DNA of 61,650 bases, filler included. It is 7 parts of 7 records of this genome, joined end to end, with 100 filler letters (N's around TTAATTAATTAA, not from the genome) between each part and the next. Parts side by side here need not be neighbours in the genome. Positions count along the whole stretch, not along the records: positions 35,095 to 42,143 come from SRR31147125_27850; 6 more parts are not named here. One strand, 5' to 3'. Numbering within the stretch: position 1 is the stretch's first letter; the number at the start of each line of letters is the position of its first letter. Both the position numbers and the translations under genes were made by a program. The notes beneath the pieces were generated by a model. That model was not told the DNA's origin. It did no database searches and worked only from the letters and a program-made list of their open reading frames with translations. Positions 1-61,650 of this stretch are shown piece after piece.

Positions 1-197
1 CAAGCTGCAAGCCTGTTTACACTACCATCAAAGAAATCAAGTCCCATATGGATTCTGTCAGTTCCATTTATTACATATTCTCTTGCAATAGCTTTTGTAT
101 CGTCTGTTAAATTAACTATATGGTCAGAATCCCATCTTACCCCACGTGTTACATGAAGTAAAATCTCATCTACAAACAATAGAGCAGAGCTGATTTT
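1..197 (-). pseudogene. rhaA: Internal fragment of L-rhamnose isomerase; 5' part missing, runs off the window edge
   Basis: Manual translation [65 protein letters not shown] contains the RhaA motifs LLHV.R.VRWDSDH and H.GLDFFD.S.NR; absent from the ORF track because it has no stop in the window. Confidence 0.85.
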
Positions 198-350
198 CCT
201 CCTGTGGGGACAGGTTAAAAAAGTCTCTTCGCGTATCTGCCGACGCTTCGTATCCCTTTTGGCGTTGGTGGTTTCATTCTTCAACGCCCGTTTGCAGTAG
301 CCGTTAAAGACGCAACGTATTTGCCACTGGGTACGAACAGGTTCATTCAT
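180..350 (-). pseudogene. N-terminal fragment of a Tn916 Orf7-like sigma-70 region 4 protein
   Basis: [44 protein letters not shown], then [10 protein letters not shown] in a shifted frame; preceded by SD AAAGGAGGTGA; resembles ICE Orf7-type N-termini. Confidence 0.65.
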
Positions 351-355
351 GGTAT

Positions 356-387
356 TCACCTCCTTTCGCAACCGCGAAAGCGGGTGA
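356..387 (-). promoter_or_regulatory. Hairpin sequestering the SD of the Orf7-like gene
   Basis: Minus strand TCACC-CG-CTTTCGC-GGTT-GCGAAAG-GA-GGTGA includes the SD. Confidence 0.5.
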
Positions 388-413
388 TAATTTCCCCTTT
401 CATAAACCCTCTC

Positions 414-2231
414 TTACAGTTCATTTATCGTATCAGTTATCGCCATCTTCCGAATCCGTTTTGACGGAACATAGACCGCCGCAATAGCAGCAACGAAAAC
501 GAACAGAAATATTATCATTATAGGAATAACGGGGACACTCCAAGTGGCGTAGTTAAAGTGGGAGGTAATAAGATTGTCATATAACAACTTGCTAAGTAAC
601 AAACCAGTTACACAGCCGACTATACACCCAGATAAAGCATAAGTAAATGCTTCGGCAGCAATCATTTTTGTTAGCTGGTGTTTGTCCATACCGACTGCAC
701 GCATTGCTCCATACTGCTTTATTCTTGCGGACACACTCATAGAAATACTGTTTACAATGTTAAGCATAGTAACCAAGGCAATAATTACTAAAAACCCATA
801 TACAAACACCATAAATGCTATATATGTACCTGCGGTACGTTGGTCACGTTTATCACGAAATTCGTAATTTTTATCTAACATGTTCCGAATTGCGCTTACA
901 TCTTCATCTGTTGCGCTTTTTGTTGTTTGTATAAGGATAAGTGAATAGTCGGATATACCTGTTAGGTGTGCAAAGGTTTCACCGGAAGTAATAAGTGTTA
1001 TTTTTCCATTTGTACTACCATCTTCGCTGAATGGATTGTATTTCAAAAAACCTGCGATTTCTAGTTCTTCATTGCATACCCATACTTTATCGCCTATTTC
1101 TAAAAGGCTGTTCTCGTCCCAAATTGTAAGAACATAATTGCTATTCCCATATACTTTTGAAATATCGCTTCTTCTTTTAATGTCTTTATCCTTTATAAGG
1201 CAGTCTAAATCAAAATCATCATAGGAAATAACGTCAATTGTGCTGGACATAAGATTATCATTATTTATTTCTGCTGAAACATCAAGATAGCTCTGGCGAC
1301 CAAAAACGCGTTCTACACCATTAAGTTCACTAATTGTATCAATCAGAGCACTATCTACTGAATTTGAACCATCTTTACTGGAAATGTTAATATCTGATGT
1401 ATTCGATGACTGAGGCATTACATAGCCTGCAAGGTCTATAAAAACAGAAAAACTTAAAAGAAGAATGATACTAAGCGCAAATGAGCTTGTCATAAGTATC
1501 AAGTTTTTCTTTACTGATATTGCATGGTGGGTACCAAGGACGGTTTCAATTTTAAAAAATCGGCTATTTGCTGCATGGCGAATATTTGTGTTTTCTGAAT
1601 TGCCCGATACTGCCGTTACGGGCGATACCTTAGCAGCTCGTTTTGCTGGAGAACTGGCAGCAATGAGAACTGTAACAACACCCACAATAATTCCACTGAC
1701 AATGCCGATGACGCTGATATCAAACAGAGGAATATTAGAAAACTCTTCTCCCACAAGAAAACGTAAGGCAGCACATAATCCCCATGTAATAACAATTCCA
1801 AGCATTACCCCAAAAGGAATTGCAGTTTTACACCAGTTAAGAGCTTCCAACCTCACAAAACGTATAATCTGTTGTCTGCTCATTCCAATACAGCGCATCA
1901 TCCCAAAAAAACTTGTACGCTGGGCAACATTGCTATTTATACTGCTGGAAATCATTAGTACTCCTGCAATCAGTATTAGAATAAACAAAATTACTGCAGT
2001 AAAAAATAATGTCTGGAAAGCTGTACTGCTACTTAATCCTTGAATTGCTAGACTGCCGTGCTTATTAAGTAGTCTTGTTTCTTCCATTCTAACGCCCATC
2101 TCTGCCATGCTGAAAATAGCAGTTACCAAAAATACGGCAAAAATGATACACAGAAGAGTCATACGGTTTTGTCGTCTATGTACTTTTGCAGATATCGGAA
2201 TTAGGCTAAGATAGCTTTTCATTCGCGGCAC
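414..2231 (-). CDS. FtsX-like ABC transporter permease (antimicrobial-peptide exporter type)
   Basis: Two FtsX C-terminal segments (FGMMRCIGMSRQQI, YGAMRAVGMDKHQL); overlaps the ATPase gene. Confidence 0.9.
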   Translation of the reverse strand: MPRMKSYLSLIPISAKVHRRQNRMTLLCIIFAVFLVTAIFSMAEMGVRMEETRLLNKHGSLAIQGLSSSTAFQTLFFTAVILFILILIAGVLMISSSINSNVAQRTSFFGMMRCIGMSRQQIIRFVRLEALNWCKTAIPFGVMLGIVITWGLCAALRFLVGEEFSNIPLFDISVIGIVSGIIVGVVTVLIAASSPAKRAAKVSPVTAVSGNSENTNIRHAANSRFFKIETVLGTHHAISVKKNLILMTSSFALSIILLLSFSVFIDLAGYVMPQSSNTSDINISSKDGSNSVDSALIDTISELNGVERVFGRQSYLDVSAEINNDNLMSSTIDVISYDDFDLDCLIKDKDIKRRSDISKVYGNSNYVLTIWDENSLLEIGDKVWVCNEELEIAGFLKYNPFSEDGSTNGKITLITSGETFAHLTGISDYSLILIQTTKSATDEDVSAIRNMLDKNYEFRDKRDQRTAGTYIAFMVFVYGFLVIIALVTMLNIVNSISMSVSARIKQYGAMRAVGMDKHQLTKMIAAEAFTYALSGCIVGCVTGLLLSKLLYDNLITSHFNYATWSVPVIPIMIIFLFVFVAAIAAVYVPSKRIRKMAITDTINEL

Positions 2232-2902
2232 CTCCCTAAATCGGTCAGTATGCCATCGGACACTTGCAGTATCCGGTCTGCGGTCTGTGCGATACTTCGG
2301 CTATGGGTAATCATAATAATGGTCTGCTGATACTTTCTTGCAGCTTCTTTTAACAAAGTAATCACTTCACTGCTGTTTTGTGTGTCCAAATTACCTGTCG
2401 GCTCGTCGGCAAGGATAAGAGACGGTCTCGTAATAAGCGCACGTCCTATGGCTACACGCTGCTGCTGTCCACCTGATAATTGACTGGGTAAATGGTGACG
2501 GCGTTCTTTCAAATTAAGCACCGTAAGTAGTTCCTCAAGATACTTTTTATCGGGTTTTTGATAATCAAGCAGTACTGGAAATATAATGTTTTGTTCAACA
2601 TTCAATTCTGGAATCAGATTAAAACTCTGAAAAATAAATCCAATATTTCTGCGCCGAAAAATTGTCAAGCTACTATCTTTCATAGAAAAAATATCTTTAC
2701 CGTCGATAAACACCTTGCCGGAAGTGGGCGCATCAAGCGCACCTACCATATTTAGGAGGGTACTCTTGCCGGAACCGGATTCTCCGACTATTGCGACAAA
2801 TTCACCTTTCGGAACGGAAAAGCTGATATCTTTTAATGCATGTACGGTAGCTTCACCGCTGCCATAGGTTTTAGAAATTGATTTAACTTCCAATAAATTC
2901 AT
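2219..2902 (-). CDS. ABC transporter ATP-binding protein (LolD/MacB type)
   Basis: [29 protein letters not shown]. Confidence 0.95.
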
Positions 2903-2970
2903 AGGTTATCCTCTTTCTTTCTTGATATTGAAAGATTATTATGTCAATCTTACTGTTATATGACACTCGC

Positions 2971-2986
2971 CCTACAATTTTGTAGG
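2971..2986. promoter_or_regulatory. Candidate response-regulator operator upstream of the ABC genes
   Basis: Palindrome CCTACAA-TT-TTGTAGG at the kinase 3' end, similar to BceR/GraR-type ACA-N4-TGT boxes. Confidence 0.5.
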
Positions 2987-4036
2987 AATTAAAAAATTGA
3001 TTGTAAAAGTAGTACCAATCTCCAATTCGCTCTCAACCTCGATTGTCCCGCTGTGTGCTTCAACAATAGCTTTCGCAAGCGGTAACCCAAGTCCAATACC
3101 TTGCGTGTCTTTAGAAAAACGACTGCGATAAAATCTTTTGAAAATATGGTGTAAATCCTCTGGGTGAATACCTCCTCCGTTGTCCTTTATAATGACTTGA
3201 ATAACAGACGCAAGTTGATTCCATTCAATATGAATAGTATTTCTTTTTTGCGTATGGTCAAAAGCGTTTTTAACAATATTGTTGATTGCTTCAACAAACC
3301 AATTACGGTCACACACTAAGGTGACGGTATCATCACCAGACAGATATATTTCCTTGTCCTCCTGCTTGGCACGAAATGAAAAGTGATTTTCTATACTGTC
3401 CATCATTTCAGATATATTTTCTACAGCTTTCTCAACCATAATTGTTCCGGCATCGAGTTTTGCGATTTTTAGGAGATTTTGCACAAGTGTTTCTATTCTG
3501 CCAAGCTCCCGTTCTGAAAGATCAGTAAACTTCTTGATTGTTGGTAAACTCTTTGCTTCTTCCTGCATGATACCGTTATAAATATTAAGGGCAGCAAGCG
3601 GGGTTTTTAACTGGTGAGAAATATCGGATATGGTATTTTTCAAAAACTTTTTTGCATTCCCCTCATTTTCGGCATGAGCATTCAAAATGGAAACTAAGGA
3701 ATTTACTTCATGAAATAACCTGTATAGCTCGCCTTCATCATCACATTCAATACGTGCATTTTGATTTCCGGAAACATATTCTTTGATTTGCGTTACCGCG
3801 TTTTCCATGATTATATTTTGTTCCTTGAAATACCTATAACCTATTAAGAATATCAAGATACTCATGCACAAGGAACATACCAATATACACCATGCTGCAT
3901 TTTCAAATTTCAAACCTATGAAAGAAGCAGAAGTCAAGGTAAATGCTAGTATAATCAGCGATACCAAACGAAAAAGTTTTTTGATTTTCCTGTTTACCAG
4001 TATTTTCATTGTACACCTCAATCCACAGTATTCCAT
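2972..4036 (-). CDS. Sensor histidine kinase (intramembrane-sensing type)
   Basis: Two close TM helices, DISHQLKTPL H-box, N/G1/F/G2 boxes. Confidence 0.93.
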   Translation of the reverse strand: MEYCGLRCTMKILVNRKIKKLFRLVSLIILAFTLTSASFIGLKFENAAWCILVCSLCMSILIFLIGYRYFKEQNIIMENAVTQIKEYVSGNQNARIECDDEGELYRLFHEVNSLVSILNAHAENEGNAKKFLKNTISDISHQLKTPLAALNIYNGIMQEEAKSLPTIKKFTDLSERELGRIETLVQNLLKIAKLDAGTIMVEKAVENISEMMDSIENHFSFRAKQEDKEIYLSGDDTVTLVCDRNWFVEAINNIVKNAFDHTQKRNTIHIEWNQLASVIQVIIKDNGGGIHPEDLHHIFKRFYRSRFSKDTQGIGLGLPLAKAIVEAHSGTIEVESELEIGTTFTINFLIPTKL

Positions 4037-4704
4037 TTATAGCCCATGCGCCGAACCGTCACTATTTTTTGGGGCTCGCTTGGATTATCTTCGATTTTTG
4101 TACGTAATCTGCGTATATACACCGTAAGGGTGTTGTTATCTATATAGTTTTCATCACAATCCCATAGTTTGCTTAAAATCTGTTCCGACGAAAGGACAAT
4201 ATCTGGATTTTCCATAAACAGGCACAACAGTTTATACTCACTTGCTGTTAAGTCAAGCTGTTCTTCATTTTTATAGACTTCTCTTTTTAACTGTTGTACT
4301 TTTATACCATTAGAATTTAGTTCGGTATCTGCTTGATTAAAATTGTCACTTCTGCGAAGCAAAGCATTTATTCTCGACATAAATACTGCCAGTTTGAATG
4401 GCTTTGTTATATAATCGTCACCGCCGATATCAAGTCCCATTATGATATCCATTTCCTCATCAGCAGCAGTAAGAAACATAATCGGTATCTTTGATGTTTT
4501 ACGGATTTTTTTGCATATATCATAGCCAGAACCATCAGGAAGCGACACGTCCAAAATCACCAAATCATATTTCCCATTTGTCCATAGTGCTTCTGCTTCA
4601 AGACTTGTACGGGCAACAGCTATTTCATATCCTTGCTTTTTGATAGCAAAAGATAAACCGTTAATTAAACCCAAATCATCTTCAACAAAGAAAATATGTT
4701 TCAT
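4018..4704 (-). CDS. OmpR-family response regulator
   Basis: Receiver domain (VEDD, LDVSLPDG, KPF) plus winged helix (TVRRMGY). Confidence 0.95.
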   Translation of the reverse strand: MKHIFFVEDDLGLINGLSFAIKKQGYEIAVARTSLEAEALWTNGKYDLVILDVSLPDGSGYDICKKIRKTSKIPIMFLTAADEEMDIIMGLDIGGDDYITKPFKLAVFMSRINALLRRSDNFNQADTELNSNGIKVQQLKREVYKNEEQLDLTASEYKLLCLFMENPDIVLSSEQILSKLWDCDENYIDNNTLTVYIRRLRTKIEDNPSEPQKIVTVRRMGYKWNTVD

Positions 4705-4895
4705 TTGTTTTCACCGTCCTTCATTTTTCTGCGTGTATGTCGTCCGTCAATCGGTTTTTCCGCGTCCTTTGGTATCAGCCACATATAACCGAGTTTTGAA
4801 ACGCCCGGTATGCGGTTTTCCTCGCAAAGTTTTTGTACGCGCCGTTCTGAAACGCCCCATTTTTTCGCGGCTTCGGGAGCTGAAATATATTCCAT
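4701..4895 (-). CDS. Small excisionase-like HTH DNA-binding protein
   Basis: EAAKKWGVSERRVQKLCEENRIPG...WLIP; SD upstream; stop overlaps the regulator start. Confidence 0.8.
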   Translation of the reverse strand: MEYISAPEAAKKWGVSERRVQKLCEENRIPGVSKLGYMWLIPKDAEKPIDGRHTRRKMKDGENK

Positions 4896-4935
4896 AACTT
4901 GACCGTCCTTTCGTTTGCAAACAATATCACCTTAT

Positions 4936-4964
4936 ATTATGTACGGACAGCCGAATAATATCAA
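4936..4964 (-). promoter_or_regulatory. Sigma70-type promoter of the HTH-TCS operon
   Basis: TTGATA-17nt-CATAAT; spacer contains imperfect palindrome TTCGG-N4-CCGTA. Confidence 0.5.
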
Positions 4965-5033
4965 TATAAATATGGTTTATTCTTATTAAATGATATGTGT
5001 AATCATATCTAATGCAGAGAGGCGAACAGTAAA

Positions 5034-5375
5034 ATGGGGACTGTAAAAAGTATATCTGGTTCTATCTATCTTAATCAAGATAGAGAAAAAGATATCTCAA
5101 GAGGATTCGTTAAAAAGTTTATAATCAAGACCCCTTCAATAGAGGAACGTATATTGAATTTGAGTCAGGGAAATCAACAAAAAGTTCATTTATCAAAATG
5201 GATTCACGCTAACAGCCGGATTTTTATTTTAGATGAGTCAACTAATGGAATCGATGTTGGAACTCGTGTAGATATATATAACTGTATGAATAATTTTGTT
5301 TTGCATGGCAATTATAATACTTGTATTAATACAGCGGAATATAATTATGCAACATTTACCTTAAATTCACCATAA
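5034..5375 (+). pseudogene. C-terminal fragment of a sugar ABC transporter ATPase (RbsA/MglA type)
   Basis: IKTPS...NLSQGNQQKV...ILDESTNGIDVG; no Walker A, truncated. Confidence 0.75.
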
Positions 5376-5445
5376 ACAATTGATAAATAAAAGATATTCT
5401 AATATAATATAAAAATTGCATAGCAAAAAAAGTGAGGTTAATTAA

Positions 5446-7029
5446 ATGAAAAATGTTCAGGTATCACCTGGTGATAAAAAGAATGGTACTCTGTATACTG
5501 TACTTACCTTTATCATATTATTTATTACACTTAGCGCTTTTGCTTTTCTTTTATTTAGTTATTTGGAAAGAAGCATTTCGGATATTAAGCGCGTAGAATT
5601 AGAGAAAAAACTTACTAACACAGTTAATATCGAGTCGAATTTACTAGCAAATGAGTTCGATTCGGTTTTATCTGATTTGAATTTTTTAAGAAGAAGCTAC
5701 AGTGAAAAACTAGTGGATGAGCAGCTACTAGAAGATATTAAAGATGACTGGCGAATCTTCTCGGATAGTAGGATGATTTATGACCAAGTACGATTTATTG
5801 ACGTAAGCGGAAATGAGATTGTTCGAATCAACTATTCGGATGGCAATGCATATATTGTTGCTGAAGCTGATCTTCAAAATAAAAAGGATAGATATTATTT
5901 TTACGATGCTATTAATTTAAATGAAGGACAAGTATTTATATCAAAGCTTGATTTAAATATTGAAAACGGCGAAATTGAACAACCAATTAAGCCAATGATT
6001 AGATTCTGTGCACCGGTATTCCATGACTCTGAATTATTAGGTGTTATTGTCCTTAATTATCTTGCGGAAGCAATATTAAACGAATTTGAACATATTGCCA
6101 ATGTCACTGATGGAGAAATGTACCTATTAAATTCAAGTAGTTATTATTTGTCAAGTAACGATGATAATAAACTTTGGGCATTTATGTATGATGATAAAAA
6201 CGATATCAACTTCAAATCAGATTACGCCAATGAATGGAACAATATAATTGATGACGAAAATCTACTATATAGTCAAAATGGACTTTTTGTAGTATCAAGA
6301 ATTGCTCTTGAGGAAAAATGTAGTAACAATGAGAGCATTACAAGCGAAAATAGTATTGTTTTGGATGATGGTTCGTGGATAGTTGTTTCCCATATACTAC
6401 AAAGCGCATTAGATGAAAATGTAATTGCATCAAGCAATTCTCACTTATTTAAAAATATTTTGAAAAAGTATTATATATACTTTATATTTATCTTTATACT
6501 ATCTTTATTCGTGGCGTTTATTAGAAACATTACAAGAATGGCAAAAGAAAGAATTAAGTTTCACTCGGAGTATGATGGTTTAACAAAAGTATTGAACCGC
6601 AGAGCTGGATTAGAAAAGTTGGAATCAATTCTTCCTTCTAACTCTAGGAGGAGAACCCGAACTTGTATTAGTTTTATAGATATCAACGGATTAAAAGAAG
6701 TTAACGATAAACTTGGACATGATAAAGGTGATGAGCTGATCATCACTGTTTCAGACGTAATTAGCGATTCGATTCGTGATGAGGATTTTCTTATTCGCAT
6801 GGGCGGAGACGAATTTTTAATTGTTTTAGATAACGCTAATATAACTGAAGCAGAATCCGTTTGGGAAAGAATAGTTTTAACATTTGAAGACATCAATACA
6901 AAAGAGGATCGACCATATATTATCAGCGTAAGCCATGGTTTAGTCGATTTAGATGAAGGAAAAGATAAAGACATTGATGCTCTAATTAAACTAGCCGATG
7001 AGAAAATGTACAGTGAAAAAGAAGAATAA
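5446..7029 (+). CDS. Cache-sensor diguanylate cyclase
   Basis: TM, extracellular Cache-like region (QNKKDRYYF, KPMIRF), TM, then RMGGDEF. Confidence 0.9.
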   Translation: MKNVQVSPGDKKNGTLYTVLTFIILFITLSAFAFLLFSYLERSISDIKRVELEKKLTNTVNIESNLLANEFDSVLSDLNFLRRSYSEKLVDEQLLEDIKDDWRIFSDSRMIYDQVRFIDVSGNEIVRINYSDGNAYIVAEADLQNKKDRYYFYDAINLNEGQVFISKLDLNIENGEIEQPIKPMIRFCAPVFHDSELLGVIVLNYLAEAILNEFEHIANVTDGEMYLLNSSSYYLSSNDDNKLWAFMYDDKNDINFKSDYANEWNNIIDDENLLYSQNGLFVVSRIALEEKCSNNESITSENSIVLDDGSWIVVSHILQSALDENVIASSNSHLFKNILKKYYIYFIFIFILSLFVAFIRNITRMAKERIKFHSEYDGLTKVLNRRAGLEKLESILPSNSRRRTRTCISFIDINGLKEVNDKLGHDKGDELIITVSDVISDSIRDEDFLIRMGGDEFLIVLDNANITEAESVWERIVLTFEDINTKEDRPYIISVSHGLVDLDEGKDKDIDALIKLADEKMYSEKEE

Positions 7030-7129
7030 AAGTGGATTTAAGAGTAATAAAGCGTTAACCATTTAAATATTGTTATTGAAATATAAAAAAATTAATTCTA
7101 TATACGACAGTCGTTAAATTGATATGATC

Positions 7130-7161
7130 AAAGCATATTCCGATTGGAATGTGCTTTTTTT
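7130..7161 (+). terminator. Intrinsic terminator
   Basis: AAAGCATATTC-loop-GAATGTGCTTTTTT between convergent genes. Confidence 0.65.
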
Positions 7162-7246
7162 AAGCTAAACATCACCTTTGTTATATACTCTAATATTTAG
7201 AAGAGATAATTCACCTGCATTTATAATAAGCTATTTACATATGTAT

Positions 7247-8383
7247 TTAAATCTTATTATTCTTTTGCGTATACATTCTTTCATCAGCTATAGATAATAT
7301 TTCTTCAACATTCAAGAGTTGCTCGCCTTGAAAAAGTCCAGACCCTAAGCTAAAACTAATTTCATACTCAGATTCACTAGCAAAATTATAGTCTCTTAGG
7401 TTATTATTTAGCTTATTAATGATGCTACTTATTTTTTTCCTGCGTACAATTACTAATAACAATTGCAAACTCGTCCCCTCCATAGCGAGAAATAAAACCT
7501 TCGCCATCTAGGCTATTCGTTATAATAGTTGCACAATTCTTTAAATCATTGTCACCTTCTATATGTCCAAAAGTATCAATAATCTTTTTAAAAAAATCTA
7601 TATCCATTTTTTTATTCCTAATTTACAATTTTTATCATAGCATTCTAATGTAGATTTATGTAAGTAAGAATCCAACTCTGCCCTATTATTCAACCCAGTT
7701 AAATGATCAAAAGAACTTTTTATAATAGGATTATTGATTCCGACTCCATTAAATACTATTGCTAAAGCTGGCCACAAAAACAACATAGGAAAATGAATAA
7801 AATTTTGAAGAAGACCAAGAAAAATTGCTAAACCCGGTACTAATATTAACGTTGAAAAATCACCTTTATTAAGGCTTTTCATCTTTACCATCATATATAC
7901 AAACGAAGCAATAATATAGCCAAACCCAAAAATAGTTGTTAGATGAAAGAAGGCTCTCCTATAATACTTATTAGCGTCATTGTACCAAAAAATAGTATTC
8001 TGTCTTATTGTTAGTACCATAAATAAAACAAACAAAACAAATGGTATGGGGATAATATATTTAAGCATTATGCTTTCTAGTTTATCTAAACGCCTCACAC
8101 GGATTATACAATAGTATAACCAGCTTAAGCATAAAAAAATACACGCAATAAAAAATATAGACTTAGATACTACCGATATACTCCTGACAAGATTCCCACT
8201 AATTCTGGTTATCGAAGTAAAAATCAAATCAGTTAGCAATATAACAATATTAGAGATCACTATAATAATAAATGTTTTATCACTAATAGTCCCAAACTTA
8301 GAATCAACTCTGAAAAAATAAAGCAAGTAGCATAGTATTGCTATACCGAATACATTTATATCTAAAACCATATATTGATACAT
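7247..8383 (-). CDS. Membrane-bound diguanylate cyclase split by two frameshifts
   Basis: Multi-TM ORF 7598-8383 (DHLTGLNNR), 7425-7607 (SRYGGDEF), 7247-7507 (SLG...ADERMY). Confidence 0.75.
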
Positions 8384-8579
8384 TAAATATTCATCCTTAG
8401 TATCTAAACACTATGATTATATTAAAAAAACTTTGTCTTGTAACTGATAAGTTTATTTAAAATCTGTTTACGCATATATATTTCATTCTTTTTTAAGCAA
8501 AACAAAAACCAACACAATTCAAACACGGTAAAATGTTTAAACTACGTTGGTAATATAACCTACTATCTGTCTATATTAT

Positions 8580-9965
8580 TTATAGCAGTCTATCTAACCC
8601 TTCAACATCATATTCTATACCCGCTTTTTTATCCTTAAGTGCCTTTTGTAATTTCTGGTATTTGGTTTTTGTCACAGGATATAGTATCATAAATAAAACA
8701 GCCAAGCTCATAACTATCGGACAGAAAACAGTTATAATGCTTTCAATCCCCATCACTGCTGATGGACTTTGTACACTCAACTTTGAATTATATCCTGATA
8801 ATGAAAGTACTAGCCCAAGAGTCTGCATGCCTATTGCCGCACCAAATTTTTGCAAAAGCTGAGGCAAAGACGTAATTGCCCCCACTCTTTTCTTCCCATT
8901 CACCATTTCATCAATCTCGGCAATATCGTATGTAAACGAATAAAACGTTGTCCAAAAAACCGCAAGACCTATTGAGTAAAAAAGCAACATTATAACAAGC
9001 GAGTATACATTTGTTATTCCAATAAACCTAAATACAAACATGCCAATCGTTGCTATGCTCAGCATAAGAATAACTGCAAACTTTCTGTCTTTAATAGTTG
9101 AAAGCTTTGTCGTAATCGGTACAAATATTATCATCCCTCCAACTATCGCTCCAAGCGCAACAGACATATAAACATCCGGATCAACCTGCATTCTGTATTT
9201 TAGCAAATACATCAAGTCTGCTTGCGCCAGAGATGACTGCACCATAAAAAGAACAACAAATATCAGCAAAAATTTAAATGGTTTTATAGACACCACTTGC
9301 CTATATGTTTTTATTATATTCTCATCACCAACTGTATTTGGTTTATATAACTTCAACCGCTTAGTGGAATTGTAAGCAATATATCCAAAAACAACAGCAA
9401 TTACCCCAACCACTACAGCAGACATTGTCCAACCTTGCGAAGTTAAAATACCCATATCCTCAAACACCCCAACCAAAACAACTGGCGCCGCACTTCCAAC
9501 AAAAATTGCAAATGCATTGATAAAACTGCTCGTACCCCTTATCTTTGTACGTTCGTCATAGTCAGAGGTTATTTCGGCACATAATGCATAATATGGTATT
9601 GTATAAATTGTGTACGCTACCCAAAATAAAACTGCGATTATAATATAATAAAAAATGGATGCAGCAGGCGAGAAATCGAATTTAGCAAAAGCGAAAATAA
9701 AAAGAACAGACATAGGAATAACTGCAAATTTCATCATCTTTCTTTTGTCCCTATCTTTACTGTCAGCAATATGACCAATCATCGGGTCAGTAATACCATC
9801 AACTATTATCGAAATCATACTGATCGTTCCTGCAATTGCAGGATTAATACCTGCGATATCCGTTAAAAAAATCAAAAAATATGTATAGAACATATTATAT
9901 AAAACGGATTCAGAAACAATCCCTGATGCATACCCTATGGTTCTTTTCTTCGATAAACTCCTCAT
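8580..9965 (-). CDS. MFS transporter, GPH/MelB-like sugar:cation symporter
   Basis: DGITDPMIGHIAD, PYYALCAEITSDYDERT, about 12 TM. Confidence 0.9.
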   Translation of the reverse strand: MRSLSKKRTIGYASGIVSESVLYNMFYTYFLIFLTDIAGINPAIAGTISMISIIVDGITDPMIGHIADSKDRDKRKMMKFAVIPMSVLFIFAFAKFDFSPAASIFYYIIIAVLFWVAYTIYTIPYYALCAEITSDYDERTKIRGTSSFINAFAIFVGSAAPVVLVGVFEDMGILTSQGWTMSAVVVGVIAVVFGYIAYNSTKRLKLYKPNTVGDENIIKTYRQVVSIKPFKFLLIFVVLFMVQSSLAQADLMYLLKYRMQVDPDVYMSVALGAIVGGMIIFVPITTKLSTIKDRKFAVILMLSIATIGMFVFRFIGITNVYSLVIMLLFYSIGLAVFWTTFYSFTYDIAEIDEMVNGKKRVGAITSLPQLLQKFGAAIGMQTLGLVLSLSGYNSKLSVQSPSAVMGIESIITVFCPIVMSLAVLFMILYPVTKTKYQKLQKALKDKKAGIEYDVEGLDRLL

Positions 9966-10022
9966 GTGCCCCTCCTAGATATATTCAATTATAGCAGGTA
10001 ATATAGGTCAATTAAAGCAATT

Positions 10023-11621
10023 CTATGCATTTAAAATCCCAAATGATTTTTTGTTATTGTAGTATAAACTTTTAAATATACTAAAATTCTTATCATATAC
10101 CTCTCTATTGTTGGTGTTAGGATAATATACCCTTTCAACTTTAACTAGTTTACTTGCATCCTTTAGCTTTGGTATCATGCCTAAACCAACCGCTATCAAT
10201 ACAGCAGCCCCCATAGCTCCTGCATTTTGAGGGTTCACAACCACTTCGACTTTTTTATTTAAAACATCTGCAAGTATCTGGCATGTCATTGGTGCAAGTG
10301 CTCCACCACCGACAAACCTTATTTTTTTGCCCGATTCTATTTTTCTGCGGCTACATTCCATCTGCCAGCGTAAATGAAAACAAACACCCTCAATTACTGC
10401 ATTAATAAGTTCGCTCTTTTTCGTATCAATGCCCATATTAAAAAACATACCTCTTGCATTTGTATCTTCAAAAGGGCAGCGATTTCCATGCAGCCAAGGC
10501 GTAAAAATTACACCATTGCTTCCAGGGGGAACATCTTTAATAGATTTCATCATATAGTCATAAAGATCCACCGCCACATCCTCATAATCACCCTTTATCT
10601 TAGCTTCACTTAATCTATCAATGGTCTCTTCATACGCTAGATGCTCTTTTACCCATTCAATACATTTTCCAGCTGTTTCAAGCTCTGCAAAGTAGTTATA
10701 GCTGGTTGCATCCGCTCCAACTATACCGGCTATTTTACACATGATATCTAGCTTTGGCTGCTTGATAACCGTAGATACCCAGCCAGATGTACCCATATAT
10801 ATATGAGTAGCACCTTTTTTTGTTGCACCTGCTCCAACACCAATTAAAGATGCATCTCCACCACCACCAAATATACTTGTATCTTCCGACAGATCAAGGT
10901 ACTTTGCTGCTTCCTTGGTTATTTTACCAGCTATTTCAGTACTCTTAATAATCTCTGGCATATGGTTATAGTCTACACCAAGCATTTTACACATCGTTTT
11001 ACTAAAGCATCGTTTATTTTTTCTTATATCAAACAGCATTGTTGCATAGGCACTATCCTCAGTCATAATAAACTTTCCGCAAGATTTAGAAATTAAAAAA
11101 TCCTTAACGTCCAGCCATTTATGTACTTTTTCAAATATTTCAGGCTCATTTTCTTTTACCCATTTATATTTCCATACAGGATCTTTAGAACTACTAGCAA
11201 CAACTCCTGTTATCATTATACTTTTTAGCAGTTTTAAAACATTTACACCTTCTACTTTTATACCATTTTCAAACACATCTGTCATCTGCCTAGTCGCTCT
11301 GTTATCCATATAGCTCATAGAATTCCTGAGTGGTCTGCAATTTTTATCAACCAGCACTAAGCCTTGCATTTGAGCACAGAAAGATATGCCAGTGATATTA
11401 TCTTTACTTATCCCACTTGCTTTTACCACTTCTTTAGTAGAAACTCTCATCGCATCCCACCACTCTATCGGATTCTGTTCTGCTCCGCCGTTTTGGTGAA
11501 TTTCTAGATTTATTCCAGCACTGCTGCTTTCAACAAGCTCAATTGTACTCCCCAGTTGATACAAGCATGTTTTTAGCGATGTTGTCCCTATATCATAAGC
11601 TATTACGTAACGATTCATCAA
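10023..11621 (-). CDS. FGGY-family carbohydrate kinase (xylulokinase-like)
   Basis: YDIGTTSLK, GGGGD, YMGTSGW, PWLHGNRCP, VGGGA. Confidence 0.9.
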   Translation of the reverse strand: MMNRYVIAYDIGTTSLKTCLYQLGSTIELVESSSAGINLEIHQNGGAEQNPIEWWDAMRVSTKEVVKASGISKDNITGISFCAQMQGLVLVDKNCRPLRNSMSYMDNRATRQMTDVFENGIKVEGVNVLKLLKSIMITGVVASSSKDPVWKYKWVKENEPEIFEKVHKWLDVKDFLISKSCGKFIMTEDSAYATMLFDIRKNKRCFSKTMCKMLGVDYNHMPEIIKSTEIAGKITKEAAKYLDLSEDTSIFGGGGDASLIGVGAGATKKGATHIYMGTSGWVSTVIKQPKLDIMCKIAGIVGADATSYNYFAELETAGKCIEWVKEHLAYEETIDRLSEAKIKGDYEDVAVDLYDYMMKSIKDVPPGSNGVIFTPWLHGNRCPFEDTNARGMFFNMGIDTKKSELINAVIEGVCFHLRWQMECSRRKIESGKKIRFVGGGALAPMTCQILADVLNKKVEVVVNPQNAGAMGAAVLIAVGLGMIPKLKDASKLVKVERVYYPNTNNREVYDKNFSIFKSLYYNNKKSFGILNA

Positions 11622-11639
11622 ATGCTCCTAAACATATTT

Positions 11640-12683
11640 TTATTGACTCTTTTGTTTCGAATATTTCATCTTATATATTGTTCTCATCAACCTGCTTTCG
11701 AAAGCATTGATTGGCACAGCTTTACCGTGGACTAATGCCCACATATAAGCCATACAGTTTTTTTCAACAATCATGCTTACAGCTTCAGCATCTAAGCCAT
11801 GGCACACAGCGCCACATCCACTAACAAATACAGCATCTGCTTTTTCCAAAGCAGCGTTAACCGCTTTTGTGTTATTTAAAACAGTTTGCATTTTTGTGCC
11901 TACAATCTGCGCAAAATCATCTACCATTGGTTTTAATTTTATGTTTAAATACGACATTGCCACAACAATCGGTGATGTATTTATAATCATATCGTCCGAC
12001 ATCTCAGCTTTTAACTCTTTTGGCTCAAAGCTATTTACAGATTCCATATTGTCGGGCAAAACATATCTTAACAGGTTTTTTAAAACAAATTTTTCATTAT
12101 TAAATGCTTCAGAGTATCTATTTTCTAGGTATTCTATGCACGCATCTTCCAATTGATTTGCCGCATCAAATGTTTGCTCAAAATCCTCCCCAAAGCATAA
12201 GGCACCATGGTTTTTCATGATAATACAGCAACCGTCAGCCTCTTTTAGCACCTTTGTTATATTGCTGCAAAGTTTTTTTGTACTCGGCAATCCGTAAGGA
12301 GCACAATATACCATCCCCTTTAAAAGGTTATACTTGGCATCTGCCTGAATGAAATCTATATTGCATGTGCTTACAACCGATGCGTATTCTTGATGCGTAT
12401 GTATAACAAAATTCACTTTTTTATTGATATAACACGAAGCATGAACTCCTTTTTCTGACGACGGCTTTATAGGACTGTTGTACTTTAAAGATTCAATATC
12501 GACTACGACGATATCATCTCGTTCCAATGAAAGATAATCTTTTCCGCTAGGGGTTATAACCATGGTGTTCTCATCCACCCTCTGGCTCACGTTTCCCCAT
12601 GTTCGCGCAATCAATCCCCTCTTAACCAATTCCTTGCCCGCTTTTATGACAATATCCTTAGCTTGATTTACATCCATGTACAA
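11640..12683 (-). CDS. Class II aldolase/adducin-family protein with C-terminal extension
   Basis: TWGNVS, ITPSG, PSSEKGVH, HTH, MKNHG. Confidence 0.88.
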   Translation of the reverse strand: MYMDVNQAKDIVIKAGKELVKRGLIARTWGNVSQRVDENTMVITPSGKDYLSLERDDIVVVDIESLKYNSPIKPSSEKGVHASCYINKKVNFVIHTHQEYASVVSTCNIDFIQADAKYNLLKGMVYCAPYGLPSTKKLCSNITKVLKEADGCCIIMKNHGALCFGEDFEQTFDAANQLEDACIEYLENRYSEAFNNEKFVLKNLLRYVLPDNMESVNSFEPKELKAEMSDDMIINTSPIVVAMSYLNIKLKPMVDDFAQIVGTKMQTVLNNTKAVNAALEKADAVFVSGCGAVCHGLDAEAVSMIVEKNCMAYMWALVHGKAVPINAFESRLMRTIYKMKYSKQKSQ

Positions 12684-12693
12684 CTCTCCTTTA

Positions 12694-14037
12694 CTAGTCC
12701 TCTACTTTTACAACATTTGCAAAGACTCTATCAAATCGATTCAAGATGTCCTCTAACATATCTTCTGTATAAGCTGCCGATGTATATAATCTGCTGCCAG
12801 CAAGCGTAATGATTCCTTCCGCCATATAAGCAGCTCCCATATGTTCCATTTCCTTTTTGCGCTTTGATGTTGCTTTTAATACCGCTGGAATAGTCCATGG
12901 CTTTTTCCAGTTTACAGAAAAGTGCATAGTTCCAACTGTCTCTAAGTGACAAATTGATCCTTGATTAAATGCGACAAAAGGCAAGTCGTGTTTTTTTATC
13001 AAATCTTTCAAACCAGCAACAAGCTTATCCGCAAACTCTCCTGATTTTTGAGCCGCGTTAGTTCTTTCTATTTCACACAATGTATAATACCCACCAGCAC
13101 AGCTTAATGGGTTTGCTGCCATTGTACCGCCAACTAATGCTTTTTTATGTTTTGTGCCACCTGCAATACCAGCAGATAGATATTTCATATATTCTTTTTT
13201 ACCACCAATACCACCTGCACTTGGATATCCTCCTGCAACTGCTTTACCAAACACTGTTAAATCAGGTGATACACCAAAGTATCCCTGCGCACCTTTCATT
13301 CCAATTCTAAATGCAGTAACAACCTCGTCAAAAATAAACAATGCGCCATATTTTTTACAAAGTTTTTCAACTTTTTTATTAAAGTCAAAGTCCAATGGTC
13401 TTGTTCCGCTTTCTGGTCCCACTGGTTCAATAATAACCGCCGCTGTTCCACCTCTTAGAACGTTTCTTTTTAGTTTTCTTTCTAAATCTTTAATGTCATT
13501 TGGAAAAAACTCTTGAGTACGTTTAAATATATGTCTTGGAACACCATGCGCTTGCAGCCATTTTGTTCCTGGTACACGAATACCATATGCAAGTTGATCC
13601 GACCAACCATGGTATGCTCCACCCATTTTAATAATATTCTTTTTGCCAGTAGCAAGTCTGGCAATACGAATCGCCGCCATACAACCTTCTGTACCCGAAC
13701 CTAACATTCTAAACATATCTACAGTTTCAAAGTTGTCTGCTATTTTTTTTGCTAGCTTGTATTCATATTCATGGAAAAGCCCAGTTGAAGGACCACAAGT
13801 GTCTATAAGCTCCATCGTCTTTTCTTTCACTTCCTTTGGGTTATTGCCTAAAATCGTCGGCCCGCCGGCTTGTAAAAAATCATAGTACTTATTTCCATCA
13901 ACATCGTATAAAAATGCACCTTCAGCCTTATCAAAAACCAAAGGAAACGGATGATTAAAAGCTAGGTTGTGTTGAACACCTCCTGGAATATAATCTAATG
14001 CTTCGTCAATTATCTTTTTAGATTTTGCACATTTTTT
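12694..14037 (-). CDS. Class III PLP aminotransferase (GSAM-like), 5' end cut by the contig edge
   Basis: SGTEG, GAYHG, IFDEVVTAFR, FGKAVAGG; frame stays open upstream (IPGGVQHNLAFNHPFP) to the gap. Confidence 0.88.
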   Translation of the reverse strand, partial: KKCAKSKKIIDEALDYIPGGVQHNLAFNHPFPLVFDKAEGAFLYDVDGNKYYDFLQAGGPTILGNNPKEVKEKTMELIDTCGPSTGLFHEYEYKLAKKIADNFETVDMFRMLGSGTEGCMAAIRIARLATGKKNIIKMGGAYHGWSDQLAYGIRVPGTKWLQAHGVPRHIFKRTQEFFPNDIKDLERKLKRNVLRGGTAAVIIEPVGPESGTRPLDFDFNKKVEKLCKKYGALFIFDEVVTAFRIGMKGAQGYFGVSPDLTVFGKAVAGGYPSAGGIGGKKEYMKYLSAGIAGGTKHKKALVGGTMAANPLSCAGGYYTLCEIERTNAAQKSGEFADKLVAGLKDLIKKHDLPFVAFNQGSICHLETVGTMHFSVNWKKPWTIPAVLKATSKRKKEMEHMGAAYMAEGIITLAGSRLYTSAAYTEDMLEDILNRFDRVFANVVKVED

Positions 14038-14137
14038 NNNNNNNNNNNNNNNNNNNNNNNNNNNNNNNNNNNNNNNNNNNNTTAATTAATTAANNNNNNN
14101 NNNNNNNNNNNNNNNNNNNNNNNNNNNNNNNNNNNNN
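14038..14137. other. Artificial contig spacer
   Basis: 100 nt of N with TTAATTAATTAA (stops in all frames). Confidence 0.98.
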
Positions 14138-14191
14138 AAAAGAGGAATATGAGTGAGATGTGAGTATAATTAAACAAGAAAATATGAAGAG

Positions 14192-15184
14192 GTGATTAAT
14201 GTGGCCATAAATAATTTACATGAACTATCAAAAGAGCAGCTTTCAAAAAGAGTTATTCAGTTGGAAGCCTCTGTTGAAATGCTTCTTGAAGAAAAAAGAC
14301 AAAATGACTTTTTGAAATTTCCCTGGATAGGAAATCTAGGTCATTGGTACTGGGATTTTAGATCAAATACAGTTGAGTTTAATGATAAAAAGATAACAAC
14401 TTTAGGATATACACTAGATGAGATTCCTGATGAAGTAGGTCATCAATTTTTTACTGAGAAACTTCATCCTGAAGATTATGATTATGTGATGAATAATATG
14501 AGTGAACATCTGGAGGGGAAGACAGATGCATACGAAGTAGAGTATAGAATAAAAGCCAAAGATGGTAAGTATCTTTGGTATTATGATCGAGGGATAATAA
14601 CTAAACGTGATGAAAATGGGGCTCCAATTATGGTAGCCGGGATAGTTTTTGATATAACTAAAAGTAAAAATTTTGAGGAAACATTAATGCGGACAAATAA
14701 AAGATTAAAAGTGATGGCAACAACTGATGAGCTTACCGGTATACTCAATAGAAGAACCATAATGTATAAACTAAGAGCCCACATAATGAGAGAAAAGTGT
14801 AATTTTTCTTTAGTAATGTTCGATGTTGATTTTTTTAAAAAGATAAATGATACTTTTGGACATACTGTAGGAGATGAAGTTTTAAAAGCAATAGCAAATA
14901 CAGTAAAAGGTGGAATATGTGAGAAGTCTTATTTTGGAAGATGGGGTGGCGAGGAGTTTTTATTATTACTGCCAGTGCTTGAGCTTAATGGTGCAGTTGC
15001 TCTCTCTGAGAATTTAAGGCGAGAAATAGTGAGTTTAGATATTTTGACAAGTCATAAAATTAGTGCTAGTTTTGGTGTTGTAGAGTATGAAAATCAAGAA
15101 ACCATTGATCAAATAATAACGCGCGTGGATGAATTGATGTATAAAGCTAAAGAAAATGGTAGAAATAGAATAGAATATAAATAA
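14192..15184 (+). CDS. PAS-domain diguanylate cyclase
   Basis: PAS/PAC (LHPED, YRIKAKDG) plus RWGGEEF. Confidence 0.92.
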   Translation: MINVAINNLHELSKEQLSKRVIQLEASVEMLLEEKRQNDFLKFPWIGNLGHWYWDFRSNTVEFNDKKITTLGYTLDEIPDEVGHQFFTEKLHPEDYDYVMNNMSEHLEGKTDAYEVEYRIKAKDGKYLWYYDRGIITKRDENGAPIMVAGIVFDITKSKNFEETLMRTNKRLKVMATTDELTGILNRRTIMYKLRAHIMREKCNFSLVMFDVDFFKKINDTFGHTVGDEVLKAIANTVKGGICEKSYFGRWGGEEFLLLLPVLELNGAVALSENLRREIVSLDILTSHKISASFGVVEYENQETIDQIITRVDELMYKAKENGRNRIEYK

Positions 15185-15185
15185 T

Positions 15186-15227
15186 AAACCTCCATTAGAT
15201 GACGTGTTATCTAAATGGAGGTTTTAT
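15186..15227 (+). terminator. Intrinsic terminator
   Basis: AAACCTCCATTAGAT...ATCTAAATGGAGGTTTT just after the stop. Confidence 0.7.
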
Positions 15228-15304
15228 TTTGAGATTTATTTGCTCAAAGACTTTTATTATACCACATTTGTGATATAATGTTTGGATGAACATTTATTTA
15301 AGAA

Positions 15305-16230
15305 ATGGAGAGAAAAATGAAAATAAATAAGTACTTGATACTTCCATTGACGGTATTAGCCTGCTTCATGTGGTCAACAGCATTTGTAGGTGTAAAGATA
15401 GGTTTAAAATATATGAATGCACCATATACATTTGCAGGAATAAGGTTTTTTATAGCTGGTTTGATGTTGGTGCCTTTCTCATGGAGAAGAGGTTTTTGAG
15501 TGAAATAAAGAATAACAAAAAGCTTATTATTCAGATAACACTGCTACAAACTTTTTTAGGTTACGCGCTATATTATACAGCAATGACTTTTGTGAAAGGT
15601 TCTATTGCTTCAATTATCATAGGTTCAAGCCCACTGATATCAGCTATCTTAGCTCATTTTCTAATGGAGGACGATAAATTCTCCAGAAAGAAAATGTTAA
15701 CACTCTCAATGGGAATAATTGGGGTAGTTGTAATAATGCTAAGTACTAAGCCGGTAACTATGGTTGGGATTAAAGAGTTAATTGGAATATTCTTTCTACT
15801 TGGGAACTCTTCATTGGTTTCATTGGTCAACATAAAGGTTGCTCAAGAGAAAAAAGGTGTTAATCCAATATTTTTATGCTCAAATCAGATGATTTACGGC
15901 GGTTTGTTGTTGATGATATTAGGATTATTTGTGGAAGGAAAGCAAAACTTGCTATTACCCACAGAGTTTTACATTAGTTTAATATGGTTAGCGTTAGTTT
16001 CAGCTGTGGCGTTCTCAATTTGGTTTGTGCTGCTTCAACAACCAAGTGTAAAGGTATCTGAGCTTAACATGTGGAAATTTATCATTCCTCTATCAGGAGC
16101 AATTCTGTCATGGACGATGCTACCTAATGAGAGTCCAGATGTAATATCTGTCACAGGAATGGCTTTGATTTTGAGTTCACTGATTATGTACTATAGAACT
16201 GAATCAAAAGCTGTAGTAGATGTAAAATAA
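15305..16230 (+). CDS. EamA/DMT transporter, frameshift near 15490
   Basis: ACFMWSTAF...FAGIRFFIAG in one frame, remaining TMs in ORF 15370-16230. Confidence 0.82.
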
Positions 16231-16270
16231 AAAATAGAATATTCTATATAATAATCAAAATACAAAAATT

Positions 16271-16314
16271 AAAGCTTGAAAACCCTTTGCTTGCAAAGGA
16301 TTTTCAAGCTTTTT
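16271..16314. terminator. Bidirectional terminator
   Basis: AAAGCTTGAAAACCCTTTGC-TT-GCAAAGGATTTTCAAGCTTT between convergent genes. Confidence 0.75.
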
Positions 16315-18610
16315 ATACTATAATAGGATTATAAAACATTTTTGAAAAGCTTTGGAGTTTTAATAATTTATTTTTTAATTCATTTTCAATTTTTTCCCAT
16401 GATACAACTTTGAAATTCTGGTTCATATTTACGCCATTATCTACGTTGTTATCATCATTTGCTATGAAGACACCTTTTGGATATTTACTTCCAAGGTATG
16501 TACTTTCAGCGAAAATGCCACCAGATTCAACAGTTCCATCTATACTGCCCTCTTCGATAACTACATTACCAAGGTAAGTGTTATCGCTATCTAATCTATA
16601 CATAGCGTAACTACTGCTTCCTTCAGATGAAGCCATAAGGTAACTGTTTTGACCATCTCTATAGATCGTTAATCCTTCGATATCAGCTTCTAAATGCCCA
16701 GTATTAAGGTCATCTATTAAGAATTTTTCTTCGTAATTTTCTGCAGCTGAGAATCTCCAAAGAGCACTCTCCTCTTCAGCTAAATATAGATCTCCAGTTT
16801 CATCATCAATAACCATTCCTTCACACTCTCCGTTAACTTCAAATGAATCAAGGTATGATACTTTGATTTTACCAGCCATATCATCAAGTAACTCATAAGC
16901 ACTGACTTTACCATTTTCATCTATAGCAAGAACATAGAATTTATTATCCTCTTTAGAATTATATAGAGCAATTCCACTAATTTCAGCACCATCTAAAATA
17001 ATATCTTTTGAATTCATATACTTGATATCTGCTGTAGCGGGATCAATTCCAAATAGTTCAATACTATTTTTTGATACATTTGTTACTGCTATAATGTCAA
17101 TTGTTTTGCCATCAATTTTCATTCCATATCGAATATCAAGGTTTGATAGTTCACCATTCCAGTCTATAGAATTTACTTCTTTACCATCTAGATTGTATAT
17201 TTTTAACCCTTTTCCCTCTTCGTTAGATCCTATAATTAAACTATTTTCTGGATTGTTTTTATTGATCCATACACAAGGTGAGTATACCGAGTTCTCTCCA
17301 CTTTGCTCAGCTTCTGTTTCAAAATCAGCTGTCACATTGTACTCTTTATATGCTAGAGTTTTGTTTAGAGCAATTTTTTTTGACACAATATTTGCTCCTC
17401 TTGGATTTTGAGATGTATCGATCATAAGATTAAATTTTTCGGCAATTTTATCCCAAGCTACAACTTTAAAGTTTTGTTTTAGCTTGATGTTGCCATTTGT
17501 ATTCTCTCCATCTTGAGCAATAAAAAATCCATTTGGATAGATATCACCAAAAGAGTATGAGCTTACATCGATACCATCGGTATCAGAAGTTCCATCAACG
17601 GAATCTCCGTCAGTTAACTGGAAACTACCGATATAGTTGTTTTCGATTCTATCATAAATTGCATAACTGTTATCCCCTTGGCTTGATGCCATTAGGTACC
17701 CTGTATTATTTTTTCCATAATACATAGTTAATCCCTCTATATCAGCAGTCATGTGACCACTCCAAACAGTGTCTATCATTTTTCTTTTAGTTCCGCCTAT
17801 TGATTCAGCATCGTATTTCCAGATTCCTACGTTCTCCTCACCGATATATAGTGCGGCATTTTCATCATCAACAACCATACCTTCACTTTGACCACCAACA
17901 GCAAATGTTCTTTCTAGTTTCGCCTCAATTTTTCCATTTCCATTGTCAAATAAAACATGTTGCTCAAATGAGCCATCTTTTCCAACAACCATTCCGTATA
18001 ATCTACCTGTTATTTGACTGTGGTATAGAGTGAAGCCATATACTTCAGGCATTTCACAACTAATTGTTTTCTCAGTGGCATTTGTCAGCTCACCTGTATT
18101 TTTATCTATAGTAAAAATATCGATTGAATTAGTACTTCTGTTAGTTCCAGCTACTAAATCTACAATTTTTCCTCCTAGTGGGAAATTATATCTTACGTCA
18201 ATATTATTCATTTCACCAACAGGATAGCTGTATAGTTCTTTTCCATGAAGGTCATAAACAATGATTCCTTCATCTTTATTAGTTCCTATTATTCTACTTT
18301 TTTCAGAATTACTTGCATTTATCCAAATAGCAGGATCATCTGCAGCATCTTTTCCACTTTTCACAGCATCTGTTTCCATGTCAGCATTTATCTTTTCAAA
18401 ATTATCGATTAAAAGAGTTTGACCAGCATAGATTTTATCAGGATCTTTTAATTTGTTATTTTTAGTAAGCTTCTGAATATTTAGTTCAAATTTACTAGCG
18501 ATTTCACTCAATGTGTCGCCTTTTTTAACCATGTAATCTCTTTGAGCAAAACCTAACGTTGAGCTCATAACTGTCAGTAATGCGATTAGTTTTATTCTGT
18601 TGTTTTTAAT
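16313..18610 (-). CDS. Secreted LysM plus tandem beta-propeller phytase; probable ATT start
   Basis: LysM (YMVKKGDTLSEIA...IYAGQTL); DAADDPAIW, NNIDVRY, YGFTLY, ADIEGL, TDGID; second propeller repeat; signal peptide appears when extended to ATT at 18610. Confidence 0.88.
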   Translation of the reverse strand: MKNNRIKLIALLTVMSSTLGFAQRDYMVKKGDTLSEIASKFELNIQKLTKNNKLKDPDKIYAGQTLLIDNFEKINADMETDAVKSGKDAADDPAIWINASNSEKSRIIGTNKDEGIIVYDLHGKELYSYPVGEMNNIDVRYNFPLGGKIVDLVAGTNRSTNSIDIFTIDKNTGELTNATEKTISCEMPEVYGFTLYHSQITGRLYGMVVGKDGSFEQHVLFDNGNGKIEAKLERTFAVGGQSEGMVVDDENAALYIGEENVGIWKYDAESIGGTKRKMIDTVWSGHMTADIEGLTMYYGKNNTGYLMASSQGDNSYAIYDRIENNYIGSFQLTDGDSVDGTSDTDGIDVSSYSFGDIYPNGFFIAQDGENTNGNIKLKQNFKVVAWDKIAEKFNLMIDTSQNPRGANIVSKKIALNKTLAYKEYNVTADFETEAEQSGENSVYSPCVWINKNNPENSLIIGSNEEGKGLKIYNLDGKEVNSIDWNGELSNLDIRYGMKIDGKTIDIIAVTNVSKNSIELFGIDPATADIKYMNSKDIILDGAEISGIALYNSKEDNKFYVLAIDENGKVSAYELLDDMAGKIKVSYLDSFEVNGECEGMVIDDETGDLYLAEEESALWRFSAAENYEEKFLIDDLNTGHLEADIEGLTIYRDGQNSYLMASSEGSSSYAMYRLDSDNTYLGNVVIEEGSIDGTVESGGIFAESTYLGSKYPKGVFIANDDNNVDNGVNMNQNFKVVSWEKIENELKNKLLKLQSFSKMFYNPIIV

Positions 18611-18791
18611 TTAAATCTCCTCCTTAGTTAAATTTTAACCTATTTACAACATTATAAGTCGGATGTGTTAAAGTACTAGTAAAATAGGGTAAGAGAAATG
18701 TAAAAAAGGATTAAAAAATTTCTATAATTAGGTGTGTTATAATATGTAAAGGAGATAAAATATTGATAAATTAATTGTAAAAACTGAGGAG

Positions 18792-19364
18792 ATGAAAATG
18801 TATATAGATCAAATTAGAAATTTTAAAACAATAAGTGAACAGGAGAAAAAAGATAAACAGGTAATTTTAGACTATATTGAGCTATTGGGAGATAAAATCC
18901 TAACTAGAGAAAGCGAAATAGCTCATATAACATCTTCAGCTTTTATCATGAATAGAGAGCTTACGAAGACTTTAATGATTCATCATAATATATATAATTC
19001 GTGGGGCTGGACAGGTGGTCACGCCGATGGTGAAGAGGATTTGCTTAACATAGCGGAGAAAGAGCTCTTAGAGGAGACTGGGGTAATAAGAGCAGAACCC
19101 TTAACCGATGAGATAATCACCATCGACATTATCCCTGTACCAGAACATATAAAAAAAGGAAAATATGTTAATGTTCACCTACATTTAAATATAACTTATG
19201 TATTTATTGTTAGTGAAGATGAGAGATTAATAGTAAAAGAGGATGAAAATAGTGGCGTAAAGTGGATAAGGCTTGAAAATATGGTTAATGAAGTTAGTGA
19301 ACCAGAGATGTTACCTATTTACAACAAGATAATTGAACGAGCGAAATTAAAGAGCTTAGGATAA
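18792..19364 (+). CDS. NUDIX hydrolase
   Basis: GGHADGEEDLLNIAEKELLEETG Nudix box. Confidence 0.9.
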   Translation: MKMYIDQIRNFKTISEQEKKDKQVILDYIELLGDKILTRESEIAHITSSAFIMNRELTKTLMIHHNIYNSWGWTGGHADGEEDLLNIAEKELLEETGVIRAEPLTDEIITIDIIPVPEHIKKGKYVNVHLHLNITYVFIVSEDERLIVKEDENSGVKWIRLENMVNEVSEPEMLPIYNKIIERAKLKSLG

Positions 19365-19376
19365 TAAAATAAATTA

Positions 19377-19404
19377 AAAACTCCTCTTGTTATTAGAGGA
19401 GTTT
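19377..19404 (+). terminator. Intrinsic terminator
   Basis: AAACTCCTCT-loop-AGAGGAGTTT after the NUDIX stop. Confidence 0.6.
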
Positions 19405-20175
19405 CAACAGAAATACTTAGGAAGCTTACTACACAGCAGCTTCGAAAATTTTGAGAAAGCTTTTTTTGCACCTTTTTTTATTAAAGTTGCAAAAGCTTTC
19501 TCTTTATTATAAGAGGAACTGACTAAGCTAGTCAGCTCACACGTTGTGTGCCGCCCATAAAAACATTTGTTGGGAGTCTGTTTTTACAGGCTAGAGTAAA
19601 AATCTGCACTTTGCATAAGTTGATGGGGTATATGCAAAAGCATTGGTATATTAATAATATGAAATTTGCAACTTTATATAGAAGTATTTTCTTCTTAACT
19701 TGATTATATTCCTATTCGTTAAAAATTTCTAACTGTAAATAAAAAAATAATAGTCCATTTTTAAAATTGAATAAAAAGTTCCGTTTCAATACATTTACGC
19801 TCGAAAGTGAGAGGTCAAAAATAAAAGCCACAAGCATACAGTTCTATTCTGTATGAATGTGACCTTTAAATTTGGATACCTATACGAAGCTAAATTTGGA
19901 CAAAATTTAAGCTAATATGGTTTAATATATACAATAAGATGATATAATCTTGCGCATAGATATCCAGAGTCAGTTTCTCATTTGCATTTTTATTACGCTG
20001 TCTTGACAAACTCAACTTATAAGATTTATGTAGTGTTATAGCTTTGTATAAAGGGAAATCTTGACGGATATTATACAAAGCTTGGTAAACTATATATTCT
20101 AAAAAGTCCGACTTATTCTCAATTTTAGATGTGAAAATAGAATCCTTTTCACTCTGTAGCCGAAAGCTTTTATTA

Positions 20176-20892
20176 TTATAAAGAGTTAGCAAATATAGCT
20201 TTAATCTCTTCATGTGTAGCTTGTTTTGGATTAGTTAGTCCACAAGCATCTTTTAATGCATTTTCCGTTAAGATATCGAAATCTTCCTCTTTAGCTCCAA
20301 GTTCTTTTATTCCACTTGGAATTCCAATGTCGGTAGATAGTTTTTTGATAGCGTCAATTGCTGCTTTTGCTCCATCTTCATCAGACATATTTTCTACGTC
20401 TACTCCCATAAATGAAGCTATATCTTTTAATCTATTTGCAGATACTTGAGAGTTATACTCTTGTACATGCGGTAATAAGATTGCGTTACACACTCCGTGA
20501 GGTAAGTCATAGAAGCCACCTAATTGGTGAGCCATTGCATGAACGTAACCAAGAGATGCATTGTTAAATGCCATACCTGCTAAAAATTCAGCATAAGCCA
20601 TCATATCTCTAGCTTCTACATTTTTACCATCTGCTACAGCGTTTCTAAGGTTAGCTGAGATTAATTCAACGGCTTTTTGCGCACAAGCATCAGTTACTGG
20701 CGTTGCAGCGGTAGAAACATATGCCTCTACAGCATGTGTTAATGCATCCATACCAGTTGCAGCTGTTAACCCTTTTGGCATATTTAGCATTAATAACGGA
20801 TCATTTACGGCTAAAATTGGAGTTGCATGCTTATCAACAATTGCCATTTTTACGTGTCTTACTTCATCTGTGATGATACAGAATCTAGTCAT
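20176..20892 (-). CDS. Iron-containing alcohol dehydrogenase (YiaY/AdhB-like), 5' truncated
   Basis: [36 protein letters not shown]. Confidence 0.93.
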
Positions 20893-20992
20893 NNNNNNNN
20901 NNNNNNNNNNNNNNNNNNNNNNNNNNNNNNNNNNNNTTAATTAATTAANNNNNNNNNNNNNNNNNNNNNNNNNNNNNNNNNNNNNNNNNNNN
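20893..20992. other. Artificial contig spacer
   Basis: N run with TTAATTAATTAA. Confidence 0.98.
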
Positions 20993-21299
20993 GTTTTTAT
21001 TAAACGTCCGGACAGCAGTGATATTAACTCTTAAAGTTATGAAAAATACTTTGCTTAAGGAATGAGAAAAGCATTGTCCGTAATCCTGCATTCCAATATG
21101 CCCTAATTGTGTGCTCAATTAGTACTCTAATGTATAACAAACCGAATCAATTGAGATCAAAACTTTCATTTCGTTCAGGCAAAAAAGAACCTGCATCACT
21201 CCCGATTCCATAATTTTTCCTACCCAAAATGGCAATCAACCTCTATGGATAACGTCTGTTGCTTTTGAGACCTTGATGATACATTTTCATAATAACATA

Positions 21300-22297
21300 T
21301 CATTTTGTTATCAAATTTATTTGGTTACAAATTTCAAATTGGGCGGATTGAGCACATTTCATGGTTGAGCCATCAACATTTACCGGGAAATTATTGATAT
21401 TGCTTGGTTTTACCCTTAGAGTTTTTTTTATGGTATAAGATTCGAATCCCCATTTGTCCGGATTTTCTAAAACAGAAGAATCCCAGGCGTGTTTAAACTG
21501 TCCTAATAGTTTGAATAATCCTAAATTTCTAAGAGCAAACAAATAAAATTCACCTGAACCCAATAGAGCTGATTGTGCAAACGGGAGATCCGGACCCAAA
21601 TCGCCATTCACGATAATCAAGGCTTGATAATAATTTTCACTTTTTTGCTCACCATCAATACTGATTTGCCACCTTTTTTTTCCATGAAAAACATCCGTTG
21701 AGATTTTTCGCAAAACTGCCAAGTTTGCACCGACAAAAAAAGGCCCCAGATCACCAAACAACTGGCTTAATATCCCTTTGTAATATTTTATGAATCTATT
21801 TTCAGTGAATCGGGGAATTTCCCAAAAATTTCAGCCCCACCATACCCTACGAAATGTCGGGGGATTACATCATCACCTTCACTTGTGGCCCGAAGGACAT
21901 CGCATTTGATTGTTTTATTTTCTCTGATTGAATCACTAAAGACCTTAATCGCCTGGTCAATGTTATCGGGCATTCCGAGCGTCTTTCCGATAAGATCAGC
22001 AGAACCCTTTCTTAAAAAACCTAATTTAACTTTTTCCAGATTTATCTGAGAATCCAAACATCCTTCCAGGACACTGTTGAATGTTCCTGAACCTCCGGCG
22101 GAAATAATGATTCTGCTTCCCCTCTTAACCAGATCACTGGTTGTATTTCTCGCTTTAGAGTGGCTATCAACTGAATAAAGTGAGATGTTTTCATACCCAT
22201 TTTTTTTAAATAAAGGGATAATATGTTTGACCTTGCTCCAATCTTTAACTGATCCGGAAATTGTGGTCGCAATTACATCTATTTTTAAATTTTTCAT
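21300..22297 (-). CDS. Diacylglycerol/lipid kinase family protein, frameshift near 21815
   Basis: ISAGGSGT, GFLRKGSADL; C-terminal half with VNVDG in ORF 21300-21761. Confidence 0.75.
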
Positions 22298-22299
22298 TT

Positions 22300-23721
22300 T
22301 TATTTTCTTTCAATGAATTTTTGAATAAAACTGTACGAATGTGTCATAACCTTTTCAAGGGATGCATTTCCATCGATAACACATGTTGGTTTATTCAAAT
22401 TACTATGAATCACATCACATACCAGCATATAAGCCTGCCGGAGTTGACCAAGTTTTTCTTCTGTTTCATGCACCTGCTTTGTTTCGCCTCTTTTTTCTAT
22501 TCGTTGACACGCAATTGAAGGATTAACATCAAGAAACATGACTATATCAGGTAATTTTAAATGATCAAGTCTTAAATATTTGAGAGATGTTAATTCAGAA
22601 AAATGCTTATAAATAGGATCCGTTTTCGCAATCTGTTCAGAAGCTGTTAATATTTTAATTGCTTTTAAACAAATTTCTTTTGTAAAATATTTTTGTTTAT
22701 ATAAAGAAGCCCATGCCGTTAAATTGAGTAATGGCGCACCATCTAAAACAATATAATCAGGCGAATACCATTTTTTCACTTCGTCGAGAATGTGGTCTCT
22801 GAGAAGAAGCTCGGCTAATTTAGGTATTTTGTACCCTTTGAGGGATTTTGCCTTTTTTGCATAACTTGAAATTATTTTCCTGATCTCATCAGTGATTAAG
22901 GGTTGGATATTTTTAAGATGACCATTTTCATAAAGCAATAGATTATCACTCACTAAACAGACAATGGCCTTATCGGAAAGTAATTCAGTCATTTTCCTTG
23001 AAAGTGTACTTTTCCCGGAACCGTCTATTCCCAAAAATGCTATCGTTACAATCGGTTTCTCTCTTTGTGGTTTTCTTTTATGTCGTGATCTAAGCGCCGA
23101 TTCTTCAAGCTGATTGAGGTTTTCTTCAAGCACTTGAGAGATGTTTTTAGATTTTCCATGAAAAATTTGTGGAGGAGCAATATAAACATCATTCCAAAAC
23201 GGTAAAGGGAAAAAACTTCCCTTTGGAAGTACTCTTTCCGGACCAAATAAATAAATTGGGATGATCGGAATTTGTGGGTACAGTACAGCGAGTCGGCCAA
23301 TACCACTCTGAAAATGAAGTATTTTCCCGGGATTGCCTCTTGTCCCCTCAGGAAAGATGATGACATTATGTCCATCATCAAGTTTTTCTTTTACCCCTTT
23401 TAATGGGTCCGTCTTTGAATAGTACATCCCTCTCTCAATCCAAATCGGTGAGAATAGTTTATTAACCATATAAAAAATGAATTTTGATCTGGAAAAATAT
23501 TCCCGACAAGCGACAGGGTGTGTAGTCATAATATCTTTAATCGGTAATACGCAAAACAAAACAAGAGTATCAAAATGGCTATTATGATTAGCGACTATGA
23601 TATATCTACCTAAATGTTGGATATTCTTTTTGCCAATGATATTGAATCCACAAAAGATTTTAACAAATGGGCGGAGTACAAGAATATGCAACAGTATCTG
23701 AATTTTAAATTTTATCTTCAT
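22300..23721 (-). CDS. PlsC-type acyltransferase fused to a thymidylate-kinase-like P-loop domain
   Basis: NHNSHFD and FPEGTRG; then FLGIDGSGKST and PDIVMFLDVNPSIACQRIEKRG. Confidence 0.85.
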   Translation of the reverse strand: MKIKFKIQILLHILVLRPFVKIFCGFNIIGKKNIQHLGRYIIVANHNSHFDTLVLFCVLPIKDIMTTHPVACREYFSRSKFIFYMVNKLFSPIWIERGMYYSKTDPLKGVKEKLDDGHNVIIFPEGTRGNPGKILHFQSGIGRLAVLYPQIPIIPIYLFGPERVLPKGSFFPLPFWNDVYIAPPQIFHGKSKNISQVLEENLNQLEESALRSRHKRKPQREKPIVTIAFLGIDGSGKSTLSRKMTELLSDKAIVCLVSDNLLLYENGHLKNIQPLITDEIRKIISSYAKKAKSLKGYKIPKLAELLLRDHILDEVKKWYSPDYIVLDGAPLLNLTAWASLYKQKYFTKEICLKAIKILTASEQIAKTDPIYKHFSELTSLKYLRLDHLKLPDIVMFLDVNPSIACQRIEKRGETKQVHETEEKLGQLRQAYMLVCDVIHSNLNKPTCVIDGNASLEKVMTHSYSFIQKFIERK

Positions 23722-24576
23722 CCAAAAAATATCTGATATAATGAAAAACTACAGGAGCTGTATAAAAAATTGATTTGAAATTTTCAAGAATGGCTCCTTT
23801 ACCGGGAAGGATATTCTCTTTTCTAATTCCCAGGTCAGATTCTATATGATCAATGGTAAAATTACCCATTAAAATAAGAAATGGAATTAGAATTCCCAAA
23901 GTAACGGAATGCTCCATTGGGATTCTGGTCCAGGGTGCTATAAAAACTGCTAAAATGACAATCACTGGCATTGCAGTCAGGTACGCGAAAAGCATTGCTT
24001 TGAAAACTTTTTTTCCTTTATCTGATGAAAATATAAAGTCATATTGCATATGATAATACTCGCAATCAACATAATAGCTACCCGTCGGGAGAAAAATGAC
24101 AAGTAGCCAATATGTCCAAGACAATACACGAATAGAAATAAACCAAAATAGATAGCTCCAGTAGAAAAAACGATCCCCTGTGTTTCCTTTCCACCCAAGG
24201 CAAGGAGGAAGGGAATAATTAAAAACGTGTAAACTGGAATTGATATAATAAACATTCCATACCAATTAATCTGGATATAATAAATCATAAAGGGAATTGA
24301 GAAATAAGCACCTAAAATTGCCCACCTGTCTTCTGGCCGCATATCGATTAATGAAAAATATTCGCGTAAAGACCAGAAACAAAGAATTGCCAATACCCAG
24401 ATCCCAAGTGAAAAAGAGATTATTTCAGCTATACTAAAAAAGAAGAAAAATATCCATAAAAAAGTCAGGTGGTTTGCGAAAAGGATTGGTTTTTTTACAA
24501 TATATTTTATAAGGGAAAAGAGGGATAGGATAATTAAAACTATAAAAATGGTAAGTTGAGATGATTCGATGTTCAT
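23705..24576 (-). CDS. Phosphatidate cytidylyltransferase-like membrane protein, degenerate motif, frameshift near 24010
   Basis: LREYF...YGMFIISIPVY N-terminus; C-terminus DLGI...ILPGKGAILENFKS...APVVFHYIRYF. Confidence 0.7.
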
Positions 24577-24634
24577 TTCATTTTTCCATTTTCAGTTATA
24601 AAAATGTCAAAACATTTTTGTCTCCTAATATTGA

Positions 24635-24663
24635 ATTGTAAGGGATACTTTTAATAAGAGCAA
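24635..24663 (-). promoter_or_regulatory. Sigma70-type promoter of the lipid operon
   Basis: TTGCTC-17nt-TACAAT about 60 nt upstream of the start. Confidence 0.45.
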
Positions 24664-25176
24664 GACATTTTTTAAATAAAATATACAAAATTGTATTCGA
24701 TTGTATTCAAGCCTAACCTTTAAAATATAAATAAATTATACCATTTTTTATCAAAGTTAAGGTTTCAGGAAAATTGTTTAGAAGAAAAGCGTTGCCCTTA
24801 ATCCTGAATTCAATCATGCTGTACTGGTGTACTCATTTTCTGACTTGAGAAATGCCAGCCGATAGCGATCAGGTAAATAATTTTATCCGGGTATTACAAA
24901 ATAATTGTAAGCATGTATCTTTCCAAATATTTACGACACTCTTTAAAAACTATGGCTTGAGGATTTGAAATTCCAAGTCTTTAGGTCCCGGAAAAGTAAT
25001 ATAACTATATTACCTACTATATCATTCTGTTCTTAATTTCTACTTGAAATAGTTACGTGCCAAAAATCTGAATACATATGTTTCAGAACTATTGTCAATA
25101 ATGTCGAAAAATTTTTAAAGGCATTAAATTGACAACTCTAAAAGTCATTTTCTCTCAAAAAATTAAAACAAATATA

Positions 25177-26553
25177 CTATTCCAGCTTATTCAATTTCTG
25201 ATTCAGTTCCAGAAAATCACAAAGGGTATTTACGTTTTGATTAAAAACGCTGCTTTTGATTCTGTCTTTGGTGATGTATTCGCCATTCCAGCGAACGCCA
25301 GGCACCATATTTCTGTAACGATCATTTTTTGTAATCCAGCGACCCGTTTCATCCTGAGTTTTGATAATTTTTTCAACCATTGGTTTCAAATTCCTGATCC
25401 TGCTTAATATGTCCTCCCGACTTTCCTTAACAGGATAGTCGGGTTCTATTTTTGACCGTTTCAGGATGATTGCATTGAATCGTGTTCTCACTCTTTCCAG
25501 AGCAGCAGACAGATCTGTTTCATAACCATAACCTGTCCTGCGTTCTATGTGCAATTCTTCCATGGAATTTACCCTGATCCGACCACGATCATAATAGAGT
25601 GGTTTATTGGTTCCCAGTTCTACAAACCTGGCCCACTTGCCATTGGGTAAACGAATATCATCCAGCCACAGAAACGCATCCGGAATGGGTTCCAGGTAGC
25701 CGGCATCGCCGGTATATTCATAGAGATCCATCAGGCTTTTGATATTCTGTACGGTCACTTGCGGGCACACTGACGGTGGTTCAAATGTCCTGGCCCAGGC
25801 TGGTTGAAGATGTCGGTTATATTGTTGTGCCCAACCCGGTTGCGGTGGAGGAAGCTGGGATATTTCCAAAAACCGGCCAACTTTATTAAGACTCTTTTCA
25901 TATTCCTCTTTTCCATAAAACTGATGTGCTTTCATCATGACGCGAATACAATCATTAATCCCTTTGTCATTAAAAGTGGCAAAATCATGATAATTCCCCT
26001 GCTCAGGATATCGATGCGGCCAGCCGCCATCCTTTAACTGAGACGTGAGCATCATATTCAACGCTTTATCTACTGCCATGGATAATGAATCGTTTTCTAT
26101 AACCTGATCCAATGTCATCAAAAATTCAATGGCGCTCTGCGTTTGATTATCATCAAAGCTGACAACCGATCTTTTTTCTTCGTTAAAGTGAATTTTATGT
26201 TCCCACCCACCCAGGTCGTTTTGACCATGAATGAGAGCAAACGCCGCATCTTTGGCAGCGTCAAGATATTTATTGTTGCCTGTTACATTAAACGCACGCA
26301 AAAAAGTCATTCCCACCGCAGGTGTACCCGGAGGCTGCACCTCTATGGTAAAATCATCTGTCCTGCCTTCCCCCCATTTTTCACTCATATCGACCGAATA
26401 GACATAAACATAACCGCCCTGTATATTTATAGAATGAAAATAAGAGATTCCTTTATCAAGGACATTTTCGACATCTTTAATATCATCAGCAAAAACAGGG
26501 ATAGAAAAGCAAAATAGTAACAGGAGAGCGAGAGAGACCAGTTTTTTCATCAT
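25177..26553 (-). CDS. Secreted pectate-lyase-like protein (PL10/PelA family)
   Basis: Signal peptide; SFDDNQT, GGWPHRYP, ATFND, GWAQQY, PAWARTFEP, WARFVE. Confidence 0.75.
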   Translation of the reverse strand: MMKKLVSLALLLLFCFSIPVFADDIKDVENVLDKGISYFHSINIQGGYVYVYSVDMSEKWGEGRTDDFTIEVQPPGTPAVGMTFLRAFNVTGNNKYLDAAKDAAFALIHGQNDLGGWEHKIHFNEEKRSVVSFDDNQTQSAIEFLMTLDQVIENDSLSMAVDKALNMMLTSQLKDGGWPHRYPEQGNYHDFATFNDKGINDCIRVMMKAHQFYGKEEYEKSLNKVGRFLEISQLPPPQPGWAQQYNRHLQPAWARTFEPPSVCPQVTVQNIKSLMDLYEYTGDAGYLEPIPDAFLWLDDIRLPNGKWARFVELGTNKPLYYDRGRIRVNSMEELHIERRTGYGYETDLSAALERVRTRFNAIILKRSKIEPDYPVKESREDILSRIRNLKPMVEKIIKTQDETGRWITKNDRYRNMVPGVRWNGEYITKDRIKSSVFNQNVNTLCDFLELNQKLNKLE

Positions 26554-26655
26554 CGTTAATACTTTCCGGATTTAAAAGATTTTATGCTTGTTGTTTAAGA
26601 TTATAACAGAAAAAAAATTAAAATTCATATAACGGATATTATTCGTCTATCCATT

Positions 26656-29169
26656 TCAATATAAAAACGGTACGACTATTTCCCCAAAAGCTTGTTCAGC
26701 ACTATTATGATAAGCCCCATAAAATGTACTATTACAATCCAGCCAGAGGGTAATCCTGTATAATTCATTATCGGATAGTTCTACACCATGGTGGTCGTTT
26801 GTTAACATGTTATAGAGTTCCGAGCCATACGCGCCAATCTGTCCGGGAATCGAATAGCTTGTTTCATTTTTCTTAATGAGAGCACCATTACCACCACTTT
26901 TAAACCAGGCAAATGGAGCGAGAGAGTGATACGCCTGGGACCAGCCAAACTCATTCTCATCTTTTGTTAATTTTGGTGCCCTGGCGTTTTTTTCATGGCA
27001 TCCGGAACAGTTTTTTTCCAAAACGGGCTGTACGAGTCTGGGAAAGGTTAATGGCCATGAGCCGTCCACATCCGGTTTTATTTTTGACGGAGCACGTTTA
27101 AGAGCCATGGGAACCATGGCAACAGAATTTTTTACAGATCGATGTTTTTGTTCATGACATCCCTGGCACACAAGTTTTTCACCACGATGGACATATGTCA
27201 GAGAACGCATGGTCTGAACAGCCAGACCTTTTTCATCAAGTGCCTGAAAATAGAGTGGTATTCCAGCTGGTGCTTCAAAATACACAGATCCGTCTTTTTC
27301 AACAGGAACTGTTCCTAAAACACCACGGGCTAAAGATTGGTCACCAGCTCCGATTTTTGGAATGGCTGCCTGCCGTGTTGTTTTGGGAAACAACTGCACC
27401 ACCCGAAGTGCTTTGATACCCGTATTCTCCGGCCAGTGAAAATCAGATTCGTAAATATTCATAACAGCAATGGTGGCTGTTGGATTGTCCATTTCAAATC
27501 TGCGGTCCGCCAAAGCCTGGGTTGTCTGGCTGGGAATGACAGGCGGGCGAGTACGTTTGACAAGAGGAATTGGATCCAGACACGGGACATTGGGATCGCG
27601 GTAAAGTAATATCCGGTTACCAAAAGTATCCAAAAGAGTCAAACCATGATTCTCTTGTTCAGGATCATAAACACAAAGATAAAAATCCTCACTTAACGGC
27701 CACGGAGAAGCATAGACTTCTCCTTGTGGACTATGCCGGCCTTTGGGATGTGGCACTCCTGGAGCCATTTCGGCTTCAGGAAAGTGGGCGTCAGGCGTAA
27801 TTCGTTTGATTTGTCCCATAGCTCGATCATCTTGTAACTTGTGATCCACAAGAACGAGCGATCCATATGACTGTCCGTGATGAGGAGCAGATACCGCCAC
27901 ATACTTTTGTGAACCAGGGATGGCACGGGGCGACAACTCCATCCACGGCCTGCTTTCTCTTAAATGCGGATAATTTCCATGAGAACTCCTCGGATCACGG
28001 CCGTCAGGATAACAAAACCACAAATGGTGAGCAATATCGGAATCGCGGTCAACATAATCCCATCGGGTATAGACTATTTTCCCGTCATTTGTCACGCTGG
28101 GGTGCCATTCGTGTGTTTCATGATAACTGAGGGGAATAATATCATTGCCATCAGGCATCATGGCGTGCAAGGTATAGGTGGGATCCGGACGGGCGCCACA
28201 GCGAAGATAACCTCCCCTGCGTTCAGATATGAAAGCGATACGTCCGTTTGGTAATACACATGGATCAAAATCATTCCAGGGTCCATCTGTCAATTGAGTG
28301 AGTCCGGAACCGTCGGTTTGAACTTTGAATATATGATAAGTGGATTCCAGGTTCCAATAGGATAAAATACCCGCTTCATCAAACTGATCCTGGCAGAACC
28401 ATTTACCGTTTGTATCGCCCTGATAAGGAATTGCGGCCTCTTTTGCCTCTGTCCAGGCGAAATAGATGGTACGAGCATCATAATCCAGTTCCAAACTGAT
28501 AAAGGAACCACCTTCCAGTTTTTGTCCTTTCATTCGGCCATTATTCACCGTCGCATTAACCAAAATATTTCGAACTATAGGTGATTGACCAAACAAATTG
28601 TCCACAACATAGAGTCCGCCACCAGGCTTGGCGTGGAAACCAAAATATTGATCACACATGTGGTCGTACCTGGCCTTATGGTGGGTCAGAAAAAGAAGTG
28701 ATTCAAAATCCAGTAATGGGTTTTTAAAAGCAATGTCCCGGCGTAACGAAATCATTTGTTTGAACAGCTTTTTCCGGAGCTCTTTATTTTCTATCGATGT
28801 GTTGACTGTTTGATTTTGCAGTGTTTGTAATTTATTTCCTTCACGTGACAAGTCCGGAGCATGTTCCATATCCTGAAGATAGTGCAAAAGAATTTTTGTA
28901 CGGCGTAGCAACACATCCAGCGGGTCCTTGTCAGATGGCAGAACAAGCGCCGCTTTGTGAAGTGTTTGCTCCATTAACTTTAACGGCATTTCATTTTTAC
29001 TATAAAAATCAATCTGCTTTTGGATATAAGTGTATTCCATTTCAGATTCAAGGTCGATCAAATTCGTACTATTGACAGTTTTCACAGGGGACCCTGCCAG
29101 AACCTGAACCAGTAGAAATGTGGTCAGGAATAAAAAAGACAATCTCATATTCATTTTTACAGCACTCAT
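26656..29169 (-). CDS. Hydrazine-synthase-alpha-like (HzsA-related) c-type cytochrome
   Basis: Signal peptide; TolB-like propeller repeats (DPCVLPNGRIAFISER, YTRWDYVDR); LGTVPVEKDGS...FQALD middle domain; CQGCH, CSGCH. Confidence 0.78.
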   Translation of the reverse strand: MSAVKMNMRLSFLFLTTFLLVQVLAGSPVKTVNSTNLIDLESEMEYTYIQKQIDFYSKNEMPLKLMEQTLHKAALVLPSDKDPLDVLLRRTKILLHYLQDMEHAPDLSREGNKLQTLQNQTVNTSIENKELRKKLFKQMISLRRDIAFKNPLLDFESLLFLTHHKARYDHMCDQYFGFHAKPGGGLYVVDNLFGQSPIVRNILVNATVNNGRMKGQKLEGGSFISLELDYDARTIYFAWTEAKEAAIPYQGDTNGKWFCQDQFDEAGILSYWNLESTYHIFKVQTDGSGLTQLTDGPWNDFDPCVLPNGRIAFISERRGGYLRCGARPDPTYTLHAMMPDGNDIIPLSYHETHEWHPSVTNDGKIVYTRWDYVDRDSDIAHHLWFCYPDGRDPRSSHGNYPHLRESRPWMELSPRAIPGSQKYVAVSAPHHGQSYGSLVLVDHKLQDDRAMGQIKRITPDAHFPEAEMAPGVPHPKGRHSPQGEVYASPWPLSEDFYLCVYDPEQENHGLTLLDTFGNRILLYRDPNVPCLDPIPLVKRTRPPVIPSQTTQALADRRFEMDNPTATIAVMNIYESDFHWPENTGIKALRVVQLFPKTTRQAAIPKIGAGDQSLARGVLGTVPVEKDGSVYFEAPAGIPLYFQALDEKGLAVQTMRSLTYVHRGEKLVCQGCHEQKHRSVKNSVAMVPMALKRAPSKIKPDVDGSWPLTFPRLVQPVLEKNCSGCHEKNARAPKLTKDENEFGWSQAYHSLAPFAWFKSGGNGALIKKNETSYSIPGQIGAYGSELYNMLTNDHHGVELSDNELYRITLWLDCNSTFYGAYHNSAEQAFGEIVVPFLY

Positions 29170-29270
29170 TCCAGGTCTCCATAAATAACAAACGTTTCAA
29201 ACAGATCTTTTATACGAATCAGAACAGAATTTCAATTCTCAACATGGATTAATCATCATCTTTTATATTA

Positions 29271-31778
29271 TTAAAACGTGGTCACAGATTCCCAGTATTT
29301 TCGATCTGCCTCATAGGGATTAACGTGCTGCCGTGGCATATCCTTGTCCACAATACCGAACCGCAGCATTTCCCGGTAATACTCGGGTCGAACGACAAAA
29401 TCGTTCATATCAAATCTTTTGATAGAATCCAGATATGTTTTGGTATGCCGGATTGCCTGCAGGAGGGTCACATATCCTTCATCTTTTTTTGTTGCAAAGA
29501 TACTCTTGTCATCCTCACGACAGAGCCCATATCCTCCGGCATGCCGGGATAACGGTGCCAACAGCAGTGTAGAGTTTTCAGGCGTCGTTAAATCATATAC
29601 AATATGCCGGGAAAAAGTGACTTTTTCAAAAAATTCTTCCTGTTTGATATAACCGTTCATCATATCTGTCCGGCTTTTCCACCAGATCAGGTTTTTCTCT
29701 TCGCATATATCCGGCATGAGTTCCTGGTGGCATGACTGGCAATCTTCTTTAATCACTTTTGTTGCAGCCTGCCACTTTGCATTTTCAACCGGTCTTCGGT
29801 CAGGATCATTTCGTATCATCCTCCCTATCATGCCCGAGCCCAGCGCCGCATACGTTCCGGGATATGTTGCGCCGGTATTAATCCAAAATCGTAACATTTG
29901 AAGTTCAGAATCCGCAAGATTGACCCCTTTGTGATGATTTTCTATTAATCGGATGAACGGACTTTGGGAATCACCAACCATTTCCGGTTTATTAAGGGGT
30001 TCGTATTGATTTCGGCCATCATTGACCAAAAATCGGGCGAGAAGGTTAAAATAACTATGAGAATAAACCGGACCTCTATTGCCGGTTAACAACAGTCCTG
30101 CGGACCGTTTTTGCGGATTATGACATCCAACACAGTGCCGGTCGAGAATCGGTTGAATATCCCGGGGAAAATCAATAACATCCGGAATACCCGCTATTTT
30201 TTGCGGTTCGAGTGGCGGTTTTTTCGTCGCCAACGGATATGCTGATCTGTTGGCCGGCGTTAATGTTCTGTGTTCATGACAGCCAATGCAGGTAACGGTT
30301 TCTCCAGCCACGACCGAGGTGAAACTTTTCATTCGTTGCAGAGCACGATTATCCTGGTCCAATGCCACAAACAAAAAGCTTTTATTGGCAGGAAGCGTAA
30401 AATGGGCCGAACCATCGGACTCTATGGGCACGGTTCCGACAATTCGCTCAAGTGTGAACGAGCCGGTATAGGTCAAGGGTTCATTGCCGCCGGTAAAGTT
30501 GATGGGTTTTGGCAATGTTTCCAAAACCAGTAATTTCTTTATCTGTCCTCGCATCGAATCCGACATGTTCCGTCCTTCATAGACATCCTGTAAAACGATC
30601 GTACCAATGTCTTTTGCCGGATGCAGTGCTGACGCAATAACAGGTTCGGGGATTCTTTTCAGCACGGGTCTGGGTTCAAAAACTTTATATCCATTATCTC
30701 TTAAATTTTCAGGTAAAGAAAAGATATTTTTCTTAGTGCCATTCTCATTTATAAGCGCCAGTTGTTCACCTGTAGATACAAGATAAAGGCTTGATGAAAT
30801 CGGAAAGGGATCGTAAATATACTCTTTGTTTTTTCCCTTCCAAATGAATGTTACTGCCTGTTTTTGATCAGGACCTTGTTTAAGGGAAATCCGTGCCAAA
30901 TGTCCGGCGTGCTCTCTTCTTCCATGTCCGGGAGAAAATGAGGTGATAATATCCGAGGTGCCAGGGATTGGCTTTGCATCGATCAACAGGCACGATTCGG
31001 GAACACTGGTATGCTGATTGCCAAATAAAACGCTTTGTTTTGAGCCGTCAGGATTCATGATCCACAAATGGTGAAAATGCACCTGACTGCGATCAACGTA
31101 CTCCCAGCGGGTGTACATGATCCTGCCATCCGGCATAACCCAGGGTGTGTTATCATGTTCGATATTGGCGGACAATTGTGTAATTTCACTCCCATCAGCC
31201 TTGCAGCGATATAGCACAGCCACCTGGGTTGCCCAGCAATTGACCCATCTCTGGCAGCGGGAGGAGACAAACATAATATCACCATCAGGCAGGTAACATG
31301 GCTCGATATCCGAAAAAGGTCCTTCGGTAAGTTGTCTTAAAAAACGGCCGTTAACATCCGTTTCATACAGATGAAAAGCATCCTCGCCACCTTTGCGATA
31401 TGAAAAAAGGATCCTGTTGCCATCATAATGCAATTGAGGATCACGATAACTTCCTTTTTCATCTTCAAACAAGATTGTGATTGATTTATCACGAACATTA
31501 TATTTGCACAGGCTCCCTCCTTCAGAGTGGCATTTGTGGTTTTCATCCGAGGCAAAATAGCCGAAATTCGCATACCAATGCCCATCCTCAGCTAATTTCC
31601 GTGTGACAAAAACAATGTCTTCAATACCAGTGTTGTCAAATGACAAATTATCATTCTGAATTTGGGAAAACGAAATGTCTGGTTCCTGAAATACCAAAAC
31701 GAGCAGGAACATCAGAAAAAAACGCCGACTGAATAATGTGCTGAAATTCATATAGTTTTCCTTAAATATCCGGGACAT
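29271..31778 (-). CDS. Second hydrazine-synthase-alpha-like c-type cytochrome
   Basis: EPCYLPDGDIMFVSSR, YTRWEYVDR, VGTVPIESDGS; CIGCH, CVGCH, CQSCH. Confidence 0.78.
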   Translation of the reverse strand: MSRIFKENYMNFSTLFSRRFFLMFLLVLVFQEPDISFSQIQNDNLSFDNTGIEDIVFVTRKLAEDGHWYANFGYFASDENHKCHSEGGSLCKYNVRDKSITILFEDEKGSYRDPQLHYDGNRILFSYRKGGEDAFHLYETDVNGRFLRQLTEGPFSDIEPCYLPDGDIMFVSSRCQRWVNCWATQVAVLYRCKADGSEITQLSANIEHDNTPWVMPDGRIMYTRWEYVDRSQVHFHHLWIMNPDGSKQSVLFGNQHTSVPESCLLIDAKPIPGTSDIITSFSPGHGRREHAGHLARISLKQGPDQKQAVTFIWKGKNKEYIYDPFPISSSLYLVSTGEQLALINENGTKKNIFSLPENLRDNGYKVFEPRPVLKRIPEPVIASALHPAKDIGTIVLQDVYEGRNMSDSMRGQIKKLLVLETLPKPINFTGGNEPLTYTGSFTLERIVGTVPIESDGSAHFTLPANKSFLFVALDQDNRALQRMKSFTSVVAGETVTCIGCHEHRTLTPANRSAYPLATKKPPLEPQKIAGIPDVIDFPRDIQPILDRHCVGCHNPQKRSAGLLLTGNRGPVYSHSYFNLLARFLVNDGRNQYEPLNKPEMVGDSQSPFIRLIENHHKGVNLADSELQMLRFWINTGATYPGTYAALGSGMIGRMIRNDPDRRPVENAKWQAATKVIKEDCQSCHQELMPDICEEKNLIWWKSRTDMMNGYIKQEEFFEKVTFSRHIVYDLTTPENSTLLLAPLSRHAGGYGLCREDDKSIFATKKDEGYVTLLQAIRHTKTYLDSIKRFDMNDFVVRPEYYREMLRFGIVDKDMPRQHVNPYEADRKYWESVTTF

Positions 31779-31875
31779 AAACTTTAGAATTCACAAGGCA
31801 ATTTAATGGATTTGCCAATACTGATTTTTTAAATTTCCAGGATCAGGTTCATTGTATAATTCACGTCAAATCTTG

Positions 31876-33003
31876 TCAACTTTTAAAGGCATCCACCTCT
31901 ATTTCAAATAATAAATCATCCCGACAAATATCCGCGTGCGCGATGGCAATGGGTAATGGCGGCAGATTATTTTTCTGACAATAGTGCCGAAACGCCGGGA
32001 TATCACTCATATCCTTAAAATAGGCATCGGCTCTCACCACGTCAGACCAGTTCATATCATTGTCGTTCAGAATCGCCAGCACAACCTGCATTGTTAAATC
32101 AATTTGCTTTTCGATGTCACCAACAAAAGCCGTTTCTCCGTCCGGATAAATACTGGCTGTTCCGGACACATACAACCGTTGATGATCCGGAAAATCGACT
32201 TTGACAGCACGGCTAAAGGAGCTTTTATAATCCAGAGCCGGGCATTGGAGAGGAGAAGGAACCGGTCTTATGTTAATAAAATCCTTTTTCTTCTGAAACG
32301 CAAGGACATTCACAATAACCGCTTCGTTCTGCGGATTGCTGACACCAATTCCGGTGCTTGCCGGTACCATATTATTGAATACATTGCGTTCATTAAAAAA
32401 TCCGGTTCGTACTATATTAAAATCATCATACCATTCGAGAATCTGGTTTATATACAGCCAGGTTCGCACGACATTGGAAAAATCCATGCCCGCCTTTTCC
32501 AGAGCCAGCTCGATATTTTCAAATGTCTTCCCTGCCTGTTCCGGTCTGGTCAAAGCGGTATTTGAAGATTTGATATCCGCAAGATAACAATATCTCATAT
32601 ATTCATCTTCGAACACACTGCCAACCATTCGGCCATCCACAACGATAGGATCAACCTTTGTATTTTCAACAATATGCAACTGGGATCCTGTCAGCTCTGT
32701 AGCAGAACCACCATCCCCTTCAATCCATGAGACAGGCCACGTGATATCACCGCACAACGCAGCAAGTGCTTCCATACCTTCTTTATACAAACTGCATGGG
32801 CCAAATACATTTTGATGCAGAATTGTTGATTTATGCCCCTGTTTAAACTGCGCAATTTTTTCAAACATGGCAGACGGAGTTTTATCGCCACCCGGATGTA
32901 TCGTCATATAATATTTTTTCAACCGGGATCTGGAAACAGTCACAATGTCAAGTTCCCGGGAAAATTGTCTTTCTATCTGTGCACCTTTACCGTTCTGATT
33001 CAT
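31876..33003 (-). CDS. Long Rid/YjgF-superfamily protein (FkbO/Hyg5 chorismatase-like)
   Basis: VVRTW, PASTGIG, SSFSRA, YVSGTASI, ADICRDDLLFEIE. Confidence 0.8.
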   Translation of the reverse strand: MNQNGKGAQIERQFSRELDIVTVSRSRLKKYYMTIHPGGDKTPSAMFEKIAQFKQGHKSTILHQNVFGPCSLYKEGMEALAALCGDITWPVSWIEGDGGSATELTGSQLHIVENTKVDPIVVDGRMVGSVFEDEYMRYCYLADIKSSNTALTRPEQAGKTFENIELALEKAGMDFSNVVRTWLYINQILEWYDDFNIVRTGFFNERNVFNNMVPASTGIGVSNPQNEAVIVNVLAFQKKKDFINIRPVPSPLQCPALDYKSSFSRAVKVDFPDHQRLYVSGTASIYPDGETAFVGDIEKQIDLTMQVVLAILNDNDMNWSDVVRADAYFKDMSDIPAFRHYCQKNNLPPLPIAIAHADICRDDLLFEIEVDAFKS

Positions 33004-33043
33004 TCTGTATCCTTTTTTCTAAAGAGATCCTTGCCATTCCGTT

Positions 33044-34924
33044 TTACAGTGATAAAATATACTCGATCAGGTCTTTTATTTCTTCCGGTTTTAAATCTGA
33101 TGTGATCCCGTGTTTATCTTCTTTATTATGAATCGTTAAAACATCTTTGATGGTGACAGCCCGGCCATCATAGAGATAAGGTGCTGTTCGCCACACTTCT
33201 CTCAGCGTCGGGACGTCAAATTTGACACCCTGATCCATGTTCTCGCCCATTCCCAGGTCGTATTTTTGTTTATCCGTGAAATAGGGTCCGGAGTGACAGG
33301 ACAGACATCCTGCTTTTTCAAATATTTTTTTGCCGCGTTTTGCTGCCTTGCTCAACTTTCCTTTTTTTAGATATGGACTTTGCACGGGTTGCAGGGATTT
33401 TAAATACTCATCAATCGCAACAGCCTCTTCTTCCGGTCGGACTGTAAACTGTATATATTTCAGGCCAGCCCGAACCGCTACCTCTGCTTTGTCGCGTATA
33501 CCGGTGATCATAGCAGGTGGTGTTTTATGAGATAAAATCAAACTTTTCACCTGTTTTGGGTTTCCCATGCCGTCGTTTAACAGATCCCAGTTCAAGCCGT
33601 CCGCGCGGGTATCCGGATGACAACTCACACAACTTTGCCAGTGTTGAAAACATCGCGTCCCATCGTGAAAATACAATTCACCTTTACGAATTATATCCAT
33701 TTCTACCTCCGGTCCCAGTGCCACGGACCGGGCTGCAGGTTTTGTATCCGAATCGAGATCAACAATACCGATACTGTTTGTAAAGTACTCGGCAATATAT
33801 AATGTGGAGCCGACTGTGGTGAAACCGCGTGGACCTTTTCCTTTTAACTTTATACGCTTTTTCAGGCCAACAAGGAATGAAAGATCATTCTGCACATCCA
33901 TGGGTGATAGTGACACATCTGAAACATGTTCGCCATTGTGTAAATTTGTCAGTTTCTCATGCATGCCCACTCTGTCTATCACAGCCACTTCATGGGTACC
34001 GGACAGCGTGACACACAGATTTTTACCATCTTCCGTACATTGAATTCCCCATGGATTGGCAGCACCCAGATCCACATCATCCAAAAGAACTGTGTTGTGC
34101 CATTTTTTGCTAGCATTTTCGATAATGGTCACTGCGTTTGTGTTCATCCAGCCACGTTCCAGTTGCGTTGTGGGCACCAGGTAACGCCCAAGCACGTGGG
34201 TAATATAAACATACTGTCCGTCCGGAGACAGGCACATGCCGCGTACACCGGTGGAACCGTTTGGTAGCGGAACACTTTTGACAACCGTATTTGTTTCCGT
34301 ACTGATTATGTCAACACGTGCGCTCATGGTTTCATAGTTGGCCGCGCCAAGAGGCATGTGATTGGCAACGTATAGGTATTTGCCATCCTGCGTTAGAAGC
34401 ACAGCGTTTGGCTCGCGCGTGACCGGAATGGTGGCTGTTTCTTTTCGTTTTTTGAGATCAATGACGGATATATTATTGTCAAATCGATTGCATACATATC
34501 CTGTTTTGCCATCATTGGAAACGACCATGGCCGTGGGTGTGTGTCCAACAGCTATTTTATGACGAATTTTGCCTTTTTCCACATCCACACGATAAACTTT
34601 TCCCTCCGGAGAATTGGTTGTCACCAACAGATTGCCGTTATCCGGTGATAAGGCCATGGCCAAAGGTGATTCCGGCAGCTTTATGGTGTTTAAAACAGTG
34701 CCGTCTGCCACATAAACAACAGCAATTTCCCTGGAGCCGGTTTCAGACACATAAACAGTTTTCTGGTCTTCACTTTTAATGACGTTCATGGGTGATGAGT
34801 ATTCTGCGGCTGCCACATGTTCGTAAACCAGAACCAAGGAAAATATCAGAATGAAAAACCATTTGATCATAATCCGTAAAATTTGCTGCAGACCAGAACC
34901 AACAACTTTTTTGATCAATTCCAT
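33044..34924 (-). CDS. YVTN/YncE beta-propeller fused to a di-heme cytochrome c peroxidase-like domain
   Basis: Repeated YVxN propeller blades; CVSCH and CLSCH; FDVPTLREVWRTAPYLYDG. Confidence 0.82.
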   Translation of the reverse strand: MELIKKVVGSGLQQILRIMIKWFFILIFSLVLVYEHVAAAEYSSPMNVIKSEDQKTVYVSETGSREIAVVYVADGTVLNTIKLPESPLAMALSPDNGNLLVTTNSPEGKVYRVDVEKGKIRHKIAVGHTPTAMVVSNDGKTGYVCNRFDNNISVIDLKKRKETATIPVTREPNAVLLTQDGKYLYVANHMPLGAANYETMSARVDIISTETNTVVKSVPLPNGSTGVRGMCLSPDGQYVYITHVLGRYLVPTTQLERGWMNTNAVTIIENASKKWHNTVLLDDVDLGAANPWGIQCTEDGKNLCVTLSGTHEVAVIDRVGMHEKLTNLHNGEHVSDVSLSPMDVQNDLSFLVGLKKRIKLKGKGPRGFTTVGSTLYIAEYFTNSIGIVDLDSDTKPAARSVALGPEVEMDIIRKGELYFHDGTRCFQHWQSCVSCHPDTRADGLNWDLLNDGMGNPKQVKSLILSHKTPPAMITGIRDKAEVAVRAGLKYIQFTVRPEEEAVAIDEYLKSLQPVQSPYLKKGKLSKAAKRGKKIFEKAGCLSCHSGPYFTDKQKYDLGMGENMDQGVKFDVPTLREVWRTAPYLYDGRAVTIKDVLTIHNKEDKHGITSDLKPEEIKDLIEYILSL

Positions 34925-34994
34925 TTCTAATATCCTCTCTGGTTTATTCCGATTATTAACCGATTCTGACTAGCTCATGGGATGATATTTTTTT

Positions 34995-35094
34995 NNNNNN
35001 NNNNNNNNNNNNNNNNNNNNNNNNNNNNNNNNNNNNNNTTAATTAATTAANNNNNNNNNNNNNNNNNNNNNNNNNNNNNNNNNNNNNNNNNNNN
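34995..35094. other. Artificial contig spacer
   Basis: N run with TTAATTAATTAA. Confidence 0.98.
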
Positions 35095-35173
35095 AAAACA
35101 GAATATATTAGTATAAGATCAACATTTGGTATTACGTATGTAACCACTTTACGACGCTTTTTGAAGTGGACCT

Positions 35174-35336
35174 AAAACAAAAAACCGTTCATAGCTGAAC
35201 GGTTTTTTTGTTTTTTAATGAAACAGGTAGAGCGTTTGTAGACGCTTAGAAGAAGATGATTGATAATTACAAACCCCTTTATACAGAACCAATCAATGTA
35301 GAAGTCGCTCTCCCAAAATTTCATTTACCCTAGATG
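35174..35336 (-). ncRNA. Putative sRNA, copy 1
   Basis: Conserved stem-loop core 35226-35314, terminator 35174-35214, sigma54 motif upstream; homologous to copies 2 and 3. Confidence 0.65.
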
Positions 35337-35346
35337 TTACATATAA

Positions 35347-35445
35347 AGCAATTGCCAGACCAAAAAAAATGGCATACTGTTTATCAAAGACTTACAGCGT
35401 GCCACATTTTTTATACCTTCTCAATTTGGGAAAGACTTCCCGAAA
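35347..35445 (-). promoter_or_regulatory. Sigma54 promoter with IHF box and palindromic upstream site (copy 1)
   Basis: TGG-TCTGGCAA-TTGCT (35362-35347); TATCAA-AGAC-TTA (35382-35394); TTTGGGAA-AGAC-TTCCCGAAA (35425-35445). Confidence 0.65.
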
Positions 35446-35479
35446 CGAACCATTTTTTAAATAAATCTTCCTGACTCTA

Positions 35480-36226
35480 CTATTTATTTAACAGAGCCAT
35501 TACTTCGTCGTAACCTTCTAATCCACGAATATTATCGGCAAAATAACTCTCATCCATATCAATTCCACCCAACACTTTTAATCGATTCCAATCGGTCAAT
35601 GCTCCTTCTATATTTCCAAGTTCATACCTGCAAAGTCCTCTCATCAGCAATAAACTTTTATCGTAAGGCATATAACTAATCCCTTTTGAATAAAGCTTTT
35701 CAGCCTTGCGGCTTTTCCCTTTCTCTAATAGATGAGAGCTTGCTTTTGTGAAATAAAAACTTGCTTTAGACTGAAATCGTTCAGCTATATCTTCCATATC
35801 ATCCGCCTTTGCAAAAACCAATGAAACCTCTTGAGGCATTGTTACCGGTTTTCCATCTTTAATCCCGGGCCGCCACATTCCATCGGTTGTTTGCAGCACC
35901 CTAATTACTTCATTATCGATAACATCACAAACGCTGTTAATTATATCTACTTCAGTAACCTTTCCGGTTGGGCTAACCAAAAAGCTAACTACTACAGTTC
36001 CTTCTAAATAACAGCCGTTAGAGCTTTCAAGATAATCAACATTCCGATTCAGGTAATTTTTTAATCCCGATCGTTCTATCTCCGTTGCATAATTCATTAT
36101 CCCGGTAAAATGTGGCGGGGAAATTTCTACTTCATCAATATTTAGAGAAGCTACGGGTTTTTCGTTTTGAGCTGTACAAAAAAATGCACAGAACAATATC
36201 AGCAAAATTGTAATTAATGTTTTCAT
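35480..36226 (-). CDS. TonB C-terminal domain protein with TPR tail
   Basis: Signal peptide; GTVVVSFLVSPTGKV...WRPGIKDGKPV; TPR-like helices. Confidence 0.8.
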   Translation of the reverse strand: MKTLITILLILFCAFFCTAQNEKPVASLNIDEVEISPPHFTGIMNYATEIERSGLKNYLNRNVDYLESSNGCYLEGTVVVSFLVSPTGKVTEVDIINSVCDVIDNEVIRVLQTTDGMWRPGIKDGKPVTMPQEVSLVFAKADDMEDIAERFQSKASFYFTKASSHLLEKGKSRKAEKLYSKGISYMPYDKSLLLMRGLCRYELGNIEGALTDWNRLKVLGGIDMDESYFADNIRGLEGYDEVMALLNK

Positions 36227-36410
36227 GACTTCTAAATTTTGAGTTTAACAATTAATAACTTCGTCTTTTTTATCTTCCTCCTTTCAGTATTAAAAGATTT
36301 ATGAAGCAAGTTACGGCGAAATATTAGTGCATACTTATAACTGATGTTGCTGATACTTTCAATTATGTAGTAGTTGTTTCAATTATGTTGCCTATTGAAT
36401 TTAATTTCAC

Positions 36411-36566
36411 AAAAAACAGCCGCTCGGAAACGAACGGCTGTTTTTGTTTTGTAGAAAAGGTAGAGCTTTATTAGACGCTTAAAAGAAGATGATTGATATT
36501 TACAAACCCCTAAACAAACCAATTAATTTAGAAGTCGCTCTACCAGTATTTCATTTACCCTAGATA
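36411..36566 (-). ncRNA. Putative sRNA, copy 2
   Basis: Core 36459-36544, terminator 36411-36445. Confidence 0.65.
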
Positions 36567-36576
36567 TAGCATGTAA

Positions 36577-36674
36577 AGCAATTGACAGACCAAAAACATG
36601 GAAGACTGTATTTCAACAACTTACAGCATGCTACATTTTTTATGCATTTTCAATTTGGGAAAGACTTCCCGAAA
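36577..36674 (-). promoter_or_regulatory. Sigma54 promoter with IHF-like box and palindrome (copy 2)
   Basis: TGG-TCTGTCAA-TTGCT (36592-36577); TTTCAA-CAAC-TTA (36611-36623); identical 21-nt palindrome (36654-36674). Confidence 0.63.
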
Positions 36675-36794
36675 AGGAACACCAAATCCTATTTTTTCAG
36701 AAAAGGTTTTATCCAACTTAATTGGGCAATACAAGTGATATATATTGCGGTTAAATAGGCCTAATATTTGGCTCAATTATAAATGCTCTTTAAA

Positions 36795-37709
36795 TTACTT
36801 TTTCTCTAAATGGTTGGTGCTGTAATAAACAAATACACCCTCAATTTTTCCTTCTTTATCAAAATTATGTGTAATCATAAAAGGATAATTAATTTTTGTT
36901 CCATCCTTCCTTTTTTCTTTGTAAATCCACCACGAATAAACGGCGTAAGTATTACTTTTTTCATAATAAATACAATCGGGGTAACCAACCTGTTCCATTT
37001 TCACGTATTCCCTGTTTTCGAAACCTTTAACGATACGTTCTTTTACTTGTTTCAGTGTTTTCCATTCATCAATATTCATTGTTGAGTACCAAAATCTGGC
37101 TCTGGGGCTAAAATAACTTGCCCAGGTTTCGATATCTTTATTCATGTAAGCATTTAAAACTTTCCGGACAGTTACAATAAAAGGGTGATTAATATAGACC
37201 TTGCCATTTTCCTGTGTTGTTTGGCTATTACGGATTTCTTCGAACACATTATTGTTATAATAAAAATAGATAACATCAATCTTTCCTTCATCATTAAAAC
37301 GGTACAGATTATGGTAATGGATCTCGGTATTAATTCCTGTTTTTTCGTGTGTGCCTGAGAATAACAACCAATCCTGCACCCAATTACCTCCTTTCTTATA
37401 TTCAATAGCATCGGGATATGCAGGTTTATGATCCTGAATCTTTAAATTTACAAATGAACTGTTCCACCAATTTACTGCTCCTTTAAAATTTTCTTTTGGA
37501 ATGTGACTCATTTCTCCATTAGTAATACGATACACACTATCGGCAAAGTAGCTGATAAAGGCCTCCGCGTCTCCATTATTAAAAGATTTCCACATTACAC
37601 GGGTTTTGTCGATGTTTTCGTGCTCGGAATAAACCGTACCGCTTTTGGTTTGGGCATTTAGTAATGTTGCCATTAAAAATAAGGCCACAACGAATGTAAT
37701 CTTTTTCAT
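36795..37709 (-). CDS. Secreted tandem NTF2/SnoaL-like protein
   Basis: Signal peptide; two similar halves ending YRFNDEGKI and HNFDKEGKI. Confidence 0.72.
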   Translation of the reverse strand: MKKITFVVALFLMATLLNAQTKSGTVYSEHENIDKTRVMWKSFNNGDAEAFISYFADSVYRITNGEMSHIPKENFKGAVNWWNSSFVNLKIQDHKPAYPDAIEYKKGGNWVQDWLLFSGTHEKTGINTEIHYHNLYRFNDEGKIDVIYFYYNNNVFEEIRNSQTTQENGKVYINHPFIVTVRKVLNAYMNKDIETWASYFSPRARFWYSTMNIDEWKTLKQVKERIVKGFENREYVKMEQVGYPDCIYYEKSNTYAVYSWWIYKEKRKDGTKINYPFMITHNFDKEGKIEGVFVYYSTNHLEKK

Positions 37710-37894
37710 AGTTTTTATTTTTAGTAAAAAACTGGTGTAAACTTAATGGGTACATTGAGCCCAATTGTGTGGAAGTAAGTATTGGCTTTTAACTAAAAAA
37801 GCGCGCGTAAAAAGTATTACGTGCTTCAGGAAAAAAAGTTTTCTTTTTGCTAAAATCCGAAATTCTGAGGCCAGAAATATTCAGTTCGTTCTCT

Positions 37895-38047
37895 GAAAAA
37901 GAAAAAGCCATTCGAACTGAACGGCTTTCAAGAATATTTTGGGAAAAGGGTAGAACGTTATTATTATGGACGCTTAAAAAAAAATGATTGATGTTTACAA
38001 ACCCCTATTACAAAACCAATCAAAAAATAGAAGTCGCTCTACCCTAG
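37895..38047 (-). ncRNA. Putative sRNA, copy 3 (diverged upstream region)
   Basis: Core 37948-38044 homologous to copies 1 and 2; terminator 37895-37928. Confidence 0.6.
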
Positions 38048-38305
38048 TCTTTTATTTCAATTCAACTATAAAACTTACAATCACTGCCTTTTAGTATACA
38101 GGTATTGTATTTAATCTTTTTTCCTAAGATTTATCACTACTTAAAATGGGAAATGTTATAAAAATAGATGACTTATTTGAGAGTCCACTATTTCTGTATT
38201 TTTTAGGGTAGTTCAATTTACGTTTAATTTTACTAAAAGACAATAGGAAAGTAGATACTATAGAAAGACTAAATTTTTTGTGGACTTTAAAAGTAGAGGA
38301 AAAAC

Positions 38306-38686
38306 TTAGCAGACATTTCTTTCAGTATCATACTGGAAGGATATTCCCTTTAATAATTCCACTGCTTCGGCATACGATCTTAAATTGCGTTTAACTTGTA
38401 GAATAGTAAAATCGGGATCGGGATTGTCAACCATTTCGTTATAAACCGGGCACCTCATTTTATTTTTAGGGATTAGCAGTTCTTGTTTAAAGTTGTACAG
38501 AAATTGATTATGTATCGCTATCACATATTCAATTTCAGTTTTTTCCGATTTTTTACCATAAAATCTGGCATAAATAATATATACATTCCCATCGGGTAAG
38601 CCATAAAAACTTACCGGAAGATTGGTTGGGATATAGGTCATTTTAGACCGATGTATTAACCTTGCCACAGGTTTCATTGTGAACAC
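38306..38686 (-). CDS. Hypothetical protein
   Basis: 126-aa ORF, co-oriented with neighbours; no recognised motif. Confidence 0.55.
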   Translation of the reverse strand: MFTMKPVARLIHRSKMTYIPTNLPVSFYGLPDGNVYIIYARFYGKKSEKTEIEYVIAIHNQFLYNFKQELLIPKNKMRCPVYNEMVDNPDPDFTILQVKRNLRSYAEAVELLKGISFQYDTERNVC

Positions 38687-38900
38687 ATTTTCTGGTTTTA
38701 TCGGTTATAAAATTATCGAAACAATTAGTTTTTATGCACACCTACACGTTATCTATTTGTTAATTATACACAAGATTTACGACCCATATGCAAACAAAAA
38801 GCAACAAAAATAAAATTACTGACACAAATACACTCAACCACAATCACCTCATCACCTTGAATATCAACCAGTTTGCCATGAATCATTAGTAGAGCAAAAA

Positions 38901-38945
38901 AAATTGATTGTCGCAACTCGTTTTAGAAGAAGTGACAATCAATTT
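38901..38945 (-). terminator. Probable terminator of bglX
   Basis: AAATTGATTGTC...GACAATCAATTT inverted repeat followed by a U-run on the minus strand. Confidence 0.55.
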
Positions 38946-39020
38946 ATAAACTAATCGTATAATCAGAAAAGACTATACCTGGTAAATTTTTACAGAGTAG
39001 AAAATATATATATTCCTTTC

Positions 39021-41306
39021 CTATTTTAGAACAAAAGCTGCTTCGAGCCCCTCTGCAGAATTGGTGCCTACCCAAAGTTTAAATTCGCCGGCTTCTGCTT
39101 TCCATTCTCCCGTTGCGCCATAAAATGCAAGATCTTTTGCAGCTATTTCGAACGTAACAGTTTTTGACTCGCCGGGCTGAAGTAATATTTTCTCAAATCC
39201 TTTTAATTCTTTTACCGGACGAGCAATACTTCCTACCAAATCGCGAATATATAATTGAACAACTTCTTCTCCGGCAACTTTTCCACTGTTTGTAACAGTA
39301 GCAGAAATGCTAAGTTTTTCGTTTGCACTTATTTCTGTTTTCGATAACTCTAAATCGGAATAATCAAAGGTGGTATAACTTAAACCATAACCAAACGGAA
39401 ATAAAGGTTCTTTACTTTGGTCGGTATAATGCGACCAGAATACATTTCCTTCTCTGTTTGCAGGGCGTCCGGTACTAAAATGGTTGTAATAAAGTGGTTG
39501 TTGCCCAACGGCTCTTGGGAAAGAAACTGGTAATTTTCCTGCCGGATTATAATTGCCAAAAAGAATTTCAGCAATTGCATTTCCGGCTTCAGAACCAAGA
39601 TGCCAGGCTTCAACAATTGAAGGAACATTCTCAGCCATCCAGTTAATTTCAACAGGTCGGCCATTCATTAATACAACCACCACATTTTTGTTTGCAGCAT
39701 AAACCGCTTCAAGCAACTCTTGCTGCAATCCTTTTAACGAAATTTCGGTCTGGCTTCTTCCTTCACCACTTTGCCAGCAATCTTCGCCAAGAGCAATTAC
39801 AACTACATCCGATTCCTCAGCAAGTTTTTGTGCTTCTTCCATTCCCGACCTGTCGGTAGTATTAAACTCCAATTCGGTTAAAAACGAGCGTTCACTAGTT
39901 ACATAATCAGGACCTTTTGTAAATTTAATTTCAGATGTTTTGTTGACGTTATTTATGCCTTCGAGTAATGAAACCGCTGAGTTTGTGATAGCTTTTGCTC
40001 TCCAACTTCCCAGTGGAACATCTTTACTTTCTGCCAGCTCTCCAATAACGGCAATCTTCATCCCTTCTTTTTTCAACGGAAGCAGGTCATTCTCGTTTTT
40101 AAGTAAAACAATACTTCTTTTTGCAACTTCTTTCGATGCAGCAAGGTGTTCTTTACAACCTATAACATTTTTTTCTCGTTCAACATCGCAGTATTTGTAC
40201 GGATCATCAAATAATCCCAATTGAAATTTAACTTTCAAAATTCTTCGAACTGCATCGTCGATTAATGCTTCATCTACTTTTCCCTCTTCTACCAAAGTTT
40301 CAAGATTTTCTATATAAGCATTTCCTTCCATATCCATATCTGAACCGGCTGTAATCGCTTTATAAGCAGCTTCTTTTTTATCGGCAGCGGCTCCATGATA
40401 AATTATTTCACCAATGGAATTCCAGTCGGAAACCACAAAACCATCGAATCCCCACTCACCTTTCAAGATATCGCGTTGTAAGTATGAACTTGCGGTTGCC
40501 GGCATTTCATTAACTGTATTAAATGCATTCATAAAAGTTGCCACACCTGCATCAACACAAGCTTTAAACGGCGGGAAAACAATATTATGCAGCGTTGGAT
40601 CGCCAATTTGTACCACATTATAATCGCGGCCCGATTCGATAAAACCGTAGGCAGCAAAATGTTTGGCACAGGCAGCAACAGTTTTCTCGCTATCTAAATC
40701 ATCGCCCTGGAAACCTTTTACACGGGCGTAAGCCATTTTGGCTCCAAGATATGGGTCTTCGCCCGCACCTTCCATAAAACGGCCCCAGCGAGCATCGCGT
40801 GCAATGTCAACCATTGGTGCAAAAGTCCAGTGTAAACCTGCGGCGGCGGCTTCTGAGGCTGCTACACTTGCCGAAAGTTTTGCCAATTCCGGCTCCCAGC
40901 TGGCGGCTTCGGCCAAAGGAATCGGCGCCATTGTTTGATATCCATGTATTACATCGTAAGCCAAAATAAGTGGAATTCCCAAACGGCTACTGTCGACAGC
41001 CCAACTCTGAACATTACGTGTTGCATTTGCTCCCGTAACATTTAACATCGAACCCAGTTTACCGGCTTTAATCATATCATAAATAAACATGGAGTCCACA
41101 TTTTCAGGTGCAGGTCCGGTCATTTCCCAACGCGAAGTGTACTGGTTTAATTGACCAACTTTTTCGGTTAGTGTCATTTTGGCCAGCAACTTTTCAACTT
41201 TAGTGTCAATATCACTCTGTTGAACAGTTTTTGCACCGTAAGAATTAAGAGACATCAAAAAGCAGATGCCTAACACAAATATCAGTATCCTTTTCATAAT
41301 CAGCAT
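39021..41306 (-). CDS. bglX: GH3 beta-glucosidase
   Basis: DVIHG, RDARWGR, KHFAAYG, FVVSDW, SGEGRS, Fn3-like tail. Confidence 0.93.
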   Translation of the reverse strand: MLIMKRILIFVLGICFLMSLNSYGAKTVQQSDIDTKVEKLLAKMTLTEKVGQLNQYTSRWEMTGPAPENVDSMFIYDMIKAGKLGSMLNVTGANATRNVQSWAVDSSRLGIPLILAYDVIHGYQTMAPIPLAEAASWEPELAKLSASVAASEAAAAGLHWTFAPMVDIARDARWGRFMEGAGEDPYLGAKMAYARVKGFQGDDLDSEKTVAACAKHFAAYGFIESGRDYNVVQIGDPTLHNIVFPPFKACVDAGVATFMNAFNTVNEMPATASSYLQRDILKGEWGFDGFVVSDWNSIGEIIYHGAAADKKEAAYKAITAGSDMDMEGNAYIENLETLVEEGKVDEALIDDAVRRILKVKFQLGLFDDPYKYCDVEREKNVIGCKEHLAASKEVAKRSIVLLKNENDLLPLKKEGMKIAVIGELAESKDVPLGSWRAKAITNSAVSLLEGINNVNKTSEIKFTKGPDYVTSERSFLTELEFNTTDRSGMEEAQKLAEESDVVVIALGEDCWQSGEGRSQTEISLKGLQQELLEAVYAANKNVVVVLMNGRPVEINWMAENVPSIVEAWHLGSEAGNAIAEILFGNYNPAGKLPVSFPRAVGQQPLYYNHFSTGRPANREGNVFWSHYTDQSKEPLFPFGYGLSYTTFDYSDLELSKTEISANEKLSISATVTNSGKVAGEEVVQLYIRDLVGSIARPVKELKGFEKILLQPGESKTVTFEIAAKDLAFYGATGEWKAEAGEFKLWVGTNSAEGLEAAFVLK

Positions 41307-41351
41307 TATTATAAGTTATTGTACTTTTAACAATTACGTGCAAATATAAAT

Positions 41352-41379
41352 AAAAAGGCGGGAAACACCCGCCTTCTTT
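41352..41379 (-). terminator. Intrinsic terminator between the MFS gene and bglX
   Basis: Minus strand AAGGCGGG-TGTTT-CCCGCCTTTTT. Confidence 0.6.
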
Positions 41380-41398
41380 ATAAAAATATATATTCGTT

Positions 41399-42143
41399 CT
41401 AATTAGTACCTGATTTCGGTTTGCGAACAAGAATATTAAGAATAATAAATCCCACAACCAGAATAATTGGTAAGATTGTCATGTTTCGTAATGTAACTTG
41501 AGCTCCGGCTGTTTCAATTGATTTTCCCATAATTGGTAATACCATTGAAGTTGCCACAAAACCGGCTCCTCCTAAAATCGACATTCCTAGCGCTCCACTT
41601 TTAGGTACATATTCAGATGCAACACCAATCATGGTAGGCCAGAAATAACAAACACCAACTGCAAATACAGCTGCTGATAATACGGTTACAACCGGTCCGT
41701 TTGCAATACTTAAAAGGAATAATCCTAAAACAGAGAATATAGCTGAGCCTAATAATACACCTGGAGGATTCAGGCGATGAATTAAACCACCTGCGAAGAA
41801 ACGACCAACAGCCATTAATCCGGTAACAACGGCCAGTACAATCATTGGGTGAATACCATTATCGGCAAGCAAAGCATTAATCCATTGTGTAGTACCCAAT
41901 TCTGTTGAAGACGTAAGCAACATACACGCAAAAACAAACGGAAATAGCAATGTAATTTTATTTACTAATCTACCTTCGATAATAATTAATACAGTTATTA
42001 AAGCAACAATAATTAATGGAGTAGAATAATTGGCGGTAACCATTTCTGCAATTGAAGGAGTTGTAGCTACCAAAATCATAAAAATTACAGCAAGAGTAAT
42101 TGTATATGGCGCTCCAATATTACGCATCATTTCTTTATAACTA
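41399..42143 (-). CDS. MFS sugar transporter, 5' truncated
   Basis: TELGTTQWI, MAVGRFFAG, YFWPTMIG. Confidence 0.85.
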
Positions 42144-42243
42144 NNNNNNNNNNNNNNNNNNNNNNNNNNNNNNNNNNNNNNNNNNNNTTAATTAATTAAN
42201 NNNNNNNNNNNNNNNNNNNNNNNNNNNNNNNNNNNNNNNNNNN
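42144..42243. other. Artificial contig spacer
   Basis: N run with TTAATTAATTAA. Confidence 0.98.
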
Positions 42244-42393
42244 AGTAACAACAGTGCGGTTGGTTGCTTTTCCCGGATCAACATCCAACAAACTAATATC
42301 TGCCACACTTTCAATGGCATCGGTAATTTCTTTAATTATGCTTAAATCGCGTCCTTCTGAAAAGTTTGGTACGCATTCTATAATTTTGTTCAT
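42244..42393 (-). CDS. ftcD: Glutamate formimidoyltransferase, N-terminus only
   Basis: IECVPNFSEGRD...LLDVDPGKATNRTVVT; downstream of hutI. Confidence 0.9.
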
Positions 42394-42454
42394 CCTTCAA
42401 AAAGTTAGTCGGAAGTCCGAAGCCGGAAGACCGAAGTTTATATTCATAAGTTTT

Positions 42455-42536
42455 TGTCATTTCGACGAATAAGCGAGTAGAAATCCATATATAAATAACA
42501 AATTTCTCACCTTCGTTCCTCAGGTTCGAAATGACA
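42455..42536. repeat. Inverted REP-like pair
   Basis: TGTCATTTCGA ... TCGAAATGACA. Confidence 0.6.
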
Positions 42537-42611
42537 GCAATATTTTTTAACGAAAATAGGAATCTGTAAAATCTTAGTTTATGATTTTTTACATGAATTA
42601 AAAGATCCACA

Positions 42612-42726
42612 TTTCGACTCCGCTCAATGTGACTATCAGGCTGAGCAGAGCAGGTATGTCAGAATGAACAGAGCCGAGAAGTCAGACTGAGCGGAGTCGA
42701 TATGTCAGGCTGAGCGGAGTCGAAGC
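42612..42726. repeat. Four tandem 23-nt REP-like units plus one inverted copy
   Basis: Consensus GTCAGGCTGAGCGGAGTCGA; units start 42635, 42658, 42681, 42704; inverted TTCGACTCCGCTCA at about 42613. Confidence 0.75.
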
Positions 42727-43980
42727 CTAAAAGCTTTGCACTTCACCATTCAAAATCACCGTTTCTATAAGATTAGAACCGTACGCATAAGGCAAATATT
42801 CAATGCCCGGAATTTCAGAAGTAATGAATAAATTAGCAATTTTTCCTTTTGCTATGCTTCCGTAGCTGTCGCTAATGCCCATGGCGTATGCCGTATTTAG
42901 TGTAGTTGCGTTTATCACCTCTTCGGGCAGCATTTTATATTTAATACAGCCCATTGCCGAAATCAGGCTCATGTTACCACTTGGCGACGAGCCCGGGTTA
43001 TAATCTGATGCCAGCGCAACTGGCAAACCGGCTTCAATCATTTCGCGCACCGGCGATAATTTCATTCCCAAAAAGAAAGCGGCCCCCGGTAAAACGGTTG
43101 GCATAGTTTCCGAATCTTTTAAAGCTGCAATTTCTTCTTCTCCCACAAATTCGAGGTGATCGACCGAAAGCGCATTGTATTTTACACCGGCCTGAATTCC
43201 TCCTGTTAATCCCAATTCGTTGGCATGAATTTTAGGACGCAAACCATATTTTAAACCGGCCATTAAAATACGCTCGGTATCTTCAACCGAGAAAAATCCC
43301 TGGTCGCAAAATACGTCAATATAATCGGCCAGCTCTTCGGCAGCAACTACAGGAATCATTTCATTTATAACAACATCTACATATTTCGACGGCTCGTTTT
43401 TGTACTCGGCAGGAATGGCATGCGCTCCTAAAAACGTTGCACGAACGCAAATAGGTGCTGTCTCTTTAATCCAGCGAATTACACGCAGCATTTTTAATTC
43501 ATCTTTGGGATTTAATCCGTAACCGCTTTTAATTTCAACAGCACCGGTACCCATTTTCATAATTTCTATTATGCGTTCCATTGCATCGTGAAACAATTCT
43601 TCTTCCGATGCCTGGCGCATACATTTTGCCGAATTCAATATTCCTCCTCCCCTTCTCGCAATCTCTTCGTACGAGAGGCCTTTTATTCGGTTAACAAATT
43701 CTTTTTCGCGCGGAGCCGGATAAACCAAATGTGTGTGCGAATCGCAGAAACTCGGGTAAACCAAGCGGTTCGAACAGTCGATTTCTACCAGCAAATCGTC
43801 GTCGCGGTAAACATCTTTTAACTGCTCCATAGGGCCAAACGATTCAATAATCTCATCGCGAATTATTACAAATGCATTTTTTATGGTATTTACGGTCGCC
43901 ATTTCCTTACCTGCCCTAAAATCCACAGAATTTTCCTCTACCTGAACAAGCTCTTTTATATTCTCAAGAAGTAGTTTCAT
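42727..43980 (-). CDS. hutI: Imidazolonepropionase
   Basis: DSHTH, EIKSGYGL, KIHANE, DHLE, SDYNPGSSP. Confidence 0.95.
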   Translation of the reverse strand: MKLLLENIKELVQVEENSVDFRAGKEMATVNTIKNAFVIIRDEIIESFGPMEQLKDVYRDDDLLVEIDCSNRLVYPSFCDSHTHLVYPAPREKEFVNRIKGLSYEEIARRGGGILNSAKCMRQASEEELFHDAMERIIEIMKMGTGAVEIKSGYGLNPKDELKMLRVIRWIKETAPICVRATFLGAHAIPAEYKNEPSKYVDVVINEMIPVVAAEELADYIDVFCDQGFFSVEDTERILMAGLKYGLRPKIHANELGLTGGIQAGVKYNALSVDHLEFVGEEEIAALKDSETMPTVLPGAAFFLGMKLSPVREMIEAGLPVALASDYNPGSSPSGNMSLISAMGCIKYKMLPEEVINATTLNTAYAMGISDSYGSIAKGKIANLFITSEIPGIEYLPYAYGSNLIETVILNGEVQSF

Positions 43981-44278
43981 TTCATCTGTTTTAACAGGAA
44001 ACAGAAAACCGACATATACACGTATTTCTACATACAGTCTGATTTCCCACTTCGCATGGTTTGATATTAAAAGTTACGAATTTGATTTGATAAATCAACA
44101 GTTTGTGTTACGATTTTCAAATGACGGAAGTCAAGGTTGGGAATTAGTATCAACAATATAAGTCAAAAGGAAAAGATTCTCTCACTTCATAGCATTCTGC
44201 TACGAATGACGGAATTTATTAATTTCAATATTTACACCACCCCACCCGGGTAAACCGGATTCGTAGTTTCATAAATAT

Positions 44279-46312
44279 TTAGCCAAGCAAATCATTTTTG
44301 AAGGTTAGAATTATTTCTGTGCCTTCGTTTACTTTACTTTTTACATGAATTGTTCCACCGTTTTTCTCCGTAAACTCTTTACATAAAATTAAGCCTAAAC
44401 CACTTCCTTTTTCGTTGTTGGTTCCCCAGGTAGAGTCAAAAGCATCTAATTTGAACAGCTTCTGAATTTGTGCTTCAGACATTCCAACACCATTGTCCTT
44501 TATTATTAAGTTGGTTTCTGACGGATTCTGCGATACATTTACAGACACAAATCCTCCGGTTGATGTATATTTTATTGCATTAGAAATAATATTTCTAACA
44601 GATATACTCATGGTATTTTCGTCAAGCCTTAAAACCAAATCGTTGGGAGTTTCATTATTAAGTCTTATCCCTTTTAATTTGGCATTTGCATTATTATCAT
44701 TTATAACATCTTCAATTAAGTGATTGATATTTACAGGAACTTTAGAAATATGTATCTGACCTTTTTGCGATCTTGACCAGATTAAAAGCTTATCTAACAT
44801 TGAATGAGCAATTTCTGCCGAAGTACTTAAACTCGAAATAATATCTTTTCTCTTATTCGCATTGAAATCTTCAAAGTCGTTTTCCAGTAAACCCGAAAAT
44901 CCCAAAATGGAATTAAATTGATTTTTTAAATCGTGAGTAATAATTGAGAAAAGTTTATCTTTTGTAGCAATGGCTTCTTTTAATTGTGCATTTATTTCTT
45001 CAATCTCTGTATTTTTTGTTTCCAGTATTTTGTTGGTATTAATTCTTAACCGGTAATTTCTGTATAAAATTATGGAAGCCGTAAGAATGAGTATTATAAT
45101 TTCCACAAGAAAATACAGAATCGTTTGTTTCTTTCTTAATTCCAAATCCTTTTGCAGTTGTTCATACTCAAATCGTTCATTCTCTTTTTCTCTTTCATGC
45201 TCAAACTCTTTCTGAACCAGTTTTCTATAGTTTCTTTCACTTGTTATACTATCCTGAATTGTTTTAAATATTACGTGCGCTTCATAAGCTTCCTTAAAAC
45301 GTCCCAACTTGTAACACGTTTCCGACAGATTTTCTGTGCTCGATTCTATTAAAACAGGATTGTTTAATTGCTTTGCTATTTCATAAGCTTCTTTACTGCA
45401 TTTATAAGCTTCGGTAAAATTGTTTTGTTTGGCACAGAGCATGCCATAACTGGTTAGTAAAGAGCTTTTATTAACTAAATTACCGCTTTCGTTCGAATAT
45501 TGAAATGCCTTTTGGTAATACTCGTTGGCTTCCGACAGTTTATTGGAGAAATTATATACGTTACCTATGTTAACATAGCTTTTTTCTATGTCAGATTTAA
45601 GTCCAAGCAATTTATAAATTTCTAAGGCCTGCATATAATATTTCAATGCTTCATCATAATTTTCCAAACTTTTATACGCTACACCTAAATTATTTAACAT
45701 TTTCGAAACCAGTAATGTATCGTTTAACGATTCAAAAATTTGCAAAGCTTCCTGATAGTTGGATATGGCATGATTATAATCTTCCTGTTTTCTATAAATT
45801 AAACCAATATTATTATAGCAGATTGCAATATCCTTTTGTTGGTCTAATTCTTCATGAACCTCTAAGGCTTTATAGTATTCTTGAATTGCAGCTATGTAGT
45901 CACCTTTTCTATAATAGTAAACACCTATATTTCGATTGACTTTTGCCAGTCCATCATAGTAATTAATTTTTTCGCACAACTCTCGCGACTGTTCATATAT
46001 TATCAACGAACTGTCATAATCCTCAATTTGGTCGTAATAAATTCCAATCATTCTTAAACTATTTGCTTCACCAATATCGTATTTTATCGAACGCGATAAT
46101 TGAAGCGCTTCCTGAGCATTCTCAAATAGTTTATCATTATTTTTTATATAGAAATCAGATGCAGTTTTCAACAATTCCTGAACAGTTGCTGTGTCTGCTT
46201 TCGTGCTAATTTCATTTTCGCCTCTAACTTGCGCAGTAATAAAAAACAATAAAAATAAACACGAAATTATAAGAAAAGTTTTGGAGTTGACTCTCATTAT
46301 TTTTTTAAACAA
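44279..46312 (-). CDS. TPR-repeat sensor histidine kinase
   Basis: Periplasmic TPRs, TM, THDLKN H-box, HATPase (DNGVGM, GSGLGL); ATG start likely at 46297. Confidence 0.9.
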   Translation of the reverse strand: MFKKIMRVNSKTFLIISCLFLLFFITAQVRGENEISTKADTATVQELLKTASDFYIKNNDKLFENAQEALQLSRSIKYDIGEANSLRMIGIYYDQIEDYDSSLIIYEQSRELCEKINYYDGLAKVNRNIGVYYYRKGDYIAAIQEYYKALEVHEELDQQKDIAICYNNIGLIYRKQEDYNHAISNYQEALQIFESLNDTLLVSKMLNNLGVAYKSLENYDEALKYYMQALEIYKLLGLKSDIEKSYVNIGNVYNFSNKLSEANEYYQKAFQYSNESGNLVNKSSLLTSYGMLCAKQNNFTEAYKCSKEAYEIAKQLNNPVLIESSTENLSETCYKLGRFKEAYEAHVIFKTIQDSITSERNYRKLVQKEFEHEREKENERFEYEQLQKDLELRKKQTILYFLVEIIILILTASIILYRNYRLRINTNKILETKNTEIEEINAQLKEAIATKDKLFSIITHDLKNQFNSILGFSGLLENDFEDFNANKRKDIISSLSTSAEIAHSMLDKLLIWSRSQKGQIHISKVPVNINHLIEDVINDNNANAKLKGIRLNNETPNDLVLRLDENTMSISVRNIISNAIKYTSTGGFVSVNVSQNPSETNLIIKDNGVGMSEAQIQKLFKLDAFDSTWGTNNEKGSGLGLILCKEFTEKNGGTIHVKSKVNEGTEIILTFKNDLLG

Positions 46313-46384
46313 GATAAGATATTTTGGGGAAATTTTTATATGATTTGAGAACCAACAAATAAAGTTCGTTTATAATATTATTGT

Positions 46385-47873
46385 TTAATTAATCCTGAAC
46401 ACAAATGCATGTTCGCAAGGTTTGTTATTGGGCAATTGAATGGTTAAAGCATCAGCATTTCTGTCCCATTGTAATTTGCCGTTATGACCAATTAACTCTA
46501 TCGTTTTAATTTTGCCGTTATAGAGGCTGGTGCTTAACGATTTTATTGGAAGCGCTCCCGATTCGGGCCATCCCAAAGCAATAGCGTACAATTGTCCGTC
46601 GCGTGTTGTAAAGCGGATGTCTTCATCACCAAAACCATCAAATTTCATATCGGCTAAATGTCCTGTTTTTGTTTCGGTAGGTCCTTCTCCAAAAATTAAC
46701 CATGGACGACTTTCGTAAATAGCCTCTCCGTTTAGTTTTAACCATTTCCCCATTTCGCGCAGGCGTTGCTTTTGGTCTGCCGGGATGCTTCCGTCGGGAT
46801 GTGGTGCAATATTAAGTAATAAGCAACCATTTTTACTCACAATATCCACCAGGTCGTCAATTAAATTATTAGTAGGATAACAGACCAAATCAGGTGTCCA
46901 AATCCACAACTTTTTAGATATGGAATTGTCGGTTAACCAAGGGGCGGGATAAATTTTTGGCATACGATTACGTTCAAGGTCAACTGTTCCTGTTCCAAGC
47001 GGAAAGTCAGGACGTTTAAATGTTAAAACAAATTCCTTAGCCGTTTTTTTCAGCATGATTGTAAGCATAAGCCATCATTTCTTTGCGCACTTTTTCAGAA
47101 AGAATCTGCACGCGATTATCGAACCAAAGTAAGTCGGGCGAATAGCCGTCAACCACCTCCTTTACTTTTTCAAGCCAAACGCGCTCAAAATCAGCACTTG
47201 GCATTGGGTAAACTTTGTAATAACCTTTGGTATCTTTCGTTCTCCACGCTGTTTCGGGCACTTTTTCGCCGTATAACGATGCATTTGCAGGGTCAGCGCA
47301 ATCGGTATTTTCGTCCCAGGTCGGAAACCATCCCCATAGCCACGAGTGGTGTAAACTAACTACATATTTTAATCCGCGCTTACGGATAGCCTTTTCCATC
47401 TCGGCAACAACATCGCGCTTTGGTCCCATATCAACAGCATTCCATGGATTTACTTTAGAGTCCCACATAGAAAAACCATCGGCATGCTCGCCGGCCGGCC
47501 CGGCAAAACGGGCTCCCGACTCTACAAATAAGTCGGCCCATTCATCGGCATCAAACTTAGGTGCAGTAAAGAGAGGAACTAGATCCTTGTAGCCAAATTT
47601 ATTGTGGTCGCCATAGGTTTCTTTATGGTATTTATAGTTGGGGTGCGACTCGAAATACATGTTATGCCCGTACCAATCAGAAGCCGTTTCGGGAACGGAA
47701 TACACCCCCCAGTGTGTATAAATACCAAACTTGGCATCCTTAAACCACTCGGGGCATTCGTATTGCTGAAGCGATTCCCAGGTGGGCTCGTATTTCTTTT
47801 GTGCATTGGCAAACTGAAAGCTAATGCAGATTATTGCAATGCATATTGTTCTTGTTAGATTTTTCATTGGCAT
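46385..47873 (-). CDS. Alpha-L-fucosidase (GH29), frameshift near 47040
   Basis: [47 protein letters not shown]. Confidence 0.88.
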
Positions 47874-47939
47874 TATATTTATTTTTTATCGATGTCTATT
47901 AAATTTGGGACAGATTCCTCGCTTCGCTTCGGAATGACA

Positions 47940-48039
47940 NNNNNNNNNNNNNNNNNNNNNNNNNNNNNNNNNNNNNNNNNNNNTTAATTAATTAANNNNN
48001 NNNNNNNNNNNNNNNNNNNNNNNNNNNNNNNNNNNNNNN
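47940..48039. other. Artificial contig spacer
   Basis: N run with TTAATTAATTAA. Confidence 0.98.
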
Positions 48040-48121
48040 CACAACGAAGGTTAATTGCCCTTGAAAGAGCGCTGCCAATGGCAATCAAATAAAAATATTT
48101 TGGTAAGGATAACGCGGAAAG

Positions 48122-48613
48122 ATGGAACCCCAGATTATATCGATTGCCGGACGATCAGGCTCCGGAAAGACTACCTTTTTAGAAAAATTGTTGCCGGTGC
48201 TGAAAGAGCGAGGCTATCAGGTCGGCGTGCTTAAACATGCCCATTGCGGATTTTCAATGGATCGAGAAGGAAAAGACAGCTGGCGTCACAAAAAAGCGGG
48301 CGCGGCAGCGACGTTGGTGATCTCTCCGGGCACCATTGCGCTGCTCAAGGATAGAGAGTACGCTTCCATTGAGGATGTAAAACATTATCTTTCAGATATG
48401 GATCTCATCATTGTCGAGGGATTCAAGCATGCGGAGTTGCCCAAGATCGAGATTTTCAGAGACGGTGCCGAACATGGGGGGCCGCTTTTCATCGGCAATT
48501 GTAATCTTATCGGGTTTATCACGGATTCATCCCATCGACCGGATGTGCCGACATTTGGATTGGAGGATGTCGTGGCTGTCGCGGACCTGATTGAATCTCG
48601 CTTTTTGCAGTGA
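48122..48613 (+). CDS. mobB: Molybdopterin-guanine dinucleotide biosynthesis protein B
   Basis: GRSGSGKTT, LKHAH, GKDSWRH, VEGFK. Confidence 0.92.
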   Translation: MEPQIISIAGRSGSGKTTFLEKLLPVLKERGYQVGVLKHAHCGFSMDREGKDSWRHKKAGAAATLVISPGTIALLKDREYASIEDVKHYLSDMDLIIVEGFKHAELPKIEIFRDGAEHGGPLFIGNCNLIGFITDSSHRPDVPTFGLEDVVAVADLIESRFLQ

Positions 48614-49464
48614 TGCGGCAACGCCTTGCTGAGGACATCATGATATTTGACCAATTCAAATTTTTTGAACGACAGTTCAATGCCTATGCAGATGATTATA
48701 TTGCCCGTTCATCCCAACCGGCCCCCTTACAATTAAAAAAAGCGCATAGCATGAGAGTATGCCGGGAGATTGAGTCGCTGGGAGAGGAATTGGCCCTGGA
48801 CGAGGAAGCACGGCATCTGGCACTGACCATGGCCCTTTTTCATGATCTGGGACGCTTTCGGCAATTTGAAGAGTACAAAACATTCTTGGATATGAAGTCG
48901 GTCGATCATGCCGCACTCTCTTTGAAGGAGCTGAATGCCAAGGGATGGCTTCATGAATGTACGTCTAGAGAATCCGCTTTGATCCGAGGAGCCATTGCCG
49001 TACACAATGCTGCTGAAGTACCGAATCTCGAAGATCATGAAAAAGTCTTTTTTATGAAGTTACTTAGGGATGCGGACAAACTGGATATCTGGCATGTGGT
49101 GATCGATAATTACCTCCACCCCGATCCGGACAATCGGGATACGGTCAATCTCGGATTGGAAGATCATGGCGGATACGCAGTGGATGCCGTTTTTGCATTG
49201 GAGAATCATACGTATGTTCGAAGTTCCTCCATCAAAGAGCTGAACGATTTAAAACTGATGCAGATCAGTTGGGTGTTTGATCTTAACTTTCCCGAAGCCG
49301 TGGCCAAGGTGAAGAAGCGAAAATACATTGATGATATTGTCTCTTCTCTTTCATTTTCCACAATAGATCCGGAACATTCCCGGGTTCTTCAGGCCATTGA
49401 CGGCGTTTATGATTATATGAACGCTTGTATGACAAAAAGAGTGTTTGATTTTCGTTGTGGGTAG
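48610..49464 (+). CDS. HD-domain protein
   Basis: HSMRV, LFHDLGRF, DHA, RDADKLD. Confidence 0.85.
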   Translation: MMRQRLAEDIMIFDQFKFFERQFNAYADDYIARSSQPAPLQLKKAHSMRVCREIESLGEELALDEEARHLALTMALFHDLGRFRQFEEYKTFLDMKSVDHAALSLKELNAKGWLHECTSRESALIRGAIAVHNAAEVPNLEDHEKVFFMKLLRDADKLDIWHVVIDNYLHPDPDNRDTVNLGLEDHGGYAVDAVFALENHTYVRSSSIKELNDLKLMQISWVFDLNFPEAVAKVKKRKYIDDIVSSLSFSTIDPEHSRVLQAIDGVYDYMNACMTKRVFDFRCG

Positions 49465-50532
49465 GCGACTCATGGGTGTTGATGAGAAGATTGCGATGGA
49501 TAGGCAAATGTTGGTCCGGCGCCTTTTTTGTCCGATATTGATCCGGTTGATTTCAATGGGGTGCAGCATGGTGCTGATACTGTTTTACGGTATAATGCAA
49601 CCGTGTGGCGCAACTGAATCGGTAAAAAGCCTTCAAGCCCATTGTGTCGTCAAAGTGGGAGAGGGGCTCATGAACTGGACCACCGGTGTCATTCAAGCGG
49701 GGGGCAATGAGATGCTCATGAATCAAACCGGTTATGGAAGTAAATCCGGCCGGGGAGAGACATCATTGGTTGAGAAGAAAAGCAGCGCGCCGGGACTTTT
49801 TTCATTTTCACCGTTTTATCGAGCCACATATCATGGTCGCTTTGACGACCCAGGCTTTGATGCCGGACAGCAAGAGGATCTGGATGTCGATCGCCAACGT
49901 CTGATTCGGATTTTGAAAATTATTTCATCCGATTATAGACATAAAGCGTTTGAGAGTCGGCATACCTCCTATCAGCTGGATGTGGTGATGGCAAGAAAAG
50001 CGCGGAATGCGCAAATTGTTTCAACCCGAAGAGGGGAGATTGCAGCGGGGACCGGGGCCGGTATTGTGCTGGCAACGGATATTTACGGTGATTTTTTAGA
50101 CTTGCTTTATCCCCTGCAGTTGGCAAGAATTCCCGATATTGAAGTGATCGACCCGGAAAACAGCTATGGCATACGAAAAAAAATACCGGTATGATAGTGG
50201 ATGCAAGGGAGATCGGCTATGTGCCGATATTGTACCCTGCGATTGTGGATGAGCAGGGTCGGGAAATTTATGGTGCCCTGCATGCCAGTCGGGAGTATGC
50301 TGTAGAAAAAGGGATGTGCAGTTATGCGTATTTACCGGACCCGTCCCTGATGAAGCGGCGGGTAGGAGAGTTTCCTGTTTGGGTTAAGGGGCTGAGAAAA
50401 GAGAGAGAAAAGGGAAATGTCATTGTCATTCCCCTGTCTGATGCGGAAAAGATCCGGAAACTTCCCGAACGTCATGAATTCATGAAAGCATGTAAAGTGA
50501 TGATTTTGGTACCCAGGGTGTTGCCGAAATAA
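49445..50532 (+). CDS. Conserved hypothetical protein, probably one gene frameshifted near 50180
   Basis: NWTTGVIQA N-part; joins to YTGMIVDAR...IVDEQGREIYG across an A-run. Confidence 0.5.
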
Positions 50533-50589
50533 TGAGAAAAATTGGTATGTTTTATTTTTGTTACGTTTTTTATAAGACGTCCTTCATTA

Positions 50590-50645
50590 TTCGGGGTCTC
50601 ATCTCAAAAAGTGTAAAGTGGATTTGAGGTCACGTGAATGAGGCC
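50590..50645 (+). repeat. 56-nt dispersed repeat, copy A
   Basis: 48/56 identical by manual alignment to the reverse complement of 58935-58990. Confidence 0.75.
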
Positions 50646-50652
50646 GAAAAAT

Positions 50653-51499
50653 TTATTTTTTTTCAATGAGAAGATTGTCCAACAATCGTGCTTTTCCTAC
50701 ATGTACGGCAAGCGCATACAAGGTCTCCCCTTCAATTTTGTCGACATCTTCAAGTGTGTCCGGATCGCATAAATTAATATAGTCGATTCGGGTATGTGCA
50801 AAGGATTCGATAAACGCCGTTACCTTTGATTTTATCACTTCCGGATTGGTTTCTCCGGCATCGATCATCTCTTTAACTTGCAATCGGGAGCGTGAGAGGC
50901 TGAGTGCCGATTCCCTTTCTTCCGGCTTTAAATAGGCATTGCGAGAGCTCATGGCCAGCCCGTCTTCTTCCCGTACAATAGGCGCTCCGATAATGTCGAT
51001 GCCGAAGTTCAGATCCTTGTTCAGCTGTTTAATAATCTGAAGCTGCTGAAAATCCTTGCAGCCGAATACGGCCGTATGGGGGCGGACAATGTTGAACAAT
51101 TTACTCACCACCGTGGCAACCCCTCTGAAATGTACCGGTCGGGATAGTCCGCATAGGTGGTGTGGGAGATGGTCAAGGGTTACATAACTTTGGTAATGGG
51201 GGGTAGATTGCTTCCGGTCGGGGAAGAAAGACGGCTTGTACTCCCCGCTCCTTTGCCAGTCGGAGATCTCGCTCGATATCCATGGGGTAGGCATCCAGAT
51301 CTTCATTTTCTCCGAACTGGGTCGGATTGACAAATAGACTGACAGCGACGGTGGAGGTGTATTTTTTTGCAATATCCATCAATGAGAGATGCCCGTCATG
51401 GAAATATCCCATGGTAGGAACCAAACCAATGGTCTCTCCGGCTTTTTGCGTTGCATCCGACCAGGCTCTCATCTCTTCAGGGGTTTTGAAAATATCCAT
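50653..51499 (-). CDS. panC: Pantoate-beta-alanine ligase, frameshift near 51200
   Basis: VPTMGYFHDGH, FVNPTQF, HFRGVATVV, KDFQQ, DGLAMSSRN, RLLDN. Confidence 0.93.
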
Positions 51500-51716
51500 T
51501 TTAACCTTCTTTATGGTTGATCTGTAAAGCAATCAGTGGCATGGTATGCTGATTGTCAATTGTCCTCAAATTGGGTCCGTTAATGGAGTTTTAATGACAT
51601 AAGGGCGGTGAAAGATCAAGTGAGGGATGGTAAAACTCCCCCGGAATACAATATCTGCGACATATCGGAGTTTGAACCGGACCATTCGAAATCGAACGAA
51701 ATATGAGAGGTGAAAC

Positions 51717-52295
51717 ATGAGCGGATTTCTTCCGTCAAGAGACGATGCCATGCAACTGCTGAAAAAATATAATCAAAGTGACAGTCTGATTCGACATGCC
51801 CTATCGGTTGAGGGCGTGATGGGGTATTTTGCAGATAAATTTGGTGAAGAGCGGGAAAAGTGGCAGGTGGTGGGACTTGTCCATGATCTTGACTACGAGC
51901 AATTTCCGAATGAACATTGCGCCAAAAGTCGTGAAATTCTGGAAGAAAACAACTGGCCGGATGAGTACATTCGGGCGGTTGTGAGCCATGGATGGGAAAT
52001 TTGTACGGATGTGAAACCGGAATCCCTGATGGAGAAAACCCTGTATGCCGTTGACGAGCTGACCGGATTGATTGCCAGTACCGCCCTGGTTCGTCCTTCA
52101 AAGAGTGTTCTCGATATGAAAGCCAAGTCCGTAACAAAAAAATGGAAAGATAAGCGTTTTGCTGCCGGTGTTGATCGCTCCATCATTGACAAGGGGGCGA
52201 AAATGCTCAATATGGAGCGGGCGGAATTGATTACCAATACCATCATGGGGATGAGACAAGTGGCCGAAGCCGTCGGACTTAAAGGAAATTGCTGA
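51717..52295 (+). CDS. HDIG-domain hydrolase
   Basis: RHALSVE, LVHDLDYE, AVDELTG, FAAGVDR. Confidence 0.88.
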   Translation: MSGFLPSRDDAMQLLKKYNQSDSLIRHALSVEGVMGYFADKFGEEREKWQVVGLVHDLDYEQFPNEHCAKSREILEENNWPDEYIRAVVSHGWEICTDVKPESLMEKTLYAVDELTGLIASTALVRPSKSVLDMKAKSVTKKWKDKRFAAGVDRSIIDKGAKMLNMERAELITNTIMGMRQVAEAVGLKGNC

Positions 52296-52433
52296 GGAAT
52301 GAGCACGAAATAACGTTCCCACTTCAGGGGCGGGGAACGATTTTAAATTTGTCCTCGATTCCCACAAATGGGAGACTTATTTCGGGCCGCTTTCTAAACT
52401 GGATGGGAATTGCTAAAAACTGCGGAATGAATC

Positions 52434-52462
52434 TTGACACACCGCAGATAATGATTTAAAAT
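52434..52462 (+). promoter_or_regulatory. Sigma70 promoter of the rpmH operon
   Basis: TTGACA-17nt-TAAAAT. Confidence 0.75.
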
Positions 52463-52545
52463 TTTATGTTTATTATAGTTGGCGAGATGACCATCGTAAG
52501 ATGGTCTTTTGTTTTTGAAAATCAAGTAATTGTGAGGAATGAGCT

Positions 52546-52680
52546 ATGAAAAGAACTTTTCAGCCCAGTCGACGGAAACGGTCAAGAAAACACGGCTTTT
52601 TAAAAAGAATGTCCACTCCTGCCGGAAGACGCATTGTCAATGCCAGGCGTGCCAAAGGCAGAAAAAAACTGACTGCTTAA
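52546..52680 (+). CDS. rpmH: 50S ribosomal protein L34
   Basis: Manual translation [44 protein letters not shown]; below the ORF-track size cutoff. Confidence 0.97.
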
Positions 52681-52705
52681 TTCGGAATTTGTCAGGTAAC
52701 GCAGC

Positions 52706-53074
52706 TTGAACAGTCACTCATTTCCAAAATCGGAACGGCTACTGAAACGGGGACAGTTTCTTAAACTGTCCCGTAAAGGGCAAAAAGTACACACCCGTTT
52801 TTTTATGGCGCTTTTGATGGCGGGAGAGACAAGACAGACTCGGATCGGCATCACTGTATCAAAAAAAGTGGGAAATGCAGTGGTCCGAAACCGGATCAAA
52901 CGGTTTGTCAGAGAGTACTTTAGATACAAAAAATCGACGATCCCGGGCAAATGGGATATCAATATCATTGCAAGAAAGTATGCATCCCACCTGTCCGGCT
53001 CACAGATTCCCGGTGAGCTGGACAAGTTGTTTACAAAAATAGCTGATGCTGAATTGAATGCCGGTGTCGAATGA
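52706..53074 (+). CDS. rnpA: RNase P protein component
   Basis: [21 protein letters not shown]. Confidence 0.96.
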
Positions 53075-53346
53075 TAAAACCGAAGGAATGGATCAACAAA
53101 TTTATGCGTTGGATACTTAGGCAGCTGTCTTTCATCGTGAAGCAGCTGCTTTTGTTTACGATAAGGGTGTATCGCTGTCTGTTTTCCCCTGCCATCGGTC
53201 CGGCGTGTCGTTTTTATCCGTCATGCTCCGAATATGCATTTGAGGCGATAGAACGCTACGGCGTTTTTAAAGGGTCTTACCTTGCTGCAAAACGAATTCT
53301 AAAATGCCATCCGTTTCATCCCGGCGGTGTTGACCCGGTTCCATAA
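53071..53346 (+). CDS. yidD: Membrane protein insertion efficiency factor
   Basis: [11 protein letters not shown]...[17 protein letters not shown]. Confidence 0.95.
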
Positions 53347-53564
53347 AAAAATTGATGGAAACCATAAGGCATGCAAGGGATGCATTAGACAAAAATGAGC
53401 GGTAAATTTTATCTTTGCTGTGGCTGGATAACGGTCACGGCTATCTTTATTTTTAATAAACGGCCATGGTAAGGTCACTTGCCACACCAACGCCATGAAC
53501 AGTCATGACTTTTTGGCCGTGAGATTTTCATACAAATTATGGATTATTCAATCTGGGAGATAAG

Positions 53565-55246
53565 ATGGAAGAGCAGAAACGGTTATTCATTGCCATTATT
53601 CTTTCTGTAGTCGTTATTGCGGGGTGGAATTTGTTGTTTGTTCCCCCCCAGCCGACATCGATCAGCAGTCTGCTGAAACGAATACGGCCGAGAGCCCCTC
53701 CACTGACACGCAAAGGCCTGCAGTGGCGGATTTTCAACCTGAAACCGGATCCTCCCTTCAACAGGGAGCTGCGGACTCTCCATCTTCCATTGAACCGGAA
53801 GTGTTCAGAACGTTTACTCTGACAACACCGCTTTATCAAGTGGAATTGTCTGAAAAACGAGGCGTATTGACCAGCCTGCTACTTAGGAACTATCGGGAGA
53901 GTACGGATGAAGATTCCCAGCAAAAGCAGATGATCCCTTCGGAATTGACCGACGGGGTGTTTGCCTGTGACATGGAGGGTGAAAGTATCCCCGGATTGGG
54001 AACCGCCGTTTTCAAAGCGGACACGGATCAGCTCAAGTCGGTATTGAACGAGGGGGAACGGAAAATCACCTTGTCGTGGCGATCGGCCCACGGAATGGTC
54101 ATCGAGAAGATTTACACGTTTTCCGCATCCACATACCTGATCGGCTTGGATGTGGTGGTAAAAAACGGTGCCGCCATGCCGCTGAAGGATCGCGTGGCGA
54201 TACGGATTCCCTTTGTTTTGAGTGAGAATGCCGCTTCCATGGCGCGGTTTGGCGCCTATGGGCCTGCCGCTTACGTGAGCGGTCAGCTCGAAGAGGTGAA
54301 ACCGGATGATATTGAAGAGAAAAACACCCTTCAAGGGAGCGTGGATTGGGTCGGTAACGGGGATCGCTATTTTCTTTCCGCTCTGGTACCGGCATCTCCT
54401 CTTGAGGCTACGGTGAAATTTGCCAAAACCGAGACCCGTGTCATGACAACGTATCTGCAGAGTATGGAACGACTGGATCCGGGTAAACAGGTACGATTCT
54501 CATATCGATGTTACCTTGGCCCCAAAAGTTTGAAGGTGCTCAGCAGCTTTGGCAACAACTTGAGAAAAGCGGTGAACTTCGGTTGGTTTGATGTGCTGGC
54601 AAAGCCGTGTCTGATCGGTATGAATCTGATTCACGACATCATTCCCAATTACGGGATTGCCATTATTCTCTTGACTATTTTGATCAAGCTGCTTTTCTGG
54701 CCCCTGGGAACAAAAAGTTACAAATCTATGAATGACATGAAAAAACTGCAACCGCTCATGATGGAGATTCGGGAGAAGTACAAAGACGACAAGCAGCGGA
54801 TGAATCAAGAAGTCATGTCCCTTTATAAGACATACAAAGTCAATCCCATGAGTGGGTGCCTGCCCATGTTGGTTCAGATGCCCATCTTTTTTGCCCTTTA
54901 TCGAATGTTATATCAGGCTATCGAGTTGCGGCATGCACCGTTTATGGGATGGATCGACGATCTGTCCGCTCCGGATCGTCTGTTTGATTTTGGTGTGGCC
55001 ATTCCCTTTATGCAGGCCCCTTACGGCATTCCGGTGCTGACCCTCGTCATGGGAGCCACCATGTTCCTGCAGCAGAAGATGTCTCCCTCCACCGGAGATC
55101 CCACACAGGCCAAAATGATGATGCTCATGCCGCTGTTCATGACCGTTATTTTCATTAACTTTCCTGCGGGGCTTGTACTGTACTGGCTTGTCAACAACGT
55201 CCTCTCCATTGGTCAGCAGTACTACATTCAAAAGAAATTTTCTTAA
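53565..55246 (+). CDS. yidC: Membrane protein insertase YidC, frameshift in the C-run near 53645
   Basis: MEEQKRLFIAIILS N-terminus; NYGIAIILLT, NPMSGCLP, ELRHAPF, GLVLYW. Confidence 0.95.
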
Positions 55247-55439
55247 ACCCACTAGTGCGGGAAACCCGCAACCCAAGAACCTTTCATCCGGTTCTTGTTT
55301 TGCCGACAGAAAACGAGATGTAAGGTGCTAAGACAGCCACTTGTCACAATGAAGCTTATAAAGCCTTCTTTGAAAACGGGGACAGATTTGAAATTCTTCC
55401 CCAATCCGTATAAGGCTTACAGATTAACGTGGAGGTATA

Positions 55440-55522
55440 ATGAAACAAACTCAGGAATTTGATGGCAAGACTGTTGATGATGCTGTTGAAAAAGCCTGCT
55501 CAACTTTAAGTGTTTCAAAAAA
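55440..55522 (+). CDS. jag: Jag/EloR (KhpB) N-terminus, truncated by the gap
   Basis: SD GGAGG; MKQTQEFDGKTVDDAVEKAC; follows yidC. Confidence 0.82.
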
Positions 55523-55622
55523 NNNNNNNNNNNNNNNNNNNNNNNNNNNNNNNNNNNNNNNNNNNNTTAATTAATTAANNNNNNNNNNNNNNNNNNNNNN
55601 NNNNNNNNNNNNNNNNNNNNNN
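55523..55622. other. Artificial contig spacer
   Basis: N run with TTAATTAATTAA. Confidence 0.98.
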
Positions 55623-56116
55623 CCCCCTTTACACCGGTCAGTCGGCCGGATCTGGCCAAAGAATATCCCTTGATCCTCTCCACCGGCAGACGCTCCCCGG
55701 TCTTCTTTTGTTCCGAACACAGAAATATTCCTTGGCTCCGGGAGATCGATCCGGACCCGACTTTGGAGATTCATCCGGATACGGCCGCATCCTTGAACGT
55801 GTCAAACGGCGAATGGGTGTGGGTTGAGAACTGGCTTGGCAAATGCAAACTAAAAGCAAAGGTCTCCCCCATCGTTCCCCGTTGGATGGTGATGGCAGCC
55901 TATGGATGGTGGTTCCCGGAAAGAGATGGAGCGGAGCCTTCCCTCTATGGGTTGTGGGAGTCGAACATCAGCCAGCTCATGCCCATGGGCGCTCAGGGAA
56001 AGGATGGGCTGGGAACGATCACTAAACAGCTGATGTGCAAGGTATACAAGGTGGCAGGGGAGAGTGCGGAAGCGGAGACCCTGAGACATGTGACCGCTGA
56101 CAAATTTACCGAATAG
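55623..56116 (+). CDS. C-terminus of a DMSO-reductase-family molybdopterin enzyme (acetylene-hydratase-like)
   Basis: LEIHPDTA, GEWVWVEN, GWWFPE...LWESNI dinucleotide-binding domain. Confidence 0.8.
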
Positions 56117-56161
56117 AAATGAACGCGACAACACTATAATTCATTTTAGGAAAACAAAACG

Positions 56162-56497
56162 ATGACGACAAAACCCCAATACGGTTTACTGATAGATTAT
56201 GAATTTTGTACCGGATGTTACGCTTGCCAGGTCGCCTGTGCCCAGGAGTATAATTGGCCCGCCGGCATGGGGGATCCAAGTGATGGAGATCGTGGAAAAT
56301 CTTCCCAAAGACAAACACTACCTGAAGTTCATCCCCATGCCCACTGAGCTCTGCATCTTGTGCGCAGGGCGTACGGCAAAGGGAAACAACCCGCTTGTGT
56401 GCAGACGTGCATGGCAGCCTGCATGAAGTATGGAAAAATCGAGGAATTGGCCGGGGAGATCACCAAACCGAGGATGGTTCTCTGGTCACCCCGATAA
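56162..56497 (+). CDS. Small 4Fe-4S subunit (two frameshifts)
   Basis: CTGCYACQVAC, CILC, PACVQTC spread over three frames. Confidence 0.75.
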
Positions 56498-56509
56498 GCG
56501 CATTTTATG

Positions 56510-57241
56510 TTACGATAGACCGACACCCACCCGTCGTTTGGAGATCATCATGTCATTGAAGTGCATGGGAGATTGCGATTCCAGTGACGCTGTCTTTGAT
56601 CGACGGGTGCCCATGGAGCGATCTGTGCAAGCAGCCAATACCCATGATTTCAAATCCTCCAATAATGATACCCGTCGCTCCATGGTGCCATTTTTCAATA
56701 ATTGATTTACTTGTATGCATCCGATGAATTGAGACAAAATCAGTTTGGCCGCTTTATGGGAGCTTCGACCCAATGTGATCTCCGGCAGATGTTTTTCAAT
56801 GTAATGGCCGATACTTTTCATCATGTCTTGTAAAGGGGCGGCCATTCGAGATGGGATATGCTCAGGCGTTAAATTAAATGAATCAAAATCATGAAGGTTG
56901 AACAGTAATCGAATCACTTTAGGGTTTTCTTCATAGATGTCGATCAGTGTTCGGCACAATGTTTCGATGCGATCATTTAATGAAAAATGGACGACACGCC
57001 GTCCGGAATCTTCCAGTTTTTGGTTGAATTCATGAAACACTTCCATGACCAGCGTTAAAAAAAGCCCCTCTTTGTTCTTGAAATATGAGTATATTGTACC
57101 GGTACTCAACTCCGCAGCTTCGGCGATTTCCGAAACGGTGGCTTGTCTGTACCCCAATTGATTGAACGTTTGGCGCGCCGCATCCAAGATTTGACGTCGC
57201 CGGAGTTGTCTCTCTCTTTTTTTACGCTCTACAATACCCAT
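56510..57241 (-). CDS. TetR-family regulator
   Basis: ATVSEIAEAAELSTGTIYSYFKNKEGL. Confidence 0.9.
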   Translation of the reverse strand: MGIVERKKRERQLRRRQILDAARQTFNQLGYRQATVSEIAEAAELSTGTIYSYFKNKEGLFLTLVMEVFHEFNQKLEDSGRRVVHFSLNDRIETLCRTLIDIYEENPKVIRLLFNLHDFDSFNLTPEHIPSRMAAPLQDMMKSIGHYIEKHLPEITLGRSSHKAAKLILSQFIGCIQVNQLLKNGTMERRVSLLEDLKSWVLAACTDRSMGTRRSKTASLESQSPMHFNDMMISKRRVGVGLS

Positions 57242-57283
57242 GTGTCAGCCCTCTCTATCGAATTCTGTCTTGTTTCAGTCTCT

Positions 57284-57811
57284 TTATCGGTTTTCCGTCA
57301 TTTTGGAGGGAACCATCATCACAGACACTTTTGATCGACGCATCACGGATTTGATGGTTTGCCCGATGGAATTATCTTTTAAGAAATTCTCCCGTGCGCC
57401 CATGACGATAAGATTGCATTGATGGGCTTCCGCCTGAGCGATGATTTCATCCACCAGGTCTCCATCGGTCACCACTATTTCACGGGACTGATAATCGCAG
57501 GCGTTGTCGTCGATTCCGGATGCAGTACAAAATTGGGCCAGTGCGCTTTTGATCATGGTGTTTGAGGATTGCTTTCCGATCAACGCACTTCTGGCTTTAT
57601 TGGCTTTTGTCTGTGCGATGTCTCCAAATTGTTTTTCCCCCAATAGTCCTTTCAATCGGCTTTCCACATAATTGGGAATGGGTTCGATGACATGTAGAAG
57701 AACCAAGGTCGCCTGATGGCGTGTGGCCAAGGCTGCTGCCATTTCAAAGGCATCCCGACAATTTTCCGATAAATTGGTTGCCAATAGAATCGATTCAATG
57801 GGTTTGAACAT
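57284..57811 (-). CDS. Universal stress protein
   Basis: ILLATNLS, LLHVIE, LIVMG, VMMVP. Confidence 0.88.
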   Translation of the reverse strand: MFKPIESILLATNLSENCRDAFEMAAALATRHQATLVLLHVIEPIPNYVESRLKGLLGEKQFGDIAQTKANKARSALIGKQSSNTMIKSALAQFCTASGIDDNACDYQSREIVVTDGDLVDEIIAQAEAHQCNLIVMGARENFLKDNSIGQTIKSVMRRSKVSVMMVPSKMTENR

Positions 57812-58036
57812 GTGACGTTCCTTTTTGTTGAAAGTTAAGCTATTTGGTATTTGATTTTATATGTAATATTACATGCAATTATTCTCGTGTCAATACCATA
57901 ATCTCTTATTTTTCGGAAATTAGTGACTCAGCAGTTCTCAACTTCCCTCAGCTGAGCGCCCCCTCTCGCCATTTATGGAGAGGGGGGATGGGCGTCTCGT
58001 CCGCGCTCCCCGGATCTAAGGAAATGGGCAAGTTAT

Positions 58037-58825
58037 TTAAGACGAATGCCTTAATTTTGAAATTTTACCAGGTCTTGGTGTTACGGCCTGACGATTGATC
58101 AGGCTCGCCTGAAACCCGGCTCCGAATCCGTTATCGATATTGACGACAGATACGCCTGATGCACAACTATTGAGCATGCAAAGAAGTGCAGAGACCCCAC
58201 CAAAAGAAGCACCATATCCAATGCTGGTGGGCACACCGATAACCGGGCATGACACAAGCCCTCCCACCACGCTGGCCAATGCCCCTTCCATCCCTGCCAC
58301 CACAACCGCCACATTGGCCTTGAATAGATCTTCCTGGGCGTGAAGGATACGGTGGAGCCCTGCAACTCCGGCATCGTAAATGCGATTGACAAAATTTCCC
58401 AGCGTTTCTGCGGTAATGGCTGCTTCCTCGGCAACCGGGATATCCGATGTCCCGGCCGTGACCACAGCAATGTTGCCCACCTTTTCCACCGGTGCCGGAT
58501 TGATGATAACGATGCGGGCCGCTTCATGATATTCACAGGTCGTCACTTTATTGATTCCCTCATACATGTCTCGACTGGCACGAGTGGCCAATATGTTACT
58601 GTTTTTGTCAGCCAGTCTTTTGGCAATTTCACTGGTTTGGGCCACGGTTTTTCCCTCGCAATAGATCACTTCCGGGGCACCGCTTCTGATGCAACGGTGG
58701 TGATCGATCCGCGCATATCCCAGGTTCTCGAACGGCAGGGTTTTGAGTTGGTCGAACGCCGTGTCCGGATCTGTTTGACCGTTTCTGACGTTTTCCAGTA
58801 ATGTTTTTAAATGCTGTTGATCCAT
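58037..58825 (-). CDS. larB: Nickel-pincer cofactor biosynthesis protein LarB
   Basis: PEVIYCEGKT, AGTSDIPVAEEA, AGMEGAL, PTSIGYG, VNIDNGFGA. Confidence 0.93.
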   Translation of the reverse strand: MDQQHLKTLLENVRNGQTDPDTAFDQLKTLPFENLGYARIDHHRCIRSGAPEVIYCEGKTVAQTSEIAKRLADKNSNILATRASRDMYEGINKVTTCEYHEAARIVIINPAPVEKVGNIAVVTAGTSDIPVAEEAAITAETLGNFVNRIYDAGVAGLHRILHAQEDLFKANVAVVVAGMEGALASVVGGLVSCPVIGVPTSIGYGASFGGVSALLCMLNSCASGVSVVNIDNGFGAGFQASLINRQAVTPRPGKISKLRHSS

Positions 58826-58934
58826 TTATTCTTCCTGATTTTTTTTAAGCATTACTCAATCTGATTTGAAAAACGCAAAATATGCTCTCAATTACTCTTT
58901 TTCAACCTTTTTCAACCTTTTTCAGAGAAAAATT

Positions 58935-58990
58935 GGCATCTTTCATGTGACCTCAAATCTACTTTACACATTTTGGGGTGAGATCCCGAA
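58935..58990 (-). repeat. 56-nt dispersed repeat, copy B
   Basis: Reverse-complement homolog of 50590-50645. Confidence 0.75.
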
Positions 58991-59223
58991 AAATTCATGA
59001 TTATTATGGACATGTTTGACTAAAACGTCATCAGTTGATTCTGATCCGGTTTTTATCCTGCTTTCTGAGAGAGGTTCAGGGCGGTTTGAGGAAGAAATTT
59101 TGCATATTTTCAGGGGCTGTGATAGTAGGTAACGTTCAGTTTTGTAAAGACAATCTCATTTACAAAACTGAGGGTTTAAATGAGGATGAAAAGAGATAGA
59201 GCAATTTTAAACATGTAAATTGG

Positions 59224-60519
59224 TTGAAATATTATAATGGAAAGAGTTTTCGTAATCAGTTTGTCTGCAGGAATTGGAACGGCTTTTTTCTTTGGATTTC
59301 CCAGGCGGTTAAAAAGGAAGCCGTGCAACAATTTGTTTATTCAAATTTATGGCTGATGCATCCCAATGCCATCTGTTATTGGCGGACCGCCATGGCCTTT
59401 CTGGGTTTTTTCCTCTATTTTTTCACACCATTGTCTTCCATTGCCATATTTGTTTTTTCATTTGCGGCAATTCTGGACGGCGTTGATGGGGTCGTGGCAA
59501 GGGGGTGTAATTTAATTTCAAAGTGGGGAGAATGGCTGGATCCGTTGTGTGATAAACTGACCTATCTGCCGCCCATGGTGGGATTTGCGTATAAAGGCAT
59601 TTTATCCGTCAAATTGGTCTGGATTCTTGTGGGGGTCGAGCTTTTCGGGCAATTTTTTGCCAGGCGGATCCTCAATTGGATGGGGACTTCAGTGGCTGCC
59701 AATAATTTTGGAAAAATCAAAGCCATTATCTGTTTCGGTCTGGTCATATTGTGTGCTTTACTGGACAAGACCCCGGAAATCATCAATCTTGCCGACGAAA
59801 TTATCATGGGATGCATCATCCTGTCAGCGGCATCGGTGCTGTTTAAATTCATCCCCAATCGCCTTTATGCCGATATTCTTTCCGGGCTCAACTTTGCCTG
59901 CGGTGTCACCAGCCTTGTTCTGACCCATCATAACTATTTTGCATGGGCGATCTGCATTGTCATCATCGGGCAGCTGTTTGATCTGTTCGATGGGCGAATG
60001 GCCATGAAACACGGGGGAACAAAATACGGGCCATATCTGGATGACATTGCAGACTTTGTCAGTTTCGGATTGGCACCGGCCTATGTGATTGCGCAAAAGG
60101 GAGGTACCTTTGCGTGGGGTGTCGGAGTTGTTTATGTCGCCGGGATTGCATTCCGCCTGATCCGTTTTGTGGCCGTTGATAAAAAGAGAACCGATCTTCC
60201 CGAAGGCATTTTCAACGGGCTTCCCAGTCCTGCAGGCGCTCTCATTGTTCTGGGGGCCGCTTTGGTTTTCACACCCAAAATGCTTTGGGGAATCAGTTTG
60301 CTTTCAGTGGGATTGATGGTAAGTCATATCCGATTTGCCCATTTTGGTCGGGTGATTCTCAATAAAATTCCAAAGCCACTGTTTTTTCTCTGCAGTGCTT
60401 CTATCATCATTATGCTGTCCTTTATTTTAAAAACAAAAAATGTGCAAATGTTTGGCTATCTTATTCTGGCGGCTATCGCTCTTTATATGGTGGTGGGTAG
60501 AAAACTGGCTCACGCTTAA
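59224..60519 (+). CDS. Tandem CDP-alcohol phosphatidyltransferase (PgsA-like plus PssA-like); start uncertain
   Basis: DGVDGVVAR...GEWLDPLCD and DLFDGRMA...GPYLDDIADFVSFG, FNGLPSP. Confidence 0.85.
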   Translation: MKYYNGKSFRNQFVCRNWNGFFLWISQAVKKEAVQQFVYSNLWLMHPNAICYWRTAMAFLGFFLYFFTPLSSIAIFVFSFAAILDGVDGVVARGCNLISKWGEWLDPLCDKLTYLPPMVGFAYKGILSVKLVWILVGVELFGQFFARRILNWMGTSVAANNFGKIKAIICFGLVILCALLDKTPEIINLADEIIMGCIILSAASVLFKFIPNRLYADILSGLNFACGVTSLVLTHHNYFAWAICIVIIGQLFDLFDGRMAMKHGGTKYGPYLDDIADFVSFGLAPAYVIAQKGGTFAWGVGVVYVAGIAFRLIRFVAVDKKRTDLPEGIFNGLPSPAGALIVLGAALVFTPKMLWGISLLSVGLMVSHIRFAHFGRVILNKIPKPLFFLCSASIIIMLSFILKTKNVQMFGYLILAAIALYMVVGRKLAHA

Positions 60520-60598
60520 GTTGGATCTTAATACCATTTCTGTTTCATCGACTAACCAGCATTCGTCAAAAGTCAGGGGAAAACAAAAGGGATGGCCC

Positions 60599-61650
60599 AT
60601 GGGCGAAGTTCATGACAAATTAATAGAATTACGCAGAAAATCAGAGACATTGCTCCGTGAAAAAAACAGCGAGGTTAACGGAGAAGGCCTCTCTTCCGGT
60701 CCTGAACTTCCGGATGCAGCTCGCGTCTCCATTGAGCTGGAAACCCTTCAGCTTGAGCTTGAAAATCAGATCGATGAACTGCTTCATTTGCAGCATGAAC
60801 TGGATCAAGCAAGGTCATTTTATACTGAATTTTATGATTTTGCACCCGTAGGCTACCTCACACTCGATACCAAAGGGAAGATTCTCAACGCCAATCTGAC
60901 CTTTGCCGAAATGTTGTCCATGCGGCGAAGAGATATCATTGGGCGTCCCCTTTCGGCTTATATCAGCTATGATGGGCAGGATCTGTTTTACTTGCACATG
61001 AAAAGTGCTGTTAACAGCGCTACACGGAAGATATGTGAACTTCGACTGAAAAACTGGAATGGTAAGACGCTGGATGTACAGCTTGAAAGCTTGTTTGTAA
61101 GGGATTCTCTCGAGGATACTCGCCAATTACGTACCGTGATCAGTGACATCACGGAGAGAAAATTTACCGAGAAACAACTCAAAGAAAGTTATACCCGGTT
61201 TCAGTTACTTTACGAGCAGGCACCTGTTTCATATCAGTCTCTGGATAAAGAAGGTATCATCCTGGATGTCAATCCATTTTGGCTTGAATTGCTGGGGTAT
61301 TCCCGTGAAGAGGTGATTGGAAAATCATTTGGGAAGTTTTTGCACCCGGAATGGAAAGATCACTTTTGTAAGACATTTCCCAAGTTTAAGGCCGTGGGGG
61401 AAGTGTTGGGGGTGAACTTTGAAATCGTAAAAAAAGATGGATCTACTATTTTTGTTGAGCTGTACGGAAAAATTGGAAAAGATGAGCATGGCGGGTTTCA
61501 AGAGACCCATTGTATCTTCCATGATATTACCCGACGCTATCAGGCGGAGCTGGAACGGGAGAAAATGAACGAACTTCTTGAGCGCAAAGTGCAATTGAGA
61601 ACCCGTGAGCTGGAAGAAATGAATACGGCATTGAAGGTCCTTATCAAAAA
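60599..61650 (+). CDS. Multi-PAS sensor/regulator, 3' end beyond the window
   Basis: Manual translation MGEVHDKLIELRRKSE...FYDFAPVGYLTLD, second PAS (YEQAPVSYQSLD), ending RTRELEEMNTALKVLIK. Confidence 0.8.
   Translation, partial: MGEVHDKLIELRRKSETLLREKNSEVNGEGLSSGPELPDAARVSIELETLQLELENQIDELLHLQHELDQARSFYTEFYDFAPVGYLTLDTKGKILNANLTFAEMLSMRRRDIIGRPLSAYISYDGQDLFYLHMKSAVNSATRKICELRLKNWNGKTLDVQLESLFVRDSLEDTRQLRTVISDITERKFTEKQLKESYTRFQLLYEQAPVSYQSLDKEGIILDVNPFWLELLGYSREEVIGKSFGKFLHPEWKDHFCKTFPKFKAVGEVLGVNFEIVKKDGSTIFVELYGKIGKDEHGGFQETHCIFHDITRRYQAELEREKMNELLERKVQLRTRELEEMNTALKVLIK

Follow-up and report, generated by a model that had tools for sequence, protein, structure and literature searches.

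A probable member of the non-anammox 'hydrazine-synthase-like' gene modules, with three predicted exported haem proteins and a predicted chorismatase-fold partner

A five-gene cluster in the stretch of DNA analysed here (the window, 61,650 nucleotides) raises the question whether genes resembling the subunits of anammox hydrazine synthase (HZS) encode such an enzyme in this organism. With a probability of about 60%, the locus belongs to the 'hydrazine-synthase-like' gene modules that are widespread outside anammox bacteria and is not a hydrazine synthase. It is predicted to encode three exported c-type haem proteins: one fusion resembling HzsB and HzsC (BC-like) and two deeply diverged proteins resembling HzsA (A-like). 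All five ORFs lie co-oriented on the minus strand at the coordinates given in the preliminary description. Gene order is BC-like, chorismatase-fold, A-like, A-like, lyase, with successive intergenic gaps of 40, 97, 101 and 102 nt. The window is composed of seven contigs chained by N44-TTAATTAATTAA-N44 linkers. The cluster's contig occupies 20993-34994 (14 kb) and is cut upstream, as described before, ending 70 nt ahead of the first ATG. This end is marked by the joint at 34995-35094, and sequence past it is therefore not contiguous with the cluster. The remaining joints are located at 14038-14137, 20893-20992, 42144-42243, 47940-48039 and 55523-55622. The window's other contigs may belong to a different organism from that of the cluster's contig.

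The BC-like protein P0001 (33044-34924, minus strand) has 626 aa and consists of a signal or anchor sequence, a seven-bladed YVTN-type beta-propeller (HzsB-like) and a MauG/CcP-type di-haem domain (HzsC-like). CxxCH motifs are two only, at 432-436 and 540-544. Matches are to NCBIfam hydrazine_BC (E 1.7e-50, 172 bits; cut-off 1250), hydrazine_beta (126 bits; cut-off 560) and hydrazine_gamma (85 bits; cut-off 625), and to PDB 5C2V_B (E 5.5e-30) and 5C2V_C (E 1.4e-25). Invariant in the BC-like family are the His of a 'DKHG' motif close to the second haem and a Cys additional to those of HZS (C425, seven residues ahead of the first CxxCH). With di-haem cytochrome c peroxidases, MauG and MbnH the C-terminal domain has in common two CxxCH in a CcP-like domain and a 'P(T/S)LR...APY.HDG'-type motif; it weakly matches CCP_MauG, MbnH and MauG models and the PDB peroxidases 3O5C, 1IQC and 1EB7. 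The CCP_MauG search proposed in the preliminary description gave a score of 20.7, under the Pfam cut-off of 25.6. The domain differs from those enzymes in its score under the Pfam cut-off, in its fusion to a seven-bladed propeller and in the sixth-ligand region of the second haem, which has His, not Met or Tyr. The ligand at this position is Met in peroxidases and Tyr in MauG.

A-like protein 1 (P0003; 29271-31778, minus strand; 835 aa) consists of a signal peptide, a PD40-type propeller, an HZS_alpha haem domain, a cytochrome c domain and a C-terminal extension. A-like protein 2 (P0004; 26656-29169, minus strand; 837 aa) consists of a signal peptide, an N-terminal helical domain, a propeller, an HZS_alpha haem domain and a cytochrome c domain. 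The former has three CxxCH (497, 549, 680) and the latter two (668, 721), in agreement with the two propeller/multihaem proteins of about 835 aa described earlier. The HZS_alpha middle domain, for which an HMM search had been suggested, is found in both (Pfam 72.3 and 80.6 bits, respectively; cut-off 26.6); NCBIfam hydrazine_alpha scores are 77.4 and 48.5 bits (cut-off 800). A-like 1 matches 5C2V_A by sequence with E 1.1e-9. The predicted structure of A-like 2 (pLDDT 77.8, pTM 0.85) has 5C2V_A as its best Foldseek match (E 6.3e-30, TM 0.57/0.62, 832 columns, 17% identity), followed by TolB (1.8e-9); structural similarity to HZS is thereby present for the alpha-like protein. The tree parts true HzsA from 36 A-likes by a long branch. 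A-like 1 groups in a three-haem subfamily with L001, L021 and L076, and A-like 2 with the Hydrogenedentota loci L041 and L045. Judged by these positions in different deep subfamilies, the two genes are ancient paralogues; the alpha duplication first described holds as the presence of two A-likes, not as a recent event.

Compared with HZS (Kuenenia stuttgartiensis, PDB 5C2V; fused HzsBC in Scalindua), the cluster has the same three-part domain set. The earlier description of an HZS-alpha plus beta-gamma-like set is borne out as homology by NCBIfam, Pfam and PDB matches, with the A-like fold recognised through 5C2V_A. Reference residue numbering was checked on a true HZS operon. The four haem c motifs (alpha-I, alpha-II, gamma-I, gamma-II) are kept at homologous places, and the three-domain fold of the alpha subunit is matched over its whole length by the A-like 2 model. 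The beta tunnel loop 245-260 is kept gap-free and at the same length; it is almost invariant in the BC-like family, with E or D at position 256 in 119/119 members. Gamma-Cys102, Cys105 and His106 are kept in P0001, and the gamma-Glu122 position is Asp in BC-like, with the haem gamma-I motif kept.

Haem gamma-I of HZS is held by three Cys (Cys102, Cys105, Cys165), and Asp168 stands at the distal water. The cluster is without the third haem-Cys link and without this Asp: gamma-Cys165 is replaced by Gly in 119/119 BC-like family members, and gamma-Asp168 by Tyr in P0001 and by His, Phe or Tyr in most of the family. Ile takes the place of gamma-His144, and the insert of about 35 residues that follows the second haem motif in HzsC is missing. 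At haem alpha-I of HZS, Tyr591 is the proximal ligand and the CxxCH His587 is turned to a Zn shared with Cys303 (PMC12607021). This Tyr591/His587-Zn/Cys303 site is lacking in the cluster. The Tyr591 column is Thr in P0003 and His in P0004 (Tyr in 0/36 A-likes), the Cys303 column is Gln, Tyr or a gap, and CxxCH is followed by Glu in 36/36 A-likes. Further differences from HzsA are the third haem of A-like 1 and the added N-terminal helical domain of A-like 2. NCBIfam equivalog cut-offs NF052339-NF052342 (HzsA, HzsB, HzsC, HzsBC) served as the test for hydrazine synthase: true HzsA genes score 1518-1606 bits, whereas the cluster proteins score 7- to 16-fold under the cut-offs. Identity as hydrazine synthase was rejected on these scores and on the missing Tyr591, Cys303, Cys165 and Asp168. 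HZS-type N-N chemistry, considered in the preliminary description, is unlikely because the HZS-specific catalytic residues are absent and the scores fall so far below the NCBIfam cut-offs.

The second gene (31876-33003, minus strand), previously called a Rid protein, encodes a chain of 375 aa with three Rid-like lobes, predicted from its structural model to be a chorismatase-fold enzyme. It matches Pfam Ribonuc_L-PSP and FkbO_Hyg5-like_N. The model (pLDDT 91.6) has chorismatases as top Foldseek matches (5A3K, 5AG3, 4BPS; E 5e-19 to 1.5e-16, TM 0.60-0.72). Shared with the chorismatases FkbO, Hyg5 and XanB2 (4BPS, 5AG3, 5A3K) are the three-lobed fold over the whole chain and the motifs R-T/M-W, PA(S/A)TGIG, F(S/A)RA, SGTAS and CR.DLL.EIE. 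Also retained are the C-terminal 'LLFEIE' and the Cys of Hyg5 type: C360, invariant in the family, occupies the position of that Cys, which the deposited Hyg5-type variant 5A3K has as Ser. The chorismatase motifs, including 'LLFEIE' and this Cys, are presumably catalytic. The protein differs from chorismatases by an identity of only 17-23%, by an N-terminal third without sequence match and by its genomic partner, which is an exported haem module in place of a polyketide or pigment pathway. Its score against TIGR04444 is 75.9 bits, far under the cut-off of 325. A single-domain RidA (about 125 aa) was rejected: the chain is three-lobed, single-domain RidA structures span only about one third of it in Foldseek, and the score against RidA TIGR00004 is 59.1 bits (cut-off 106.25). 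The protein has no signal peptide and is thus presumably cytoplasmic, whereas the haem proteins are exported.

The fifth gene (25177-26553, minus strand) encodes an exported PL10-like protein of the pectate-lyase family, 458 aa, with an alpha/alpha barrel. It resembles PL10 pectate lyases by Pfam Pec_lyase (100 bits, cut-off 22) and by PDB matches to 1R76 (E 7e-14) and 1GXM (both within E 7e-14 to 1e-12), but scores under the TIGR02474 equivalog cut-off (113.5 against 189.8 bits). The PL10-like gene noted earlier is co-oriented with its four neighbours, but it does not count among the conserved partners, relatives being found at 0/80 related loci.

Relatives of the cluster occur in Planctomycetota/Phycisphaerae, Lentisphaerota-type and Hydrogenedentota genomes. 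Flanks of 5 kb or more on either side are available for 42 related loci: 18 contain an A-like gene, 15 a chorismatase-like gene directly downstream of BC-like, and 10 both. On the first two counts the genes do not stand together by chance, and the co-occurrence in other genomes that the proposed synteny survey was to look for is present. Where at least 1300 nt follow the BC-like gene, a chorismatase-like gene is directly downstream at 23/66 related loci; this clade of modules has the chorismatase-fold enzyme as its third conserved component. Counts over 301 Planctomycetota genomes, which ignore kinship, are 17 with BC-like and chorismatase-like, 7 with BC-like alone, 13 with chorismatase-like alone and 264 with neither. 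At the thresholds used, 13/30 genomes of this sample with a chorismatase-like match are thus without a BC-like match. The 15 non-anammox Planctomycetota genomes with HZS_alpha (E<=1e-25) contain BC-like in 14/15 and chorismatase-like in 15/15 (kinship ignored); a chorismatase-like match is present in 0/14 true anammox genomes of the sample, recognised by true HzsA. BC-like is found with neither partner nearby at 19/42 fully flanked loci, and its tree contains a 24-row Pirellulales-type clade without an adjacent chorismatase-like gene; BC-like is therefore also able to function by itself or with genes that lie elsewhere.

HZS_alpha proteins are widespread, as stated in the preliminary description, with 6 to 46 copies in each of five genomes. 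BC-like is single-copy, which means that the majority of A-likes cannot rely on a BC-like gene next to them. An FGE-sulfatase domain is carried by 16/36 BC-adjacent A-likes, and NPCBM, LamG or F5/8C domains by single members. Among 12 further A-like paralogues, FGE-sulfatase is found on 8, one of which also has sulfatase domains (L148: HZS_alpha, FGE-sulfatase and two sulfatase domains). Neighbours in related loci include sulfatases, GH and PL genes, sugar kinases and GFO/IDH/MocA enzymes. The link to glycans consists of these fusions and neighbours, in phyla whose genomes abound in such genes anyway.

Clusters of this sort have been in print since 2023 and 2025, and the locus is a further member. 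Co-location of alpha-like and fused beta-gamma-like genes outside anammox is described for Phycisphaerae UBA1845 and for KSB1, both with hzs-like genes (PMC10732223), and Hagglund et al. 2025 describe non-anammox homologues of the HZS complex in clades I-IV (PMC12758564). Common to the present cluster and these are a fused beta-gamma-like gene adjoining alpha-like genes, and haem motifs kept with key HZS residues lost (PMC12758564, PMC10732223), as well as relatives from the same phyla (PMC12758564). By the description in PMC12758564, clades I-III have an FG-GAP/CRTAC1-family gene in the cluster, in clades I and III the beta-gamma-like protein has additional haem motifs at its N-terminus, clades II and III are without the second alpha haem site, and clade IV is without FG-GAP/CRTAC1 or ABC binding-protein genes. 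Pfam found neither kind of gene among the ORFs of the cluster's contig, as in clade IV; P0001, with its two CxxCH, is without the extra haem motifs, and both alpha haem sites are kept in 36/36 A-likes. The missing FG-GAP/CRTAC1 family and the two CxxCH of P0001 are consistent with clade IV as that paper describes it. The beta loop Glu is reported as not conserved in its clades (PMC12758564), whereas position 256 of beta stays acidic here. The main text of PMC12758564 and one of its supplement files make no mention of a chorismatase-fold partner. Added by the present analysis are this partner, the ancient A-like paralogy, and the A-like copy number with the FGE-sulfatase and sugar-binding fusions.

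A redox step tied to the breakdown of complex, often sulfated, glycans is proposed as the role of the module, at about one chance in three. Such a role is more likely than N-N chemistry; the oxidative glycan processing offered in the preliminary description as an alternative gains to this extent, since it fits the family context of fusions and neighbours better. BC-like and A-like proteins would assemble in the periplasm like the alpha and beta-gamma parts of HZS. Electrons would enter through bis-His-type haems and then reach His-ligated haems, in which a canonical CxxCH followed by the invariant Glu would replace the Tyr/Zn site of HzsA; because of this replacement the reaction would differ from the condensation of NO, NH2OH and NH3. 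The chorismatase-fold enzyme may provide or convert an acid derived from chorismate, or a comparable compound of enol-ether or enamine type, that the haem proteins would use, and the PL10-like lyase would be a local addition. A broader proposal, speculative and on balance doubtful, is that non-anammox HZS-like haem systems act in anaerobic glycan degraders as a redox machinery of the periplasm that needs an aromatic acid made from chorismate by the cell itself. This acid would likely be 3-hydroxybenzoate, formed by the Hyg5-like enzyme and serving as substrate, as redox mediator or as precursor of a cofactor, and single-copy BC-like would be a common hub for many A-likes. If so, A-likes elsewhere would be tethered to glycans by their sugar-binding modules and fused to FGE-sulfatase-like domains.

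An enzyme of nitrogen oxides or hydroxylamine is an improbable alternative to this glycan-linked role. BC-like haem I would reduce NO (or nitrite or hydroxylamine) as in HzsC, the A-like haem would handle the product in detoxification or in N-N/N-O chemistry, and the Rid-fold protein would hydrolyse an imine and free ammonia. Rid-family proteins are imine/enamine hydrolases, which agrees with the last step, but the Rid-fold protein is without a signal peptide, unlike the exported haem proteins. Genuine homology to each of the three HZS subunits, the haem gamma-I motif, Asp at gamma-Glu122 and the kept beta tunnel loop speak for this chemistry, whereas the loss of gamma-Cys165, gamma-Asp168, alpha-Tyr591 and alpha-Cys303 speaks against it. 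The second haem is of bis-His type as in HzsC, and bis-His haems of HZS are of low potential (PMC12607021). Nitrogen-cycle families are absent among the Pfam-scanned neighbour genes in related loci and on the cluster's contig, however, and A-likes occur in dozens of copies with sugar-binding and FGE-sulfatase fusions. Equally improbable is a periplasmic peroxidase or peroxide scavenger, in which the BC-like di-haem domain would act as a bacterial cytochrome c peroxidase and the A-likes as electron donors or protected clients. The solo BC-like genes and the weak peroxidase, MauG and MbnH matches are in its favour; the sub-threshold CCP_MauG score and the conserved His at the second haem are not, and it leaves the conserved chorismatase-fold partner and the propeller with its conserved loop unexplained.

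Maturation of protein cofactors is a function of MauG-family enzymes. The MauG-like BC protein, together with the A-likes, could modify exported proteins, for example by generating formylglycine or cross-links in sulfatases through an oxygen-independent route; the FGE-sulfatase fusions and the domain make-up of L148 speak for this. The window's own two A-likes carry neither an FGE nor a CBM domain, however, and the sugar-binding modules of paralogues suggest glycan, not protein, targets, so that such maturation is quite improbable. Least credible, and disfavoured, is that the five genes are mere neighbours without common function. It would agree with the absence of PL10-like relatives from related loci and with a consensus scan for promoters and terminators that gave no informative pattern. 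Against it stand the conserved adjacency of BC-like, A-like and chorismatase-like genes, their joint occurrence at the level of genomes, and a GC content of 0.42-0.45 common to all five (0.42 in the PL10-like gene, in line with the other four), compared with 0.33-0.38 elsewhere on the contig.

The cluster consists of five open reading frames placed head to tail on the minus strand, with the coordinates exactly as in the preliminary description (25177–34924): the fused HzsB/HzsC-like (BC-like) protein P0001 (626 aa; 33044–34924), the chorismatase-fold protein P0002 (375 aa; 31876–33003), the HzsA-like (A-like) proteins P0003 (835 aa; 29271–31778) and P0004 (837 aa; 26656–29169), and the PL10-like lyase P0005 (458 aa; 25177–26553). 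The ORFs are spaced by 40, 97, 101 and 102 nt. A hydrophobic, signal-like N-terminal segment is present in P0001, P0003, P0004 and P0005 and is absent from P0002 and from its 21 aligned relatives. The contig of the cluster is 14 kb in size (20993–34994). It is indeed cut upstream, ending 70 nt before the start codon of P0001, so nothing past 34994 is genomic context of the cluster. No matches were obtained in an Rfam scan of the window. Promoter and terminator scans gave no informative pattern, with 34 promoter-like and 11 terminator-like sites where 24.8 and 10.4 were expected.

P0001 matches the NCBIfam fused hydrazine synthase beta-gamma model (E 1.7e-50), the separate beta and gamma models, and chains B and C of 5C2V, the solved structure of anammox hydrazine synthase (HZS; E 5.5e-30 and 1.4e-25). 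CxxCH motifs number two in P0001, three in P0003 and two in P0004. Both A-like proteins match chain A of 5C2V and carry the Pfam HZS_alpha middle domain, as had been anticipated, with 72 bits in P0003 and 81 bits in P0004 (cut-off 26.6). The AlphaFold2 model of P0004, built from a 36-sequence alignment (pLDDT 77.8, pTM 0.85), bears out the structural likeness to the HZS alpha subunit: among solved structures it fits 5C2V_A best (832 alignment columns, E 6.3e-30, TM 0.57/0.62), followed by TolB, matched in the propeller only (E 1.8e-9). The model of P0002 (pLDDT 91.6) has whole-chain matches to chorismatases of the Hyg5 type (5A3K, 5AG3) and to FkbO (4BPS), with E 5e-19 to 1.5e-16 and TM 0.60–0.72; single-domain RidA structures span just one third of it. 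A chorismatase fold is thus predicted over the whole chain of P0002, which is not a plain RidA, and the former label 'Rid protein' is dropped. P0002 keeps motifs common to Hyg5 and FkbO, together with a family-invariant C360, which aligns with a Cys replaced by Ser in the variant deposited as 5A3K; we take these to be catalytic positions. P0005 matches Pfam Pec_lyase (100 bits) and PDB entries 1R76 and 1GXM (E 7e-14 to 1e-12).

The product of the locus is very unlikely to make hydrazine, judging from its sequences. P0001 scores 172 bits against an NCBIfam cut-off of 1250, and the A-like proteins score 77 and 48 bits against 800; true HzsA genes of Planctomycetota genomes reach 1518–1606 bits. 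Fetched true hzsB-hzsC-hzsA operons, in one of which the numbering reproduces the published residues, served as the reference. In HZS, three Cys bind haem gamma-I and Asp168 sits at its distal water; haem alpha-I has Tyr591 as ligand, while His587 holds Zn; the beta loop 245–260 approaches the tunnel (PMC12607021). P0001 was compared with 118 relatives (119 of 121 sequences, kept for a length of 560–700 aa). Gamma Cys102, Cys105 and His106 are invariant. The gamma Cys165 column is Gly in all 119 proteins, the His144 column is Ile, and the Asp168 column is Tyr in P0001 and His, Phe or Tyr in most of the family. The beta loop retains the HZS length and is nearly invariant, with Glu or Asp at position 256 in 119/119. 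The A-like comparison comprised P0003, P0004 and 34 proteins from related loci, four ORFs shorter than 600 aa having been dropped. Tyr is found at the alpha Tyr591 column in none of these 36 (Thr in P0003, His in P0004) and alpha Cys303 is absent; a first-site CxxCH followed by Glu and the second haem motif are both kept in 36/36. Four true HzsA are separated from the 36 A-like proteins by a long, fully supported branch. The BC-like family shares with HzsC an invariant His in a 'DKHG' motif close to the second haem. It differs from HzsC in an additional Cys, C425 in P0001 (window about 33650–33652), seven residues before the first CxxCH ('CFQ.WQSC.SCHP') and present in 58 of 58 aligned BC-like proteins; this Cys might take over from the third Cys that HzsC attaches to its haem, or make a different cross-link.

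The preliminary interpretation thus stands in part. The locus holds a genuine and conserved HZS-like haem module of a kind already known, and hydrazine production is very unlikely; the N-N chemistry of HZS type that had been considered does not agree with the lost key residues and with scores far under the curated cut-offs. Neighbouring hzsA-like and fused hzsBC-like genes have been described in non-anammox bacteria, in Phycisphaerae and KSB1 MAGs (PMC10732223), and the in-depth analysis of such genes by Hagglund et al. 2025 (PMC12758564) reaches the same conclusion on the key residues. The latter paper lists the culturable Anaerohalosphaera lusitana with two clusters of its clade IV. Metagenome surveys register genes of this kind as 'hzs', which can lead to their being counted wrongly as anammox markers; the catalytic residues make the present locus a clear case of one that is not.

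The HZS-like family is very large. Among 7999 scored candidates, 5062 passed as relatives of P0001; the best 120 of these are 54–63% identical to it, plus one at 92%, the closest homologue, which is encoded on a public contig of 55.9 kb. A one-genome-per-species scan gave 552 matching stretches, and some genomes hold up to 46 alpha-like copies. To our knowledge, not one member has a known reaction. The best 80 of the 552 stretches, kept as related loci, belong by record title to Sedimentisphaerales and other Phycisphaerae, Pirellulales, Victivallales/Lentisphaerae, Hydrogenedentota and others.

Three gene families recur widely at these loci. Clustering of all ORFs gave BC-like genes in 65, A-like genes in 27 and chorismatase-like genes in 19 loci, and no further real gene cluster in more than five; one 16-locus cluster is composed of ORFs antisense to the BC-like gene. 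CxxCH is found in just six other ORFs. A conserved exporter, an extra cytochrome and a DAHP synthase beside the module were considered and rejected, only the three families recurring widely. Among the 66 loci that extend at least 1300 nt past the BC-like gene, 23 have a P0002 relative as the very next gene, in the same orientation; contig ends truncate two more, and none occupies any other position within the 80 loci. The 42 loci flanked by at least 5 kb on each side hold an A-like gene in 18 cases, which upholds the expected co-occurrence of HZS-like genes elsewhere, a chorismatase-like gene in 15, both in 10 and neither in 19. At least two A-like genes are present in 9/70 loci. Relatives of the PL10-like P0005 are found in 0 of 80 loci. 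At L001:8691-10079 (+), a Sedimentisphaerales locus, a PLP-dependent (PALP) enzyme gene is directly downstream of the BC-like gene, in the position that a chorismatase-like gene has at other loci. An exported protein of about 225 aa without a Pfam family is encoded beside A-like genes at L014:9169-9861, L015:2458-3129 and L019:4371-5060; its signal is twin-arginine-like at two of these loci, and it has no relatives on the contig of the cluster.

In the BC-like tree (65 proteins), the genes that lack partners make up a Pirellulales/Thermoguttaceae-type clade of 24 rows, in which a chorismatase-like gene is never adjacent and three rows have A-like neighbours. P0001 belongs to the other, 41-row clade and is nearest there to rows of Victivallales/Lentisphaeria; an adjacent chorismatase-like gene is present in 24 rows of this clade, that of P0001 included. 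In the A-like tree, P0003 clusters with proteins of Planctomycetota loci that carry three haems, and P0004 with Hydrogenedentota proteins. These are different deep subfamilies, so the alpha duplication proposed earlier is not a recent event; tandem A-like pairs from different subfamilies are also present in other loci.

A metagenome scan with the chorismatase-like protein gave only two loci, too few for reverse synteny, and a single sample of Planctomycetota genomes, 301 in number, was searched instead. At E ≤ 1e-60, 24 of them have a BC-like match, and at E ≤ 1e-15, 30 have a P0002-like match: 17 have both, 7 the BC-like match alone, 13 the P0002-like match alone and 264 neither (Fisher p 1.3e-14, relatedness of the 301 genomes ignored). 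Genomes with the closest BC-like genes have a P0002-like gene in 15 of 16 cases. HZS_alpha is matched at E ≤ 1e-25 in 23 genomes, 8 of them with true HzsA; the other 15 have a BC-like match in 14 and a P0002-like match in 15. No P0002-like match occurs in the 14 genomes of this sample with true HzsA over the cut-off. Within 1.5-kb flanks of the 30 P0002-like genes, a BC-like gene is adjacent in seven and an A-like gene in three. When nine regions were widened, two of the three A-like adjacencies were seen again, one more locus had an A-like gene 3 kb off, and six had neither partner; a PD40-propeller gene is directly upstream of the P0002-like gene in one of these six. At L118:7712-10354 (+), genome G021, a 526-aa PD40-propeller gene that has no haem motifs precedes a chorismatase-like gene; across both, one 883-aa open frame with a single TAG was given by the genome search.

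The chorismatase-fold link, by adjacency and across genomes, is the most useful new handle from the locus: a cheap and testable one, the enzyme being soluble, presumably cytoplasmic and assayable with chorismate. The main text of PMC12758564 makes no mention of chorismatase, Rid, sulfatase or FGE. One of its supplements lists the Foldseek hits 'Formylglycine-generating sulfatase enzyme' and 'F5/8 type C' and has no entry for RidA, endoribonuclease or chorismatase; its other supplements may bear on the point. The literature searched yielded no paper joining 'chorismatase' with 'hydrazine synthase', and nothing on the function of HZS-like genes, on HZS_alpha/PF18582 or on FGE-sulfatase with cytochrome c.

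Five genomes with a BC-like and chorismatase-like pair, the A-like gene not being adjacent, contain 17, 39, 46, 11 and 6 HZS_alpha domains; the BC-like gene is single-copy in each, bar one extra partial match. The HZS_alpha Pfam search also gives matches in the control genome of Bacteroides thetaiotaomicron. Twelve of the 46 paralogues of one genome were picked from the hit list: a C-terminal FGE-sulfatase (formylglycine-enzyme-like) domain is present in eight, one of which also has two sulfatase domains, and F5/8C, CBM6 or NPCBM sugar-binding modules are present on several. The FGE-sulfatase domain occurs in 16 of 36 BC-adjacent A-like proteins and is absent from P0003 and P0004. The paralogue with two sulfatase domains is a 2328-aa ORF of a Victivallales-type genome (L148:3642-10628 (+), genome G003) that combines them with F5/8C, the HZS_alpha haem core and FGE-sulfatase; through it the A-like family is linked with sulfatases. 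Neighbours of the module include sulfatases, GH88/PL-like, rhamnosidase-like and GH42-like genes, GFO/IDH/MocA oxidoreductases, sugar kinases and one sodium:solute symporter.

Beyond the observed domain set, lost HZS residues, kept haem motifs and beta loop and conserved three-family module, the following is proposed. The BC-like and A-like proteins would form a periplasmic complex built like HZS alpha/beta-gamma, in which electrons would run via bis-His-type haems to His-ligated catalytic haems, and the chemistry would differ from hydrazine synthesis. The function may be tied to the processing of complex or sulfated glycans, with the cytoplasmic chorismatase-fold enzyme supplying or processing a chorismate-derived acid or a related enol-ether or enamine compound; this is given about one chance in three. 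The family context and the PL10-like gene of matching composition favour a role in glycan breakdown. Their support is moderate because these phyla are rich in such genes anyway. Mere neighbourhood is among the rival explanations. Nitrogen-oxide chemistry is another, and no nitrogen-cycle family was found among the neighbour genes scanned with Pfam at the related loci and on the contig of the cluster. Peroxide scavenging and protein maturation are the remaining rivals to glycan processing. The FGE-sulfatase and sugar-binding fusions steer experiments to sulfated-glycan degradation, away from the nitrogen cycle.

Six N44-TTAATTAATTAA-N44 linkers (14038–14137, 20893–20992, 34995–35094, 42144–42243, 47940–48039 and 55523–55622) make the window a chain of seven contigs, in which gene neighbourhood across the joints is not real. 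Genes abutting the linkers are truncated by contig ends and are not pseudogenes: the C-terminal part of ADH_Fe (20176–20892), an MFS fragment (41399–42130) and a molybdopterin-binding fragment (55670–56116). The absence of other anammox genes refers to the 14 kb of the contig of the cluster. YidC is 71–78% identical to Desulfamplus-type proteins and is encoded on another contig (GC 0.45–0.50). A Desulfobacterota host for the cluster was rejected, because that contig is not joined to the cluster and a gene that flanks the cluster on the same contig finds its closest named relatives in Aminicenantes, KSB1 and Bacteroidota MAGs (48–64% identity). The five cluster genes have a GC of 0.42–0.45 (GC3 0.39–0.44) versus 0.33–0.38 for other genes of the same contig. 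Horizontal transfer into a low-GC genome was weighed from this step but, given the short contig and a possibly mixed bin, is not proposed. Two composition classes are seen (48040–61650 versus 1–47939): the contigs with rnpA, yidC, panC and mobB have a GC of 0.44–0.51, the others 0.28–0.45.

An alpha-L-fucosidase gene (46385–47873, minus strand) is split into two overlapping ORFs, N-terminal at 47037–47873 and C-terminal at 46385–47068, and panC (50653–51532, minus strand) is apparently split into 50653–51372 and a 119-aa ORF at 51173–51532; both look like frameshifts or assembly errors within contigs. A 751-aa protein encoded at 16313–18568 (minus strand) has a LysM domain and matches the beta-propeller phytase family twice and very strongly (729 bits, two stretches). 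A co-oriented sugar-use set at 8580–13941 (minus strand) comprises an MFS_2 transporter, an FGGY kinase, a class II aldolase and a class III aminotransferase.

Follow-up and report, generated by a model that had tools for sequence, protein, structure and literature searches.

The closest described systems are small RNAs (sRNAs) encoded by paralogous genes. The Qrr1-5 RNAs of Vibrio, which are about 100 nt long, come from several near-identical paralogous genes per genome, each having a sigma-54-type promoter and a terminator, and they share a conserved single-stranded region; their copies are thought to be additive in dose. GlmY and GlmZ of Enterobacteria are homologous sRNAs transcribed from sigma-54 and/or sigma-70 promoters, the choice differing with the copy and the species, and GlmY titrates a protein away from GlmZ. 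The paralogous CrcZ and CrcY RNAs of Pseudomonas, protein sponges that likewise depend on sigma-54, are about 400 nt long and carry repeated A-rich motifs. In Bacteroidota, to our knowledge, Hfq is absent and Shine-Dalgarno initiation is largely absent. Multi-copy sRNAs are established in this phylum by FopS and GibS of Bacteroides thetaiotaomicron, whose single-stranded seed blocks start regions, as described in the accessible text of PMC11697453. The same text presents FopS as an RNA of 65-70 nt with a single-stranded 5′ seed (R1) and the terminator as its only helix, transcribed from sigma-ABfr promoters only and found in 12-15 copies per genome, in Bacteroidaceae only.

The RNA characterized here is present in three copies in a 61,650-nucleotide stretch of DNA, the whole of which was analysed and is referred to as the window. 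It shares with the Qrr RNAs the several near-identical paralogous genes per genome, the approximate length, the terminators and a conserved single-stranded region, and most of its copies have a sigma-54-like box as a putative promoter. However, it has no sequence or Rfam match to them, belongs to another phylum without Hfq, has a long closing stem and one copy with a putative primary-sigma promoter, and has no activator gene nearby, whereas qrr1 adjoins luxO. The predicted use of sigma-54 or primary sigma by different homologous copies recalls GlmY/GlmZ, but there is no sequence similarity, and nothing like the titration by GlmY is known for this RNA. The likeness to CrcZ/CrcY extends to paralogy, to the sigma-54-like boxes as putative promoters and possibly to a role as a sponge, but not to architecture, which here consists of a lone hairpin whose single loop is G-rich. 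With FopS and GibS the RNA has in common the phylum, the paralogous copies, each with a predicted promoter and a terminator of its own, and a single-stranded conserved candidate seed (accessible parts of PMC11697453 and PMC7366714), and it is set apart from FopS, as the latter is described there, by a closing stem of 10-12 bp and an inner hairpin.

A search of the whole window against Rfam 15 gave no match at the gathering score, in agreement with the sequence-only reading of this DNA, which had recognised no known family. The best matches at E ≤ 10, RNAI (27.5 bits, threshold 47) and GibS (RF04182; 22.7 bits, gathering threshold 115), covered terminator hairpins only and were at chance level, and a copy from another locus (L139:2800-3200, of the founder type defined below) reached at best 25.4 bits against a threshold of 60. 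Our literature search returned no description of the RNA family, which supplementary candidate lists may still contain, and no sigma-54-dependent sRNA for Bacteroidota. The available passages of 2026 preprints on noncoding-element mining held no match to the RNA, and those dealing with Bacteroidota were unrelated. As judged by these comparisons, the RNA family is new.

The three window copies and their fold

The composite pattern GAGCGACTTCTA, gap, ATTGGTT, gap, AGGGGTTTGTAA had exactly three matches in the window, compared to none in 100 shuffles, and a pattern of the loop and the 3′ arm with up to three mismatches found the same three places (0.02 expected). When a covariance model was run over all 61,650 bases with filters off, these three copies alone stood out, with 90.9-99.2 bits, the next best match being at 19.5 bits. 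Pattern and model thus both recovered the three paralogous minus-strand cores that had been proposed from the sequence alone (Table 1).

Table 1 Features of the three copies in the window
Feature	Position	Strand	Detection or remark
Copy 1 core	35226..35314	-	covariance model R1, 97.7 bits
Copy 1 P1	35306-35314 with 35226-35234	-	core pairing
Copy 1 P2	35288-35295 with 35257-35264	-	core pairing
Copy 1 loop AGGGGUUUGUAA	35267-35278	-	
Copy 1 AAGCGUC	35241-35247	-	
Copy 1 terminator hairpin, 13 pairs	35179..35208	-	hairpin scan and fold
Copy 1 sigma-54-like -24/-12 box, TGG-N8-TTGC	35348..35362	-	~30 nt upstream of P1
Copy 1 upstream stretch in common with copy 2	35318..35447	-	alignment A1
Copy 2 core	36459..36544	-	covariance model R1, 90.9 bits
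Copy 2 loop AGGGGUUUGUAA	36500-36511	-	
Copy 2 terminator, 10-pair hairpin (36417-36440), then T run	36411..36440	-	fold; not listed by the simple scanner
Copy 2 sigma-54-like -24/-12 box, TGG-N8-TTGC	36578..36592	-	~30 nt upstream of P1
Copy 2 upstream stretch in common with copy 1	36548..36676	-	alignment A1
Copy 3 core	37948..38044	-	covariance model R1, 99.2 bits
Copy 3 P1, GGGUAGAGCG with CGUUCUACCC	within 37948..38044	-	
Copy 3 P2, UGAUUGGU with AUCAAUCA	within 37948..38044	-	
Copy 3 loop AGGGGUUUGUAA, then AAGCGUCC	loop 37995-38006	-	
Copy 3 terminator hairpin, 11 pairs (4 G-C), T-rich tail	37903..37929	-	hairpin scan and fold

In the fold, a closing stem of 10-12 bp, P1, encloses an inner hairpin, P2. 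The invariant AGGGGUUUGUAAA is displayed in the P2 loop, and the invariant AAGCGUCC lies within a single-stranded stretch 3′ of P2. All three window copies have P1, P2, the invariant loop, the AAGCGUC stretch and a terminator hairpin, and a pairing check of the three cores reproduced the end pairing and the inner stem as originally drawn. In copy 2, P2 contains one A-C mismatch, and the innermost position of P1 is a G-A. In single-sequence minimum-energy folds, the end pairing is used in copies 2 and 3 and absent in copy 1.

The covariation among homologues that the sequence-only reading had set as a test was indeed found. In P1, all 10 pairs have changed on both sides in a compensatory manner, and 95.6% of the cells pair, compared to 37-58% when the partner was slid; none of 500 shuffles reached the observed value. 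Because a MAFFT alignment of 99 sequences placed the P1 3′ arm out of register, an alignment-free arm test was used instead: for 37 P1 types, the energy was -16.6 kcal/mol with their own arms versus -9.2 kcal/mol with swapped arms. While P1 varies freely, a segment of about 60 nt, to which the P2 stem belongs, is nearly the same from species to species; in the most diverged copies, P2 is altered and both single-stranded motifs are kept. G-U cells outnumber A-C cells (172 versus 13, the 172 including the near-invariant G-U of P2), which points to selection on one RNA strand. The proposed minus-strand orientation is supported by this excess together with the terminators and the promoter-like boxes present on the sense strand only, but the accompanying observation that several substitutions favour the minus strand does not extend to all of them, since the A-C in P2 of copy 2 would be a G-U on the plus strand.

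Two further structural ideas were dropped. A pseudoknot between GGGG of the loop and CUUC flanking P2 was noticed by eye alone and is not claimed: GGGG can pair with any run of pyrimidines, which leaves the idea without statistical power. A tRNA-like element was considered for the resemblance of GGTAGAGCG to a D arm; ARAGORN found no tRNA gene in the window, and the same stem reads GGGGAAAGC in most homologues, so that the resemblance is accidental.

A terminator follows each copy, as the sequence-only reading had stated, but the three terminators, which it had given as different in sequence, are not unrelated: they are diverged homologues with CCGTTC in common. That of copy 1 is preceded by an A run and followed by a T run, and would thus be a terminator on both strands. 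The RNA unit has been duplicated, as proposed, but not as the core alone: copies 1 and 2 also have about 130 nt upstream in common, so the duplicated unit is larger than the core. The intervening genes are unrelated (TonB_C and TPR versus tandem SnoaL-like proteins in the Pfam scan), again as described earlier, and none of the 16 window ORFs scanned with Pfam was related to sigma-54 or RNA binding. The upstream stretch of copy 1 contains a promoter-like box and a GGGAA/UUCCC inverted repeat. At about 85 nt from copy 1, a run of N and the linker TTAATTAATTAA mark a contig join.

Distribution, genomic setting and transcription signals

With the covariance model, the RNA was detected in 48 of the 151 genomes of the family-rank group to which a Draconibacterium genome belongs (79 matches), but neither in 150 other genomes of the order nor in 150 of the class. 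Metagenomes contributed 89 copies on 80 loci, and a viral contig collection gave no match. A pattern scan of the genome collection returned five stretches, among them one true homologue (L004) and two without the rest of the motif. The RNA family was thus found in one marine/sediment group of Bacteroidota, which includes the cultured genus Draconibacterium. Carrying genomes have one to five copies, 31 of the 48 having a single copy, and not the tens to hundreds that had been named as the mark of a mobile element. Local clusters are frequent (14 sources with 2-3 matches each).

One copy, referred to as the founder copy, lies between rlmD (TIGR00479, 341.9 bits) and the gene for a ribosomal-protection-like ABC-F protein (NF000355, 426.7 bits), in the same gap across many species; the ABC-F gene is downstream of 38 of 46 founder-type copies, and it is followed by rlmB at L105, the one locus examined for rlmB. 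Up to four extra copies per genome exist beyond the founder. Of 126 nearest downstream ORFs, 92 are co-directional and 32 convergent, and the genes downstream of the other copies are unrelated to each other (encoding a TonB_C protein, a SnoaL-like protein, a fasciclin or a Na:Ala symporter).

The upstream regions fall into two types. In the founder type (23 of 71 distinct regions), a TAnnTTTG box stands 35-55 nt upstream, together with a conserved leader. This box is the -7 element of sigma-ABfr, the primary sigma factor of Bacteroidota, according to the accessible text of PMC7366714. Among the other 48 regions, TGG-N8-TTG[CT] was present on the sense strand in 16, versus 0/48 on the antisense strand, 0/47 downstream, 1/48 at -600 and a shuffle mean of 0.5; a looser -24/-12 form was present in 31/48, with 0/48, 0/47, 4/48 and 2.0 for the same controls. 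In a larger set, 55 of 92 regions had a -24/-12 box, and the free positions after TGG read C-A-T/C-G/A, as in TGGCAC(G). Compared to the sigma-54 consensus TGGCAC-N5-TTGCW, the -12 C is replaced by T in 34 of these 55 boxes and the -14 T is variable. The likeness to Qrr, which the sequence-only reading had raised in concept, is thus closer than supposed, as most non-founder copies have such a sigma-54-like box. This enrichment holds across genomes and not within the window, where 12 matches versus 8.9 expected were not above chance. Copies 1 and 2 are duplicates, and their boxes therefore count as one event; the region upstream of copy 3 has no -24/-12 box. The rpoN gene was present in all five multi-copy genomes tested, and no sigma-54 activator, as recognised by the GAFTGA motif, was encoded in any of the six frames of the flanking DNA (892 kb). 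The -24/-12 box may correspond to the PM2 promoter of B. thetaiotaomicron, a comparison made with the text description in the accessible part of PMC7366714, where the PM2 elements stand at -10 and -30, a different spacing.

At the 3′ side, at least 8 T within the 12 nt after P1 were counted in 76 of 146 copies versus 2 of 141 controls. The 3′ end of the RNA is formed by a U-rich tail, by an additional terminator hairpin, or by the two together. Since many copies end in P1 and a U tail, the hairpin detector undercounted, and the T-tail count was used for the 3′ ends of the family. With promoter-like boxes on one side and an intrinsic terminator or U-rich 3′ end on the other, the copies are predicted to be independently transcribed sRNA genes. 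The length of 155-165 nt proposed earlier is a plausible estimate for the copies in the window; for other copies, 100-130 nt seems closer.

Possible modes of action

We consider it probable that the copies are separate small genes for a predicted non-coding RNA of about 100-165 nt, a regulator acting in trans by pairing with mRNAs and receiving sigma-54 and primary-sigma inputs. The founder copy would be made constitutively, and the extra copies, with copies 1 and 2 of the window among them, would be switched on by sigma-54 and an activator; with two promoter classes, the dose of one regulator would thus be set by two inputs, as for Qrr or GlmY/GlmZ. The working surface would be the two invariant single-stranded motifs, which may base-pair with C/U-rich stretches of mRNAs near start codons, a mode shown for Bacteroides sRNAs, with protein binding as a close second to mRNA pairing. 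When duplex energies of the motifs with the start regions of 47 window ORFs were compared to those with 591 random windows, no enrichment was found in this test of low power (means of -8.2 versus -8.6 and -7.1 versus -7.2 kcal/mol). This result counts against the reading, as do the lack of an activator in the 892 kb of flanks, the chance-level frequency of the -24/-12 box within the window and its absence from copy 3; the many co-directional downstream ORFs (92/126) also leave room for effects of read-through.

It is less likely, though worth serious consideration, that the RNA binds a protein, as a sponge or as the RNA of a particle, with the P2 hairpin, its loop and AAGCGUCC as the recognition surface and a partner in translation hinted at. 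Conservation over about 60 nt, P2 included, goes far beyond a seed and, with P1 changing freely, is more easily explained by protein or ligand binding than by simple base pairing. In addition, a GU-rich segment closely resembling the 5′ arm of P2 recurs in the founder-type leader, the founder copy has rlmD and the ABC-F gene as neighbours, with rlmB after them at L105, the 47 window ORFs gave no mRNA target signal, and an RRM protein that binds multi-copy sRNAs in Bacteroides is described in the accessible text of PMC11697453. However, non-founder copies have no linked candidate protein gene, the synteny with translation genes is limited to a single copy type and may simply reflect vertical descent, and the most diverged copies alter P2 and keep the two single-stranded motifs, as seeds would. 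The narrower proposal that the 60-nt module binds the translation apparatus and not mRNAs, which combines the ribosome-related locus of the founder RNA with the sigma-54-driven copies, appears to us rather improbable.

Also rather doubtful is a cis-acting leader, a riboswitch or short-frame attenuator that would control terminator read-through like the leaders of antibiotic-resistance ABC-F genes. The order of promoter, structured element and terminator, followed by a co-directional gene in 92/126, and the frequent position of the ABC-F gene behind founder-type copies would suit such a leader, as would the strongly conserved unpaired nucleotides, which resemble an aptamer, and the CCCC of the P1 3′ arm, which could pair with GGG of the terminator. 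A reading frame of nine codons, MIGFVFRGL, falls within P2 and the loop; 18 of 21 founder-type sequences have it intact. However, at every founder-type locus read, a TAnnTTTG box of the ABC-F gene's own follows the terminator and precedes the start codon; the genes downstream of other copies are unrelated and in 32/126 convergent; 180-190 nt separate each window terminator from the next start codon; and no conserved antiterminator was found. Furthermore, the frame is disrupted by stops and 1-2 nt indels: 3 of the 21 founder-type sequences, 30 of the 78 others and all three window copies are affected, in line with the earlier statement that no ORF is conserved. The same disruptions, 33 of 99 distinct sequences in total, make it very improbable that the element is a gene for the 9-residue peptide. 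The frame is present in the other 66, and some of its variants are conservative (V to I or M, F to L, R to K), but its start codon lies within the P2 stem, and synonymous positions are as invariant as the rest, which indicates a constraint on the RNA. Hardly more credible is mobile or repeat DNA of the MITE type with the P1 arms as terminal inverted repeats, even though a length of about 95 bp, inverted-repeat ends, several copies per genome and local clusters would agree with it. Copy numbers are low, with a single copy in most carrying genomes, and the founder copy occupies the same rlmD/ABC-F gap in many species; the arms change compensatorily, whereas a transposase site would stay constant; and the excess of G-U over A-C cells, the lack of matches among viral contigs and the lack of target-site duplications in the flanks read all speak against it.

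Implications for Bacteroidota

Nearly all that is known of regulatory RNAs in Bacteroidota comes from gut Bacteroides, and environmental lineages are nearly unexplored. If the narrower and rather improbable proposal above is true, in which the 60-nt module binds the translation apparatus, Bacteroidota would have their first multi-copy sRNA circuit under sigma-54 control, with up to four extra copies that raise the dose of a constitutive founder RNA on a signal, and a new way to tune translation without Hfq and largely without Shine-Dalgarno sequences. Through the alternative promoter, the sigma-54 regulon of the phylum, which is poorly known, could become accessible. The family is suitable for deposit as a new RNA family, and its covariation, invariant core, two promoter classes, founder locus and occurrence in cultured genera provide an entry point for experiments.

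Three RNA copies in the window

The sequence-only reading had placed three minus-strand repeats of one putative small RNA in the window, and patterns, shuffles and a covariance model agree on them. A three-block composite pattern matched the three copies exactly and gave no match in 100 shuffles, and a second pattern, with up to three mismatches, returned the same three sites versus 0.02 expected. Run over the whole window with filters off, the covariance model scored the copies at 90.9-99.2 bits, the next best match reaching at most 19.5 bits. ARAGORN detected no tRNA genes in the whole window. Indeed, no known RNA family could be recognized: Rfam 15 gave no match in the window at gathering score, and at E ≤ 10 there were only chance-level matches, all over terminator hairpins (RNAI, 27.5 bits vs. 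gathering score 47; GibS, 22.7 vs. 115).

In each copy, GGUAGAGCG pairs with CGCUCUACC to form the closing stem P1, and UGAUUGGU pairs with AUCAAUCA to form the inner hairpin P2. A conserved GACUUCU stretch separates the P1 5' arm from P2, whose loop has the invariant AGGGGUUUGUAA at its 3' end; P2 is followed by a variable pyrimidine-rich linker, the invariant AAGCGUC and the P1 3' arm. The terminator hairpins, 10-25 nt 3' of each copy, had been described as different in sequence; they are diverged homologues with CCGTTC common to all. The proposed pairing of the ends is present in the minimum-energy folds of copies 2 and 3 but absent from the single-sequence fold of copy 1, where the 5' arm pairs with the linker instead of the 3' arm. 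The RNA unit had been proposed as what was duplicated; copies 1 and 2 also have ~130 nt upstream in common, which makes the duplicated unit larger than the core. The intervening genes are unrelated, as proposed (TonB_C + TPR protein vs. a tandem SnoaL-like protein), and a GH3 glycosidase gene lies upstream.

N runs flank the TTAATTAATTAA linker ~85 nt beyond copy 1, showing that separate contigs were joined to make the window. The cluster may continue past the contig end near copy 1, and further copies may be missing. Just after the copy 1 terminator, the loop of a small hairpin (CCACUU/AAGUGG) shows CAAAAAGCGUC, a string identical to the stretch that the family conserves 3' of P2; in two other genomes (loci L073 and L075), the related copies are followed by this box as well. 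It may be what is left of a decayed tandem copy, or a second, functional presentation of the motif.

Features of the window and of homologous loci (L-numbers; from genomes or metagenomes)
Feature	Position	Strand	Remark
Copy 1 core	35226-35314	minus	conserved-block patterns, covariance model
Copy 2 core	36459-36544	minus	conserved-block patterns, covariance model
Copy 3 core	37948-38044	minus	conserved-block patterns, covariance model
Copy 1 terminator hairpin	35179-35208	minus	
Copy 2 terminator hairpin + T run	36417-36440	minus	
Copy 3 terminator hairpin	37903-37929	minus	
Copy 1 box	35348-35362	minus	TGGTCTG(G/T)CAATTGC
Copy 2 box	36578-36592	minus	TGGTCTG(G/T)CAATTGC
Hairpin with CAAAAAGCGUC loop	35144-35169	minus	
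GGGAA-GUCU-UUCCC repeats	35421-35441; 36650-36670	minus	
N runs and linker	35000-35095		
GGDEF diguanylate cyclase	5446-7029		with sensor domain
Histidine kinase	44279-46312		TPR-containing
Founder leader	L139 2971-3008		
Housekeeping locus	L139 436-5148		without 514-aa ORF
Housekeeping locus	L105 6534-13723		with 514-aa secreted protein
Copy with ATCAATC duplication	L098 395-498		metagenome
Copy with ATCATCT duplication	L107 3753-3856		metagenome
Na:Ala symporter	L128 1857-3824		copy followed by the symporter gene (Pfam PF01235)
Na:Ala symporter	L031, L032, L033, L045		

Homologues and conservation of the fold

With one genome scanned per species, the pattern search yielded one true homologue, an uncultured Draconibacterium sp. 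MAG (NCBI family Prolixibacteraceae) with four copies of the RNA. In the family-rank group of this MAG, the covariance model R1 (P1 and P2) matched in 48 of 151 genomes (79 matches; 31 genomes with one). R1 had no match in 150 other sampled genomes of the order, nor had the broader model R2 in 150 sampled genomes of the class, in scans whose strict filters could overlook weak relatives. The metagenome scan produced 100 stretches, and R2 identified 89 copies on 80 of these loci; viral contigs gave no matches. In all, 102 distinct full-length cores were collected.

Covariation among homologues, which would be expected of a structured RNA, is clearly present. Pairing was seen in 95.6% of the cells of an alignment of 75 hits (62 distinct rows), compared to 37-58% after shifting the partner column by 1-3 positions; none of 500 shuffles reached the observed pairing values. 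Changes on both sides were found in all 10 pairs of P1 and in 4 of the 8 pairs of P2, which is otherwise nearly invariant. Since this alignment had been fitted to the model, we added an alignment-free arm test: for 37 P1 types, own arms gave a mean of -16.6 kcal/mol versus -9.2 kcal/mol for arms swapped between types, and the own arm was the best partner in 18 types. Among 2105 cells, 172 were G-U (including the near-invariant G-U of P2) and 13 A-C. Not every substitution supports the earlier argument for the minus strand: in P2 of copy 2, one A-C mismatch would be a wobble on the plus strand. The G-U excess, together with the terminators and promoter-like boxes, fixes the strand.

Some 60 nt, from the P2 5' arm to AAGCGUCC, barely vary among species, and seven loci, each from a different genome, have an identical 95-nt core. 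The most diverged copies have changes in P2 (once a clean A-U to G-C swap), with AAAGGGGUUUGUAAA and AAGCGUCC constant. In two metagenome loci, 7 nt are duplicated in tandem within the P2 3' arm or directly after it, indicating that the region around this arm tolerates small insertions.

Promoter-like boxes, 3' ends and neighbouring genes

In founder-type copies (those between rlmD and an ABC-F gene), TAnnTTTG precedes the core by 35-55 nt and is followed by a conserved leader (23/71 distinct upstream regions); PMC7366714 describes this motif as the primary-sigma -7 element of Bacteroidota. The leader repeats a segment, AAUGGUUGGUUUUAU, that is much like the P2 5' arm plus loop start and could replace the real arm in pairing with the P2 3' arm. 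The remainder of the leader folds into a small hairpin, and the changes seen in the 3' arm of this hairpin are compatible with wobble pairing.

For all other (non-founder) copies, with many upstream regions related by descent, TGG-N8-TTG[CT] was present in the sense orientation upstream of 16/48, compared to 0/48 antisense, 0/47 downstream, 1/48 in a control 600 nt upstream and a shuffle mean of 0.5; the corresponding values for a looser form were 31/48, 0/48, 0/47, 4/48 and 2.0. With metagenome loci included, 55 of 92 distinct non-founder regions had the box; the window taken by itself has 12 matches to the pattern vs. 8.9 expected, which is chance level. The pattern-free positions after TGG (n = 55; C 29; A 35; T 40 or C 12; G 28 or A 22) agree with TGGCAC(G), the sigma-54 promoter consensus. 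The distance from the end of the box to P1 is 9-60 nt, and in a subgroup with 9-16 nt spacing the predicted start is the first base of P1. The rpoN gene was found in 5/5 multi-copy genomes tested; 892 kb of flanking sequence encode no activator with a GAFTGA motif, and the 16 window ORFs scanned revealed no sigma-54 link. Window copies 1 and 2 each have the -24/-12-like box and copy 3 has none; a one-mismatch TAnnTTTG seen by eye at copy 3 was not counted as evidence. In the stretch common to copies 1 and 2, a GGGAA-GUCU-UUCCC inverted repeat precedes the -24/-12-like box by ~70 nt. An activator site would be expected at such a distance, but the repeat may just as well mark where the transcript of the upstream gene stops.

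At least eight T in the 12 nt right after P1 were found in 76/146 copies versus 2/141 control windows, suggesting that many copies probably end as P1 plus a U tail. A separate extra hairpin is present in other copies, the window copies and founder type among them. The ORF upstream of the founder type is divergent in 39/40 loci and was RlmD in the locus tested (TIGR00479, 341.9 bits). The downstream gene encodes a ribosomal-protection-like ABC-F ATPase (NF000355, 426.7 bits; tested in L139), and an ABC-F-type Walker A motif occurs downstream in 38/46 copies. L105 and L150 share the order rpoD, 514-aa secreted protein, divergent rlmD, RNA gene and ABC-F-position ORF, followed in L105, the sole locus tested for it, by rlmB. 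Three of the flanking genes act on the ribosome. Non-founder copies are followed by unrelated genes, which in single loci encode a fasciclin protein or a variety of secreted proteins. A Na:Ala symporter is encoded downstream of 4/13 TGGCAY-subclass copies, of 0/78 founder (42) and other-box (36) copies and of 1/30 copies without a box. Local clusters of 2-3 copies were present in 14 sources.

Interpretation of the RNA family

The structured RNA element is inherited vertically, strand-specific and low in copy number and has its own promoter-like and terminator-like signals, and neither Rfam nor the literature searched contained a description of it. Judging from sequence, we lean towards an independent trans-acting sRNA family. 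A constitutive founder copy would be supplemented by copies under sigma-54 control, and two invariant single-stranded motifs would form the active surface. The RNA would base-pair with mRNA start regions, as shown for FopS and GibS of the same phylum (PMC11697453).

The close rival is a protein-binding RNA, which has a smaller though real chance of being correct; the whole P2 module is invariant, as such a function would suggest, and a target signal search of low power found none. A 9-codon frame, and the layout seen ahead of the ABC-F gene, would also fit a cis-acting leader or attenuator. However, the ABC-F gene has its own TAnnTTTG between terminator and start codon in every founder-type locus read, the downstream genes are unrelated or convergent (the nearest ORF is convergent in 32/126 cases), and no conserved antiterminator was found. 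The frame itself is broken in all three window copies, in 3/21 founder-type sequences and in 30/78 others, bearing out the earlier statement that no ORF is conserved. We regard a cis-acting role as unlikely and a micro-peptide gene as highly improbable. The same slight chance is left for a MITE; copy number was low, at 1-5 per genome in the 48 genomes with matches, and not tens to hundreds.

Qrr and GlmY/GlmZ are multi-copy sRNAs with sigma-54 and primary-sigma promoters, and in these respects they are the closest likeness to the working of the trans-acting family favoured here; within the phylum, it is FopS. The RNA belongs to none of these families: no model matched, size and taxonomic range differ, and its fold is a closing stem with an inner hairpin, in contrast to a free 5' seed. 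The finding of an undescribed RNA family with an unusual degree of core conservation is solid, and the family is probably one more case of the bacterial multi-copy regulatory sRNA. Its putative control by an alternative sigma factor would, as far as the literature searched shows, be new for Bacteroidota.
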